A stretch of DNA of 64,000 nt from Podarcis cretensis (Eukaryota), in contig OX638153.1 of NCBI GenBank assembly GCA_951804945.1, forward strand, positions 51,398,001-51,462,000. The letters are read 5' to 3'. Position numbers and translations under genes: made by a program. The notes under the pieces are model-generated. The model was given only the letters and a program-made list of their open reading frames with translations, did not search any database and had not been told where the DNA came from. Each line of letters starts with the position of its first letter. The first letter of the stretch is position 1. This document shows positions 1-64,000 of the stretch, piece by piece.

Positions 1-1518
1 CCTGGATCCTCACTTCCTCCTCCATTTTATGCTCTCAGCAGGTACATGGAAGAGCTGCTGAGAAAAATAGTAGAGAGAGAATTGGCTTTCAGACGACAAC
101 ACTAAAAAAAAAAAAAAAGCTCCCTCCATGCTAATGGGAGTTAGTTTGACCACACCTGGAGGGTCACAGGTTTAGCCACCCATGCTTTGTGCATGAAGTC
201 AATTGCCACAGTGACTGGGAAGTAGAGCCCCACTGCTGGGCTGGGTGTACAGTGGATCACTGGCTCTACCCATCGTTTGTGTGGTTAAGATAGACCTGAA
301 TGCATTTGCTTGCATTCAGTGTGGTGGGTCCAAGCCTATGTCCCTACCAAATGAGATTAGACAGGCACCCTCCTTTCTGAACTCCAGGTGCATGGCAACA
401 GATGTCAGGCATTGTAAGGCAGGATTCGGTTTTATGATAATTTTGTGTTGTTTTATTTCTCTGCGTGGTCCTGCTGCCAGGTCCCATCTTGGGTTCTCTG
501 TGTGCAAAGGGCACTTTATTTGCATGCAGACCACAGAGAGAGGTTCTGGTTCATGGCAAATTGTCAGATAAGGCACCATATATTAAGAAATCCATTACCC
601 TTTCTATGTTGCAGGAACAGACTCACTTGGAAAAGACCAAAAGGCATCTAGGCGTGAGTCAGATTTTAAGAGGTCAGCAGTTTTGATAAGAAAAGGGAGT
701 TTGGGATGGCTCACAAATATACCACCAACCTCAAAAAAACCAGCTTCTTTGCATTCTTTCATTCCTGTTCACTGTTTTTCTCAACAACTTCTTTAGCAGA
801 TCCCTGGTCTATCATCACATATGACTTTCATACATGCACTGTATAAATTAATAATCAGATTGAAAGGTTATTTGAAGGACTTTCCATTAGATCAGAGATA
901 GGGAACCTGAGTTCCTCCCAGATGTTGTCTGACTCCCAGCTCTCAACATCTGGAGGGCCACAGGTCCATCCCCCTCACCCAAACTGGAGACTCCCTCTCC
1001 TTTAGCTTGCCACGGCCCAGGTCTCATTTCCCATGGAGATACCTAGATTTCATAGCCTCTTGAACAGAGTTTTCTGTTCCAAAGAAACAGCCTTTCTCCT
1101 GCCAGTTTTTTCAGTCTTATGCCACTGGAAAATGGGTGGTGAGTGGCATGAGTCTGAGTCTGCTTTTGGCCTTCTTTCTCATAGTATTTTTAGTGAAGGA
1201 ATGGACTTCCTGACCCCGTTGTTTGCACTGCTGTGTGTGAGAGCTCGGCATTGTTAGGCCACGGTATGCAAAGGGAGTACAATCCCATGCATGTTCCAGC
1301 TGTGATTATCTGATCTATTCCTATTTTGGGAATGGCTGGGTGTTTCCATGTCCCCTGAGCTTTCTCTGTTTTGCCTTCTCGCCTTCGTCTAATGTGCTTG
1401 GATTATGGGAAGATCTTGGATGTGTGTCAGAACCTTATTGTTGTTGTTTTGGTTTTAAGTGCCTTTAACCTAAAATGAATGGGTTCCTGCCGTCCCTCCT
1501 GCAAATATGTTTGTGGTA

Positions 1519-1806
1519 CAGTGGTGCCTCGCAAGACGAAAAGAATCCGTTCTGCGAGTCTCTTCGTCTTGCGGTTTTTTCGTCTTGCGAAGCAACCCTA
1601 TTAGCGGCTTAGCGGCTATTAGCGGCTTAGTGGCTTAGAAAAAGGGGGGGGGGAGCGAAAAAAATCGCAAGACTCGCAAGGCGTTTTCGTCTTGCGAAGC
1701 AAGCCCATAGGGAAATTCGTCTTGCGAAGCGCCTCGAAAAATGGAAAACCCTTTCGTCTAGCGGGTTTTTCGTCTTGCGAGGCATTCGTCTTGCGGGGCA
1801 CCACTG
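1519..1806. mobile_element. Tc1/mariner-superfamily MITE
   Basis: TA flanks, TIR CAGTGGTGCCTCGCAAGACGAA / TTCGTCTTGCGGGGCACCACTG, internal TTCGTCTTGCG repeats. Confidence 0.9.
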
Positions 1807-2436
1807 TATATTTGTGTGGCTGCATTTTCCCCCTTCCCCCTTAGATCCACCACCTGCCTCGTCCTCCCAGTTAACGTCTGTTTTAGCTCAGGACAGCTCC
1901 TCTCAAGGGCGATCATGCGCTTTAGTTTTATGGGAGCAGTAATGGGATTTCAGTACCAGGCTTAAGTCTTCCAGGTTGTGTAAAGGGTAACATAAAGGCA
2001 AGGGCATCCCTTTAGCAGACCACTGTTTAAACATCTGCATTACATCGGCGGACAGCAATAGTACATAGCCTAGCATGTAACTGTCATTTCCACCACCAGA
2101 AGAACTTAGGTAAAATGTTTAATTTTGCATATGTTGCATACTGTGACCATATGAAGATGCAGTATACCACATTCCACTTGTCCATTATTTTAACTTCCAG
2201 TGACTCTAGAACAGGGATGGGAAATGAGTTGTACTCACGGCTCCCATCAGTTCCAGACAGCATGGCCAATGGTCAGGGATGATGGGATGAATAGTCCAAC
2301 AACATCTAGAGCGCCACAGGTATTCAACCCCTACCCTTTTTTGTTTTTGTTTTTGTTTGTTACTTTGTTATGTATTTGTGTGTTTTTCTATTGTAAACCA
2401 CCCTTGGATGAAGGGTAGTATAACAATTTGAATAAT

Positions 2437-2944
2437 CAATCAATCAACCAACCAACCAACCTTTTTATTCGACCGTCAGTCAGAGAAAAGAATACAAATA
2501 CATTTGTCAATACACAGTTAAAACATCCAAGAAGATTTTAGAGCCTAGCCAACACTAAAAAGGCTAAAAAGATAGCCCCATGTCAATACAATCAATTATG
2601 GTCTTGCGAATAATCAAGACATCAATTCTATAAAACATATTTTGCTGCACTGTGCGAAATATGAGCAAGCCAGGGCTGAACTGATATTACCCTTGCTGGT
2701 ACCTTTCCTGGGAAAATCAGAGGCTCACTATGTCAGGTTCCTATTGGAAGACCGGACAAACGCTAGAACATTAGCAGTGGCGAAGTTTTTATCGGTGGTT
2801 GCAAAAACCAATGATCCCTATCTTTAAGTCTGAACAAAATGCTTTTTTAACCTGGAGGTAGGCTGTCTGAATTGTGCATTGCTTTGTAACGATTTGTTGG
2901 GTCTCTGGACTATAATAAAGATTGGTTGATTGATTGATTGATTG
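2437..2944. mobile_element. Two non-LTR retrotransposon 3' ends joined head-to-head
   Basis: Left part is antisense with an (AATC)n/(AACC)n tail and TTTATT. Right part is sense, with an LLHCAKY knuckle remnant, AATAAA and a (GATT)n tail. Flanked by ATTTGAATAAT on both sides. Confidence 0.7.
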
Positions 2945-5900
2945 ATTTGAATAATAATAATAATTCTCATAATGCTAAACTAGGGTTTAGAGTTGCACCC
3001 AAACCAGCCCATTGTTTGTAGTCTGCTCCTAAGTGTAGCTTACTTTCCAGCCATGTGGTTAAGTCTAGCATTTAGTATCCCTTCACAATTACATGGAAAT
3101 TCACAGAAGCAGAAAGATACTGAGAGGTAGGGATGCTGAGCTCACTGTATGGAAGGAGGCTAGCAGGGACAGCTTCCGCAATATGTGGGGCACATGCCAA
3201 GTGGATACAAGGTGGTTGCTGATTATCTGAATTGTCCCTAATGTACCTCAGCTAGCACCTGAGCTTTCTGGACCAAGCTTTCAAAATGCACAGAGTTCAA
3301 GTAGGCTCAAATCTTGCAGCCTTACATTCTACATATAACTGATCTCTTTTGTTATGGGTAGTACAATTCTATAAGAACGAGGAATCCACCCACCCCCCAA
3401 AAAAGCTTTCTTCTTGCTATTTAGGATGGGTTATTGCTTCTGAGAGTTGAAACTGAAGCATCTTCTGAAGTCATGGTGCTCTGACTAGCTGTATGTCAGA
3501 TGAAAATGAACCTGTGAAGTATCTCCCCAACTTAAAACTGTAGTGACTGGGAAAGATTAATTCCTGCCTCTACATGAAAAAGGTGGGAACCCTAATAACT
3601 GGAGGTTGAATGAAGTCCATGTTTAATATTCATTTTCAGCTCCTTTCCCTTTTGTTCAGGCTTTCCATCTTCCTCCTGTTTTCGTCGTAGATGTTACATA
3701 AATCTCTTTTGAATGCAGCTCAGACAATCAGACAATGGGGGCTTTCTGGAAACAAAATGTGTCACCTCAGTAATCTTCTGTCTCAGTATTATCAAAGAAG
3801 AGTTATACAAATAAAAAGAAAGGTGGAAATATTTTTGCGCGCTCTTGATCACTTATGTCTTGGGGGTGCGGGGAGTTGAAAAGAATGAGGAAAAGTTCAG
3901 TTTTTAATCATGGAAGCTTTGACACACATTTCATTCATGCATGCATATGTAAAAGCAAAGAGGTCTTTTAATCTAGGTTGAGTTTGCAGTAATGGAATCA
4001 AATTAAGCTCATGACCTGGTTCAGTCATTCTAGACTTGATAAACCATGGGTTGTAAAGCTGGGAATAAACAACTGAGACTCCTTTTGATACAGAAAACCT
4101 TGTTATAATTAATTAAAGTTTGCTACAGAAATGTAATTGGGAGTGGGGTAGCGCAGAGGCAGAGCTACTATCTTATATGCTGACACAGTCCTCGCATCTC
4201 CAAGTTGGGGTTGTGAAAGACTGCCATCTTAAATCCCTGCTGCCATTCAGCATGGGTAAGAAGTGGGAAACCAGTGGCCTTCCAGATATTATTGGGCTAC
4301 AGCTTCTCTCACCCCTGACCGTGGAACATGCTAGCTGAGGCAGATGGGACTTGGAGTTCAAGATAGCTTGATGGTCACAGGAACCCCAGCCCTGGTATAG
4401 ATGGCATTGAGTTAGAATAACCAATGCTCTACCTTGGTAAAAGGCCATTTTCTATGTATGTCAGAACAACATGACACTTGTAAAGTTAGTCCTCCTTCTG
4501 AAGCTACTTTGTATTTCCTTGCATTCTTTTTGTTTGTTTTCAGGTTATTTAGGGGGATCTTCTACCCCACTTGTTCATGTTCTGACTACTATTTTTGTTG
4601 GCTCATTTTGTACATTCTGGAATGTGCTTGCAGTGTGTGTATGTGTGTGTAGGCTACACATCCTCTGTTCACATGTAATGAACCAATGCTCCTCCGATCT
4701 TCATAGTTCTAAGCTCCCCATGCAGTTGAAGCTGAGTTGTGTCTGCTTCCGTGTCTGCATGTTGGCTAAAAATGGAATGTGTGGTTTACCTTAAGTACAA
4801 ACAGAAAATAAACAGCTATGACTACAAGTGTGCTCTTCTCGGGAGCTATTTGCTGTATGTACCATGTTTTGGTATTACGATGGTTGGACATCAGCTTATA
4901 TTTAAATATACAGAGTGTTTTCAACTAACTTTTACTCAGAGTAGACCCACTGAAACAGAGGAACTTGACTAAGTTAGGTCCATTAATTTAAATGGAACTT
5001 AGTTGTATACCACCCATAGTTCTTGTTGTACAAGCATATGCTCCACTGAGTGTCTTGAATTAATGTCCTCTTTGATGTGCCCAGCTACAAGTAGACTACA
5101 TATAGGCAAGGCCAGTGTTTCCCAACCGGGGGCCATATGGCCCCCTAGGGCCCCATGGATATTCTAGGGGAGCCCCAGGATATTCCAAGGAGGCCCCAGG
5201 TGAAAAATGTGTAAATGGGGGGCCATAGCCTGAGGCTAGGGGGCCGCAGAGGAAAGTGAGAAGTGAAGGGGGGGGGGGAAGGAAAAAATATGTATGAAAA
5301 TCCTGATTGGCTGGTTACCCTCTTGGCCAATCACAAGCTGGTAAGGGGGTAGCCCACCAGGACCTAGCGCTCCTTTTTGCCACGTGCATTTTCTTGGCAC
5401 AGTGCTGGTTTGTTTCGGGCAGGAGAGGGCGATAGCTGAGACTCCTGCTTCTTCTTTCCTGGTGTCTTTTGTTCAGATCAAAATGTGTGTTTTGAGCAAG
5501 GTCTCAAGGCTCAATAATTTTTGCACTTCAATTGTACTGTCAGTTTGCTTTGAGATTTTCATGAGACAATAAAAAAAAAAAGAAATCCTGTCTGCCCTGC
5601 TCCTAAAATAGGATAGTGACGTTACCCAGCTTCCAAGTTTTAATTTAGATATTGGCTTTCAAGTCCTCTGAAGATTGAAGAAACAATATATTTTTGTTCC
5701 CCAATATGTAATGATTATTTAAGGGTGTTTCCTGTTTTGTAAGATAATAACTACATCCTGGGTTGAATTAAGCCTGAAACTGAAAGGAGTTGTTCCAGAT
5801 CATTATTAAGAAACTAAGCAGAAGTAATCTCCAGTTACTTGTGTTTTTCCCCCTTGCAGCTGAAATTTTTAAAGCAATGTGTGTGACCCTTCAGAGGTAT

Positions 5901-8869
5901 CAGTTTTGTCTGTTTCCTGCAAAAGTAAAATCTGTTTGTACTGGTTCTAGATAGCAGTGACCCACCAAGAAACAGCCATGATACCTAGAATGTGAACCTT
6001 CACTAGACTAAGATATTCAGAATGGGGTTTATTAAAACTGAATTGAGGTGTCTCCCTTTACAGAAAACCTGTGAGTCTCTTAACATCCTAATGCCACTAG
6101 AGTTTAGGGATAGCTTCTCTGTATTGGGCACAAAAGTGAACATACAGTAAACCATTAAGTTTGTTTGGAGCGTTAAGTTACAGGCTAGGTGCTAACAATA
6201 TTTTCATGGCTGTCTGTTTTGTCTTCCTTTGTCTTCCATTAGCACCATAGGACAGGTGTGGCTAACCTGTGTACCTCTAGATCAATAGGCCTCCACAGAC
6301 CACTTGAAAATTGCTGAGGGACTTGGCAGATTTTTCTGCCTATTTTTACATTCTGTGAACCACCTGAATGAAGGTCGTGGACCACTGCTGGTCCGCAGAC
6401 TACAATTTGGAAATCCCTACTGTAGATGCTGTTGGACTACAACTCCCATCAATAATGTCTCAAATTCTGATGTTTGAATAGCTGAACCATTAAATTTTAC
6501 TTATTATTGACAGGGTGGTTTGACTACATAGTAATTTATAGACTTCTCAGCAGCTTTGATCATTTCAGGCTTCTTATTAAAAGACTTAATTCTTACATTG
6601 ATTCACCTATCTGGATGGAAGATCTTAAGTCATGTGAGATGGGTCTTCCAGTCAAGCACCTCCACATTTCTCTCTGTGACCTTTGGGTTAGGTTCAGACC
6701 AAGCTGTAGAACTGAACTCTGCTGACTTCTGCCAATTCTGAATTTGGAAAGTGAGAAGAGCTTCAGAAACTGTCTCTAGAGGCAGTCCTTAAATTACAGT
6801 GTACAATGTAAGCAATAATCAAACAGTGATGCTGAGAAAAGAGAAATCACTAAATTACAGTTGAGCTGCAATAATCTCTTGGAGGTTTGTTAGTGCAAAA
6901 TAGAGATTAAAGAGTAAAACATAAGCATCAAATGTTTCAAGAAGGCTTGAGTTAATGAGTGTTACTGACAGAGCACAAACACATTCATCAGCAGTTTTTT
7001 AGGGTTTTTTTGCCAATGATTTTTATGCTGAAACACTGCATAAAAACAATAACCTAGCTCTTAAATCCAGGGCAAGATTAGTGATACCTTCAGAGTGTTT
7101 TATCTAATGGCCTTTTAGAGGTTTAATGCAACTTCTCATTCTCTCTAGATAATAGGCTTCTGTTTATATAAAACAAAGTCTGGGCTAGGCTAAGTAACAA
7201 AATCTCTTCTATCCGATAAATGGCTGTTTTGCTACGTCTGGGACTTCAGGGCAGTTAAAGGCCACCTTCAGTGTTACTTTTTAAAGATGCAGATGCAAGC
7301 ATCTGTGTCTTAAAATACATACATGTACATTTGTCAGACTCTGGATACTTTCCCACAAAATATGTATCCTTGTTGAGAAGTGGGTTTGTGCTATATTTGC
7401 TACCTCCTGGGCTTGAGCCAGACTTAGTCATGCTTAGAGTAGACTGCACATGGGGAACCTGTGGCCTTCCAGATATTGTGAGACTATAACTTCTATCCTC
7501 CATGACCACTGATTATGCTGCCTGGACATTATGGGAGTTTTGAGCCCCAGAACATCCCCAGCCCTGGAGGGGTGCGTTGAAATCAGTAGGACTTAAGTTC
7601 GTGATGAATAATGTGTGCCATTTATTTCAGTGTGTTTTCTCTAAGCATGGCTAGATCTGGATCCAACCCAAGATGTTTTCTCACCTCTTGCTATGTGAGC
7701 ACAGTCACATTTTTGTCTCAGTGTCAGCAGCCCTTAATAAAGCACAAGGACATGGTTGCTGGTTTAAGTCTTTGAAGAACATTTACAAATAACAGACTGT
7801 TTTATGCACTCAGTCACATCCTACTGCCCATGCACTGCATGGTGTATGTGGGGAAGTTAAGGGTTTGAAAGCTTGTACAGCTCAACTATTCACACAGACA
7901 AGTATAGAAATTGTATAGGGAAGTGCCATATCTCAGTGGCAGAGTATCCAGGTTTAATCCCCAGCATCTTCAGGTAGAACTGGGAGAGAAGCCTGTCTGA
8001 AACGATGGAGAGTTGCTATCTGACAGTCTAGACATTACTGAGCTAGTAAAAACTTGCTATGTTCTATGTACACTCATTGCATGTAACATACGCACAAGGC
8101 AAACAGAATCCACCCCAAATCCATAATTACGTAAATTCAAACTATTCAGACATTTTTAATTTGTGTGCTACTAGGTCAGATTTGATGGTGGGAAAATTAT
8201 ATGTTTCTGAATTATTAATTGGTATGCTGGCTTTTAAAATAGCTGGTCATTTGCCAGTGAATACACTGATAAAGAAAACTGCACTGCAGTGAAACACGTG
8301 CAATTCTTTTCCCCAATTCTTTTTTTTAAAAAATCTACAAGGATTTTAATTACAAGTGTTTACAGTGATGGAGAATATGATGGTGTTTGATTCAACAAGA
8401 AAGGCAGGCTTACAGAGTGAGTTATACTGTGAGGAAATAAATTTAGTTAGGAGCAGTTACCATCACTTGTAAAATATTTGTTTTCCCTGACCAGGCAACC
8501 ATTTTTTCTTTAATGTCCATAATTGCCATTTGTGTGGCAAAGAACTGATTAGTTACAACCCCGGCTAGAATGCCATCAAGCTGCTTGTTGTTGGTTTAAC
8601 ATAGAATTTCAAGTCATAGCTACATTGTAGAACAAAGGGAAAGAATATGTGATCACAAAAGTTCCTTTATTTTCCTGGATAGAATGTGAAATAAAATTTT
8701 TGCTGGCAAGTTCGTTCTCCTTCTGCAATATACCGCTCTATTCTAATTTCTGATATTCATACCTGTTTGATGCATCTACTTCCCCTTTTTCCTATCTGTC
8801 ACCTGGTTTCTGTGCCTGTAATATGCGAGAAGGCATGTCAAGCCTGTGGCTCCTAGAAGCTGTCTTCAT

Positions 8870-9566
8870 TCAATAGTGGCCACACCCTGGGAAGCAGCTT
8901 TGATTGGCTGGATAAACCAGGTGAGGATGGGTCTCAAACCCTTGGTGAGTTAAGAAGGCTACTGCGGATTGAGCAGATATGATCAATAGTGGTTCCAACA
9001 GTCAAGAACGCAGTTTATGCACATGCTGTGGAGCAGCCGTTCTTAAGCTGTAGGTCCCCAGATGTTGTGTTGGACTACAACTCCCATCATCTCTGAGCTC
9101 TGGCCTTGCTAGCTAGGGGTGATGGGAGTTGTAGTTCAACATCTGGGGACCCACAGGTTGAGAAAGGCTGCTGTGGAGGGAAGTGGGGGGCAGATGGGGC
9201 TCATCAACCTGGGACTCTAGGAGAAGGAAAACTCTGATGCTAAACCTCCACTGCCTTACAGGATATATTTGGGAGAAGAAAAGGCTTAGGAAGTAAACCC
9301 TACACAAATAGAGGGGATTTGGATGGCACCTTGTATGCCTCCTTTCAGCAACTCCTGCAGCCAAGCTGTTGCCAAACATATTTCTCTGCTTTCCTTTGGG
9401 CCACATCAGCGAGGCCGAGAAGGAGGTCCTGCTGTCTGAGCAGCCCATACACACTGCCCAGGCTTGTGCCCCAGAAAGGTCACTTCAGTGCTGCTAATGC
9501 AGCAGTTTGACTTCACCCCCAGAGGCACACTCCATTCTCTCTTGAGACAGGTGGATGCCAACAACA
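8870..9566 (+). mobile_element. Decayed non-autonomous RTE/Vingi-like retroelement containing a nested MITE
   Basis: Has the CTAGGAGAAGGAAAACTCTG motif recalled from RTE/Vingi-type 5' regions and a CAACAACA end; boundaries approximate. Confidence 0.45.
9034..9170. mobile_element. hAT-type palindromic MITE
   Basis: CAG...CTG ends, GGACTACAACTCCCATCA core palindrome, perfect 8-bp TSD CTGTGGAG. Confidence 0.9.
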
Positions 9567-12430
9567 TGTGAGGTCTTTAGCCCACACACTGCAGTAGTTA
9601 GTGTACAGAAAGCTGAAGTTCACCACTCCCCACTGCTCCACAAGTATCTGCACTGATGGCAAGACACTAACCCTACTTTTAATGATGTCATAGAAGGACC
9701 ATATATCTCTGCCAAAGGCAGAATGTTTGGTATCCAATGCATGTACATTCTCAACCTTGGTGAGGAAGCAAATGGGACCACCATCAAGTTGATGTTGTCT
9801 TCTCCATGTAGAGTTTTTTGGAGCTGGTAAACGTGCCACAATATGCTGGGTTGATTTTGCTGGAGGAAAAAGTTGTCAGAAGCTGAGACAGCACTTGGAC
9901 AGCCAAAGGCTTTGAGTCAACTTTCGGATGTCAAGCTTTCTAGCAAAAAAAGAGGAAGCATTGTTAAGAAGGGGAAGTTTGCTTCCAGTCAAAAATTCAA
10001 ACCTCAGGCTAAGGATGTTAATCTGGGGAACCCTCCCTGTGCTGTGATCTGAATCCAGAGCAAAACTACAAGCAAAGGCTCAGAATGGAAAACTGGGCGT
10101 CACTTATTTATGAAGGATCTCACTATATTAATTTTGAGAATTGCAATAAGGCACTTGGAAGAATGTGATTGTTCATAGTGTGGGAGCAGGGGACAGGAGT
10201 GCCGTTCCTTCATTGAGCCTTCTGGGCATTTTTCAAGCACTTTCTCTCTTTTCTCTTTTCCGCTTCTTGAGTCCTCCCACCACCCTGTGAAGGAGGAGGG
10301 GAGCCAGTCTGTCATTTGTTCAGCAAACTGGAAAGCCTTGTCTGCCTTTTCTGCTGTCTCTTACTTAAAGTTCAGAGTTCCTGGTTTAGAGATGACAGTT
10401 CATCAATAAGATGATTGTCCAGACTTCCAGAATGGCCCATATTGTGCTGGTTGGGTTCAGCAGTTGGGCACTCTGCCCACAAGCAACAAGGCCCATTGTC
10501 TCCCTCGCCATGTTTCATGTTGTATAGGAAGACAAGGCCAAACTGTTCAAATAGGAGTTTCCAAAACCAGACATTAAATCTTTCTGAGGTATGATTAGAG
10601 TTGCTGGAATTGCTTTCACCGTCGTTATTGCACAATAAATGCATATTAGATGTTCATTTGTTGCTTTGTGAGGTGTTGCACTTCTCCCAAGTTTGCCCCC
10701 TTTGTTGCAAGATTCTCACATTTTCCTCAAAGCACCTAAACTGCAAAATTCTGTACCTTGGACAAATGCTATGCTTTCCACAGATTCTTGGCTGTTGAAA
10801 CTGACAAGGCTAATATTTTTTTTGATGGATGCTTTGAGATTGGAAAGTCCCTTGTGCGGGTGGAGGGGGAGGAAGGAATTCTGTGTGCTCTCCTGCAGAT
10901 GTCCTGTGAACAATAGATACTGTCTTCCTCATCCATTCTAGTTGGCTTGGCTTGTGTAGTTCGCACCAGGCAAGCAAGAGGCATTATCACACTGCAAAGA
11001 CATATTGCAGCTAGGCAAAAGCACCCAAGGAGTGTTGATGAGGGGTGTGGGCTGGGGAGAGTCCTGAGGACCAAATGGAAACCCATGGAAGCATTTGGTC
11101 TGAGGGTCCACATCCATGTACTAGAGCCTAGTGGGCAACCATAAACGGTTGGGAGAATTTGGTTAAGCTAGGGTGTTTTGGACTGGGCCAGGTTATTGAG
11201 GGTATTTCAGTTGTCATCTTGGTTGAAATCTTACTACTTTTCAATAACTCACCTAAACCTTGCTTTCATGTTCTCCTGTTCATGTGTTCAATCAGTGCAT
11301 GGAAAGGAGTGGGATTTTGTCCACTGGCCCCACCCCTCAGCCTTGATGTGCCTGTCAGTCCTGACCTCTGCATGTCATGTGGAATGTAAGAACAGGATTG
11401 AAGCACTTAGAACTGTAGATGCCTAAGGCCTGTATGTATTTGGGAACCCTGGCATAACCATAGTTCCTGGCTGAAGACCTGGGAGCGCACACGCAGGGTC
11501 CATGATTCTGCTCCCCTCTGTGCATGCAGAGTTGACCATTGGGTTCCACAGGCATAGCCTAGAGCAGAGGTGGGGATTCAGTCCATGGGTTGTATCTGGT
11601 CCACAGTGTTACCTCTGGTCTTTCAGTAAATTCAGCCAGCTCTGAAGTCTCTGGGAAGCAGTGCTGAAGCACAAGCACACATCCCACAAGTACTGTTAGG
11701 CAGATGTGTCGGTGTGTGTGTGAGATGAGAGAATGTGTTCAGAGACAGGTAGAGTTGGCTCAAGTCTGTGGTCACTGTGCAGTGAAGCTTTGGCAGGGGG
11801 TTCAGGGGGAGGAGTAGACAGCCCAAAGGGAGACCAGTTGGCCAACGTTGAATCATGTGGACCAGAGTAGGGAGGAATGCTTAGAAGGCTTCTCAAATAG
11901 GCTTTGAAAATGCCCTTGAGAGCTGTTTCTGTCTGGCTCACCTGACAAGGCTGGATCAGGCCCCGAGCATTGTGTTTTCTGTGGGCCAGGGGTCCCTAAT
12001 GGAGAAAAAAACTCCCTTCACCACCAGTCTAAATGCATGTGATGCAACAACATTGGTAAAAGTAAGCTGACTGGGATCTGGTGATGATCTGAATGCAGGG
12101 TCATATCGGGGAATCCCATGAATTCCCTGGGAAAAGGTGAGATATAAATGTAATAAATAAACAAACAACTTCCTTTTATAAAAAAAAGAAACTGACTAGA
12201 GAAGTATCTACATTATTTAGCGTTGCAAGTTCTGTCTTGTTATTGCAGATTTCTGCATCATAATCTTCTGTGAACTGCCTTGAAATCTTTGGATGAAAGG
12301 TGGTATAAAAATTAAACAAACAAAGAAACAAACAAAACTGATTATCCAACGTTCCAGTAAACCATGTTTTATTGAGTCTTTCTCAGTCTGTCTGTGTTTC
12401 CTGGTATATATTGTCAGTGTTGAGCTTATA

Positions 12431-13759
12431 CAGTGAGATGGGAAAGTATTTGATCCCTGGCTAAATTTGCCTGTTTGCCCTCTGACGAAGAAATGACCAG
12501 TCCATAATTTTAATGGTAGGTATATAGTAGCTGTGAGAGACAGAAAACCCCCAGAAACCCAGAGCACAAAAGTCAGAGATTGATGTGTATTGTAATGAGT
12601 GAAATAAATACTTGATCTCTTTGCAAAAGATGGCTTAGTACTTGGTGGCAAAACCCTTGTTGGCAATTACAGAGGTCAGATGTTTCTTGTAGGTGGCCAC
12701 CAGGTTTGCACACATCTCAGGAGGTATTTTGTCCCACTCCTCTTTGCAGATCCTCTCCAAGTCAGTAAGATTTCGAGGGTGATGTGTAGCTACTCGAACC
12801 TTCAGCTTCTTCCACAGATTTTTGATGAGATTAAGGTTTGGAGACTGGCTAGGCCACTCCAGAACCTTAATGTGCTTCTTCTTGAGCCACTCCTTTGTTG
12901 CCTTGGCCGTGTGTTTTGAGTCATTATCATGCTGGAACGCCCATCCTCAACCCATTTTCAATGCCCTGGCCGAGTGAAGGAGGTGCTTACCCAAGATTTG
13001 ACGATACATGATCCTGTCCATTGTCCCTTCGATGCGGTGAAGGTGTCCTATCCCCTTAGCAGAAAAACAGCCCCAAAGCATAATATGTCTGTTTTCATGG
13101 TGACTATGGTCCCAGCTGCCCTGAGATCATTGACAAGTTCCCCCCGTGTAGTTCTGGGTTGCTTCATCACCATTCTCCTGATCATTGCAACTCCATGAGA
13201 TGAGATCTTGCATTGAACCCCAGACCGAGGGAGGTTGACAGTTATTTTGTGTTTCTCCCATTTGTGAATTATTGCACCAGCTGTTGTCACATTCTCACCA
13301 AGCTGCTTGGCAATAGTCTTGTAGCCCAGTCCAGCCTTGTGCAGGTCTACAATCTTGTCCCTGACATCCTTGGACACCTCTTTGGTCTCGGTCATGGTGG
13401 CTACTTTGGAATCTGCTGGATTGATTGCTTCTGTCGACAGGTGTCTTAACGAGCTGGGATTACAGGTAAGACCTCTCCCTTACAGCAGCTTCTTCTAATC
13501 TCAGCTCGTTACATACAGTGAAGATACCAGGTAACCTGACATCTGGCTGGTTGATAGGGGATCAAATACTTATTTCACTCATTATAATTCACATCAATCT
13601 CTGACTTTTGTCTTCTGGGTTTCTGGGGGTTTTCCTGTTGTTATTCTGTCTCTCACAGCTAAAATACACCTGCCATTAAAATTATGGACTGGTCATTACT
13701 TCGTCAGAGGGCAAATGGGCAAATTTAGCAGGGGATCAAATACTTTCCCCCCCTCACTG
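12431..13759 (-). mobile_element. Tc1-family DNA transposon (IR/DR type), internally deleted and defective
   Basis: TA|CAGTG...CACTG|TA ends, about 200-bp TIRs with an inner/outer repeat (AAGTATTTGATCCC-like), and a transposase remnant on the - strand. Confidence 0.95.
12635..13395 (-). pseudogene. Tc1 transposase pseudogene
   Basis: [22 protein letters not shown]...LPRSG (HTH region), then a jump to a WGCFS-type motif, [20 protein letters not shown] (catalytic E replaced by K) and ...GFATKY*. Confidence 0.9.
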
Positions 13760-15480
13760 TATAATTTGCAGTGCAAGATCTCACAACCTCATGCCATAGT
13801 AGACAAATATACTTGGGGGAAAGCCTATATGTTTTTTCTCTGTGATAAAAATTGTAACTGGTGACTAAAAGTGCACATCCGTTTAAGACCGCATCCGCAG
13901 AGGTAGAGTAGAGTTCATTTGCCGCATGGTTTTTTTTAAAAGATAATTTTGTGCTAAAAATGTCAATTGGTGACTAATAGTGTGCATTTTTTAAAAAGAC
14001 CACAGGAACAGAATAATATTCATTTTCCAGATCATTCTTATTTAATAGCCACATGGCCAGAAATTAGAAACAAAATGGGAAATGGCTGTTTCCACCTAAT
14101 TGCCTTCTATAGCGACCTACTGTATTTCACAAATTAAAAAGATAAAACAAGTTCAAGATCAGTGGTCCTTCCCCACCCCCACCCCACCCCAAAAATTCAA
14201 CACATCTTGTGAAATACGCCTCTGATTTTGCTTAAGTTGAATTCACTGGCGACTGGTGCAGACCAAGGAGCATAACGATCCCTCTCCTTCTGCTGTGATA
14301 ATTCACCATTGTCTTTATTCTTCTCTGGGGTCTCAGGCGAGTGGGTAGTACCAGAGGGCCTGCTTTTCTGTATCAGTGCATGTTTTGTTCCCTTTGGAAG
14401 ATCCGTTGTCCTCCTAAAAGTCATCCAGCTGCTTCGGCAGCCCCTACCAACACATCTGTTTCTTTTCACAGTTGGAGAGAATAGCTTTCTCCTTCTGTCA
14501 TCACAAATCTACTTTCCCTTTCCCTACAGCAGCAGCCGACCCCTGTAAGCCTTGGAATGTGCCTGGCAGGATGGGCTGGAAAATCCACAAAAAGCCAGCA
14601 GCACCCACCATTCAGCAACTTGAATGCTTACTCTATACCGGCACCGAATGATCAGCTGGTCTGTTGATTTTTCTGTAGCAGACAAAGAATAGAGCGGTTG
14701 CAAGTCAAGTGCCTTCTGCCAAGGCAGTCTGCTAGGGAAATGAATGGTGCCAGCTCAGAAAGTTTTAGACAGATGTTTGGAAGAGGAGGGGAGGAAGAGA
14801 TGGAAAGGAGGGTCTGGGAAAATCTCCCCTTCAGGTTTGTTGGGCTAGATTTGTGGATGCAGAGAAATGTTATTCATAGCTCCGTTTGAAGAACACTGAC
14901 CTGGGTCAACTTTTAGAAGTCATTCTGTCCGTAAGGTGTTCATCTCTCCGTACAAATAAATGTTGCATTGTTTTGTGGGAAAGGATGGTGCTTTGGGGGA
15001 ATCAAATTTGTTAAATCATGCAAGCGTTCCAGAGATCTGTTTCACTCACAGCTGTCTAAATTGTCCCAGCTAATAGTATTAGGGCCTTGTCTCTCATGTT
15101 GCCATCTTCCCTGTGTTTGAGCATCGTTATAAGGGAGATGAAATGGAATACAAATAGCAAAGGACTGGCTTGTGGTTTATAGTGTAGCGTTTTGAATGTG
15201 TTACGTTCAATCCAATCTCTGTCATTGTTAGTAGCATATCCAATGGGAGTAAGAAAAGAAAAGGTTTGCACCAAGTGTTGAACAAGAGAAATTTCACATC
15301 TTACATTTCACATGTTTTGTAATAAGTCATTTTTATGTGTGCGCATACTGAAAAGGTTGTTAATGTTGGTTGAGATTCCAGCATTCAAAAGAAAAGTTTG
15401 AATCATCTCCTGCAAGATTCAGATAATCCAGCAACTCTTAGTATAGAGAGTCAAAAATTTGGTCCAAAAGTATATTTTGC

Positions 15481-15920
15481 ATGTATTTATTTATTTAATA
15501 AAATTTATATACCACTTTATTGAGAGAAAACCTCTAAGTGGTTTATGAAAACATAAAATAAAACATTAAAATTCTGAATAAAAGTTAAAAGCAGGTATTT
15601 AAAAATGTTCAAAAGGGGATTGAAATCGACAGTAGTAAAAAAAGAGGTAAAACACATGTAACTTCTATGTGTCTGGATACTTTTGCCTCAGTAAAAATGT
15701 TTTAAGCAGGCACTGCAAAGAATACAGTGAAGGCACTTGCCTGATGTCAGGAGGCAGGGAGTTCCAAAGGAAAAGTGTTGCCATGCTAAAAGATCCATTT
15801 CCCGTAAGTGTGGATGGAATATCAAGAGTCTCCTTTAACAGTGCCCTTTCCATTCATCAAAGCAGTTGAGTAGACATAAGGGGTAAGGCGATCTTGCAGA
15901 TAAACTGGTCCCAAGCTGTT
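15481..15920 (-). mobile_element. L2-type LINE 3' fragment
   Basis: The - strand encodes LWNSLPPDIRQVPSLYSLQCLLKTFL, followed by an (AAAT)n tail; boundaries approximate. Confidence 0.75.
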
Positions 15921-16123
15921 ATATTTTGCATTTAATGCATGAGATGTAAGGTAAAATGGACAGTGGAAAATGGGCTGATTCTAAAAGTATAGGTTTTGGT
16001 TTAAAATGCAAACTGATTCAAGAAATGCTGGGTTCTTCAAGGATCGCTATAAATCCCTTTTATATATTTAACCACTGTACAGGGCATAATAGCATTTGCA
16101 AATCTGTTTTATGTCTACTTCAG

Positions 16124-16252
16124 CTCTGGAGCAACTGCTTACAGAACTTGAAGATTTTCTGAAGATACTGGACAAGGAGAACCTCAGCAGCACTGCCGTT
16201 GTGAAAAAAAGCTTCCTCACTGACCTCCTTAGGCTGTGCACAAAATCAAGTG
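16124..16252 (+). CDS. AFAP1L2: AFAP1L2 (XB130) coding exon 2; the start-codon exon lies upstream of the window
   Basis: ttcag|CT...TG|gtaagc, 129 nt, phase 1-1. Encodes (A)LEQLLTELEDFLKILDKENLSSTAVVKKSFLTDLLRLCTKSS, matching the AFAP1L2 N-terminus. Confidence 0.95.
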
Positions 16253-16493
16253 GTAAGCACAGTTGTGTAAAAGGGCTCTAATTTCAGAAGCGCTTCTCAG
16301 AGCTATCATTTGCCGATACCGATACTGGTCTACTTTTGCATCTAAACTACGGCCTCCCCAATTGCACGTAAAAACAGCCAACAGTCTTTTGTTAAAGGGA
16401 AAGTTACTTATTGTGTCACAATCTGAAGTCTACTTTTTGCACAAAGAGTTAGCCCTGGGTAGCAGGAATATATGTGCAGTGCATGCATTTGTA

Positions 16494-16752
16494 CAGGGGT
16501 CAGCAAACTTTTTCAGCAGGGAGCTGGTCCACTGTCCCTCAGACCTTGTGGAGGGCCGGACTAGATTTTTTTTTTGGGGGGGGGGAATTGAATGAGTTGC
16601 TATGCCCCACAAATAACCCAGAGAATGCATTTTAAATAAAAGGACACATTCTACTCATGTAAAAACAGACTGATTCCTGGACCGCCCATGGGCCAGATTT
16701 AGAAGGCGATTGGGCCGGATCTGGCCCCCGGGCCTTAGTTTGCCTACCCATG
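16494..16752. mobile_element. hAT non-autonomous element
   Basis: CAGGGGTCAGCAAAC...GTTTGCCTACCCATG ends and a perfect 8-bp TSD CATTTGTA. Confidence 0.9.
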
Positions 16753-16874
16753 CATTTGTACATGCACACGTGCGCACACGCACAAATGGGTACACAGAAA
16801 ACGTGTTCCAAAAGTCCAGTACGTTCAATGTGTGCTGGTTGTTCTGTCAAATTGCTATGCAGTACCCAAATGTA

Positions 16875-17416
16875 CCGTATTTTTTGCCCTATAGGATAGG
16901 CACCGACCCATAGGATGCACCTAGATTTGGGGGGGGGGGGAAATAAAGGGGAAAAAATTATTTCCCCCCCCAGGCGCGGGGCTGGGGCTGGGGGAAGCCC
17001 GAGCTTCCCCCTCCCCCAGCCCCCAGAACGGGACCCAGAGCCATGCCGAAGCTGCGGGGAACCTTGGCATCGCTCTGGGAGCTTGCGGGGCTGGGGGAGG
17101 GGGAAGCCCTCCGCCAGCCTCCAAACCAGGTCGGGAGACAGCGGGATGGCGCGCTGTGCCTCCGCGCTGTCCCCCGAGTTTGCGGGGCTGGCGACGGGGA
17201 GGAGCAGGCTTCTCCCCCCCGCCAGCCTTCTAACAAAGTCGGGGGACAGCGGGATGGCGGCGTTCCACCTCCCCGCTGTCCCCTGAGCTTGTGGGGCTGG
17301 CGGTGGGGCTCTCCAGGCTTCAGCGAAAGCCTGCATTCGCCCCATAGGACGCACACACATTTCCCCTTCATTTTTTTGGGGGGGGGGAAGTGCGTCCTAT
17401 AGGGCGAAAAATACGG
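16875..17416. mobile_element. Tc2/pogo-like MITE with a GC-rich interior
   Basis: TA|CCGTATTTTTTGCCCTATAGGA...TCCTATAGGGCGAAAAATACGG|TA. Confidence 0.9.
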
Positions 17417-17481
17417 TACATGAGAAAAGAAGTGAATATAAAAGCCCTTGAATCAAGCTAATCTCATTTCGTATAATTATA

Positions 17482-17616
17482 TAATTATAGAGGTGGAAGG
17501 GACCCTGAGGACCATCTAGTCCAGCCCCCTGCATTGTAGGAATCTGCAGTTGTCTCTTACAGGGATTGAACCTGTGACCTTGGTGTTATCAGCATGATGC
17601 TCTAACCAACTGAGCT
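17482..17616 (-). mobile_element. tRNA-derived SINE with a CR1-type tail
   Basis: The - strand has an AGCTCAGTTGGTTAGAGCA...GGTTCAATCCC head and a GGGGGCTGGACTAGATGG...CCCTTCCACCTCTATAATT tail. Confidence 0.8.
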
Positions 17617-18034
17617 GTTGTTCCATTTGCTCTTAATCTCAATGTATTTTTAAATTCATTCAAGATTTTCTGAATCTAATTTGCAAGAATGATAAGAAGA
17701 TAAACTTTGAAAGGGCTGAGTCTCTCTAAGAAACTTCCACCACCAGGGGTGGCAAGTGCACAGCTTCTTAGCTGCAGTCAAGATAAACTGTGCAAGAACA
17801 ATGTCAGTTAAGGCGCCACTGAGCTAAGTCAGTAGAACAAGCCTCCTCTGATCATAATATTTTTTTTAAAAAATAAATAAATAGATGGACAGATATCCAT
17901 TCTGACCAAGCAAATGGTTTAAAAATTCCTCCAGGAGATGCTTTGCTCGAGATGCTCTGCTGTACAATGCATGATTTTCTATGCAGTGCAAGTATACGCA
18001 AGAGAATAATGAGCTTATATTCTTCGCTTCATAG

Positions 18035-18112
18035 GTGGTGATGAGGAATACATTTACATGAACAAAGTCACCATCAATAAGCAACACGGTGAACCAGAGA
18101 AACCAGACAAAG
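18035..18112 (+). CDS. AFAP1L2: AFAP1L2 exon 3 (YIYM, YxxM PI3K-p85 docking motif)
   Basis: catag|GT...AAAG|gtagga, 78 nt. Encodes GDEEYIYMNKVTINKQHGEPEKPDK. Confidence 0.93.
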
Positions 18113-18312
18113 GTAGGAATGTAAGATTGCCTTATACAGAGTCAGACCATTGGTCCATCTAGGTCAGTGTAGTATTACCTACACAGCCTGGCATTGGCCC
18201 TCCAAGATTTCAGAGGGGGGTTTCTCAAAGCCCTACCTGGACATGCTGGGAATCGAACCGGGGCCTGCTGCATGCAAGGCACATCATCTACCACTGAGCT
18301 ATGGCCCTTCCC
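18113..18312 (-). mobile_element. Squamate tRNA-derived SINE (Squam3-like); related copies at about 7918-8069, 36623-36740 and 61395-61552
   Basis: The - strand has a GGGAAGGGCCATAGCTCAGTGGTAGA...GGTTCGATTCCCAGCA head and a GATGGACCAATGGTCTGACTCTGTATAAGGCA tail. Confidence 0.8.
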
Positions 18313-19983
18313 CATTTCGCTGCTGAATGTGCTTCTTACGCATGAAAGGATCACATGTATCGTTTTTTTAAAGAAACACCATCCAACTCACAGTACCAAT
18401 TCACTGTTAAGTCTGTGCTTCCTCTACCCATCTTCCAGACAGACATGGTAAACTCTGCCCATGTTCACTGATCCATTTTAGCTTTAGCGGCAACCCTCCC
18501 TGGGTTTGACATGCAGATATAGATGGAGAAACGCAGGACGCAGAGCTGCTTTCAGGTGCCTCTTAATTAAGATGTGTAGAAACAAAGATCAGGAAATCTA
18601 AGAAGCCAAGGGAAGGGAGGCAGATGTCCAATTTACTTGGCTAATAACATCACTGGGTGCTCTGGATTTTGCTTTGCTGCTCGCAGCCTTACACCAGAAC
18701 CCTATTACCCCCATGACAGGATGTGGATGTGCAGCTGTTATTGTGGCTTCCCAGCTAGTCTGAAAAGAACAGTGCTTCTAATATCTTATATTGTATGTTT
18801 ATGCAGCAAAATTCATGCCCGTCTTTCCAGGGCCGGTTTCTGTGCTTCCACTTTGAGTGGCAGGCTTGCTGGGGCTGTTTGTGGGCCACTTCAGACATGG
18901 AATTGCTTCTTCTATATGTGCATGGATGAGAATGTGCATCTATCTCCACCACCATATTTGAAAATGGCAGTGGGCGGGGGGACGGGGACAATGGCTGGTG
19001 TAGAAAGGCGCCACTGTGCTTACAGGCAGAGGTGAGGTGGCAGGGAGGTCAGCATGGCGCAGGTCCAGTGGCAGAACCAGTAGGGCCCTCCAGCCACTGC
19101 TCCAGCACAGCAGTGCTCTCCCTGATATGTCCCTCTCCTCCCTCCCAGTAAGCACAGTGACACCACTAAGGGGGAGCCCTGCTGCATGACAGTGCCCTCG
19201 CCACCAGCTGCCCCTGGATGGCAGGACTGTTTATGTTGCCTAGGATTACCTATGTTCAAAAGCCTCCTGCAGCCATTCTGAAGTCTGTGGGTCACTGCCT
19301 TTCCATATGTGCTTCTGTGTGAAATCTTTAAGCAAGAGTCATGTGGTTTTAAGCAGCTACTGTGTGACTAGCAGTCGTCTGTTTCCACTCATAGTCAGGC
19401 CCTGCAGAGGAGAAGTGAGCTTCTTTCCTTCAGTGCCAATATAGCCAGATCCCTGTACTACCTTTCCACACCTCCCTAGGTTGTTAATACTCCATGGATC
19501 CCAGGATTATGGAGGCAGCACTTCACCTGCCAACTAGCTGGAAATTGGCTGGAAGTATTTCCCCACCTGCTGAGATTGTAGCCCTTTCTCAGTGTGAGTT
19601 CTGTTTGCTTGGATTTAGGAAAAGACTGAATTGCCCCTGCAAGTTAAAACCAACAGTAATGACAGGGTGAATACTTAGGACTGCTCAATATAGACATCAG
19701 CCTTGCCCTGCAAGTAGACAGATTATTTTTAAGACATCTTGGTCTTTGCAGTGTTAAGCAAATATGTGCCAGCAAACCCACAACTAGCAAGAAAGTGTGT
19801 CCCTAGCCGCTTTTTCGCCATATTCTTGGAGATGGTATCAAATGCCATTTTTGTGGTCTGTAATATGCTCTCTAATTTAATGCAGTGCTTCCTCCAAAAC
19901 AAAAGCATAGCATCCAAGAATGTTTCTGAGCTTGGTCTATGTGATGGACTGTTTGCATGTTGTTATTTCTGTTTGGGCCGCAG

Positions 19984-20078
19984 TGTTGGGTTGCAGAGAC
20001 TCCTTGACAAATGGGGAAGTGGAACAGCATTTGTCTCCACCTCAGAAAAGTTTGCCAGACCTCCCACCTTCAAAAATA
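19984..20078 (+). CDS. AFAP1L2: AFAP1L2 exon 4 (proline-rich)
   Basis: cgcag|TG...ATA|gtaagt, 95 nt. Encodes VLGCRDSLTNGEVEQHLSPPQKSLPDLPPSKI. Confidence 0.9.
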
Positions 20079-21555
20079 GTAAGTTCTTGTTTGTTCATTT
20101 ACTTCCTTTCAATGTACTCTGCATAACAATAATGCAAGTGCCATTCATCTTCTGGGATAGAATTTAGTACCCTTTGGAGTGAGTTGTAATGTAAGATACA
20201 GAGGTCTGAAAAAATCCTAGAGCTGCCTTTTCTCTCTCAAATGATACATCAATATTTATTAAACATTTGTAGAGCACTTGCAGCATTATGGGCATTGGCA
20301 ACTCACACACACACACACACACACACGTGTCAACATCGGTTTCCTCCATTGGTCTTGCTTCATCTTCAAAAATTGCATGATGATGTGGTTTAATGTCAAC
20401 TACAGACCCAAGATGTCAACCCAGAACCAGAGCCTGGTTTGTAGTGGGATTAAACCAGTTTTGCAGTTCAGACACAACAGGAAACTGTAGTTTAACAACC
20501 CATTTCTAATTCAGGTCTATTAACTTCAGTGGTTCAGCTCTGAATAGAACTCACATTGGATGCAACCTTCTGTGTCTCTGGAAGAAAAGAATGAATGACA
20601 CTTTAAAGCAGCCTTCCTCATAGGTTGGATTACAACTCCCATGAGCATGGCTGTGCTGACTGGGACTGGTGGGAGTTGTAATCCCAAACATCCAAAGGGC
20701 ACCAGGTTGGGACCAGATGCCTCTATCGCACCACCTAGTCCATTGTTAGAAAGAAACAAGTAGTAACTTTCTTCTCCCCTCATCCAAAACTTCATTTTAC
20801 TGTATAGGAAAATATTGCAGTTTATTTCATAAACATAGGCAGAACTTGATGTTTTAATCTTTCTACAAAGTATGATGTTACTTGGCTTCAGTGCCAGTAT
20901 GCAATAGCTGCAACTCAGGGACGTGTTTCCTGCCTGGCCCCCATCAAGAAATTGGCTTTATTTTCCAGTTTGGATTTTAAGCACTTAAATCTTTAACCAG
21001 GTTCCAAAATGTTCACCATTATTGCCAAAAAGAAAAAAAGAGCTGACCTTTATGCTATTGGGTATTACTTTCCATTTTACCATTTTGCAAAGGTGAGTAA
21101 ATATTTTGCCAAGGTACCAATGGAGACAAGTTACTCGAGAGTGCTGTGGTTATATTGAAACACATATCTGCCATTCTGTATACTCAAATGTATACTTCAA
21201 TGTATACTTCTGTCTGCTGGCAATTGGAAGAGAGGTGTGTGTGTTTGTCTACTTGGAGAATCTTGTGGTTATCTTGAGCTGCATCATCTTTGAAATGGTG
21301 TTGTAAGATGAAACGTCAGCAACAAATGAGATTCATTGGCAAAGATTCATTTTTAAATGTTTTGAATTATTTACGATTTAAAATATTAAAAGCTGTCCCA
21401 ACACTGGTGGAACCAAGTGTAGTGAGCTCTGTTTCATAAGCATCATATCTTCTTTAAGTGGGGATTTTCTTCCGAAATAAAGTGCATCAATCTCATGCTA
21501 TGAAGCCATCACGGACTGGGAAAAGGGCAGATCACTAGAAGATCCTGAGGGATAC

Positions 21556-21925
21556 TGTTATGTACTGAGTTGAATAGGATCCAAACTGCAGCAGTCTGAT
21601 TGGTCCTAGAACAATAGGATCCAAATTGCAGCAGTCTGATTGGTCCTAGAACAATAGGATTCAGAATGCAACAGTCTGATTGGTCTTAGAACAATGCAGC
21701 AGTATGATTGGTTGGCAGGAACCACCCAATCATGCTCCAGATATAAGTGAATCCACAACCTGATTGGCTTACAGTAGAATTCCAGAATTGGCCAATCATG
21801 TGCAGCCCATTGTGTAAATAATGTATATAAAGCAGATACTTTGAGGGGACATTCATTCATTCCTCCTCACCACTATGAGCTGAATAAAGAGCATGAAATC
21901 ACTTTGCGACTCTGAGTATATTTCA
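21556..21925 (+). mobile_element. Solo LTR (370 bp) in AFAP1L2 intron 4
   Basis: TG...CA ends, perfect 5-bp TSD GATAC (21551-55/21926-30), about 39-bp tandem repeats with CTGATTGG, TATATAAA at 21824-31, AATAAA at 21883-88. Confidence 0.9.
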
Positions 21926-23462
21926 GATACCCTCAAATACATACTTGTCACATCATCAGTCATGGTTCTTTCTGTACATGTGAGGACAAATTCCATCTGC
22001 ACCAAATTCATAGTATTCATATTATCGCTACTAGCAATTACATGCCACAGAAAAGCTGCCAGTTATACCTTTGTTCCTGGTGGTAACTAGGAATGGCTAA
22101 TGCCTAGCCTTGCAGCTGTAGACAGGGTGGCACATGCAAGGTTCTGGGGTCCTTACTCTCCAGCTGCCTGTTTCGAAAGGAATATGAAAAGTAAATTGGC
22201 AATGCTAGTGCATGGAGATTCTTACACAACTTGCCTAGGTAGGAGCACATACACAACTCTTCCTGTGGGGGAGCAGAAAATGAGGTGCATTCAGGAACCT
22301 GGAGTTGGGACCCCTAAAAAGTTCATGGCAGTTTCCCTCTCTAGGCAATTTATCCTGAAAATACTGACTTTTAGCTTGTCCTTTGGGATGCTTTTCAAAG
22401 TATTTTGTGTCTTGATTTCTTCCCTCAGCTTTGGGCTGCACATTAGGATAGATTTGGCAGCCATCCAGGGACTTTCCAGTGCTTAGAATCTTTTGAAAGT
22501 GTTGGTTTACTCCAATATTATTTATCTATTTCCTTTTTCACTTATACTGGCTTTGAAAATGTCTGGTGTATTTCTAAGCTTCACTCCCATCACCATCAAA
22601 ATTACTCTTGCAAAGGGAAAACTCAAATACAATTATCCAGTTATAAGATCAGCTTTAAATAAGAAATAAGGGATGGCTCTATTCTGCCTACTTATTGTAT
22701 GCTATCCATTTAGTGTTCCATGGTTAGGTCTCTGCTTGGTTTCCTTAGGTGTGGCTTATTGTAGTTTCAGCAAAACTTAAGAGGACCACAACAATTTAAT
22801 AATTTTTGGTCTGATTCCACAAGGCGTTTCTTAACTATAGGCAAAATAATATGGTACACACACAGATTAAATTTTGAAGCAGGGATTTTGCCAGTATGAT
22901 AATATTTTTAATGGAAGCCATCTAGAGGATGCTATGAGCAGTGCCTATTTCACTAGCTGTGGAACGTGACAGTGTGGAGCAGTGATTAGACCTTGTATTG
23001 CCAAACCTTTTGGGGCTTGTGGGCACCTTGGGACTGTTTTGGGGACTGCCCAGCATAGCCCACAACCACACACACCATAACCATGCATGCACACCCAGCA
23101 CCACATATTCCTTAGGCACACTATAGAACCATAGATGTCACACACAGAGAGGACTAGAATGATGTGGGGTGCCTTTGCTAGACTTAGGCACTTCGTCTTC
23201 CCCATCTGGATTTGAGCCTGAAGGACCAAGGAAATGTGTGTGTGCATGGAGAGTATGTTGTAAGCAAGCACAGTTTGTGACACTGTTCACTGGGCACAAC
23301 TGTTAAGGCCTCAGCATTAGCTTCCGGTTTTCCAGCTTTGTGGAATTTGAACCTTGCTCTCAATTCTTCCTTATTCTGAATTACAGATACCATAGTGAAA
23401 ATTTATTTCAGAACTCTGCGTCTTTATCTACACATTTTCTAGCTATTGTTTGCATTCCACAG

Positions 23463-23553
23463 ATTTCAGAAGCAAAGCAACATTCAGGATCCAAAACTGA
23501 GTCTCCAGAAGGATACTATGAAGAAGCTGAGCCCTTTGGTGTCTCACTGATTG
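23463..23553 (+). CDS. AFAP1L2: AFAP1L2 exon 5
   Basis: cacag|ATT...ATTG|gtacgt, 91 nt. Encodes ISEAKQHSGSKTESPEGYYEEAEPFGVSLI. Confidence 0.93.
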
Positions 23554-24607
23554 GTACGTAGGTGTGCTCCCAAGTATTTCATTACTTCTAGAAATAGGCA
23601 ATGCAACTGCGTTGGAAAATAAACAAATAAAGCACTCAGATACAAATATTGGAAATGTGATCTATAACCTATATGTTTAGTGTTTGTCACATTGTCAGTT
23701 TAATACCAGAGAATTTAAAGGGATATTCTTGTATCCAAAGATTTTTAAGAGATTGCTGACAAGTGAAGATGTTGAGTTCATTCAGAGCTGAACATGGTCA
23801 CTGATGCTACATTTTCAGCCTGATCTCCACACGAAAACTGCCCTTGGCTGAATAAGGTTTACTGACTGAATAAGGGCTCAGTGAGAAAGGTAAGGATTGT
23901 AGTGTCTTTGTAAAAGTGAATAGCAACTGTCTTGCTTTCTGTTGCTGATATGAACAAGCATGTTCTAGAGAAGGTGCTAGGCTCCAGTCTCTGGAAGAAC
24001 AGACTGAATTTATCTGGCCACCTTTCCTTTTCCTTTTTTTTCATGTACATTACTCTATAGCACCTAGGATGGACATCATGATTAAATTACCACACCAGAG
24101 AGGACGTAAGAGGATCATTGAGGTTCTCACCCTGCAATCCTAGGCATATCTCTTGAAACTAGCGGGTTTTATTTTGGAGTAAACCCGGATATGCTTAGGC
24201 TGTGGCCATTACCAGTTTCTGTGCTTATTCATTTCAGACACAGAATGCACACAGCGCTCTTATAATATGTGTGGAATAATAGTGAATCCCAACTGTGGTA
24301 TGTGATGTATTAAGGAATGGTTTATGACATCCCTGGAGTAAATGGAGAGCATTTCTACATCAGTGCAACAATGCAGTGGTGACCCATATATAAAAAGAGT
24401 TTGCTGGATCAGGCCAAAGGCCCATCTAGTCTGCTCTCACAGTGGCCACCTCCAATGCCTCTGGGAAACGCTCCGCAAGAGCCCTCTCCCCTCCTTTTTT
24501 TTTTTTGCAATTTAATCTTTATTGATTTTAACTATTGAATCCATTCACCACAAAAAGAACAAAAGAAAAAACAAATCACCTCAAATACAAATAAACTGTT
24601 ACATATA

Positions 24608-24833
24608 CAGTGGTACCTCTGGTTACATACTTAATTCGTTCCGGAGGTCAGTTCTTAACCTGAAACTGTTCTTCACCTGAGGTACCACTTTAGCTAATGG
24701 GGCCTTCTGCTGCTGCCGTGCTGCTGGTGCACAATTTCTGTTCTCACCCTGAGGTAAAGTTCTTAACCTGAGGTACTATTTCTGGGTTAGCAGAGTCTGT
24801 AACCCGAAGCATTTGTAACCTGAGGTACCACTG
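24608..24833. mobile_element. Tc1/mariner-superfamily MITE
   Basis: TA|CAGTGGTACCTC...GAGGTACCACTG|TA. Confidence 0.9.
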
Positions 24834-25287
24834 TAAAAGAAAGTTCTCCCATATGTTAAGACTTCCGTCTTCCTCAGTATGGGTCCTTCCTTTCCTTGTT
24901 GACTGCATATTGTAGTGCACTCTCCCCTCCTGTGGTTTCCAGCAACTGGTATTTACTACCTTTGGCATTGTCATGAGCTGCAAAATAATTGAATAGTTTA
25001 TTTTTTTAAAAAATATATATATAATGGAACTGAGTGGTACCACAAAGGCTGAACACTAAATTGTAATTATTCAAACTGAATTTGCAAGTGTTTTTATTTA
25101 TGGTGCTTATCACCATAGTTTTTGGCAAAAGAGACTGTTCTAAGCAGACTGTTTCTAATTATTCCATAGTTCATCATATAAATTATGCTTTCTCCTTCTA
25201 AAAGAATTTAATGATCAGTGAGGTTCATTTGCAGGTCTTTTTCTTTCTTCCTCTCTCTCCCTCTCTTTTCCATGTGTGCTTGTGCAG

Positions 25288-25371
25288 GTCTTTACGGTAG
25301 GCTTGCAGCTACTGGATCCAGACCAGGGTTGCAGGTTACTGAGGGAGTAATATATGCCACAATAACTATGG
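25288..25371 (+). CDS. AFAP1L2: Probable AFAP1L2 alternative cassette exon between exons 5 and 6
   Basis: Long pyrimidine tract and tgcag| acceptor, G|gtatgg donor, 84 nt, phase 1-1, open in the AFAP1L2 frame. Encodes GLYGRLAATGSRPGLQVTEGVIYATITM. Confidence 0.65.
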
Positions 25372-28199
25372 GTATGGCATGTTTTCAAAACTTACCACTC
25401 ATGCATTGACTTCCTTGTCATATGAACAAAGATGGTCTTTCACCATTGATACATGGTTAAAGGATCACTGCATGATCACATTCTCATCCTGAATGCATAT
25501 GTGTGGCAAGGGGTGATAAAGGATTGGAAAGTTGCTGTTTATTCTTTTGCGATCTCTTAGCCAGGAATGGTCTCTTTAGCAGGCAGCTACAGAACTGTAG
25601 ATGTTGCTAGCCAATCTTGCCTGTGGAAGCAGAAGTCTTATTCCAAAGTGCTTTTGTCATTTCCGTGCACTTAAACTTCAGTGGGCTTCAGGGCAGGACA
25701 TAAGCAGACAAATATTCTTGCTTGGTAATAAGCAACACAGAAGCCAGGGATGCAATGAGTGATATTAATTTAGAGAACAAATGCGACCGTTTAAAAAAAT
25801 AAAACAAAACGAAGCGAGTGGAATGGTGCTGGAGCTATAGGCTGATGAGACACCCCAGCCCATCAGAATTAAATGCTGAATACAGAGAGAAAGAGACACA
25901 AAGACAGACAGGCAGGCAGGCAGAGAGATCACTGTTTTACAATGAGGGTGACGTAACAGTTTATCGCAGAGAAAGAAAAGGGGATTGAAATGTGTTAATT
26001 ACGTTCTTTTTGGGAATTTCTTTCTGGATTCTGGTACAGAAGGAGCAGATCCACATATTGAATGAGCCGAAGTTTGGTTTCAGGAAGCCATGATTATCTT
26101 GTGCCTAGGCCAGAGTCTGGAAGAGCACAAAAGATGCTGGCTAAGCATCCTTGATTACATGGATCATTCTTCCTACCATACAAATGAGATTAAACACAGC
26201 AACTAGCCCTATATCTTGCTTTGGAGATAGGTGACTCAGCTGCCAGTTCTCTGATAGCATCACCTGAATGAGTAAATTCAGGTTACTCTATAATCCAATT
26301 AAAAACAAGAGAAAAAAACCTAGATAATTACCTCTGTGACCCATTCAAGCCTGTGCTGGAACAACACAGACTTTTTACCTAATTGGGAATGGAATATCTT
26401 ACTATAATACGTTTCTATTTGGGGGTACCTTTTTGATGTTTCTCGCTCAAAGTGTCTCTGCTTTCTAATCTGATCTTCTTTTGGCCAATATTGTTTCCTT
26501 TTCCCTTCTCCTAATAGCATTTCTCCTGAGTGCTGAAGACATGGTGCTTTGGGGAGATGCAGAAAAGTCTGGGATTTGTCAATGATCTGCAGGGATCTTA
26601 GAAACTGCTCTGTTCTCTGTGCCTTTATATTATGAATCATTTCCATTCTGTGATCAAGTTATCTCAATACTGTGGAATAGCCTATATCTCATTTAACTTC
26701 CCCTATATTGCTTCGGAATGCCTTTATAATGTAGTGAAACTTTCTTATTGCCTCTAAATTTGCTGGATTGGAGGGAGGGTGCTAGATTTAGATGCCTTAA
26801 GCAGCTTATGCAAACAGCTTAATATTACTTCTGCTGAGTAGCCTCATTGTAACTGTTTCAACTATTCATGTACTCGATTTTATATAATTTACAGCTTTAT
26901 AACCTCTATATCATTTTTAATTTGCTGTCTATTTCGTATCATGGTTTCCACTGTTCTAAACAAATATTTACATTTTTTTGCCATTTGTCAGTTGTTTGAA
27001 ATTAAATTTCAAATTAAGTTTCTTTCGGCATGGTTCTGCCCATTGGTCATTCTCCATATGCTGACTGGAGTGAGCATATGTATGAATTTTGGACCTGTTT
27101 TTCAGAATGTTGCTACAAGCTGTTATCTGCCTGCTATTTAGGGAGCAGCAACTAACATTTGGCAGATAACAGCTTGCACACCCTCCACAGTCCTATGCTT
27201 TTTCAGCTGGGTGTATAAAACCTACAGAAAACATTTGATAGCACTTGAGGAATGTGTCTGTAGTAGGAGACTGAGCTGGGTGTGTCTGTACCAAAGTTGC
27301 AAAATGAAAGTCTTGGTGGCCACATGCTTGCAACCTCAAACAATTTGTATGATTTTGAGATTACCTTGCAGCACTACTGCTTGGCTTTTATTAATTAGCC
27401 AAGTAAAATATTCCCAGCAAAATGTGCTGAATGTACAAATATTTACATTTACATTTGCAAATATACATTCCATCCAATGTATTTGCTGCATCTGGAAAGC
27501 TGAGCAGAACTGAAATGTATTAACAGAGCATTTAGCCTTTTTTTGGGAATACCATTCAAGCATTTCACCTTTCAGGAGAAGTTAGGGTTTCATCAATCAT
27601 TGTAGCTTCATATATTCAAATCAAAAATGTATATGATTCCTGCATCGTTTGATATGACCACTGCGGGGCTGGCCCTCCCGTTAGGCAAAGTAAAACAACT
27701 GCCTCAGGAGGCAGATGCTGGGGAGCCATCCTTTGGCTGTTCCATCTTTGGAGCACAGAGCTGTGTGTGCCACAGGGCCTGTCCTGCACCCTCAGACTAA
27801 CCTGTTGTTCTCCACGGCAGAGAGGATGCTATCCAATCCACCATAGTGAAGAAAAGTTCGACTGTCTGTCAAGTTGGCTCCTGTTCATGAAATGGCAGGA
27901 AGGCGCCATCTTGTCCTTCACCTCAGACAGCAAAATGTTTGGGGTTGGCTCTGGATGGCTTGTTTGAGATCTGATTCTGGCTTGCATATGCTGATCTTAG
28001 TGTGTGGGAGACAGACAGAAGATGAAGGAAAATTGCCTTTTCAATGGAGCAGGTCTGATTGTTTAAACTTTGCAGGCCTTTAGACCTCCTTGCCTTTTAC
28101 TTTTGTGTCTCTTTCATGCATGCTATAATTGTTCTTGAGCTTGCCTAATGGAACATGGAAGAAACACATGGCTTTGTCACCCGGAAGTGCTTATAATGA

Positions 28200-28541
<342 letters not shown>

Positions 28542-29483
28542 TAAGACCAAAGGTCTATCTTGTTCAAAATCCCAGATCCCTATGGGAAGCCCCCAAGCAG
28601 GACATGACTTTGGGTTGTACTGTCTGCTCCCCTATTTACTTTCAATTGATGAATTACTGTAAGACTTATTTTACATGCATGGTGTTAGTTGCTTAGTTTG
28701 TTGCATTTGCATTGCTCCCATGCTCCCAAAGGACTAACATCAAAGACTAGGATCAACATTCACCATTGCTGCTGCTGATAAGTGTTAATGTGATGAAGTT
28801 GCTATTATTGGCAGCAGTGTGGGAGAGATTCTGTGACTGGTGGTTCTTGCAGAGCAGGCATTTGGAAAAAGGAACGGCACAGGAGGGAGCATCCTGGAGC
28901 TCTGCCAGTTGGAGAGGTTCATAATGGGTAATGGGAAGCTGCCACAGGGGGCAGAGCAGATGCAGCCTTGGACTATTCCCTTAGGATATGGGTGAGTGAA
29001 GGTGTGCCTGGATTGGAGAAGTGCATGACTGGTATGAAGATCTGCTGGGACTATAGGTTTGCCATTTCCAGGAGCTCAGCTGCCCACCTCCAGTGCCTGC
29101 TATTAACATCTGCACTGCAGAAAGTACCTACTCTGTGAATGTTTCAGAGTGCAAGCAAGGGAAAACCCAATGCTGTTCCCTTTCTGCTGTTAGTATTATG
29201 GCTATATAACAGGTCTTAAAGTTTGGGAATGTCCCCACTATTCCCGTTTTGTGGGATTAAGGCAATTTCACCAAGTAATTCCTTCACTGGTTGGTGAAGC
29301 CTGAAACATATATAATTTTGTATCTATTCAGAAACCTTAGGATTTGGGGCTCACAATTATTTACTACAATGAACTATTCCAATCTATATTTCAATGCCAA
29401 GTTTCTGTCCTTTCTTAGATATTTTACCAGTAGGCAACATCTCCTGTTTACTCTCCATTAAACCACCTGACTCCTATTTCCAG

Positions 29484-29663
29484 TGCTACAAGTCTTCCAA
29501 GGACCAAAATCCCCAGCTGGATGTTAATTTGTTGGGGTGCAGCGTCATCCACAAGGAAAAGAATGTGAGGAAGCAGGAACATAAGCTGAAGATCATCCCC
29601 ATGAACTCAGATGTCATTGTGCTGGGCTTGCAGAGTAAAGACCAGGCAGAGCAGTGGCTCAGG
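29484..29663 (+). CDS. AFAP1L2: AFAP1L2 exon 7 (PH domain 1)
   Basis: tccag|TGC...AGG|gtgagt, 180 nt. Encodes CYKSSKDQNPQLDVNLLG...LGLQSKDQAEQWLR. Confidence 0.97.
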
Positions 29664-30663
29664 GTGAGTGGACCAATCTCTCTTGACAACCTCTGCCATT
29701 GTCCCCAGGCTGTGTGGATTTAATGTGCCCACAGTCATACCATGCTAGCACAGAAGTCAAGATCTGGCCCAGAATTTAACTACTTGAGATTTCGAGACCC
29801 TGCTGAGCTGCTGCTGTTCAGAGCAGAGAGTATTGAACTCAGTGGGCAAAGAGCCTGACTGACCTGGAACAAGGCAGCTTCCTAGGTTTCTGTCTACACA
29901 GGATTATGCTAAAGGATATTTCTCAGGATGTCATGGTGTTGCTCCCATCTCTAGGTTACATCCAAATGCAGCTCTTCCACAAGCGCCTTTATTCTGAGAA
30001 GGATCCTTTCCGTTTGAGCACAACTGAGAAAATCCCTTTTCCCCTTTGCACGTAGGAGGGGGAAGGGGAACTTTCTAACCCAACCCTTCCAGCAGTAATG
30101 AAGGGAGTCTTTCTTCAGTAATTAAGAGCTCAACTCCTTCCTCAGATGGAACTCCATTATAGAAAAGAGAAGAAGTGCCCAACCTCCTTTTGATTATTTT
30201 CTGGGACTTCATCTATGCTTACCAAATTTTACAATAGTAAAATGCGAAAGCTTTGTCAACTCACTTACAAGAAGGGTCTGTCATTATTTCTAGTGAATAT
30301 AATCTTTACTGCATTGAAAAAGTCCCTGAGATGCACTCCCCTTTGTTCTTCCTCTACTACACCCGAATTACACTCAGATGGAATACTGGCCTGATACTCT
30401 AACAGCTCTTTGATCCACAGAAATCAGCTAGGGTCAGTGCAGAATTTTCTAGCATGGAGGTTTCAAGCATTATCATCTGCTAGTATTTTGCAGATAAAGT
30501 TGATATTAAAGGAACATGGAGGGGAAATTGTTTTAAAAAGTTGCCAACTCTACATGGCACATGTGGCATTTCTGCACTGCTGCTTCAGAATCCAGCCTGA
30601 ATTTGCTTGGAATAGTGTTTGATCTGGGCATGCATATTATTTACTTTTGTGCCTTCTTTATAC

Positions 30664-30802
30664 CAGGGATGGGGAACTTGTGCTTCAGTAGATGTTTCTG
30701 GACTGCAGCTTCCATCATCCCTGCCCATTGGCCATGTTGGCTGGGCCAGATGGGAGCAGGGAACCCAATAACCTGTGATGGGCCAGAGGTTCTCCATCCC
30801 TG
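30664..30802. mobile_element. hAT-type palindromic MITE
   Basis: CAGGGATGGGGAAC...GTTCTCCATCCCTG ends, near-TSD CTTTATAC/GTTTATAT. Confidence 0.8.
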
Positions 30803-30998
30803 GTTTATATGGTCATTCGAAGCTACTCTCTCAACCAGAGCTTTTGAGGGACCTCTGCTTCTTTGCATGTTAACGAGAGAGGCTTTCTATGAACTGAGCT
30901 GTGTGTCAGTTAAATGCAGAATGTATACTGTAGAACAGAAAGATATAAATGGCTGCAGGATGAGGTCTTGCTCACAGCTTCTCTCTCTCCCACCATAG

Positions 30999-31088
30999 GT
31001 GATCCAGGAGACAAGCGGTCTCTATCCAGATGGGCAAGGGGAAGGCAACCAGTATGTCCCAGACTCCCAGAGACTTAGCTATCCCAAG
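30999..31088 (+). CDS. AFAP1L2: AFAP1L2 exon 8
   Basis: catag|GTG...AAG|gtatgt, 90 nt. Encodes VIQETSGLYPDGQGEGNQYVPDSQRLSYPK. Confidence 0.93.
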
Positions 31089-31097
31089 GTATGTTTT

Positions 31098-31345
31098 GCT
31101 GTTGTTTAGTCATTTAGTCGTGTCTGACTCTTCGTGACCCCATGGACCAGAGCATGCCAGGCACTCCTGTCTTCCACTGCCTCCCACAGTTTGGTCAAAC
31201 TCATGCTGGTAGCTTCGAGAACACTGTCCAACCATCTCGTTTTCTGTTGTCCCCTTCTCCTTGTGCCCTCCATCTTTCCCAACATCAGGGTCTTTTCCAG
31301 GGAGTCTTCTCTTTTCATGAGGTGGCCAAAGTACTGGAGCCTCAG
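31098..31345 (-). mobile_element. 5'-truncated RTE/BovB LINE 3' end
   Basis: The - strand encodes YFGHLMKREDSLEKTLMLGKMEGTRRRG...WLD...VHGVTKSQTRLND with a (CAA)-type tail; flanked by the duplication AGGTATGTTTT. Confidence 0.93.
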
Positions 31346-32448
31346 GTATGTTTTATCTCTTAACAAAAGTGATGTTCAAAGAGCAGCTTAAATTTTTTCC
31401 TGTTGCGTCAAATTATTTTAAGTTTTAAAAAAATACTTCTGATTAATATACAGGAAGTTACTCCCACCATCAAAACAGGAATGTGGTTGAAACTTACACT
31501 TGAAGAAAACCCAACAAACCACTTGTTTTCTGATTAAAGCACAACTGGCTCAGTGTCAAGCCATTTTTGCATTATTTTAACATCTTTAGCAATTCTTTTA
31601 ATAGCTACTCTCCCCCCCCGCCAAAGTTTGTTTCAAACATAAATCTAATTCTAGGAAGCTTATAGATTTAATCCTGGCCAAATCCAAATGAAAGTATTAT
31701 TTAAATAAGGCTAGAATTTTAGATATCCCTAAAGCATCTGGTGAAACGAGAACTTCTTTGTAGACTGACTGTTCCAGAGTTTCAAGCTCTAATGATATAC
31801 TGAGCGCAAAATTAAAGTCATCAAGCACTGGACCTGATCCAGATAAATTAGGGGTGGGGAAATTGTGACATAAGAAGAGCCTGCTGAACAGGCCAATGGC
31901 TCACCTAGTCCAGCATTCTGTTTCTCACAGCTTGCCACAATGTAAATGAACATGTGCTGATGATGTACAACTGAGGCAGGAGCTATAGATGCGAACGTAA
32001 ACCACAAAGAAACATTCACAGCTAGAAAGCTTCACAGTATATGGCAATGAGGACGGAAAATAAAACCCTCGTGTATAATTTTATTTTTTGAGTTGGCACA
32101 AATATGGTTGCCTGAATTTACTTCAAAAAGCTTTAAAGAAAACACCAGGAGCCATTATGAATAAGGAAGACTGTGTCCAACCAGAGCAACTACACACAGC
32201 AGAACAAAGGGGTTTTCCCAAGAGCTAGAGGAGCCTTTATAGCATCCATCTTTATGGGCCAAATGTTGTTCCCTGTGGAATAATCTTAGTTTGTGAATGG
32301 GTCTTCATTTCCTCAGCTATGGATATGTGCCCCTAATATTCACGAATGCAAAGGCGTTTTCTCATCGGAGAGAGCAGCATTTCAGCCATTACTATGCTGC
32401 TGTTCTATCACTGGTGCTGTGGACCTCATCGCTGCTTCTTGTCTGCAG

Positions 32449-32533
32449 GTGGAGACGTCTGAGAGGTACTCAGTCGCATCAGAAAGCGGAAGCAGCACTG
32501 ATGGTCACACAGAACTGACAGAAACCAAAGATG
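32449..32533 (+). CDS. AFAP1L2: AFAP1L2 exon 9
   Basis: tgcag|GTG...GATG|gtaata, 85 nt. Encodes VETSERYSVASESGSSTDGHTELTETKD. Confidence 0.93.
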
Positions 32534-33086
32534 GTAATAGCCGTTCAAAAAAGATAACGTGGTTGTCGAGTGAAAAGAAGATGGAATAGTGCACTTGCCT
32601 TTGATAAGTCAAACTGAGCTTGCCGGTTGCCTGGTTGTTACTGAATTGACTAGAGCCTTCCTACACATGACATATGAATGGCCCCCACCTGTCCCATCCA
32701 TAAACGACATATTATATGGTTGTAGCTTAATAGCCTGCTGCGTTCGTACCTCTATTCATGGAGAGCCAGGAATCTCCAGGGACTGAAACGAGAACAGCAT
32801 TACGGTACTCTGCCCCTTTTTTGTTTCCACCAGTAGTTGCAGAAGGGAGTTAATGCCTGGCTCATTAAAGTAACACATTTATTCATAACTGATGTGGGTC
32901 ATGTAAGTGTACATTATTAATGCTGCCGCTTATATGAGTCTCTTCTTAAATTGCACCAAGCGAGATTCCGCACACAAACATCAGATGCAAATTGTGTGTA
33001 ATGTGTCTCCTGGCCATTGCATTAGATATTCAGAAGTACAGCTTTGTATATGGCTTGTTTATTCCTTCTTATTTATTTATTTATAG

Positions 33087-33191
33087 TTAAGAAGAAGGGC
33101 ACTTCTGGTTTAAAACTGAGCAACCTGATGAACCTTGGGAGGAAGAAATCTGCCACGCTGGACAGTCCAGAAAGGTCTTTGGATACATGTA
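33087..33191 (+). CDS. AFAP1L2: AFAP1L2 exon 10
   Basis: tatag|TT...TGTA|gtaagc, 105 nt. Encodes VKKKGTSGLKLSNLMNLGRKKSATLDSPERSLDTC. Confidence 0.95.
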
Positions 33192-33314
33192 GTAAGCTAT
33201 CCAAACAAAGCCTTGTGAAACATTTACATTTCATTTGGGTCTCTGCGACTAGCAGGAAAGACCAGCGTAGAGGGTGACCTAGATGTCACTAAGGGAGAGT
33301 CTCCTTCTTTGCAG

Positions 33315-33526
33315 CGTACCTGAATGTCCTTGTGAATAGCCAGTGGAGATCTCGGTGGTGTCATGTGAAAGATGGGCAGCTCCATTTCTACCAGGACAAG
33401 AACAGAAATAAAACTGCTCAGCAGCCTCTCAACCTGACAGGCTGTGAAATTATCCCAGACCCAACTCCTGATCATCTCTACTCATTCCGTATCCTGCATA
33501 ATGGAGAGGAACAGGCCATGTTAGAG
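33315..33526 (+). CDS. AFAP1L2: AFAP1L2 exon 11 (PH domain 2)
   Basis: tgcag|CG...GAG|gtatgg, 212 nt. Encodes YLNVLVNSQWRSRWCHVKDGQLHFYQD...YSFRILHNGEEQAMLE. Confidence 0.97.
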
Positions 33527-35101
33527 GTATGGGTTGCCAATTTCTCTAGAAGTAGGAGTGACATTCGTTTATGAGCAACACAGCTACTCATTGCAACTTA
33601 TTGTAGTGCACACAATTGAATGGTTCAGTCTAGCGAACATAGCTATTGGTGTAGATTTATTTTCTCTTATGTACATAGCCTGTTTGGGGTAATCTGCCAC
33701 ATTCCTGAAGCTGATTTCATTGAGGAGTGTGGAAATATAAGAGAGAGACCTTCCTGTCCCCAATAAGTAAATGTATTGATTTTCTTCACTTTTATTAAAA
33801 AAAAAACCCCATGAAAATTGCTTGTAGACTTCATTCAACACTTCTCCTTACAGCATTATAACCTGCTTTACATGTCATGCTAAGCCAAGGCTTACTGCAG
33901 GCTGCTTGTATATGTTGTCATAAACCATGGTTTAGTGTGACACCTGAATGCAGCCAGTCTGAACAAAATGCTATGCAAAAAGATGTTAAACAGCTAACCA
34001 GGCAGCTTATTTTTATTAAATGAATAGACGTCTATTCTGCTTTTCCATCCAAAGAAACACTCAAGGCAGGAAAGCAGCATTTATTAGTCAGAATAGTAAG
34101 TGAATACTGAATCCCCACCCTGCCCTCTGATTGGAATATTGTACACCTGAAATGTTTTCTGAAATAAGCAGCCAGCTGGATTCAGTATGGGTTGATAAGA
34201 GTAGTTGGTTTTCACCACTGAAAAGAAAGACAAGACTGGTGAAAACAAACACACACAGTGTAACTTTCTTTGGAGCTACCTCCAGTCACCTCAGCTGACA
34301 AGCTGCCTTGGGGGAAAAGAGCAAGCCACTCCTATCCGTAACTTTCACTTGACTTGGATCAGAGTTGTTTTCCTTCTCTGTTTACCTCTAATCTTAGATT
34401 CTCTGACATCAGCACCCTTAGAGTGGGAGAAGGGAAATGTGACACATTTCCTGCATTTTGTAGTGGGAGGAATACTTGCTACCAACAACAGGCTCACTTG
34501 CCAGCGACTGCCAGAGGCTCTGGATGTTGTTTTGTTTAGCACTTAAGATTGCTGAGGTTGATGGAACAAAATAAGAAAGGCTTCAAAAAGTTACTCAGAT
34601 TATCTCAATTTGTGAAGCTAAAGTGCATGTTAGACTCAGCATTTTAGTTAAGGCCAGTTGGAGGTTATAAATAATTTTTCGTGGGTCTTTCAGGGTGATT
34701 GCAGGGTGCTTTCACCATTCATGATGAAAGTTTTAATCATAATTGCTTCTGAGCCAGTTTGGTAGAGGAACTTTAGGAAGGTAAACTGGTGCCCTCTTCT
34801 GGCTTTGTGTGTTTATAATTTTTTATGTGTGTGTGTATATGTATATGTATTTGCCTACACACACACAATCATTTTTTTTAAGACTGTTGAAGATGTTTTT
34901 AGATATTACGATGCATAGAATTTTATTTATTTACTCACATTTCTATCCTGCTCTTCTTTCTCAAGGAGCCCAGGGTGGCACATCCTAAATTGATTTTTCT
35001 TTCCCTTATTTCTGCTTACTCTGATGAAAGCAACTTAGGCTTCTTGTAGTAAGTTTGGCCTATATCCTTAATGATTGTTTTTTTCTTTGGTGGTTTAACA
35101 G

Positions 35102-35247
35102 GCCAAGTCTTGTGATGAAATGGGCCACTGGCTTGGTCTCCTTTTGTCAGAATCTGGCTCAAAAACAGACCCTGAAGAGCTGACCTATGATTATGTCGAT
35201 GCTGACAGGGTCTCCTGCATCGTCAGTGCAGCAAAGAATTCATTACT
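35102..35247 (+). CDS. AFAP1L2: AFAP1L2 exon 12
   Basis: aacag|GCC...CT|gtaagt, 146 nt. Encodes AKSCDEMGHWLGLLLSESGSKTDPEELTYDYVDADRVSCIVSAAKNSL. Confidence 0.96.
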
Positions 35248-35966
35248 GTAAGTTTCTATGGTAGCATATTTGACATTCTGACCTGTCTTCTGATGGATGA
35301 TTTCTAGTAGTTCCTACCAAACAAGTAGCTTTTATCCGAAAAGTATGTAATGAACAGTTTTGATGAGGTTACAATTGCTAGCGGAAAAAAGCAGGAAAGG
35401 GTTCTGATATGTAAATACCCACCATGTTTGCATTCAAATGAAGTATCCACTCATGAGATGGTTGTTGTAAAATATTGCATTGATGGTGACTAGCTCTGGT
35501 AATTGTGTGCAGTCTATCAATCTCTGTTTTTCTTTGAACTCCTAGCTGAATGTTTAAGACATGCAGCACACACACAATGTTGCTTATGGCTTGATGAAAC
35601 CTATGCCTTGTCCTGTGTTAGAGAATGAGTATATTCCAGGCATTTAACATATTCAGTCCCAAACAAAAGGGGAGGTTACACTGTGGTTAGTGGCTTCTTC
35701 ACATTGCAGACCTGTGGGTGCTGGAGACAAGATAGTAGGCAGGAGCAACAGGTGCCTTGCAACATCCAGTGGATGGCAATCAACTAACTTTTACTCAGAG
35801 TAGACCCATTGAAATTAATGGATTTGCTCTGAGTAAATGTTAGTTGACTACTACCCAAAGTAACTGGCATATTAGGAAGTCTTATGGGAGTATAGACTAA
35901 TATCACATCATCGTCTCGTGTAGCTTTTACTTCTTTTGATAGCACATCTGCTTCTATCTTTTCCAG

Positions 35967-36081
35967 CTTAATGCAGAGGAAGTACTCTGAGCCGAACACT
36001 TACATTGACAACTTGCCAAAGGGGAAGGAGGGACTAGAGGAGCTCTATGATGATGTAGATGTTCCAGAGGCAACAACAATG
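35967..36081 (+). CDS. AFAP1L2: AFAP1L2 exon 13
   Basis: tccag|C...ATG|gtgagg, 115 nt. Encodes LMQRKYSEPNTYIDNLPKGKEGLEELYDDVDVPEATTM. Confidence 0.95.
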
Positions 36082-36351
36082 GTGAGGGTTTTGTTTTGTT
36101 GCAATTACAGCTCATGTTGATGGGGGGGGGACGGGACCATTTTGTTTTCCATTGGCTGCAGTTTGTATTGATAATGCCAGAAATAACAAGTGATCCCAAT
36201 TGCAAGGTGTCTGCAATTTGCCTTGTTTCAGGTCTGTACTGTTCTTTAACTGTATGTAATGTTTAAAGAATTTCATGCTGGCCTCTCTTGTTCTAAACAG
36301 AGTGGCATTTCTTGGGCGCTCTTCTAAGAAGATGCTTTTTATCTTTGACAG

Positions 36352-36591
36352 GAGGAAGTGCCCCAAAATGAAGGCAAAGATGAGGGGGATCAGGACAGAG
36401 TCTATCTAGACCTCACGCCAGTCAAATCCTTCCTTCATTGTGCTACCAAGAAGCAGGACCAGTTTTCCCCATCCGTTTCTCCATCATTGCAAAGAGCTTC
36501 CAGTAAGAGCTCAGCGGACTCTGAGAGAGACTCCTCCATCTTGCATAAAGAAGCAGATTTGAGTAGAAGATCACTGGAGATTCCAGACCCG
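36352..36591 (+). CDS. AFAP1L2: AFAP1L2 exon 14
   Basis: gacag|GAG...CCG|gtaatg, 240 nt. Contains DRVYLDLTPVKSFLH. Confidence 0.9.
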
Positions 36592-36978
36592 GTAATGCTC
36601 AAAACCAAATCCGAGATATCAAGGAGGGGCCATAGCTCAGTGGTAGAGCATCACATGCAGATGACCGCAGGTTCAATCCCCACCATCTCTAGCTAAAGGC
36701 CTCAGGTGTACGAGAGGCACTGCCAGTCAGGCCAGATGCTAGGGAAGTTTTTAATGTTTGATATTTTACTGTTTGATGTTTTAATTTGTTGGAAACTGCC
36801 CAAAGTAGGTGGGGCAATGCAGTCAGATTGGTGGCATATAATTTTTATGATTTATTCTATAACTAGACAAAACTTAGCATTGAGCAGCTTGCTGGGATCA
36901 TAAATGGACAGCCAGCTTCTGCTAGCCTTCTGTTGCTTAACCTCTGAAACCTTCTCTCTCATCCGACATCCCTAACAG

Positions 36979-37147
36979 AGGACTCAAGACATTGATGAGC
37001 CGCTCCCACCACGAACAACAACCATCAAAATTCAGGCACAACAGCAGCAAATTGCCTTTCCTCAGAGTGGCCCTGAGATTAAGGACACCACCACAATTAT
37101 GATTGCATCCAAAGAGAAAATGGAACGCTCCAAGGTGGTGAATTCAG
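36979..37147 (+). CDS. AFAP1L2: AFAP1L2 exon 15
   Basis: aacag|AGG...TCAG|gtgtgt, 169 nt. Contains RTTTIKIQAQQQQIAFPQS. Confidence 0.85.
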
Positions 37148-37350
37148 GTGTGTTTGCTGTCTGCAGTAATCTCTCTTTACCCAACAGCTTCATGACGGAG
37201 ACTTATGGTAGAGGCAGTGGCTGCTATCATTAGCTTTTCAGCCCATGTTTAAAACATGGCGCTAGTGTATTTAGCTGCTGGTTTAAAGGGAAAGTTCTTG
37301 GAATTTCAGTCTCTGTCCCTGAGCTTAATTTCTTCATCTTTTATTTGTAG

Positions 37351-37515
37351 CAGCTGTAGAAACCAAACTCGGCAAGAACAGGACTGAGGCTGAAGTGAAG
37401 CGATACTCGGAAGAAAGAGATCGCTTGGAGAGGGAAAAAGAAGAAATCCGCTCTCAGCTGGCACAGCTACGGAAAGACAGAAGGGAGCTGAAAGAGATGC
37501 TGATAAGCTGCACAG
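37351..37515 (+). CDS. AFAP1L2: AFAP1L2 exon 16 (coiled coil); tandem NAGNAG acceptor, alternative start at 37354
   Basis: tgtag|cag| acceptor, ACAG|gtaaac donor. Encodes AVETKLGKNRTEAEVKRYSEERDRLEREKEEIRSQLAQLRKDRRELKE. Confidence 0.93.
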
Positions 37516-37774
37516 GTAAACAAATGCCTCTCATTTCCACTTCATTTTCAGAGATCAGTGGAACGGGGCATATTGTTTTGGTCTCATGTGCTCCATTGAC
37601 ATGTAATCTGCTCTGAAAAGCCTCCACTTTAGGTGCGGGGGGAGGGCTAGTTCAGCAGCCACCCTCTTGTCTGCCACCATCATCTGAGGAGACAGACAGA
37701 CAGGCAATAGGGAAGAGTACACACTGCCCATCTACTGTTGGATTTCCACTTGCATGTGCTTCTTTCCTCGGCAG

Positions 37775-37968
37775 ACAAGAGCCTTTTGCCCACACTGGAG
37801 CAAAAACTGAAGGAAATAGAGGAGGAGTGCAAAAGGAAAGAAGATCAGCGCGTGGACTTGGAGCTGAGCCTCGTGGAGGTGAAGGAGAATCTCCGGAAAG
37901 CAGAGTCTGGGCCTGTAACACTTGGCACTGCGGTGGACACCACGCACCTGGAGAACGCAAGCCCTAAA
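37775..37968 (+). CDS. AFAP1L2: AFAP1L2 exon 17 (coiled coil)
   Basis: ggcag|AC...AAA|gtacgt, 194 nt. Encodes [19 protein letters not shown]...[20 protein letters not shown]. Confidence 0.95.
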
Positions 37969-38930
37969 GTACGTAGGGGGCTGTTTATAATCAGCATTGT
38001 TAGCAGAGTCGTTTTCAGCAAAGCGAAGTAGCTGAAGCCAGCAGCTGGTTCAAACTACGCATGATGCAGAAGATCCATGATTGCATTTTTTGATGTGTTT
38101 TGTAAAGCTCAAAAGGCAATTTGGTGGGTGGGCAGGGGGCTCAAAATAGCAGCACTGAGGAAGGAGGGGCTTAATGCTTTTCTCCCACACTATTTTCCTA
38201 GCCAGAATTGCACATGACCACCCTTGGAGGCTGGTAATAGCTATATGGATGCCTGTGTCTCCCAACAGCTAGGCCTAAATAGCATGTGAGGTTGACTGAT
38301 ACCTCAGTCATGATACCCCAAGGAGCCATACTGTCACGGAACCATAGATCCAATCACAGCACGTATGAGGAACGTTGTTCAGTTTGAGGAATACAGCTAG
38401 ACTTACAGACTGCCACATAGCTATGAGTTTTATGCGTTGCCATCAGGAGCAGCTGCCGAGCCCATCTCCTGCCACTCGTGTCACTGCCATGTCCTGGGAC
38501 AGTCTTTGGGTGGAGCCAATTGTCAGCGCAGTCAGGGCTATGTGGGTTCCACTTGGTGGGTGTACCAGATTGCCTTTGCCAAAGCACCCCATGGAGCTCT
38601 GACCTTGCCACTGCTCTGCCCCACCTTGTCCTGATATGCCGCAGTGCTGGAGTTGAGAGGGTGGCTTATAAATGTAGGACCTCATTGGCCCTTCCTGATA
38701 ACAACAGATAAAGCAACATAATTAAAACCAAAAGCATAAAGTCGATAAACAGCGCCCAGAGGTAGATCTAACAAGCCATTAATAAACAGCACTTTTAATC
38801 CTGATGCTTTGTGATGATGGAATATGAGATCTTTAATGTTCGGCAAGAAGGGCTCTCTGACCTGTGCCTGATGAACTATTTTAGACAATTGTGTATGACC
38901 ACAGCTATTATCTTGCCCCCATAAACACAG

Positions 38931-39053
38931 ATGAAGGTTGCCAACCCTATGAATGGCACAGAAAACTCGCCTGTCAATTCAGCAATGGCACTAAAAAACC
39001 GGCCTTTATCTGTCATGGTCACAGGGAAAGGAACAGTTCTACAGAAAGCTAAG
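38931..39053 (+). CDS. AFAP1L2: AFAP1L2 exon 18
   Basis: cacag|ATG...AAG|gtaaga, 123 nt. Encodes ...PVNSAMALKNRPLSVMVTGKGTVLQKAK. Confidence 0.96.
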
Positions 39054-39211
39054 GTAAGACATGTAGCAAGAATGCCTGTAGTGCTTATTATGGCAATAAT
39101 AATTTGCCCGTGGCCGATGACATATTTAAAACTATTGGGGTTTTGGAAAGAAATATATAAATATAAGGATAAGCCTTCAAGTGGGCCTATTTTTCCATTT
39201 TTGTTTTGCAG

Positions 39212-39238
39212 GAATGGGAGAAGAAAGGTGCTAGTTAG
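39212..39238 (+). CDS. AFAP1L2: AFAP1L2 final coding exon
   Basis: tgcag|GAA TGG GAG AAG AAA GGT GCT AGT TAG = EWEKKGAS*, the canonical AFAP1L2 C-terminus. Exons 2-19 sum to 2450 nt with consistent phases. Confidence 0.96.
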   Translation, partial: EWEKKGAS

Positions 39239-41166
39239 GAAATCCTAGCACCAATAATGGACTCAGTATTAGAAGTGGCCATTCGTGGACTACAGGATTC
39301 TCTTGCAAATACAGAATGGTCTAGATGAGGTAAAGCATGGCCAGCTGTACACCAAGAAATAATGGATGGACCAGGGTCAGAACCCAACATGGCCTTCATC
39401 AGACTAATGAATATGCTCCTTTTTTAGCAGAGGAGTGCTGTGCAGCTGAGAGAGTTAACCTAAGTGGAAACCTTGCTTTCTAACTTGGCCAGTGTACATA
39501 ATGATGCCTTTGTGTATTTCTACTTTGGTGTTTTACTGTTGTCCAATCCAGGATTTGTTGGTAGCAATAGAATAGCAAGAACTGAATTCTTGCCAGATCT
39601 GTTTAATGTTCTTCTGATACACCAGGGCCTGGGGATCACAGAGGTAAATTCAGTTTCCTGAGCTAAAATCCTGAAAGCTGGTTAAGTAAATACAAGTCTC
39701 TGTGTCAGACTTTTCTGTTGGAGAAGAGCTGTTCCAACCAACGGAGACAATTTTGGCCAGGGAAACCAAGAGACACAGCTAAAAGGTATTATTGTTGTAC
39801 ACAATTCAGCCGGACTTTCCACAAAGAATTCCTGACCAAAAAACGAGTACAGCTCAGTGGAGGCTCGTTTGTTAGAGCAAATGGGGGCAGTGTCCCACCA
39901 ACCCTTAGCCAGTTCCCACCCGCCTGCCTGCCTTCTTACTCACAACCAGTCCAGGACTGGCACTGGCAGTGCACATTCTCCTCCTTAGCCTCAGTTCTGC
40001 CCTTGTAGCACTCAGGAGGATGGGGACAAAACTTAAAATTAGTTGGCTATGTCTTTCATTGGCTCTGGCACCACCTCCTGTTGGCCTCCCATCCAACTAG
40101 TCCCAGTGGGTGACAACCACTGCTACAGCTTCTTAATTTTCAATGTTTAATGCTTGTACAAGGAAAGCCAGGGCTTTTTTCAGCCGGAAACTCAGTTCCT
40201 GCACCTCTCAGGTGGGTGCCATTGCCAATATAAGAGAACAAGGGAGGTGTTCTTGGGCAGTTCTGGCATCTCTTTTTCTAGAAAAATAGCACTGAAGAGA
40301 GCTATTATCAGTTGTCAGCACAAGAGCAATGCACTGGGTTCACAGGTGACTAGACATTCCAATACCCACAGACAACTCCTGTGATTAAGAAGGGCTTTCC
40401 AGTGGGCATAAGTAGCAGAGATATCTCATTATGACTAAGGATCTACACTTAAATGCTATAGATTAGAGGCTGTGCATGGATGGGAACTTAAATCTTTGTG
40501 GATTGGGGCCAGAAAGTCATTTAACGTAATTCTTTAGCCACTGCATCTGTCATTTGAGGAATAAAGGGGTGGAATCTTCTGTCCTAGCTTCCAAAATGTG
40601 ATTAAGTATGCTGTGGGGTGATTTGAATGCACTTTAGTTACTCTGGAATGCTTCAGGTTAATAATATACACGTAATAGTAGTGTGTAGGAACAGATGCCA
40701 CATCATCATATTCTGCACAATAGTTGGCATACTGTATGGAAGTTAAGTGCACAAAAGCGAAGGAGAATTTGTTTACCCAAGTATGGTGAATTTAATCATC
40801 CAAACATTTGGAAGAGTGGGGAATTCCACCCCTTTACCCTTGAATATATTCTTATCATTCTGTTTTCTGTAAACAAAAGTATAATTAGACCAAGGTAGAA
40901 CTTGACTGAGCTGTGTTCCCGAAACCCAAGGAGATTAAATTATGTATATAAGGCAGAGTTAGGTGTGGACTCTGTGCCAAAAATGTCAGGTTCCTGAATT
41001 TTAACCTTGAATATGAATAATTTTTCAAAGCCAGCTGTATACAAAGGAAAGAATTTTTTATTAAATTGTTTGTGCTAACACAGTACTAAATGCTGTAAAG
41101 ACCACAGGTGCTTGAGCTCAGTATCTCGCTATCCAAGGGCCTTTTCAGATGAACATTTTCTTGTGC

Positions 41167-41172
41167 AATAAA
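41167..41172 (+). terminator. Candidate proximal poly(A) signal of AFAP1L2
   Basis: AATAAA in an AU-rich region about 1.9 kb after the stop codon; usage not shown. Confidence 0.35.
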
Positions 41173-41955
41173 TGTGCACTCCTGCTGGTCAGTCGCTGCA
41201 GGATCTCCAAACATCTTTCCCCAAACTACCTAGTTTATTATGAAAAAACAGCTTCCCCCCCCCTCAGCAGTAGAAGCGATATTTGCCCCTGGGGAAATAC
41301 TGATAACATAGGGCAGTGTACAGCAATTGGTGTACTTTGATTTAATTAACTGCTGTGACTTCTAGGCACTGAGTGACTCCTGCTCTATGTACTACTTTGC
41401 TGGGAGTTCTCTTATTGCTCCAGAAATAGGTGGTGGGGTGAAAAGGAATATTCACACAGGATTTTTCATCCCACACCAGTCTTCTGCCATTTGTAAACCA
41501 TCTCTCTCCCCCCACCCCCCTTTAGCTCCAAGATTCAGCCAAAATGGCTTGAGTCAAGCATGTACCTAAGCAGGTACCCTGACAATCAATAAGAATTTGC
41601 TGTTTAACCATGTTTGCTTTCTTAGTATGTATACCCCATTGACTTGTGCCAGGTCAGCATGCATAGGGGTTGTAGTCTTAGAAGTACTTAATGCTGTCTG
41701 CATCATTGGGGCATCAATTGGAAAGGCCAGAAACTCACAAGGCGGGCACAAACCCTAGATCTGTGAGTATACATTTTCTCCTTTCTTCTTTTGAGAGGGA
41801 AACAATCTCCAGGGGGTTAATTCATACCAGGGGAGAACAGTTTCTTAAGTTTGCAGACAATATATCATTTAAGCTAAAAAGCCACCTGTGTAATGTAATC
41901 ACCGTGTATTTTTTAAAAAACCAGGCTTTTTAAAACCACAGTACAAGCATATTGT

Positions 41956-42030
41956 TTCCTGCTTGGCAGGGGGTTGGACTCGATGGCCCTTGTGGTTTCT
42001 TCCAACTCTATGATTCTATGATTCTATGAT
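41956..42030 (+). mobile_element. CR1-type 3' tail fragment
   Basis: GCAGGGGGTTGGACTCGATGGCC...TTCCAACTCTATG(ATTCTATG)n. Confidence 0.8.
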
Positions 42031-42593
42031 ATCCACAGGTTACAGGCCCATCTGAAAGAGCTACACCATGTGTGCCACCATTCTGAAAGCAACAGGTATT
42101 TTTACCATTTGTCATACAAGTAGCATCCACAGTTGTTGAAGTAATGGGTCTACATTGACCCTAGGAATTAATTGTGCCAGTGTGCGCCTTGTCACTGCCA
42201 TTGTACATGTCTTGAGGTGTCTGTACTGCATTTGTCTCTCTTTGCTGGTGCAAGTGTTTAAGATGGGGGAATAAGGGCAGGGGAGGCAGAGGGGTCAATA
42301 AAGTTTTGGTCCTCAGGTGCCCTGACAAACTGGAAGCATCAAGGGGGAAGGTGCCGAGGTGTACCCCAGCATCTGTGCCACAGATCTCATCCTGACACAC
42401 AGCGCTGTGTTTCCTCCACCTCAACACTATAGCTGATAGTGGGGGGGCGGTCCAGGGACACAAAAAGTCAATATGTAAAGCAGGCAGTTTCAGACCCAAA
42501 GCGTTCATTTAACTCACCATAGAATGAAGTTGTTACTGTGTTCCTAGCTAAAAATAATACTTTCTATTTGTTGTACATGTGTCTTTTCAATCC

Positions 42594-43256
42594 ATGGATG
42601 TCAGGGGTTCAGGGAGAGAGGCGCAGAGGAGGGAGGAGACCGAGAGTGAGGGAGAAGGATTCCAGCCTGACGAGGAAGAGGACGACAATGACCCGAGGTG
42701 GTCCATGAGTCCGTCCAGTGAATCGGAGGATTCCCAAAAGGGAGCCCCCCTGGTCAAGCCAAGGGGAGCCCAAGGGGGAAGCAGTCAGGAGCAGGGGAAC
42801 GTAGGGGGAACCGCCAGTGGGAGTTGGAGATCGAGACCTGCTTCTCCACCGGAACGGAGTGAAGAGGGTGGAGTTACCAGTGTGTCGGGAGGAACAGAAC
42901 AAGGAGCAGAGGGGGGAAGGAGATCGGGGCAAGACGCCCTGCCGGAAGGGGCGGAAAGCAGTACCGGGAGCAGTGTGGCTGTTGAAAGGAAGGTCAGGAG
43001 CAACGTACGCGCGCCAAGTTCAAATGTGGAGGCGCGCGGAAGTGGGGAGAGCTCTGGGGAGGAGCCTGGTGCTAAAGCACGAAGGAGGGGGCAGCAGGCA
43101 GGAGAAGACTCAGCCTCTGGGGAGTCCCGGAAAGAGGGAACACAGGGGGGCAGGAAGACCCTGCGGAAAAGGAAGGAGAGGAAAAGGTGGAGCAGCACAA
43201 GCCTCTTAAATTGGTGCAGGGGAGGGACGGACTCAGAGGGGACTTCTAACATCTAA
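42594..43256 (+). CDS. LTR-encoded 220-aa ORF (intact copy of the Pol C-terminal extension)
   Basis: ATG GAT GTC...ATC TAA with no stops. Same frame and sequence as the Pol tail in the 3' LTR up to the duplication. Acidic N-part, S/G/E-rich middle, basic RKTLRKRKERKRW. Independent translation is not shown. Confidence 0.55.
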   Translation: MDVRGSGREAQRREETESEGEGFQPDEEEDDNDPRWSMSPSSESEDSQKGAPLVKPRGAQGGSSQEQGNVGGTASGSWRSRPASPPERSEEGGVTSVSGGTEQGAEGGRRSGQDALPEGAESSTGSSVAVERKVRSNVRAPSSNVEARGSGESSGEEPGAKARRRGQQAGEDSASGESRKEGTQGGRKTLRKRKERKRWSSTSLLNWCRGGTDSEGTSNI

Positions 43257-43382
43257 GGGTAACAGATGTGGAGCCACGGAGTTTGGATGTAATGACGACA
43301 ATGATCTTCAATAAAACCTTTTGTATATAACTTGGACTGGATTATGGTCTCTTGTGAGCTGGGACCCAGGGTGGCTCTGACA
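42599..43382 (+). repeat. 5' LTR (784 bp)
   Basis: TG...CA ends with 6-bp terminal inverted repeat; AATAAA at 43310-43315; direct repeat of 48345-49141. Confidence 0.97.
43205..43245 (+). promoter_or_regulatory. Putative LTR core promoter and transcript 5' end (self-primer)
   Basis: TATA-like CTTAAA (43205-43210) lies about 30 nt before an Inr-like TCAG (A at 43235). This is followed by GAGGGGACTT (43236-43245), which is complementary to the PBS. Confidence 0.6.
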
Positions 43383-43384
43383 GT

Positions 43385-43394
43385 AAGTCCCCTC
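43385..43394 (+). promoter_or_regulatory. Self-priming primer-binding site
   Basis: AAGTCCCCTC, 2 nt after the LTR end, lacks the TGG of a tRNA PBS and is the exact reverse complement of 43236-43245. Confidence 0.75.
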
Positions 43395-43444
43395 CAAAGA
43401 ACGCAAAAATTTTTTTTTTGCAAAGCTCACGAACGGTGACAGCC

Positions 43445-44521
43445 ATGAGTGCGGAGGAGCAGTTGACAGCTCTGCGAACTACAGTTTCCGAACTCACTGC
43501 TGCAGTCCTTGCGTCTCAGAAGAAGCATGACGAAATGGAGAAGCGCTGCCAGGACCTGCAAACCAGGTGGGAACGTGCAAGCAGGGAAGGGTTCCCAGGG
43601 TCCAGATCAGAAGGGATTGGACTTGGACGGAGGGGGGGCAGCCTAGTCACCCACTTCGATGGGAACCTGAAGCACTACCCCAGTTTCAGAGCAGACGTTT
43701 TGTATGCATTGCACTTGCTTCGTCATGACTTTAAAGATGAGGAGGAGAAAGTGGGGTTTATTGTTTCTCACTTGCATGGGCCGGCCAGAGACTGGTTGCG
43801 TAATTTGTGGCGTGAAGATGGCCCTGCCCGCCGCGATGCAGATGAATTCATTAAAGCAATGGATGCCTGCTTCCAGTCAACTGTAGATGTGGATCTTGCA
43901 CGCAGGGAAATTTTTGGATTGCGGCAAGGCAAAGCCACTGTGCGTCAGTACCATTCCAGATTTTTTGCTTTACTGACTGCGCTAAGCTGGGAGAAGGATT
44001 GTGCACCTGTGAGGGATTTGTTCTGGGAGGGGCTCAGCGGTCCCATTAAGGATGAACTTGCCAGGGGAGACAGACCCCAGACCCTGGAGGAGCTTGTGCA
44101 GAGGGCTTTGGCGATTGGGATAAGGCACGAGGGACGTCCTTGGCACACTGAGGAAGAACGTCAGGTGCGTCCACCAGCGAGGACGTCTTCTTTCATCCCC
44201 AGGGAGTTCAGTCAGTCACATCCTTCGCCACTGGGAAGGCAGGGGGAGGAGCCCATGGAACTTGGTGGTGCTAAGGCTCAAGCAACAGCCAGAGCCCCAG
44301 CTTCCGGTGCAGTAAAGGCACAGCCTCCTAGAGGGACCAGGAAGTGTTACATTTGCGACAGTGCACAGCACATGGCGAAAGAGTGTCCCCAGAGGCTGCA
44401 GAAACACACTGCAGCTTTAGCAACTGTTGCAGCAGAAATGATGCAAGCAGAGCAACCTCAGGGAAACGACAGTGCCTGGCTGGAAGCAGAGCTGCTGGGG
44501 CTCAGCCAGGCGAATCTGTAG
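43445..44521 (+). CDS. gag: Retrotransposon Gag (358 aa)
   Basis: gccATGa start, N-terminal coiled-coil-like heptads, capsid region with QGKATVRQYHSRF, EPMELG motif, CCHC knuckle CYICDSAQHMAKEC. Confidence 0.95.
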   Translation: MSAEEQLTALRTTVSELTAAVLASQKKHDEMEKRCQDLQTRWERASREGFPGSRSEGIGLGRRGGSLVTHFDGNLKHYPSFRADVLYALHLLRHDFKDEEEKVGFIVSHLHGPARDWLRNLWREDGPARRDADEFIKAMDACFQSTVDVDLARREIFGLRQGKATVRQYHSRFFALLTALSWEKDCAPVRDLFWEGLSGPIKDELARGDRPQTLEELVQRALAIGIRHEGRPWHTEEERQVRPPARTSSFIPREFSQSHPSPLGRQGEEPMELGGAKAQATARAPASGAVKAQPPRGTRKCYICDSAQHMAKECPQRLQKHTAALATVAAEMMQAEQPQGNDSAWLEAELLGLSQANL

Positions 44522-44534
44522 AGCAGTCCCCAGC
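44461..44534 (+). promoter_or_regulatory. -1 programmed ribosomal frameshift signal (slippery site plus H-type pseudoknot)
   Basis: G GGA AAC (44461-44467) in the gag frame, 6-nt spacer, stem 1 GCCTGGCTG/CAGCCAGGC (44474-82/44503-11), stem 2 GCTGGGG/CCCCAGC (44494-500/44528-34). pol is in the -1 frame. Confidence 0.9.
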
Positions 44535-47500
44535 GCTTTTGCAACGCACAGACCCTTTACCACCCAAGCCAGCGGTGCAGCTCACTGCAACACTTCAGTT
44601 GCCGAATGGAACCACCCTGGAAGTCCCCATCACGATTGATTCTGGGAGCAACGCAGATTTTGTGGGGACGCACTTTGTCAAGCAGCATCGCATAGCGCTT
44701 CTGCCAGCGACAACACCTCTGAACGTAGTCACGGTGGATGGCAGGAAATTGCTAGGAGGACAAGTTGTGCAACAGACGCCTCCCATGGTGATGAGGATTG
44801 GAAATCATCGAGAAGTCATCAGCTTCAATGTCACCCGCCTTTCAGACACGCCTATAGTATTAGGCATGAGTTGGCTGGAGAGACACAGTCCTGCTGTAGC
44901 GTGGTACCAACGGCAGATCACCTTTTGCTCATCGTACTGTGCTCAACATTGCATCCAGTCCAGCCAGGAGGAGGGAGCTGAGCAGCAGTTGCAACTTGGC
45001 ATGGTGCAGGCAGTACCCCGCAAGTACGAGGGGTTCCTGGAGGTTTTCTGCGAGAAGGAAGCTGACCAGTTGCCGCCCCACAGGCCTTATGATTGTGCCA
45101 TCGACCTGGTGCCAGGGGCGCAGTTGCCGACTGCAAAGCTGTATTCCATGTCTGAGGACGAGATGCAAGAACTCAGGGAGTTCATAGAGCACAATTTGAA
45201 GCGCGGATTCATCCGAGAATCGAAAGCGGTGGGGGGCAGTCCTGTTTTCTTTGTAAAGAAAAAGGACACGCCCCAAAAAAGACTCATTGTGGACTATCGA
45301 TTCATAAACAGTAAGACCAAACCCAAGGCCTTCCCCATGCCCAAGATAGATGATCTCCTGGCAACCGTAAGGAAGGGGAAGATCTTCACCAAATTGGATC
45401 TGCGTGGAGCGTATAACCTCATACGCATCCGGGAGGGCGATGAGTGGAAGACGGCCATGTTCACGCCTCTGGGCACGTACGAATACAGAGTGATGCCATT
45501 TGGTCTCCAAAATGGATCTCACGTCTTTCAAGCATTTATGCATCACGTGCTAGCGGGACTTCTCTACAAGAAATGCGTGTGTTTCCTCGACGACATCCTG
45601 ATCTTTTCGGAAACGGAGGAGGCCCATGAGAAGGACGTAAAGGAAGTCCTGCAGAGACTACGGGAGAACAAGCTCTACGCCAAGTTAGAGAAGTGCCAGT
45701 TTGATGTGACGGAAGTGGATTTCCTAGGCTACAAGCTGTCCGACAAGGGGCTGGCCATGGACAGCGCCAAGGTCCGCGCGGTGTTGGACTGGAAGAGCCC
45801 TCGCAATCGGAAGGAAGTCCAAAGATTCATCGGCTTCGCCAACTTCTACCGCAAATTCATCAGAGGTTTTGCAAAGGAGACGGCAGCGATCACGGACACT
45901 CTCAGTTCCAAGAAAAAGAGGTTCGTGTGGACGGAACAGGCGGAGCGCTCTTTTCAGAAGCTTAAAAGCCTTTTCGCCTCCGAGGAGCAGCTGCTGCACG
46001 TGAATCCAGGCAAGCCCATACGAGTAGAGACCGACGCGTCAGACAGAGCGGTTGGAGCCGTACTCCTGCAAGAAGATCCACATGGAAACTGGAGACCCGG
46101 TGCCTTTTACTCCAGAAAGCTCAGCAAAGCGGAGCAAAACTACACCATATGGGACAGGGAGCTGTTAGCCATTCACGCAGCGTTCAAAGCGTGGCGACAT
46201 TTCCTCATTGGAGCCAAGCACACAGTGCAGGTCCGCACGGATCACAAGAATTTAGAGTATTGGCGCACGGCGAAACTCCAGAGCCAAAGACACATGCGCT
46301 GGGCAGAGTTCTTCGCGGATTTCGACTTCAGGATAGAGTACGTCCCAGGGGACTCCAACGTTATAGCCGATGCGCTCTCCAGGAAACCGCAATATCTTGA
46401 GGAAGCGGCGCCAATAGCAGCCAGGCACATTTTTGCACCGCAGGCGTGGGCGTGCGCTGCCATCGCTGTCGACCTGGACGCAGTGCGACGCGCGTTGCAG
46501 GTAGATCAGTTTGCACAATCCAAAATAGAGGAGCTGCGTAGGGGTTCGCTGAGAGACGATGAGTTCCAGTTACGCGACGGACTGTTAACTCACAAGGGTG
46601 CCCTCTACGTGCCGAGCGACGAGCTCCGAGCAAAGGTTCTGCAGCAGTTGCACGACGCTCCCAGTGCGGGCCATTTCGGCAGGGAGAAGACAATAGAACT
46701 GGTGGCCAGGGACTTTTGGTGGCCCCAGATGCGAGGAGAAGTAGCGGAGTACGTCGCCAGATGTGACACTTGTCAGAGGTCCAAGCCAGTACACCAGAAG
46801 CCGGCGGGCTTACTGGAACCACTGGAAACACCACAGCAACCGTGGGAGAGGGTGGCGCTGGACTTCGTCACTGACCTGCCCAGTTCCAGAGGCAAGACAG
46901 CGGTACTGGTGGTGGTGGACTTGTTCACCAAGATGGCGCACTTCATTCCCTGCGCGAAGGTGGCGACGGCGGAACAGACCGCCAAGCTCTTCATCGACCA
47001 CGTGTTCCGGGCGCATGGGCTGCCGCGGGCCATCCTGTCCGACAGGGGGCGCCAGTTTATTTCCAATTTTTGGCAGAAGCTCCTAGGTATCCTGCGCGTC
47101 AAGATCAACCTAGCGTCGGCAAGACATCCACAAACCAACGGCCAGGCCGAGAGGGTCAACGCGATCATGCAGCAGTACCTGAGATGTTATGCAAATCAGC
47201 GACCCACAGCTTGGGTGGACTACCTACCGATGGCGGAGTTTGCCTACAACAACACGAAGCATGCGTCGACGGGGGTGACGCCGTTCTTCGCGAACAATGG
47301 ACGTCATCCCAGGACCTTCCCGGGGTTCGTAGCACCAAGAGAGGGGGAGCCGCAAGAGGCCGACCAGTTCGCTGCAGAACTACAAGAGGTGCACGAGGAG
47401 CTGCGGAGACATTTGGAGCTAGCCAAACAAGCATATAAGGTGCAGGCAGACAAAGGCAGAAGAGTGGGAGAGGACATCCAGGTGGGGGACTGGGTGTGGT

Positions 47501-48744
47501 TAGCGGCCCAGGCGATGCCAACCAAGTCGTTGGCCAAGAAGAAGCTAGGGCACAGGCAGCTAGGACCATACCAGGTGGAGGCTAAGATCAACCCCGTGGC
47601 TTTTCGACTGGCCCTCCCCGAAGGTTCCAGAGTCCACCCGGTTTTTCATAAGTCGGTGCTCACTCCCTACAAGGCCCCGCACAGGTTTCAGGAGTCTGAA
47701 ACAGTACCGCAGCCACGCACAGAGTCACCTAGGAGGGAGGGATCGCCTAGGGTCGAACCACTCAACGAGGTCACAGAGATCCTGGACTCGAGATGGGGGG
47801 AAGAGGGAATAGAATACTTTCTAGTCAGAGAGGGTGCACCAGTCAGTGCCAGTGGGTGGGTGCCGGACTACGCTTTAGACGAACCTCTTTTAAAGGACGA
47901 GTTCCATGCCCTTTTCCCACATAGACCCATGCCAGCCGAGTACTTCGATGACTGGCTCTTTACCCCCACATGTTCAGGCAGCACTTTCCACGGCTTTTCT
48001 TCAGCCGAGGAAAGAACGCCGAACTCAAACTCGCCCAGGGGATCGTGTTCGGGGGTGGACACAGAGCCCTCTTATTGGTGGGATGAGCAACCAGAGGAAG
48101 CCTGGCGCAAGAAATGGCTGAAGGGGCCTTGGCCGGCAGCACCAGACGAAGTAGCAATGGAAGAGGGAACTGCGAACATTTTGGGTGAAGAACCCGAATT
48201 CGAACACACGTACACCGAGCTGCCAGCAGAGGTCACGGACGTAGCCGAACTGTATCCTGCATCTACCTCCGAGGAGCTGCAGTTTCCACAACCCGCACCC
48301 GATGGGGGGGAGGGGGGAAGGGGGGGCTTCGAGGGGGGGATGGATGTCAGGGGTTCAGGGAGAGAGGCGCAGAGGAGGGAGGAGACCGAGAGTGAGGGAG
48401 AAGGATTCCAGCCTGACGAGGAAGAGGACGACAATGACCCGAGGTGGTCCATGAGTCCGTCCAGTGAATCGGAGGATTCCCAAAAGGGAGCCCCCCTGGT
48501 CAAGCCAAGGGGAGCCCAAGGGGGAAGCAGTCAGGAGCAGGGGAACGTAGGGGGAACCGCCAGTGGGAGTTGGAGATCGAGACCTGCTTCTCCACCGGAA
48601 CGGAGTGAAGAGGGTGGAGTTACCAGTGTGTCGGGAGGAACAGAACAAGGAGCAGAGGGGGGAAGGAGATCGGGGCAGGAGATCGGGGCAAGACGCCCTG
48701 CCGGAAGGGGCGGAAAGCAGTACCGGGAGCAGTGTGGCTGTTGA
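44467..48744 (+). CDS. pol: Retrotransposon Pol (PR-RT-RNaseH-IN-chromodomain plus an extension into the LTR), expressed as Gag-Pol
   Basis: Protease IDSGS; RT KLDLRGAY, MPFGL, FLDDILIFS; RNase H TDAS, DRELLA, TDHKNL, ADALSR; integrase HHCC, LDFVTDLP, SDRGRQF, HPQTNGQAERVN, GPY; chromo-like EVTEILDSR. No internal stops; the frame runs 400 nt into the 3' LTR. Confidence 0.96.
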   Translation, partial: RQCLAGSRAAGAQPGESVEQSPALLQRTDPLPPKPAVQLTATLQLPNGTTLEVPITIDSGSNADFVGTHFVKQHRIALLPATTPLNVVTVDGRKLLGGQVVQQTPPMVMRIGNHREVISFNVTRLSDTPIVLGMSWLERHSPAVAWYQRQITFCSSYCAQHCIQSSQEEGAEQQLQLGMVQAVPRKYEGFLEVFCEKEADQLPPHRPYDCAIDLVPGAQLPTAKLYSMSEDEMQELREFIEHNLKRGFIRESKAVGGSPVFFVKKKDTPQKRLIVDYRFINSKTKPKAFPMPKIDDLLATVRKGKIFTKLDLRGAYNLIRIREGDEWKTAMFTPLGTYEYRVMPFGLQNGSHVFQAFMHHVLAGLLYKKCVCFLDDILIFSETEEAHEKDVKEVLQRLRENKLYAKLEKCQFDVTEVDFLGYKLSDKGLAMDSAKVRAVLDWKSPRNRKEVQRFIGFANFYRKFIRGFAKETAAITDTLSSKKKRFVWTEQAERSFQKLKSLFASEEQLLHVNPGKPIRVETDASDRAVGAVLLQEDPHGNWRPGAFYSRKLSKAEQNYTIWDRELLAIHAAFKAWRHFLIGAKHTVQVRTDHKNLEYWRTAKLQSQRHMRWAEFFADFDFRIEYVPGDSNVIADALSRKPQYLEEAAPIAARHIFAPQAWACAAIAVDLDAVRRALQVDQFAQSKIEELRRGSLRDDEFQLRDGLLTHKGALYVPSDELRAKVLQQLHDAPSAGHFGREKTIELVARDFWWPQMRGEVAEYVARCDTCQRSKPVHQKPAGLLEPLETPQQPWERVALDFVTDLPSSRGKTAVLVVVDLFTKMAHFIPCAKVATAEQTAKLFIDHVFRAHGLPRAILSDRGRQFISNFWQKLLGILRVKINLASARHPQTNGQAERVNAIMQQYLRCYANQRPTAWVDYLPMAEFAYNNTKHASTGVTPFFANNGRHPRTFPGFVAPREGEPQEADQFAAELQEVHEELRRHLELAKQAYKVQADKGRRVGEDIQVGDWVWLAAQAMPTKSLAKKKLGHRQLGPYQVEAKINPVAFRLALPEGSRVHPVFHKSVLTPYKAPHRFQESETVPQPRTESPRREGSPRVEPLNEVTEILDSRWGEEGIEYFLVREGAPVSASGWVPDYALDEPLLKDEFHALFPHRPMPAEYFDDWLFTPTCSGSTFHGFSSAEERTPNSNSPRGSCSGVDTEPSYWWDEQPEEAWRKKWLKGPWPAAPDEVAMEEGTANILGEEPEFEHTYTELPAEVTDVAELYPASTSEELQFPQPAPDGGEGGRGGFEGGMDVRGSGREAQRREETESEGEGFQPDEEEDDNDPRWSMSPSSESEDSQKGAPLVKPRGAQGGSSQEQGNVGGTASGSWRSRPASPPERSEEGGVTSVSGGTEQGAEGGRRSGQEIGARRPAGRGGKQYREQCGC
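48301..48344 (+). promoter_or_regulatory. Polypurine tract region
   Basis: G-runs ending GAGGGGGGGATGGA immediately before the 3' LTR TG; translated in the pol frame as DGGEGGRGGFEGGM. Confidence 0.9.
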
Positions 48745-49141
48745 AAGGAAGGTCAGGAGCAACGTACGCGCGCCAAGTTCAAATGTGGAGGCGCGCGGAA
48801 GTGGGGAGAGCTCTGGGGAGGAGCCTGGTGCTAAAGCACGAAGGAGGGGGCAGCAGGCAGGAGAAGACTCAGCCTCTGGGGAGTCCCGGAAAGAGGGAAC
48901 ACAGGGGGGCAGGAAGACCCTGCGGAAAAGGAAGGAGAGGAAAAGGTGGAGCAGCACAAGCCTCTTAAATTGGTGCAGGGGAGGGACGGACTCAGAGGGG
49001 ACTTCTAACATCTAAGGGTAACAGATGTGGAGCCACGGAGTTTGGATGTAATGACGACAATGATCTTCAATAAAACCTTTTGTATATAACTTGGACTGGA
49101 TTATGGTCTCTTGTGAGCTGGGACCCAGGGTGGCTCTGACA
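48345..49141 (+). repeat. 3' LTR (797 bp, with tandem duplication AGGAGATCGGGGC at 48664-48689)
   Basis: Direct repeat of the 5' LTR, preceded by a polypurine tract. Confidence 0.97.
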
Positions 49142-49168
49142 ATTGCTATTTTAGAAAAGTTTTTTTTT

Positions 49169-49174
49169 AATAAA
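49169..49174 (+). terminator. Candidate distal poly(A) signal of AFAP1L2, now separated from the UTR by the Gypsy insertion
   Basis: AATAAA after a T-run, 27 nt beyond the 3' LTR. The left flank of the insertion is also U-rich and carries a TGTA motif. Confidence 0.4.
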
Positions 49175-51657
49175 GAAAAAGGTTGGCTATAATCTAAGTG
49201 TGCATGTAAAAATCATTACATAGTCCAAAAAACAAGAGAGAAAAAACCAAATGTTTAACTTTGCAGGCCCATATACAGCCAAACCTTTTTGCTGTGTGGG
49301 CATGTTAACATAATCCAAAACTCTCTTTGATGAAAATAAATACTCTCTGGGAGTTCAAAAAGGAGGACGGAAAAACGCCCTTTTGTCCACTGGGGGGCCC
49401 TCTTAGAATAGAAAGCAAGTAGAAGCTGCTGCTGTTTTGTGTAGAAAGGCCAGACTTATCTTTTACACAAAATTTCCCCTAATAAAAAACACTTCTCATC
49501 CAGCTTGCTCTGAAGGCTTGATTAAGCAGCCCAGGGAGGGAGCAGCCTACTGCAAACCTCAGGTTAAGAGAAAATTGCACAAACTCTTCTGATTACAAAA
49601 CTCCAGCAGAGAAGCAAACTTTAGTGTCCATTTGCGGCTATGAAGAAACATCAAGCCTACTTGCAATCAGTGTTGGATGCTGTACATGCTGGGGAAAAGG
49701 AACTGTTGCAAGGGAAGGCTGAGCGCTGGAATGTCTTACAACTCCCAAGATGGGCAAAACTGGGTGCAGATGCTGCCTCAGATTTTCACCTTGTTCTAAA
49801 TATTTTTGGGTGCCTACTGTTTCATCATTTTAGATAGGTTTGCTAGTGATGGATGCAATCTTAGCACTCTGAAATTTACTCTTTATTTTCAACCATTTTG
49901 ACTTTCCTATCTGCCTCAGTAGGAGAGCCAATATAATCAAAATGGGTGGATGCCCAACCTTAGTCAGAGTAGATCCAATGAAATAAATGGATTTTAGCCT
50001 GCTGCTTTCAGTTTGTCTATTCATACGGCATAAACTTTTTAAAAAAGGTATAATAAAAACACAAACAACACTACAGTGCAGGAAGGTTGGAATGGCATAT
50101 AAGGGCACTGGGAGCAGAGTGGTGAAACTTGTCTTCGTACCTTGTTTGAATAGCTCAGCTGTGTCTATATTCCCTCTGCTCAGCTGTCCCAATATCTGCA
50201 GATAAACAAAAATACATTCCAAGAACTGAAAGCTACCCCTGCACTAGAGAACGAAACCTACTTCAGAAACCTTACATGTTTATATCCTTAACACAGATAA
50301 AATGTGGTAGGGCTGCAACTGGCAAAACTAAGAGCACTGCTTCAGCGAGATAAATAGAAAACTGATATGGATTTGGTGGTATAACAAACAAACAAACAAA
50401 ACCCTCAATCCAGTAGATTCAACAGTTCAAAACAGCTTTATACCCATCTTAACCTCATACCCAACTCCTCTTATTACTGATCAGGATTTTCCCAAGTTAT
50501 TTTTCACATTATGTTACTGCACGATGGAATGGCATAACTAAATGAAGCTGGTGCAGAAAGTCAAAGGCTTATTAAATATTGCAACAGGTGAGCTGCTGAT
50601 GTGGTGCTTTAGAACTGCAAAATGCTTGTCAGGCCCAATTTAACAAGTTTTCTTCCTACAGACAGAAGATGCAGAGCGAAAAACAAGCAAACAACAACAT
50701 ACAGAGGACAACACAGAAAAGAATTGAGCATGGCACATGTACTGGGTGTTGGTTGTACCACAAGCGACGTACAACCAATAACCAGAGCTAGCCAACAGAT
50801 TGCTTTTGCAAGCACAGGCTGCATGCTGCAAAGGAAGCCATTCCTAATAAAGTGATGAGGTGGTCCTGTTTTTCTAAATAGTTGCACACTGTTTAGTCAA
50901 ACTGATAGAATTTATTGCAAAAGGATTCTTGCAGCCAGTGGATTGGGAAGCTTGAAAATGGATTAGAAAAATTAATTGGAGAAAATGAGCCACCCTCATT
51001 TCCTCCACCTCAATCCAGGGGCGGCAATTTAGCTGTGAGTGGACTTCATTCTGAGTTGGGATGTCAGACACAGAAGGAAAGTGCCTTTGGAGGGGGCTTC
51101 GCTGTGAAGATCCAATGGGGGAGCAGTGGACTTTGGCTATATATTAGAGTTTAAGGCTTAAACTTAAAGCTATCACATTTTTTTAACCTGCATATTTGTA
51201 AATAAATTCAAATAATTAAAAGAAGGCATAAGCCTCCAGTGACCTCCTTCCCAAGGAAACCAAACCCAAGTAAGCACTGCATGCCTGGAACTTCTCGATG
51301 GTCAGGGAAATTCAGGCATCTGTAAACAATATAAATCAAACCTTAGTCATTTTGCTGGTTTCATCTGAACTTTAAAATGGTACCAACTTTCCCAAGAATG
51401 TCCAATCCAGTACAGAAACCAAAATCTTCAGAGCTATGGAACTCACCATACAGAAGAGACGCTGACCTTAAATGGTGAAAGTGTCAGTACAGCAACAATA
51501 AATAATATCAACACAAACTAGATATTGGTCACCTCATTTGGCGTACCAGGAAGTGATTCTGTGCAAAACTCCTGTGCTTTGGGGAACAGCATTATTGCTT
51601 GCAAACGTTGACTGTGTTTCAGTTCTTTCATATAATGTTTTCAGTAGCTGAAGATAG

Positions 51658-51785
51658 TCAGTGAGTCTCTGGAATTTGCCTTTTGGAATGCTTGCGAGAT
51701 CGATACGGCTGTTGCCAGCCGCGTCGGTTTTGTGGAGCACGGACCATGGCTGGATGCATCTGTGAAGTGTCACCCCTCTGAATTC
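51658..51785 (-). CDS. VWA2: VWA2 final coding exon (RGD-containing basic tail)
   Basis: tatag|GA acceptor in phase. Encodes RIQRGDTSQMHPAMVRAPQNRRGWQQPYRSRKHSKRQIPETH*. Confidence 0.85.
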
Positions 51786-52941
51786 CTATATTAAAAATAA
51801 AGAATGATTGTTTCCCAGAGCAAACAGTCAAATATGGTTTTCCTACATACAAAAATAAAACATGAATTTTAAATGAAGCCTTTTCATTTTTCCAACAGGT
51901 TGAAATGAGGCCTACAAATGAGTCTGTAGCTCTGTAGTGAAGTTGCTTCACTTAGTCCATTGACAACCTAGCAGGGACCGAAAAGGTCAACTTCAGCTAT
52001 ATATCAGTTAACTCTTTCATCATTAAGACTATCCATATTATGGCTCCTCCCAACACCCAAAGATTTCACAAGTATATTTTCCAATGAGGTAAGGTCTTGT
52101 TTGCACTACCGATTATTAAGGTTTCTTCAGCAAACAAGTTCCATTTATCATGCTTCTAGCAATTTAGTAATACAACGCAGGGAATATTGCAAGGGGTAAG
52201 TTATGAGATCAAAAAGGAATCCCAGAAAACAATGACGTTTTTACAGATAAAGATATGTGGGAGTGGAAGCAAATATGTGAGTATTCTTCTCTTTTGGTAT
52301 TTGGTCTCAAGCATCCTAAAGGATGTCAGGGGCACCTTGACTGGTGGATGCAACCTGCTTTGTGAGGTTGGTGTCATCTGTGCAGCAAGAAGGACATGCT
52401 CAAAGCGCCAACCTCATAGGAAGACAATTGTAGGCCTCCTCCTATGCTTTCTGATCCTTCCAAATAGGTCAATGCAGAAAAGAGGCAAAGCACATGCAGA
52501 GCGCCTCTTGTTCAGCAAAACAAATACAGTGCGCACTACATGCTAGGTTGTTCTGCTTTTGCTGTAACAAGCTGACTCTTTTGGAATGAGATCCAACAAG
52601 ATCTTAGTGAAAGAGTGTGCCAATTAAACCTAAGAAATATATGGGTTTAAGAAGATTGCAGTGAGTCATTTAAGATTAGTATTTGTGAAGAGAACAAGCC
52701 AAAAGTACATTTACCAGTCAACCGTAAAATTTGATAATATGAAGCTTGTTTAATTTCCCCACCCTCCCTTTTTCAGCATACTTTTAGGAATGTGATCTAA
52801 ATGAAAATGAATTGACTTTATCTGGGGCAAAGGTACGGAGCAAGTGGATTCTTCAGGGATCATTTGTTTCAGATGGAGACAATGAATCTAAATGAGGGAG
52901 GAGGCCTAAATGCCTTTTGGCTACTGTACTTTGATGCTTAC

Positions 52942-53064
52942 TGTTTTCACAGTGAGGTCCTACCCAGCCTTGGCACCGACACCAGTAGCTGCCATTTCCA
53001 GAAACACAAACTCCATCATTCATGCAGGGGTTGGGTTTGCAGACGTTTGCTGGCTTCTTGGCCT
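52942..53064 (-). CDS. VWA2: VWA2 exon (EGF-like domain 2)
   Basis: tgcag|AG...AACA|gtaagc, 123 nt. Encodes AKKPANVCKPNPCMNDGVCVSGNGSYWCRCQGWVGPHCEN. Confidence 0.95.
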
Positions 53065-54392
53065 CTGCAACAGACAAAAGAAAACAACAAGTCATGTTGA
53101 CTGGCAGGCGCAAGAAGAAAGAAAGAAATCTAAGCTTTCTTAATGCCGCAGGATTCCAGTTGTTCTGTGGAGATGGAAATCAGTGAACACATCTCCTGGT
53201 ACTGCAGAAACGCCTTACAGCCTTAGAAGAGGGAAAGTCTCACACCTAGGACAAAGCTATACATTGAGTGCATTACTTAAATTTCACACAGCCAAAATCA
53301 CAGCTGAAACTTTTTTGCTGGAATTAGGGATGCCAGCATCCTGCTCCAGAACTTTCTACAGACCCTCCTCAACTCACAATTACTGTTCCTGGTCCCCATT
53401 TGTGCCATCACATGCCCTTCCTTCACACACAGGATCTGACAGTACATCACCTTACCAATCATTAAATAAATGACTAAGCTGCAGCTCTTCAAAGACTACA
53501 AGTTCAGTCTCATCTTGAGTTGTTTTGTAAACAAAGCACACTAGCCCGTGAAAGACCAGCTAGTCCTTTTGCCATTTACCACAAGCAAGCCCTGTTTGAT
53601 GTGTTAAGAATACGCACTAATCTTGGATGAACAATGGCTTAAAAGGTGAAACAGATAATCAGACACATGGCAAATACTGATTTGAAGATGGTTTAAACTA
53701 AACACGAAGGGTAAGAAGTGTTTAATGTGGCTTCTTTTCAACTTCAACGAAGGGGGGGTTAGGCATATGTGGTTGTTAGGTAGTGCTGAAGCATAGATCT
53801 TATTTTTCTTCTTCTTTTTCTCAGAAGTATGCTTACATCAGAAAAGGTAGCCCTGAAATCCATTGGCATTTCAAATTCAAGAACTAAATATGGCTCAAGT
53901 TTGGAAATGTCCAGACTAGCACTGTAATTTTATTGCACTGATGTTTCAAGTAATGTACTTTACTGGTACTTGATATGTACAATGCACTTCTAATTCACTG
54001 TAAATTGATATTTAGCCAGCCCCTTCGGACACTTGATATTGGTGATAAACCAAGAAACAAATGTGAATTCTAAAAAATAATAATATATGATTTATTATGA
54101 TAGAAGTGACAAGCCTGTAGTCCTTCCAGATGTTAAGACTCCAACTCCCATCACCCTGAACCATCACAAATTGAATACTGGGAGCTGTAGCCCAATAACA
54201 TCTGGAAGATTGCAGGTTAGCAACCCATGGCTTATGGGCATATGCAGGGGGAAAAGGGCTGGCTCCAGGTTACACTGGGCAAAGGGTTATGCAAAATAAT
54301 AATAAAATGAAGGAAGGTATTAATAAAGAAATGTGGTTTTATTCTATTCATTGTAGACAGATACAACCCTAAAGTCAAAATAATCATCTTAC

Positions 54393-54944
54393 CATCACAT
54401 ATTCTTTCAAGGATAAGTTCTTCATTATTTTTTAGCTCTTCATAGGAAGGAATCCTCAAGAGATTATTGTGAGAACCTGCAATCCTCAGTAATGAGCTCA
54501 CTTGAACTTGTTCCAACCCAATAACCAGTAGCGATACATCATTATTACGTAGCTGTTGAGCTGGGACAACGGCATCCTCCACTCCAGCTCCACTTGTGAC
54601 CACCACCACAATCTTCTTCACACCAGGCCTCGCTCCTTTTTGGACAGTCATGAGATCGTCATAAATATGGAGCAAGGAGCTGCCAACTGAGGCAGAGCCA
54701 CCTACAAAGGGAGCTTGACTGATGGCTTCATGGAGATCTGAGCTGGTCACGTGTGTCTCCAGCCCAAACGTGGTGTGAGGCCTTTTCCCAAAGACAACAA
54801 GGCCTACCTGAGTCACATCCCGATTGATGTCAAATTGGAGAGAGAGGCTGCTGACAAAGGTTTTCAGCTGCACAAAGTTATTTCTTCCAACAGAAGCTGA
54901 AGAGTCCAAAGCAAATACCAAGTCCATAGACTGAGATGGGCAGC
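54393..54944 (-). CDS. VWA2: VWA2 exon (VWA domain 3)
   Basis: cttag|GC...GATG|gtaaga, 552 nt. Encodes CPSQSMDLVFALDSSASVGRNNF...VMTVQKGARPGV-like segment...ILERICD. Confidence 0.96.
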
Positions 54945-55425
54945 CTAAGGAAGGAAGGAAGAAAGGAAGGAGCAGCATTAAGCTTCTGAGAACATGGCTC
55001 AATAGTCTGAATAGCTGGAAGGCATCTAAAACACAGTCAAATGAAAGGGAATGGTATTTGCATAAGGTCATATAGACATTAGTTTGGGCTAAATTTAGAA
55101 AGGCAGGAGTCTTAGAACAGCAGATTTCTTTCGAATTGTAAAAATTAAACGGCACTGAGCAAGCAGTAAGGTGAGGCAAAGCCAGTGCTAGAATATTGGA
55201 TCACATTCAAGTTCCTGCTTGGTTCTGAGGCTCACCAAGGTGAGCTTGGACCAGCGACCACCACTCAGTCTAACCTACCTCACAGGGCTGTTGTTAGAAT
55301 TAAAATGTATGCCAGCCTGAAGCCACTGAAGGAAGGGAGGGAGAAAAATTTAACAAATATCAGAATAAACCCAACATTTAGTTCATTTCTAAATAGCTCA
55401 GTCAAACTAAAACAATCTTCTAAAT

Positions 55426-55562
55426 CAGGCATTCCCCAAACTCGGCCCTCCAGATGTTTTGGGACTACAACTCCCAGCATCCCTAGCTAACAGGACCAGT
55501 GGTCAGGGACGATGGGAACTGTAGTCCCAAAACATCTGGAGGGCCGAGTTTGGGGATGCCTG
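55426..55562. mobile_element. hAT-type palindromic MITE
   Basis: Near-perfect palindrome CAGGCATTCCCCAAACTCGGCCC...GGGCCGAGTTTGGGGATGCCTG, TSD TTCTAAAT/TTCTAATT. Confidence 0.9.
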
Positions 55563-56316
55563 TTCTAATTAGTTAACTCATAATTTGCTTAGAAAAACTA
55601 TAGACGTTTCATCATCTTAGAAGGTATAGATAAAGATCTGAATCAATTCCCTCTGATCAGCAAAGGCCATGGAAGCATTCACTAGCACCACCTTCTCAGA
55701 ATTTGTTCTGAAGAAAAGCTCAGCTAAGCCTCTGAGATGGCTTAGCAAATAGCAGATATCCATTTTGATTGCAGGCAACTAGACTTGATTAACTGCTGAG
55801 AAGTGATGCCTTTTGTTCCCATTTTCCATCATACATCTTCAAGTATGTATCAGAATATACCAGTGCCTCTTTAAGTCATACATGCAGGTACTGATTTATG
55901 GACACAGCGTGTTCCCAGGAAATTGTTTGTTAGGCAAGTGGTCACATAAACAAGTCCACGATTTCTATTATTTCCTATGGAAACACTTCCAATGTGCAAT
56001 TTGTCCACTCTTTTCATAGTTTTGTCAGATTTTTTCCTGGCCCCGGATTCATCTGATCTGGCTTTTCCTTCCCTCTCTCCATAGCTCCTGCCTGAAAATA
56101 GCTGCTGGGATGATGACCAGCAAATCACAAACAAAAAACCCAAACCGAGTAAGGAAATTGGCTGTTCGAACAAGTGAATCTGTGAGGTTTGGGCAGAATT
56201 CTTTAAGCGCAGATAAGTGAATTTCTGGATAGCAAGTATGTGGATAGCAGGACCTGACAGCCAATAGTAGATGCTGAGATGCCAAATGATAATGTTTTCT
56301 TACCTAGAACCCTTAC

Positions 56317-56895
56317 CTTGGCTGTCTATGCTGCATATTTTCCTTTGTAGTTCAGGAATCTTGTTGAAGAGATCTTGTGGGGATGAGTAGATCAGTGTCC
56401 ACTTTGGATTCCCTGTAATATTATCCAGCTCTGCTTTCAAAGATTCGCTGCCAATTCCAATGAGGAAGACATCTTGGCCTCTGCTGTACTTAGCTGCCTC
56501 TGCCACTGAATCCTGAGCATTTGAATCCGTGAGCAAGACGACCACACGTGGGAGGTCATCGGGTGTATCAGCAAAGACTGGGCCGCTCTTAAAGCCATGC
56601 TGTGTAACGTACCGCAAAGCTTTGCCAGTCAAGGTGCTTCCTCCTCTGAACTGCATGGAATCAACAGCCTTCACCAGACTGAGTGCATCTTGGTGGTCTC
56701 CAATGCCGACGGCCATTTTGACATCGTTGCTGTACTGGGCCACACCCACATTCCCTGGGCTCTCTCTACTCCACACGGCTTGGAGAAACCTTTTCAGGAA
56801 AGCTTTATAGCGCAAGAAGCCTTCGAGGGTGGTACTGGATGAACTGTCCACCAGGAAAAGGAGGTCTACGCCGCATTCTAGACTCAGCTTGGGTG
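56317..56895 (-). CDS. VWA2: VWA2 exon (VWA domain 2)
   Basis: tccag|CA...CAAG|gtaagg, 579 nt. Encodes PKLSLECGVDLLFLVDSSSST (DxSxS)...VVVLLTDS...KIPELQRKICS. Confidence 0.96.
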
Positions 56896-56932
56896 CTGGA
56901 AATTTTGTTTAAAAGTATTAAGAAAGGGTTAA

Positions 56933-57033
56933 AGGTAAAGGTAAAGGTACCCCTGCCCGTACGGGCCAGTCTTGACAGACTCTGGGGTTGTGCGCCCATC
57001 TCACTTAAGAGGCCAGGGGCCAGCGCTGTCCGG
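56933..57033 (-). mobile_element. 5'-truncated Sauria SINE 3' end
   Basis: (AAAGGT)n on + is an (ACCTTT)n tail on -; TSD AGGGTTAA at 56925-32 and 57034-41. Confidence 0.85.
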
Positions 57034-58157
57034 AGGGTTAAGAAGTCCAAATAAAAATGTAACAAGAAGTTTCTAATAGAGAGTCTAGAGTAGCCTGTTG
57101 AAATCAGTAAGCTATGATAATTTAGGTTTGCCAACTTTTAATTACAGTAACATTCACCCCAGGCCACAGAAGGATCTATCCACAGTGCAAAGTGTGCAGA
57201 ATCATGAGCCTTGCTCCCAATCTCACTCTGAGCAGAATCTGCAGAAGCAATTAACAAATGAAGAGCCACTAAGGACTCAGCTACATTATAGTTGTTTTAA
57301 AAGTGTTTTAAAAGTGTTGTGACACCAGATGGCACTGTAGAGTTCCGTCTTTTGCCAACATGATTTCCCATTATGAGGTTCACAATGCGTTTTCTTGAAA
57401 CCTTTTTTTGAAGGGCCTTAGATCCAGCCTACGATATGCAACCAGAAATGAATTGCTTGATCCATGTCTTCATACAAATTCCTAGCAAAAATAACACTTG
57501 CTCTCCATAACAATATTCCATGTATAGAGCCAATTCAAGAGCGGCCTGCAATTTTGAATGCTGCACTTCCTTTTAACAGCCTCCCCAATTATTTGATGTT
57601 TGCTGCCTTTTGCAGACATGCCAACTCTTTGGGTGTGGAGAAATAAGCAGCAACGACAGGTTGGCTGCAAAGACATAAAGCAAAGCTAACAGCACTATCT
57701 TATACATGTCTGCTCAGAAATACGTTCCAGTGAGTGTAATTGGGCTTGTTTCCAGGAAGACTGGCTTATAATTGACACCAGGCAGGCGCCTTCACGGTAC
57801 TCTTTTTGGTGACTGCTAAAAACATTTTTGTTTAGGCAAGCCAATCCAGACATATAAACATGTTTTAATCTGGTTTTTAGCGTTGCATTGATTGTAATTA
57901 TTTTTTTTAACAATTTAAAGATTTGTTTTTAACTGATAATTTTAATGTTTTCACAAACAATTTCAAGGTTTTCTTGCAAGCAAATTTTGTGTGTGTGTGT
58001 GTGTAAATAAATAATTAATTGCAGCCTGAATGTCCTGAAATTGTCATCAAGAACCTTCAGGTCCTTTTCCTAAATACACTAACATGGAAGTAATTCCCCT
58101 TAACCTAAATGGGACCTATTTCCCAGTGAATGTGATTAAGATTACAGCTTTCACCGT

Positions 58158-58462
58158 GGGCTCATATAGACTTCTTTTTGTGCCATATTTCTAGGCACAG
58201 GTCTGGACTTTAAAGCTCTGTGTCCAAGCAGTTATTTTTTTGTCCTGCTGCTTCCGCCAGGAAAACCTGCATTTTACTGCTGAACTGGAGCAAATGGCAA
58301 TCCACACAACCCATTTGCTGTTTGCTCTTATTCAGCGGTAAAACACATGTTTTCCTGGGGAAAGCGCTGGGGCAAAAATAAAATAAAATCGCTCAGATCC
58401 AGAGCTTTAAAGCCCAGACCTGTGCCTAGAAACATGGCGCAAAAGGAAATCTGGATGAGCCC
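58158..58462. mobile_element. Fully palindromic MITE (PIF/Harbinger-like)
   Basis: GGGCTCAT...ATGAGCCC ends; the arms are complementary over about 145 bp (e.g. TTTCTAGGCACAGGTCTGG / CCAGACCTGTGCCTAGAAA). Confidence 0.8.
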
Positions 58463-58691
58463 CATGTCTCAGTCACCAGAAACAAGCAGTACAAAAAAAA
58501 ACCCCTTCCTCTGAAACATTTAATGTTTTGTTTAGTAAATTGAGTCTCTTAACCCTTATCCTTTTCTCCTCTTCCCTGTTATAAAACAAAAATAACAACA
58601 ACCAGAACTGTGACAGGAAACTGAGTGATGTACGTGACACATTAAAAAACAACAACCTCAAAGCACTGGTGCCTAAGATGAAAAGGCATAC

Positions 58692-58799
58692 CGCAATTAG
58701 CATCTCCTCCAAAGCCAACTGGGCAGACACAGTGGTATCCTTCTAATCCCTGCTGAATGCATGTGCCTCCATTCTGGCAAGGATGAGAACCACAAGGAT
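58692..58799 (-). CDS. VWA2: VWA2 exon (EGF-like domain 1)
   Basis: tttag|AT...TGCG|gtatgc, 108 nt. Encodes DPCGSHPCQNGGTCIQQGLEGYHCVCPVGFGGDANC, with O-glucose (C-x-S-x-P-C) and O-fucose (C-x4-T-C) consensus sites. Confidence 0.96.
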
Positions 58800-59497
58800 C
58801 TAAAAAAAACAAACCAACAACCAGGAAGGAGAAAGACAAGGGTACCCATTTAATTTTTCAATCAATGATTATAGAGCCTTTCTTCTTGTTGTTAAGTTGT
58901 AAACAGGACTGAGCTCTAGGAAAACTCAGGCACAGTTCACATGGCATCTAAGCAGAGTATTTAACCCCAAGATCCCTTTTTTGTATCTAGCGAGAGCAGA
59001 TCTTGCCTTTTAGACAAGCAAAATAGACTCTGGAACACAGTAAAAGGGTCTTCATTTGACACTCTTCTTATAAACTAAGCTTCTCCTGTTTCCCTTTGTT
59101 GGCAAATAGAATGTCTATTAATTGAGGCACGGTCTTATTTTACCCCATTTTTTCTCTTTTTTTCTCTTTTTTAAATTGATTTATTATACCAACACAGACA
59201 ACACTCACAAAACAAACTAACAAAAAGATACTGCAACTACAAATGCAAAGCAGATGTTACAGATACATCCCTAATCCAGTTCTTATTCTTTCTATTTGAC
59301 TTCCTTCATCCTCAATGCAGGTCCAGTTGTATACTTAGTCAACTGTTTCTTTCTCAGTTCCTCTTCTCTATTTTTCTCTTTATCTTACATTCTTACACCA
59401 TAATTTGTTTTGCGGAAATTAGTCAAGACAAGTCCAGGTATTAAATTAGTACCTTATTATTTTTCATTTTGAAATGTTTCAGAAGACCGTATCTTAC

Positions 59498-59553
59498 CTG
59501 GGCATGTGGTACGGAAGCATCTAGAAGGATACTTGATGAAGGTGTTCCTCCAG
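59498..59553 (-). CDS. VWA2: VWA2 exon (56 nt)
   Basis: ttaag|C...CCAG|gtaaga. Encodes WRNTFIKYPSRCFRTTCP; phases fit both neighbours. Confidence 0.9.
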
Positions 59554-61141
59554 CTTAATTAGAAAAGCCAGTATATAAAAAAGTGAGATTGGGATAAACT
59601 TTAGTCTATGAAATAGAAGTTGACAACTTTCAGTTTGGTTAATATATACACAATTTTAAGCATGCCTAGTCAGAAAGCTTTGCAAAAATAAAGCCCGTGG
59701 AAAAACAAAAACAAAAAAAGAAGGCAGCAAAGATTTCACCACTGACGTCTCTAAACTCCATGCCACCCTCTTATGTTTATTTACACTAGGTTTAACCAAT
59801 GTGGTGCCCCTGAGATGCTGGACTCCAACTCCCATCTGTCCCAGTCAGCAAGGCCAGTAGACAGGGACGATGGGATCTGGAGTCCAATAATGTCTAGCTG
59901 CATAATTGCTGGCTCCGCCGCCCATACACACACATTTGCTGTAACCCCCGAGAAGTACATCTTGAAAGTATGCTCTTCATTTACATAAATTTACGTACTA
60001 CATAAGATATTCCAACTTCAGAATTCTGTTGGCCTGCTCAAAAAAAATTGCTCTTTTCAAAGCTATTTTATTTCTTTACTTCCCATGCTGCTTCAATCAA
60101 GATTTGTGTGTGTGCTATCACAAGCCTGCTTCCTCCCACCATCCCTAGCTAGTCCCCAAGGTAGATTTCTCATAGAGGAAACAAGTGGGGGATGCAGGGG
60201 GGGGGAGGAGCTGAAAGGAAATACTACATCTTTTAAAACTTCTTTATATACAGAAACAAAACAAAACTACAAAAGGCACAAAGATCTGTTTTCCTTTCCA
60301 AGTCCTTTCTCAAATATTTCACTTAGGGGTACAAGCCCTTCTTACAAAGATTTGAGCATGCAACTACTTCCTTTTACAGGCATTTGACATTACTTATCTT
60401 GCATAATTTTAGGATATATCCTCAACTCAGCATGCAGGGAATTTTCTTGTTGGACCTGCTGCCCCCGAGCTGACAATATAGCCCTGTGTTTGCAGACTTT
60501 GAGCTTCACATTGGCTGCAATATGAGCAGAGGCTATTTCCTGCCAGTGATTGAGCCTTCGCCCCATATCAGGGATGATCTTATAGCACTGTCAAAGGAGC
60601 AAGACAAGAGAAGAAGTGTTTCTTCCAACCAAGAGGCATGAAAAACATCCGGAGAGGCCTCGGTTGCGTACCAGGGCCAGCTGTGAGAGTTCTGGGCCTG
60701 GCTCTTTTTCTACCTCAAGGAAAGTAATCCATTGTGACACTGGAGGGAATTCAGGAATACAAAGATGTGCCCTGCATCTGAATCAAGAGATACTGTGTTG
60801 ATTTCCAACTATAACTGGACTCAGCCAAATCTCTCTGCCTCTTTATCTCTCTTTTTTTATTCAAATGCAAAAATCTGCTGGAGACACTAGCTTCCAGGTG
60901 CTGTTGTGGGTGTAGCCTTGGAGTGTTTGAAACCCATTTTTTGTGTGTGACGGGTTCCATTTCTCCTGCCTCTCCCCCACTTTTTTAAACTTCATTTTTT
61001 AAAACTTTGCTTAGAGGCCAGGACAGGACAGTGCTGAGCTCCTGCCCAGCCATCACCTTCATTTCCCTAGGGCACCTGTACATATAGATTTCATTGATCC
61101 CCACTGGGGTTTAAAAGGGCAGCACACAGCTGCTGACTCAC

Positions 61142-61274
61142 TTGTAAAATGGGCAGAGCGACGTGCGCACGGCATTATTGCTCTTCGACCCCTTCCAGCA
61201 AAAGTAGTTTCCAACAAACTCTTTGACTCTCTCGAGTGTTTTGCGTTCGCACGAGTGAGATTCAGCTCCGCAGC
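61142..61274 (-). CDS. VWA2: VWA2 exon (cysteine-rich region)
   Basis: cccag|GC...AA|gtgagt, 133 nt. Encodes CGAESHSCERKTLERVKEFVGNYFCWKGSKSNNAVRTSLCPFY. Confidence 0.93.
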
Positions 61275-62688
61275 CTGGGGCAAGGAGAAAATGGTCTCAA
61301 GCGTAGGCATTCATTGCCTGAGATTGAAAACTTTATGCACCCCCAAAAAGGGAGCACAGCAAAACATGAAGAGCACATTATTTACATGAGAAGACTTCAG
61401 ATTTCATCCCTGGCATCTCCCGCTGAAAAGATCAGATAGCAGGTCACAGAAAAGCCCTTTCCCCGAGACCCTAGGAAGCCACTGGCAGTCCGACTATACT
61501 GGGCCAGATGGACAAACCACTTGAGCTGATATGAGGCAGCTTTCTGTCTTTCCTGGACACTTGCTTTTCCGATAGCAATGGCAGGGAAGCCAACCACCAT
61601 TTTGAATTTCCAACAATACACCCAAATACTTCATGTAGCTACTGCCATGGGGTAAAACTGGGCAATCAACAAGGTGGGCAGTGGAGGGAAGGGAAACACA
61701 GGACACTTGGCTAGGTAGCACCCCTCTCTAACTTGAAGCCCACCCTAGGCATTGCCCAGGCTTCTGTATTGCTTGCTGTGATATACAATTATAAAGGGTC
61801 AAACTACACCTAATAGGCATTGCATAGCATGGAACAAACTCTGGGTTTTTGCTGTTGTTGTTAATTAAATTAAGAGGTGTAGGGTGGGGCGGAAGTACAA
61901 TTCCTACCATAAATACAATGTGTATTGAGGGGGAGCTTACCTCTTGCCTTCCCAACCCCAATCTACAAGGAAGCTGCCCCTCTCCCATGGCAAGGGCTTC
62001 AGATTAAAAGTATTGGGGGGGACGACTTCTCCTCACCGTACAACGTGTTGCATCCAATGCTGCTTTTCCGCTTCCACAATGGAACTTCCCTTCCTCTACT
62101 TGGCAACCCCCCGCTCACTTCCTTAAAATCTTCTCCAGAAGCTTGGAAAACAGATTTTGGGAAGGCAAGTCCTTTGGCTCAAATGGAACTCTACCTGCGC
62201 AGTGTTGGATACAACCCGCGACATTTACAGCAGGACCAGCACCCCACCAATGGTTTAATTATCAAAAACTGAAGACATTGCTACACGCTCTACAGTAAAT
62301 TTAACACGCAGCTTAATTCTCTTAGGCGTGTGCAGGGATGGAATGGCCGTGTATGAGGCACCACTGCTGGAGAGTCTCACTTGCTGCCTTCAAGCTCTCA
62401 GAAACAGGCAAAACACAGGCAAAAAACAGATCTACCCTTAATCACCAGACTTTGAAGCTTCTCTGTCTTTCTCCCTCTCTGTCTGGAATTTCTCTTCCTT
62501 CCTGCCTTCTGATAAACAGAAAGAATGCCCTAGATTAGAAAAGCAGCCTGGAGGGAGGAAGAACAAATGAGGCTTTGGGTCCAGGAACACAAAAAACCCC
62601 CCCCGCTGAACGTGACAGCTAGTGCCTAAACAAAATAGATGGCAAGACTTGTTTAATCAGTGTGTAGACGACTAAAAACCATTTTTAC

Positions 62689-62822
62689 CTGGAAATGCAG
62701 CGCTGCAGACGGCAGACTCTGTAAGGGTGGTATATAAACCATTGGAGGCGTCATCAGCATCTTCGGCAAAGAGGATGTGCCATTCGGCCGGCTCACTGAC
62801 TAGTGCCTGCAGTTCTTCCCAT
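62689..62822 (-). CDS. VWA2: VWA2 exon (end of VWA1)
   Basis: tgcag|A...CCAG|gtaaaa, 134 nt. Encodes WEELQALVSEPAEWHILFAEDADDASNGLYTTLTESAVCSAAFP. Confidence 0.95.
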
Positions 62823-63138
62823 CTGCACAGAAATAATTCAGCACAACAAATAAAGGACTGCAGCATGGCAACAACGTAATGGCAATGGGTGTCATAATTA
62901 ACAGGGGCTATTTAAAAGACCATGGTGCATGTATAGATGTGTGTGAAACTGAAGCCCAATAGCAGCCGTTGCTCTGCTGTAGTTACTACATTTTCCAAAG
63001 ACAAACGTTCTTTTTCCGTTCTTACCACATTTGCTTTAACGAAAGATTTTCCAACACACACCCTTGCCATTATATCAATAGAAAAAGGATGCACACAAAC
63101 GTACACCTTGGAGCTTTATATGCACACTTAATGCAAGG

Positions 63139-63255
63139 AAAGGGAAGGACCTTTTTGATAGTGGCTCCTGTGGAGTTGGCTCTCCACTGAGGTGTGCCTG
63201 GCCTCTTCATAATGCTCTTTTAGAAAGCAAGTCAAGACACATGTCTTTTTCCATG
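63139..63255 (+). mobile_element. Decayed L2-type LINE 3' fragment
   Basis: GGACCTTTTTGATAGTGGCTCC...GTCAAGACACATGTCTTTT resembles the L2 terminal coding motif; boundaries approximate. Confidence 0.5.
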
Positions 63256-63631
63256 CTTTTGGAAGAGGCATAGGAGTCCAGGGTTTTTTTAAAAGTCAAA
63301 TTTTCTTATAGACTCGTGGATAATTTAATGTTGTTTTTGGGGGGTGTGTGTGTGTGTGGTTATGGAATTGTTTTGGTATATTTTATTTATTATTTTGTTT
63401 TGTTTTCTTCATTTATTGATGTAAACCTCTCTGGGATACAAAACTCTCCCTAGCGATGCCTAAAACTCTCCCTAGCAATGGGTTTCTAGCATGTGGACCA
63501 CCACTTTCTCTTCAACTCTCTAGCCTGATAAATCTCACTTCCACTGCAAGCCTTTTCTTCAGTCACTGGTAGTCAATAAGTAATGGAGCACCCCTGGCTT
63601 CTTCCCACTCTAGACTAGAGGATAAACTTAC

Positions 63632-63826
63632 CTTGGGAAGCTGACTCCCACAGCAAACACAGCAATCCCTCTTTCTTTTAACTGCTTGGCTGGCACTGCC
63701 ACATTGCCCTGAGATCTCCCATCAGTAAGGATTATAAGGATCTGCGGTATGGATGAGTTTCTGCCCCCAGAGAATCCTTTCCGAAGAATGTATTTCAGAG
63801 CAAGTCCTGTTTCTGTTCTCCCACCT
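63632..63826 (-). CDS. VWA2: VWA2 (AMACO) exon, C-terminal half of VWA domain 1; earlier exons lie beyond the window
   Basis: ctcag|A...AG|gtaagt, 195 nt. Encodes GGRTETGLALKYILRKGFSGGRNSSIPQILIILTDGRSQGNVAVPAKQLKERGIAVFAVGVSFPR. Confidence 0.95.
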
Positions 63827-64000
63827 CTGAGTTAAACAGAAGAAGAAGGGGGATAAGTTAACACTGTTCTCTGCTTTGTTTCCAATAGAAGAACTGTCAT
63901 TTGCTATGGGAAAATGCTAGAATACAGAATATGGTTTGTTTGGAAAGTCAACAGGTGATGGAGACTATTACTGGAAGAAAGAAGGCTGTATCACATAAGT

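Follow-up and report, generated by a model that had tools for sequence, protein, structure and literature searches.

Retrotransposon polyproteins that extend into their own 3' LTR are known from plants, where the available portions of two reports describe them in all CRM group A elements and in several Reina elements (PMC3059260, PMC3605345). The lizard element described here, from Podarcis cretensis, shares this extension with CRM group A. It differs in its animal host, in self-priming with a primer-binding site (PBS) that pairs with its own R instead of tRNA-Met, in having its chromodomain-like region upstream of the polypurine tract (PPT) with a tail that covers all of U3, and in the location of its copies, which lie in telomeric repeats at both chromosome ends and not at centromeres. 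With the Tf1/Sushi (V-clade) chromoviruses, as they appear in the part of PMC6317226 at hand, it has in common the PR-RT-RH-IN order, a Tf2-type SH3, a chromodomain-like region, TG..CA ends, a 5-bp target duplication and self-priming, which is the mode of those elements. It departs from them in carrying approximately 360 residues after the chromodomain, of which the last 218 are LTR-coded, in a chromodomain that fails the Pfam model, and in its concentration in TTAGGG.

Insertion into canonical telomeric repeats, with the resulting mosaics of repeat and element, is described for SART, TRAS, MoTeR, Zepp, GilM/T and the green anole Tx1-1_ACar, and all such elements in the accessible sections of PMC10088271 are LINE-clade or Penelope-like. 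The lizard element resembles them in this habit and resembles SART, TRAS and Tx1-ACar in its fixed repeat phase, but it is an LTR element with an integrase, inserts in both orientations, has 39% of its outer ends elsewhere and lacks strict sequence specificity. Targeting through the integrase C-terminus is documented, in the excerpts available, for Ty5 via Sir4 (PMC4700185), Ty1 via AC40 (PMC9673352) and CRM (PMC3059260). The Ty5 and Ty1 integrases have a long disordered C-terminus with a nuclear localisation signal (NLS) and a short targeting motif, and Ty5 is led by Sir4 to telomeric silent chromatin. Unlike the lizard element, these are Copia elements with an internally coded arm, Ty5 inserts near telomeres in silent chromatin, and no likeness in sequence is claimed.

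In the literature searched, which largely excludes subscription papers and does not take in Repbase Reports or Repbase/Dfam, no LTR element of a vertebrate was described from telomeric repeats, nor any integrase tail covering a whole U3, and the accessible parts of PMC3601003, PMC13320880 and PMC13700897 contain neither. The initial annotation of this locus knew of no Gypsy integrase tail of that extent. This stands insofar as we found no paper with a tail covering U3 into R, but entry into the LTR as such is known from CRM and Reina. Since 3'-LTR-entering ORFs are known in plant CRM elements, the LTR-coded tail is a variant and not a first, and the telomere invasion is the more surprising of the two. 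An earlier description of the family in Repbase Reports, as for the anole element, is possible.

Element architecture and the LTR-coded tail

The window, a stretch of 64,000 nucleotides, carries a single Ty3/Gypsy element in PR-RT-RH-IN order with env absent, and the closest named homologues of this element are Podarcis proteins. Its features are:

42599..43382, + strand: 5' LTR, 784 bp, TG..CA
42600..43256, + strand: open tail frame in the 5' LTR, 218 codons plus TAA, in the frame that pol uses on entering the 3' LTR
43152..43190, + strand: basic block, predicted NLS, its basic character kept in five families
43203..43214, + strand: LLNW codons overlapping a TATA-like box
43236..43245, + strand: predicted RNA 5' end and self-primer (EGT codons), from PBS covariation
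43310..43315, + strand: AATAAA signal, downstream of the tail stop
43385..43394, + strand: PBS, complementary to the self-primer
43445..44521, + strand: gag (capsid, zinc knuckle)
44332..48744, + strand: pol frame, PR-RT-RH-IN-SH3 (Tf2-type SH3), running into the 3' LTR, with an early end in the window copy
44461..44467, + strand: GGGAAAC heptamer, predicted -1 frameshift site, present also in 4 of 5 sister-family loci checked
47767..47922, + strand: degenerate chromodomain-like region, aligning collinearly to the Pfam-positive chromodomain of the relative P0012
47944..47997, + strand: conserved aromatic helix-like stretch, 8-residue S/T linker and FxGF, resembling a TND-interacting motif
48302..48344, + strand: G-run PPT, read as Gly/Glu codons
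48345..49141, + strand: 3' LTR, 797 bp
48664..48689, + strand: 13-bp tandem duplication, private to the 3' LTR of the window copy

Pfam gave no Chromo match in the integrase C-terminus of the window element, and the LTR-coded tail matched no Pfam entry, family or structure. TG..CA ends and a 5-bp target duplication were present in 19 of 20 dispersed copies; the window copy has no matching duplication (42594-42598 versus 49142-49146). Its 5' flank matches the last PPT bases, and that of another copy (L186) is similar, with a 5-bp flank match if three extra bases are allowed; these odd flanks possibly reflect unprocessed ends. Elsewhere in the window, exon-like frames of a host gene, which may be AFAP1L2, lie at approximately 36000-39240 on the same strand and end about 3.4 kb upstream of the element. 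Inverted repeats of 83-118 nt at 12440-13749 and 58158-58462 are probably DNA-transposon remnants.

As the initial annotation proposed, pol has no stop after the chromodomain-like region, crosses the PPT as GGFEGGMDV and enters the 3' LTR at 48345, and in the 5' LTR the frame stays open for 658 of 784 bp up to the TAA at 43254-43256. The 13-bp duplication was not mentioned there. It breaks the tail in the 3' LTR of the window copy, whose own Pol therefore departs from the tail frame and terminates at 48744; the duplication is absent from the contigs of runs X1 and X3. Among 20 dispersed copies of the same family (family A), found with a U5 pattern and chosen by coordinate order without regard to frame, all were open across the junction and the tail, 18 had a single 1556-codon frame and 18 had identical LTR pairs. 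Distinct junctions were in frame in 36 of 37 cases, and 140 of 145 LTR records, counted with overlapping loci unmerged, stopped at codon 219. The predicted Gag-Pol of 1852 aa is correct arithmetic for copies with the 1556-codon frame, given the predicted -1 shift, but the window copy comes to 1766. A T-poor composition had been raised as a caveat and does lower the number of stops, but it is insufficient as an explanation: dinucleotide shuffling of the 654-nt stretch left this frame free of stops in 103 of 20,000 trials. In the real sequence, the two remaining forward frames contain 3 and 8 stops.

The self-primer, suggested earlier to be coding, covaries with the PBS, and the pair occurs in three sequence states among four families. 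Complementarity of 10-13 nt with compensatory changes was found in families A, B, D and E, the 10-nt stretch at 43236 and the PBS changing together across A, B/D and E. This covariation puts the predicted RNA start at 43236, which is LTR position 638 and lies 18 nt before the tail stop. The TATA-like box on the LLN codons, also anticipated, sits approximately 30 nt upstream of that start. Folding of the whole region gave a z of only -1.1, with the primer stem present in both the MFE and the centroid structure, and the LTR contains no canonical G-quadruplex motif. The idea that solo LTRs would scatter this ORF in expressed form finds no support: the lone Met within the LTR is codon 36, the predicted RNA start lies downstream of nearly the whole frame, and family A has few solos (363 5' LTR ends versus 365 outer ends).

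Outside this genome, the full tail occurs in two Podarcis muralis proteins, P0002 and P0003, and a profile search for it matched only P0001, P0010 and P0013 among the best 150. In the distant P0011, P0012 and P0015 (Vipera latastei), a PPT-like run is followed by a shorter extension, first acidic and then basic, which in two of the three ends in basic residues and LLCW. Judged from the protein sequences, these extensions appear to read into an LTR; none of the three tails aligns significantly to that of family A.

The conserved stretch ending in FxGF shares with the TND-interacting motifs (TIMs) that bind LEDGF/HRP2 a helix-like hydrophobic part, an 8-residue linker and FxGF followed by acidic residues, as far as the consulted part of PMC9987994 goes. 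In contrast to TIMs, the lacertid linker is S/T-rich and not acidic, and the motif lies before the LTR, outside U3; it would point to gene bodies and not to telomeres. The pattern, a short motif with a helix assigned by pattern only, recurs in P0001-P0008, P0011, P0012 (twice) and P0024. A PDB sequence search of the motif region returned 0 matches, and a complex prediction of the lizard LEDGF IBD (P0161 398-487) with the FxGF region scored 0.02, which speaks neither for nor against the pairing. A possible role of the motif would be as a tether to gene bodies for dispersed insertions.

Selection on the tail

Four sister families in the same genome have LTRs of 759-826 bp, end the frame at the same place and share 52-55% tail identity with family A. 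For dN/dS in U3 only, we used a codon-blind alignment, trimmed by 3 codons at the start and 25 at the end, and gave transitions a three-fold weight. Values were 0.35-0.51 in all 10 family pairs, which come from 5 copies and are not independent; upper 95% bounds were at most 0.75, and all 10 pairs showed a third-position excess. The unweighted whole-tail dN/dS was 0.18-0.34, versus 1.4-3.1 and 0.6-1.0 in the shifted forward frames. Gaps behaved as expected of coding DNA in the initial annotation, since all five coding gap blocks were multiples of 3, and the four post-stop blocks were each 1 bp. In family A, synonymous/nonsynonymous counts were 7/5 for shared variants versus 4/19 for singletons (Fisher p 0.022, n=59); in family B, from a sample chosen by protein score, they were 31/24 versus 33/51 (p 0.057, n=30).

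The frame kept in four sister families, the dN/dS values and the in-frame-only indels together argue that the tail is selected as a protein. The proposal of a U3 that is coding family-wide and under purifying selection is thus borne out: the family consensus has no stop before the PPT, and U3 lacks the frequent shared frameshifts and stops, with dN/dS near 1, expected of an unconstrained frame. In all probability the tail is translated and functional. It is far looser than the integrase core (approximately 50% versus 85-90% identity) and of low-complexity S/G/E/R composition; motif blocks within it are invariant across the five families, and the block conserved best is basic and resembles an NLS. 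The number of CK2 sites in the tail was not clearly above that in shuffles (12 versus 7.8, 113/2000). Family B junctions were out of frame in 18 of 31 cases, mostly through G-run length changes at the PPT. These copies are spread over the tree, as repeated slippage in older copies would produce, and a family B sub-lineage without the tail was rejected (10 tree changes versus 10.2 shuffled).

Copies in telomeric repeats

Family A is very young, with a median of 22 substitutions among 55 copies of 5.7 kb. It has 728 exact LTR ends in the assembly, 363 of them belonging to 5' LTRs, and 222 of its 365 outer ends run directly into in-phase (TTAGGG)n. The remaining 143 (39%) lie elsewhere, the window copy in mid-C5 among them. 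The telomeric placement is invisible from the window alone and for that reason had escaped the initial annotation. Perfect telomeric repeat amounts to approximately 0.36 Mb, or 0.024% of the assembly, which gives a density ratio of approximately 6,500, or 117 if 20 Mb of repeat is assumed. Telomeric flanks were in one phase in 85 of 86 cases, with a duplication of GTTAG or its complement (44 and 41), showing both orientations.

Among the 38 terminal 10-kb stretches, 27 contain the repeat, 25 the element and 24 a mosaic of both, and the repeat at chromosome ends is on the strand expected of true telomeres. Summed over all 38 ends, the terminal 10 kb hold 209 kb of element versus 50 kb of repeat. 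Telomeric repeats contain elements at 11 left ends and 14 right ends, and (CCCTAA)n alternates with whole elements over the initial 82 kb of C6 and the initial 53 kb of C3. Interstitial arrays far from the ends are also filled, and in contigs of a separate public run (X4) the LTR start abuts CCCTAA repeats. Centromere targeting was rejected because both chromosome ends are occupied.

The large interstitial arrays at C3:121.825-121.96 Mb and C2:4.615-4.65 Mb are partly degenerate, with strand switches and many family A copies, and also hold four sister-family LTR remnants, one of them in phase. A 4.3-kb internal-deletion derivative (internal positions ~1190 to 3399 missing) recurs; it retains a frame of 817 codons that ends in the tail, and telomeric arrays are among its insertion sites. 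Its loci in the assembly (G000) are C6:8607-12918, C1:3703700-3708400 (L175), C3 at ~121.88 and 121.94 Mb, and C2 at ~4.62 Mb.

The telomeric copies are separate integrations. LTR pairs were identical within 11 of 12 comparable elements (from 19 rows, with 2 solos and 5 further rows left out) and different between neighbours. No two of 35 telomeric copies were identical, all differing by at least 3 substitutions, and one was identical to a dispersed copy. On the tree, telomeric copies are intermixed with dispersed ones (16 changes versus 16.4 shuffled), which rules out a telomere-specific sub-lineage in family A. Integration shows a local target preference, W-N-N-[S..S]-N-N-W, and a matrix built from 19 dispersed sites picks the observed repeat phase but weights the telomeric array at only 0.4-0.74 of background; DNA preference therefore explains the phase and not the enrichment. 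The enrichment very likely comes from targeted integration.

The sister families have 1 telomeric end genome-wide versus at least 1,676 outer ends, and none of 60 flanks examined was telomeric. As their tails are equally conserved, either the family A arm has changed or older insertions have been lost by telomere turnover. No tail variant tracked telomeric location; the best of 8 tests (Fisher p 0.043) concerned a synonymous variant. Among the best family B full-length-type hits, 30 of 60 lie within 0.5 Mb of an end versus 1.3% expected, and the whole lineage may therefore share a telomere-proximal bias. The DNA immediately internal to the arrays is crowded with older sister families, for example at C6:82-99 kb, C3:59-97 kb and C14:0.2-0.26 Mb of the same assembly, and some subtelomeric sister-family copies are segmental duplicates.

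Integrase arm and rival explanations

Here, a coding U3 under protein selection occurs in a family concentrated in (TTAGGG)n. By analogy with Ty5, Ty1 and CRM, the integrase C-terminal arm may both import the element and tether it to telomeric chromatin, a reading to which we give about an even chance. The proposed route would start from the conserved and selected pol frame through the PPT and all of U3. RNA is predicted to begin at position 638 of the 5' LTR and to self-prime, and the predicted -1 shift would yield a Gag-Pol ending 6 codons into R. The long arm would likely carry the element into the nucleus, NLS function being predicted for the basic block. Integrase-type insertions, seen with TG..CA ends and a 5-bp duplication in one repeat phase, in both orientations, at chromosome ends and in interstitial arrays, would follow, with W-N-N-[S..S]-N-N-W selecting the phase without net enrichment. 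The enrichment itself would be supplied by a protein tether to a telomere-bound host factor, as suggested by the C-terminal arms of the Ty5, Ty1 and CRM integrases. That the U3-coded part, rather than another part, would supply telomere homing is doubtful. We likewise consider it only a tentative idea that a vertebrate LTR element, with TERT apparently present, turns most chromosome ends into repeat-element mosaics by way of a shelterin- or telomere-chromatin-binding motif in its U3.

A TRFH-binding-type motif was found once in pol, in the last helix of the chromodomain, and is absent from the tail; this candidate was rejected. A TRFH domain search of the assembly gave no match, and neither did its control. 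Two matches to the telomerase RNA-binding domain at C7:10397127-10399308 (L195, L196) indicate that TERT is apparently present. AlphaFold2 on the SH3-to-end region, from a 6-row alignment, gave a pLDDT of 32, poor even on folded domains, and is no evidence for disorder.

The tail might instead be a genuine protein arm that serves only nuclear import or RT/IN function, with the enrichment due to the degenerate chromodomain, to Gag, or to simple access, for instance if the particle enters through the nuclear envelope at sites where germ-line telomeres cluster. We regard this as possible, though unlikely. The tail is common to five families while only family A is in arrays, its best-kept block is the basic one, and the Ty1 arm, according to the portion of PMC9673352 available, serves import and RT stimulation besides targeting. 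The chromodomain, however, is 80% identical between families A and B and so differs less than the tail, access at the envelope accounts poorly for filled interstitial arrays far from the ends, and the end bias of family B is perhaps lineage-wide.

Much less probable is that the frame is open mainly for the sake of the RNA, with promoter constraints mimicking protein selection and the amino acids mattering little. With a stop ahead of the PPT, the 3' UTR would exceed 700 nt, the TATA-like box and primer overlap the last codons, and the tail is of low complexity, without family or structure match and at a dN/dS of only 0.35-0.51. Yet trimming 3 codons from the start and 25 from the end leaves the signal of selection in place, this signal is specific to pol-frame third positions, motif blocks are invariant in five families, and stop avoidance alone would not lower dN two- to three-fold. 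Recombination between chromosome ends or assembly artefacts as the origin of the mosaics is very improbable and largely refuted already, for although simple duplication accounts for some of the subtelomeric family B copies (L075 and L088 have their flank and their stop in common) and many assembled ends begin inside an element, so that true ends were not reached, LTR pairs match within elements and differ between neighbours, telomeric copies stand at least 3 substitutions apart with one identical to a dispersed copy, both orientations keep one exact phase, and the X4 contigs show the LTR-CCCTAA junction independently.

The tail of this element shows that 640 bp of a promoter region can be overprinted with a frame under measurable selection as protein. 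In the usual view, vertebrate telomeres consist of uninterrupted TTAGGG. The mosaic ends found here, in which the repeat is mixed with an LTR element that is actively inserting, bear on shelterin loading and telomere transcription, as well as on how telomere length is measured in wall lizards and how their chromosome ends are assembled. A natural comparison of integrase tethering is offered by five related integrases that share the LTR-coded tail, one homing to arrays and four not.

Follow-up and report, generated by a model that had tools for sequence, protein, structure and literature searches.

The window analysed here is a 64,000-nucleotide stretch of the Podarcis cretensis genome. Positions 42599-49141 of the window are occupied by an LTR retrotransposon carrying the hallmarks of Ty3/gypsy elements: TG..CA LTRs, a polypurine tract, a 5-bp target-site duplication (TSD) in the family, the PR-RT-RH-IN domain order and no env. 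The interval 43205-43394 is the R-U5/PBS region of this very young, chromovirus-like element (Table 1). CTTAAA, TCAG, both 10-mers and both helix arms were all found where the initial annotation had placed them. The neighbours are an AFAP1L2-like gene, recognised by eye (28000-38000, + strand), and, on the other side of the element, exons with VWA and EGF domains (VWA2-like; 52850-55200, - strand).

Table 1. Features of the element, in window coordinates.
Feature	Position	Strand	Basis or remark
5' LTR, 784 bp, TGTCAG...CTGACA	42599..43382	+	border set by flanks at 29/30 family loci
TATA-like CTTAAA	43205..43210	+	30 nt 5' of inferred +1
TCAG (Inr-like)	43233	+	motif located in sequence
Inferred RNA 5' end and self-primer	43235..43245	+	PBS complement, covariation, T+C PBS variants
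GAGGGGACTT, 5' partner of PBS	43236-45	+	motif located in sequence
Predicted R hairpin ACATCT/AGATGT, telomere-like loop GGGTAAC	43249..43269	+	fold
Second helix, 5' arm GAGCCAC	43271..43277	+	fold; compensatory in family B
Poly(A) signal AATAAA	43310..43315	+	sequence
Second helix, 3' (U5) arm GTGGCTC	43371..43377	+	fold; compensatory in family B
PBS AAGTCCCCTC	43385..43394	+	2 nt (GT) past LTR end
C and variable bases after PBS; C probably templated by the cap, the later bases probably added without template	43395..43398	+	copy comparison, RT behaviour
gag: Retrotrans_gag, Ty3_capsid; CCHC motif by eye	43445..44521	+	
pol, -1 frame: PR-RT-RH-IN-SH3, degenerate chromodomain, long acidic tail reading into U3	44332..48744	+	
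Slippery GGGAAAC for pol -1 frame	44461	+	
Polypurine tract	48331..48344	+	
3' LTR, 797 bp	48345..49141	+	13-bp duplication vs 5' LTR

The genome searched comprises 1.5 Gb in 51 contigs, 19 of them large (C1-C19). We refer to the family of the window element as family A, to its sister family in the same genome as family B and to a more distant one, also in this genome, as family C. Family B is 65-70% identical to A in the LTR and 77-82% in Pol, and family C about 55% in Pol. The initial annotation had described the window copy as apparently intact. It lacks a matching TSD (ATGGA on the left, ATTGC on the right), a duplication being found in 41 of the 43 dispersed family A copies, and the last part of its Pol frame is thrown off course by the 13-bp duplication of the 3' LTR, giving 1470 aa where 33 of 40 dispersed copies have 1556 aa. 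The copy is therefore not fully intact. No empty allele was seen when one was looked for at this locus. All three copies without a matching TSD (the window copy, L161 and L186) have GGA or ATGGA to the left of the 5' LTR; these are PPT-end letters (42594-42598 in the window copy), and as far as sequence goes they suggest that a U3 end was joined aberrantly, without having been processed.

The proteins most similar to those of the element carry the label Podarcis muralis (95% in RT-RH). An RT-RH tree, computed with IN excluded and without a sushi-ichi or Tf1 reference element, places the element among vertebrate chromodomain-bearing elements of fish, amphibians and squamates, together with fungal ones; the single plant row and the single algal row fall elsewhere. 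The vertebrate Tf1/sushi "V-clade" (sushi-ichi, Amn-ichi/ni/san) was reportedly treated by Butler et al. in 2001. The LTR termini match the Sushi motifs TGTYANR and CNTNACA (PMC3601003). Unlike the vertebrate Tf1/sushi group, however, the element has a degenerate chromodomain, a long acidic IN tail across U3 and a preference for telomere repeats. The Pfam Chromo profile scores below its cut-off at the IN C-terminus (E 0.1, 13 bits), and this region aligns with the chromodomains of relatives, minus their aromatic residues. Tf1/Tf2 of S. pombe and Tj1 of S. japonicus are self-priming chromoviruses; the lizard element differs in its -1 frameshift and CCHC Gag, and its RT-RH is only 38% identical to a fungal Tf2-like match. 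Moreover, integration is directed to promoters in Tf1 and to Pol III genes in Tj1, whereas family A lies mostly in TTAGGG repeats.

The U3 segment (42599-43256) is wholly an open frame, which extends Pol in most copies and stops just past the self-primer. The acidic tail of IN reads through U3 and has a basic end just past that primer. Families B and C have the same U3 open frame, with a basic ...LLxW end across the TATA box. An FxGF motif in acidic or serine-rich context follows the chromodomain (47960-48000 in the window) in families A, B (L131, L132) and C and in squamate relatives. It was counted in 10 squamate tails; 12 of 18 long tails (P0001-P0038) matched, 2 of these inside RT. The motif resembles the LEDGF IBD-binding motifs shown in the accessible part of PMC11740969.

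Tf1 is known to prime reverse transcription with its own RNA, and self-priming has been proposed for its vertebrate relatives in the available text of PMC6317226, PMC4600332 and PMC7175516. An architecture of this type, independent of tRNA, was the central proposal of the initial annotation, and our comparisons uphold it. The 10-mers GAGGGGACTT and AAGTCCCCTC are perfectly complementary at the two sites claimed for them. Among 4934 internal 10-mers, five are perfectly complementary to some site in the LTR, and none to a site inside 43225-43256. Pair probabilities of 0.89-1.0 were predicted for both helices. The folding energy of the whole region is ordinary (z = -0.88), so that support rests on covariation and not on energy.

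Covariation of the two 10-mers across related families, a test set beforehand, was observed. PBS-bearing copies of family A number 365 genome-wide. For family B, 35 rows were aligned and 34 used, the 5' site of L118 not having been located. Positions +2 to +11 are perfectly paired in 31 of these 34 copies, one of the others having a G-U pair and two being mismatched; changes occur on both sides at +5, +7 and +8, and a compensatory difference separates A from B at +4. When PBSs were shuffled among B copies (10,000 shuffles, a test that ignores kinship among copies), a mean of 12.9 and a maximum of 23 were perfect. Family C adds two further sequence types, with 7 of 10 copies perfect over 11 nt, one carrying a G-U pair and two mismatched. 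In all, eight perfectly paired types of 5' site and PBS occur across the three families.

The second R-U5 helix of the initial annotation is likewise borne out: in family B all seven pairs form in 34 of 35 copies (6 with a G-U), and two pairs are compensatory between B and A. The spacing of CTTAAA is the same in family B, and family C has a T-rich box about 32 nt upstream. For Tf1 a third, "pretzel" duplex is described in the portion of bioRxiv 2022.12.06.519325 that is available. Such a duplex is not established for the lizard element: in family A 203 of 500 shuffles were as good, with 51-180 of 500 in B and 3, 13 and 326 of 500 in C.

A PBS that binds the end of a host tRNA, a tRNA half or another small RNA, the LTR match being incidental, is exceedingly improbable. 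The tRNA set compared with the PBS was partial (28 distinct calls and 11 isotypes, with 2 spurious long-intron calls), which leaves some room for such a primer. Within this set, however, the longest match to a real tRNA is 6 nt and the PBS lacks a TGG start, in line with the claimed tRNA-independence, and a host primer would be unable to co-vary with the LTR in eight sequence types. Self-priming of the family thus appears well supported from sequence comparison, and the first 10-11 nt of the RNA likely prime copying in place of a tRNA. The mechanism is a known one, of which this family is a new, well-evidenced member.

The bases that follow the PBS carry a further mark. A C lies directly 3' of the complementary stretch in 35 of 35 family B copies, 10 of 10 family C copies and 98 of 100 family A copies among the matches listed, the other two lacking it. 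Pairing with genomic position -1 would require G, not C. After this C the columns of family B are hypervariable (1.5-1.85 bits, with indels), and in family A the four bases past the PBS vary in 16 of the 100 listed copies; the window copy reads CAAA. Seven of the 100 gain a T that pairs with A43235, and in all seven C comes next. According to PMC6885630, when reverse transcriptase of the MMLV type copies across an m7G cap, the first base added is almost always C; one of the products shown there is +CAA.

The C and the hypervariable bases after it point to a +1 at A43235 or G43236, and the spacing of the TATA-like and Inr-like motifs gives this start some indirect support. We infer from this cap-like C that the RNA starts at 43235/43236, with a self-primer that is 10 nt long if it begins at G43236 and 11 nt long if it begins at A43235. 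As in Tf1, the first 10-11 nt would then pair with the PBS with the assistance of the R/U5 helix, and RNase H would cut just past the primer. DNA synthesis would begin 2 nt outside the CA end of the LTR, and the capped self-primer would likely be retained on the minus strand. By the title of a 2006 paper by Atwood-Moore, the Tf1 primer is reportedly not removed. Plus-strand synthesis would read the primer, then the cap, giving C, then untemplated bases, and each cycle would overwrite the PBS from the RNA 5' end. On this simplest reading, the copying of a capped self-primer in every cycle would account both for the covariation and for the mark of +1. No description of a cap signature for such elements was found in the literature searched. 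The signature locates an RNA start from DNA alone, and the same test is applicable to any LTR family.

The initial annotation did not mention a target preference. A first sign of one came from the first 30 related loci, about half of which had telomere repeats at their flanks. Genome-wide, 240 LTR starts (136 + 104) and 225 LTR ends, two of the latter from family B, adjoin TTAGGG repeats. Subtracting the 365 PBS copies from 736 LTRs gives about 371 insertions for family A, so that about 223-240 of ~371, or 60-65%, are telomeric. Of the 240 starts, 126 lie on small unplaced contigs and are possibly haplotype duplicates; the 114 junctions on the 19 large contigs, taken alone, give a share of 47%, and the dispersed share is accordingly about 35-53%. 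Such junctions are carried by 18 of the 19 large contigs. Perfect (TTAGGG)n makes up about 0.35 Mb, or 0.023% of the assembly, but several contigs end inside an element, and the true length of terminal repeats is therefore not given by the assembly.

Telomeric copies lie in both orientations, and 198 of 200 listed starts share one phase of the repeat, with the TSD GTTAG/CTAAC. At the two ends examined (C6:1-81 kb and C13:57.58-57.67 Mb), about 80 kb each is mostly elements: 6.5-kb copies occur there along with solo LTRs and deleted forms, in either orientation, and between them lie spacers of 18-3330 bp of repeats. One of six independent runs (X4) shows telomere repeats at both LTR ends, and none of the other five does among the matches listed. 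TERT RNA-binding-domain exons are present in the genome.

Several further features of the arrays were recorded. An internally deleted form, presumably non-autonomous, joins internal positions 1-1190 to about 3399-4962 and recurs in several arrays (C6:9391-12134; C13:57628170-57630914; C3:121936741-121939488). One nested insertion lies at the telomere-like R-hairpin loop of a C13 copy. Family A is also found in degenerate TTAGGG-like arrays (C3:121.83-121.955 Mb, C2:4.615-4.65 Mb and C9:78.82-78.875 Mb) that lie 3-5 Mb from contig ends, a placement that may be a scaffolding error. These arrays show orientation flips, one of them at an N gap.

The telomeric copies look like independent products of integrase. 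Of 21 array elements, 19 carry the same LTR sequence at both ends, and between elements the median is 3-5 LTR differences, identical 5' LTRs occurring in only 1 of 100 within-array pairs from two arrays; this comparison kept the duplicates L007 and L020, which repeat C6 and C13 array copies. In an LTR tree telomeric and dispersed copies are mixed (13 changes against 13.8 when shuffled, with bootstrap support unsettled). Untargeted insertion, with a few telomeric copies then multiplied by recombination, break-induced replication or assembly duplication, is quite unlikely in the light of these figures. Half of the telomeric junctions do sit on unplaced contigs, some telomeric LTRs, including those of neighbours, are mutually identical, and the orientation flip at an N gap fits such multiplication. 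However, the copies occur in either orientation, and every one has a duplication of its own in the phase that integrase prefers; identity is far commoner within elements than between them, there is no telomeric clade, and the share on the large contigs alone is still close to half.

Local sequence preference was derived from a matrix of 41 non-telomeric sites, the 2 of 43 copies lacking a TSD being left out. GTTAG is the best of the six repeat phases in this matrix, in 1000 of 1000 bootstraps, and the phase therefore reflects the ordinary preference of the integrase. As 4.6% of random positions score as high as GTTAG, a preference for sequence would be expected to place about 0.08% of insertions in telomere repeats. 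The share actually seen exceeds this about 700-fold, or 70-fold should true telomeres be 10 times their assembled length. Local sequence preference accounts for the phase but not for the enrichment. Random insertion followed by purifying selection that purged most non-telomeric copies is very improbable as a source of the excess. Telomere arrays are, by general knowledge, gene-free safe havens, but selection of this kind would have to remove about 99.8% of insertions, although the LTR pairs of 39 of 43 dispersed family A copies are identical, and thousands of dispersed B LTRs remain.

Most copies of family A lie in TTAGGG, likely through a tether between the integration complex and the chromatin of telomere repeats, a reading by analogy with Ty5. 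In Saccharomyces an integrase-protein tether guides this LTR element towards telomeric regions, and the exact site depends on local features, according to the available parts of PMC4700185 and PMC7175516. In the lizard, the ordinary local preference of the integrase would set the GTTAG phase, and the enrichment would come from a Ty5-like tether between the IN C-terminal region and telomere-bound proteins. We assign a probability of roughly 0.75 to the joint reading, in which the family primes with its own capped 5' end and its integration complex is tethered to telomere repeats. There are differences from Ty5, a Ty1/copia element of yeast that is led to Sir4 silent chromatin near telomeres; in those same partial sources a fixed repeat phase is not described.

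Among rival explanations the main one is a general preference for chromosome ends or end chromatin (nuclear envelope, meiotic bouquet, heterochromatin), common to family B, with only the youngest wave still visible in TTAGGG. Family B clusters near ends: of its 60 listed PBS copies on C1, 30 are no more than 1 Mb from an end. Its tail is homologous to that of A, and family A also occurs in degenerate repeats. Any telomeric insertions of family B, on average the older family, could have been erased by telomere turnover. However, only 2 telomeric junctions are found among at least 4154 B LTR ends (5' LTR ends included), and young B copies, with LTR pairs 99.9-100% identical, are interstitial. 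The family A arrays 3-5 Mb from contig ends, if correctly scaffolded, and the feeble match of the chromodomain to its profile also speak against a general end preference, which we consider unlikely, if less so than the other alternatives.

Some arrangements of family B were noted separately. It is densely nested in subtelomeres just inside A arrays (C1:140.6-141.6 Mb, C1:1-0.36 Mb, C2:0.11-0.17 Mb and C6:82-100 kb). At L085 (C1:about 216.5 kb) a B LTR is broken off in R and runs straight into telomere repeats, like a healed break. B LTR starts also recur at a constant position in local repeats (C2:16.2-17.7 Mb and C1:141.1-141.2 Mb), which reflects either preferred targets or later duplication.

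For the tether itself, a candidate by analogy is the IN C-terminal region, which comprises the degenerate chromodomain and the long acidic tail. A search for an A-specific targeting motif there found none, the acidic tail, FxGF and an HxLxP-like word all being common to family B. The HxLxP word, which we take to be TRFH-binding-like, was rejected as an A-specific determinant: it sits in the chromodomain helix and is also present in family B. AlphaFold prediction for the 424 C-terminal residues of IN gave a mean pLDDT of 38 and no confident fold.

The invaders of telomere repeats named in the accessible text of two reviews (PMC10088271, PMC12857005) are non-LTR elements, including Tx1-1_ACar of the green anole. 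TRAS/SART, MoTeR/FoTeR, Zepp and Tx1-1_ACar likewise form element arrays mixed with telomerase repeats, in one case in a squamate. As far as those descriptions go, they are endonuclease-primed and usually lie in one orientation, whereas family A is an integrase-based LTR element with both orientations, 5-bp duplications and about 40% of its copies dispersed. Neither endonuclease priming nor confinement to telomeres, which mark telomere-specific non-LTR elements, applies to family A. No LTR element targeting telomere repeats was among the literature matches listed; the search did not reach subscription journals or Repbase Reports, so that an earlier description may exist.

For a retrovirus-like element in a vertebrate, placing most insertions into TTAGGG would be unusual, and an integrase that does so would, if the reading is true, represent a new targeting specificity. 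In the sources available to us self-priming of vertebrate Tf1/sushi elements has so far been predicted, and the hundreds of young copies found here supply compensatory variation. Chances seem about even that a vertebrate LTR element has recently gained an integrase tether to shelterin-bound TTAGGG and is turning lizard chromosome ends into arrays despite the presence of TERT exons, with family B as a natural control and with copies that record cap-copying self-priming. The composition of these lizard telomeres is altered, which matters for telomere-length assays and for the assembly of chromosome ends. Finally, the finding bears on the origin of telomere-retrotransposon arrays in a lineage that still has TERT.
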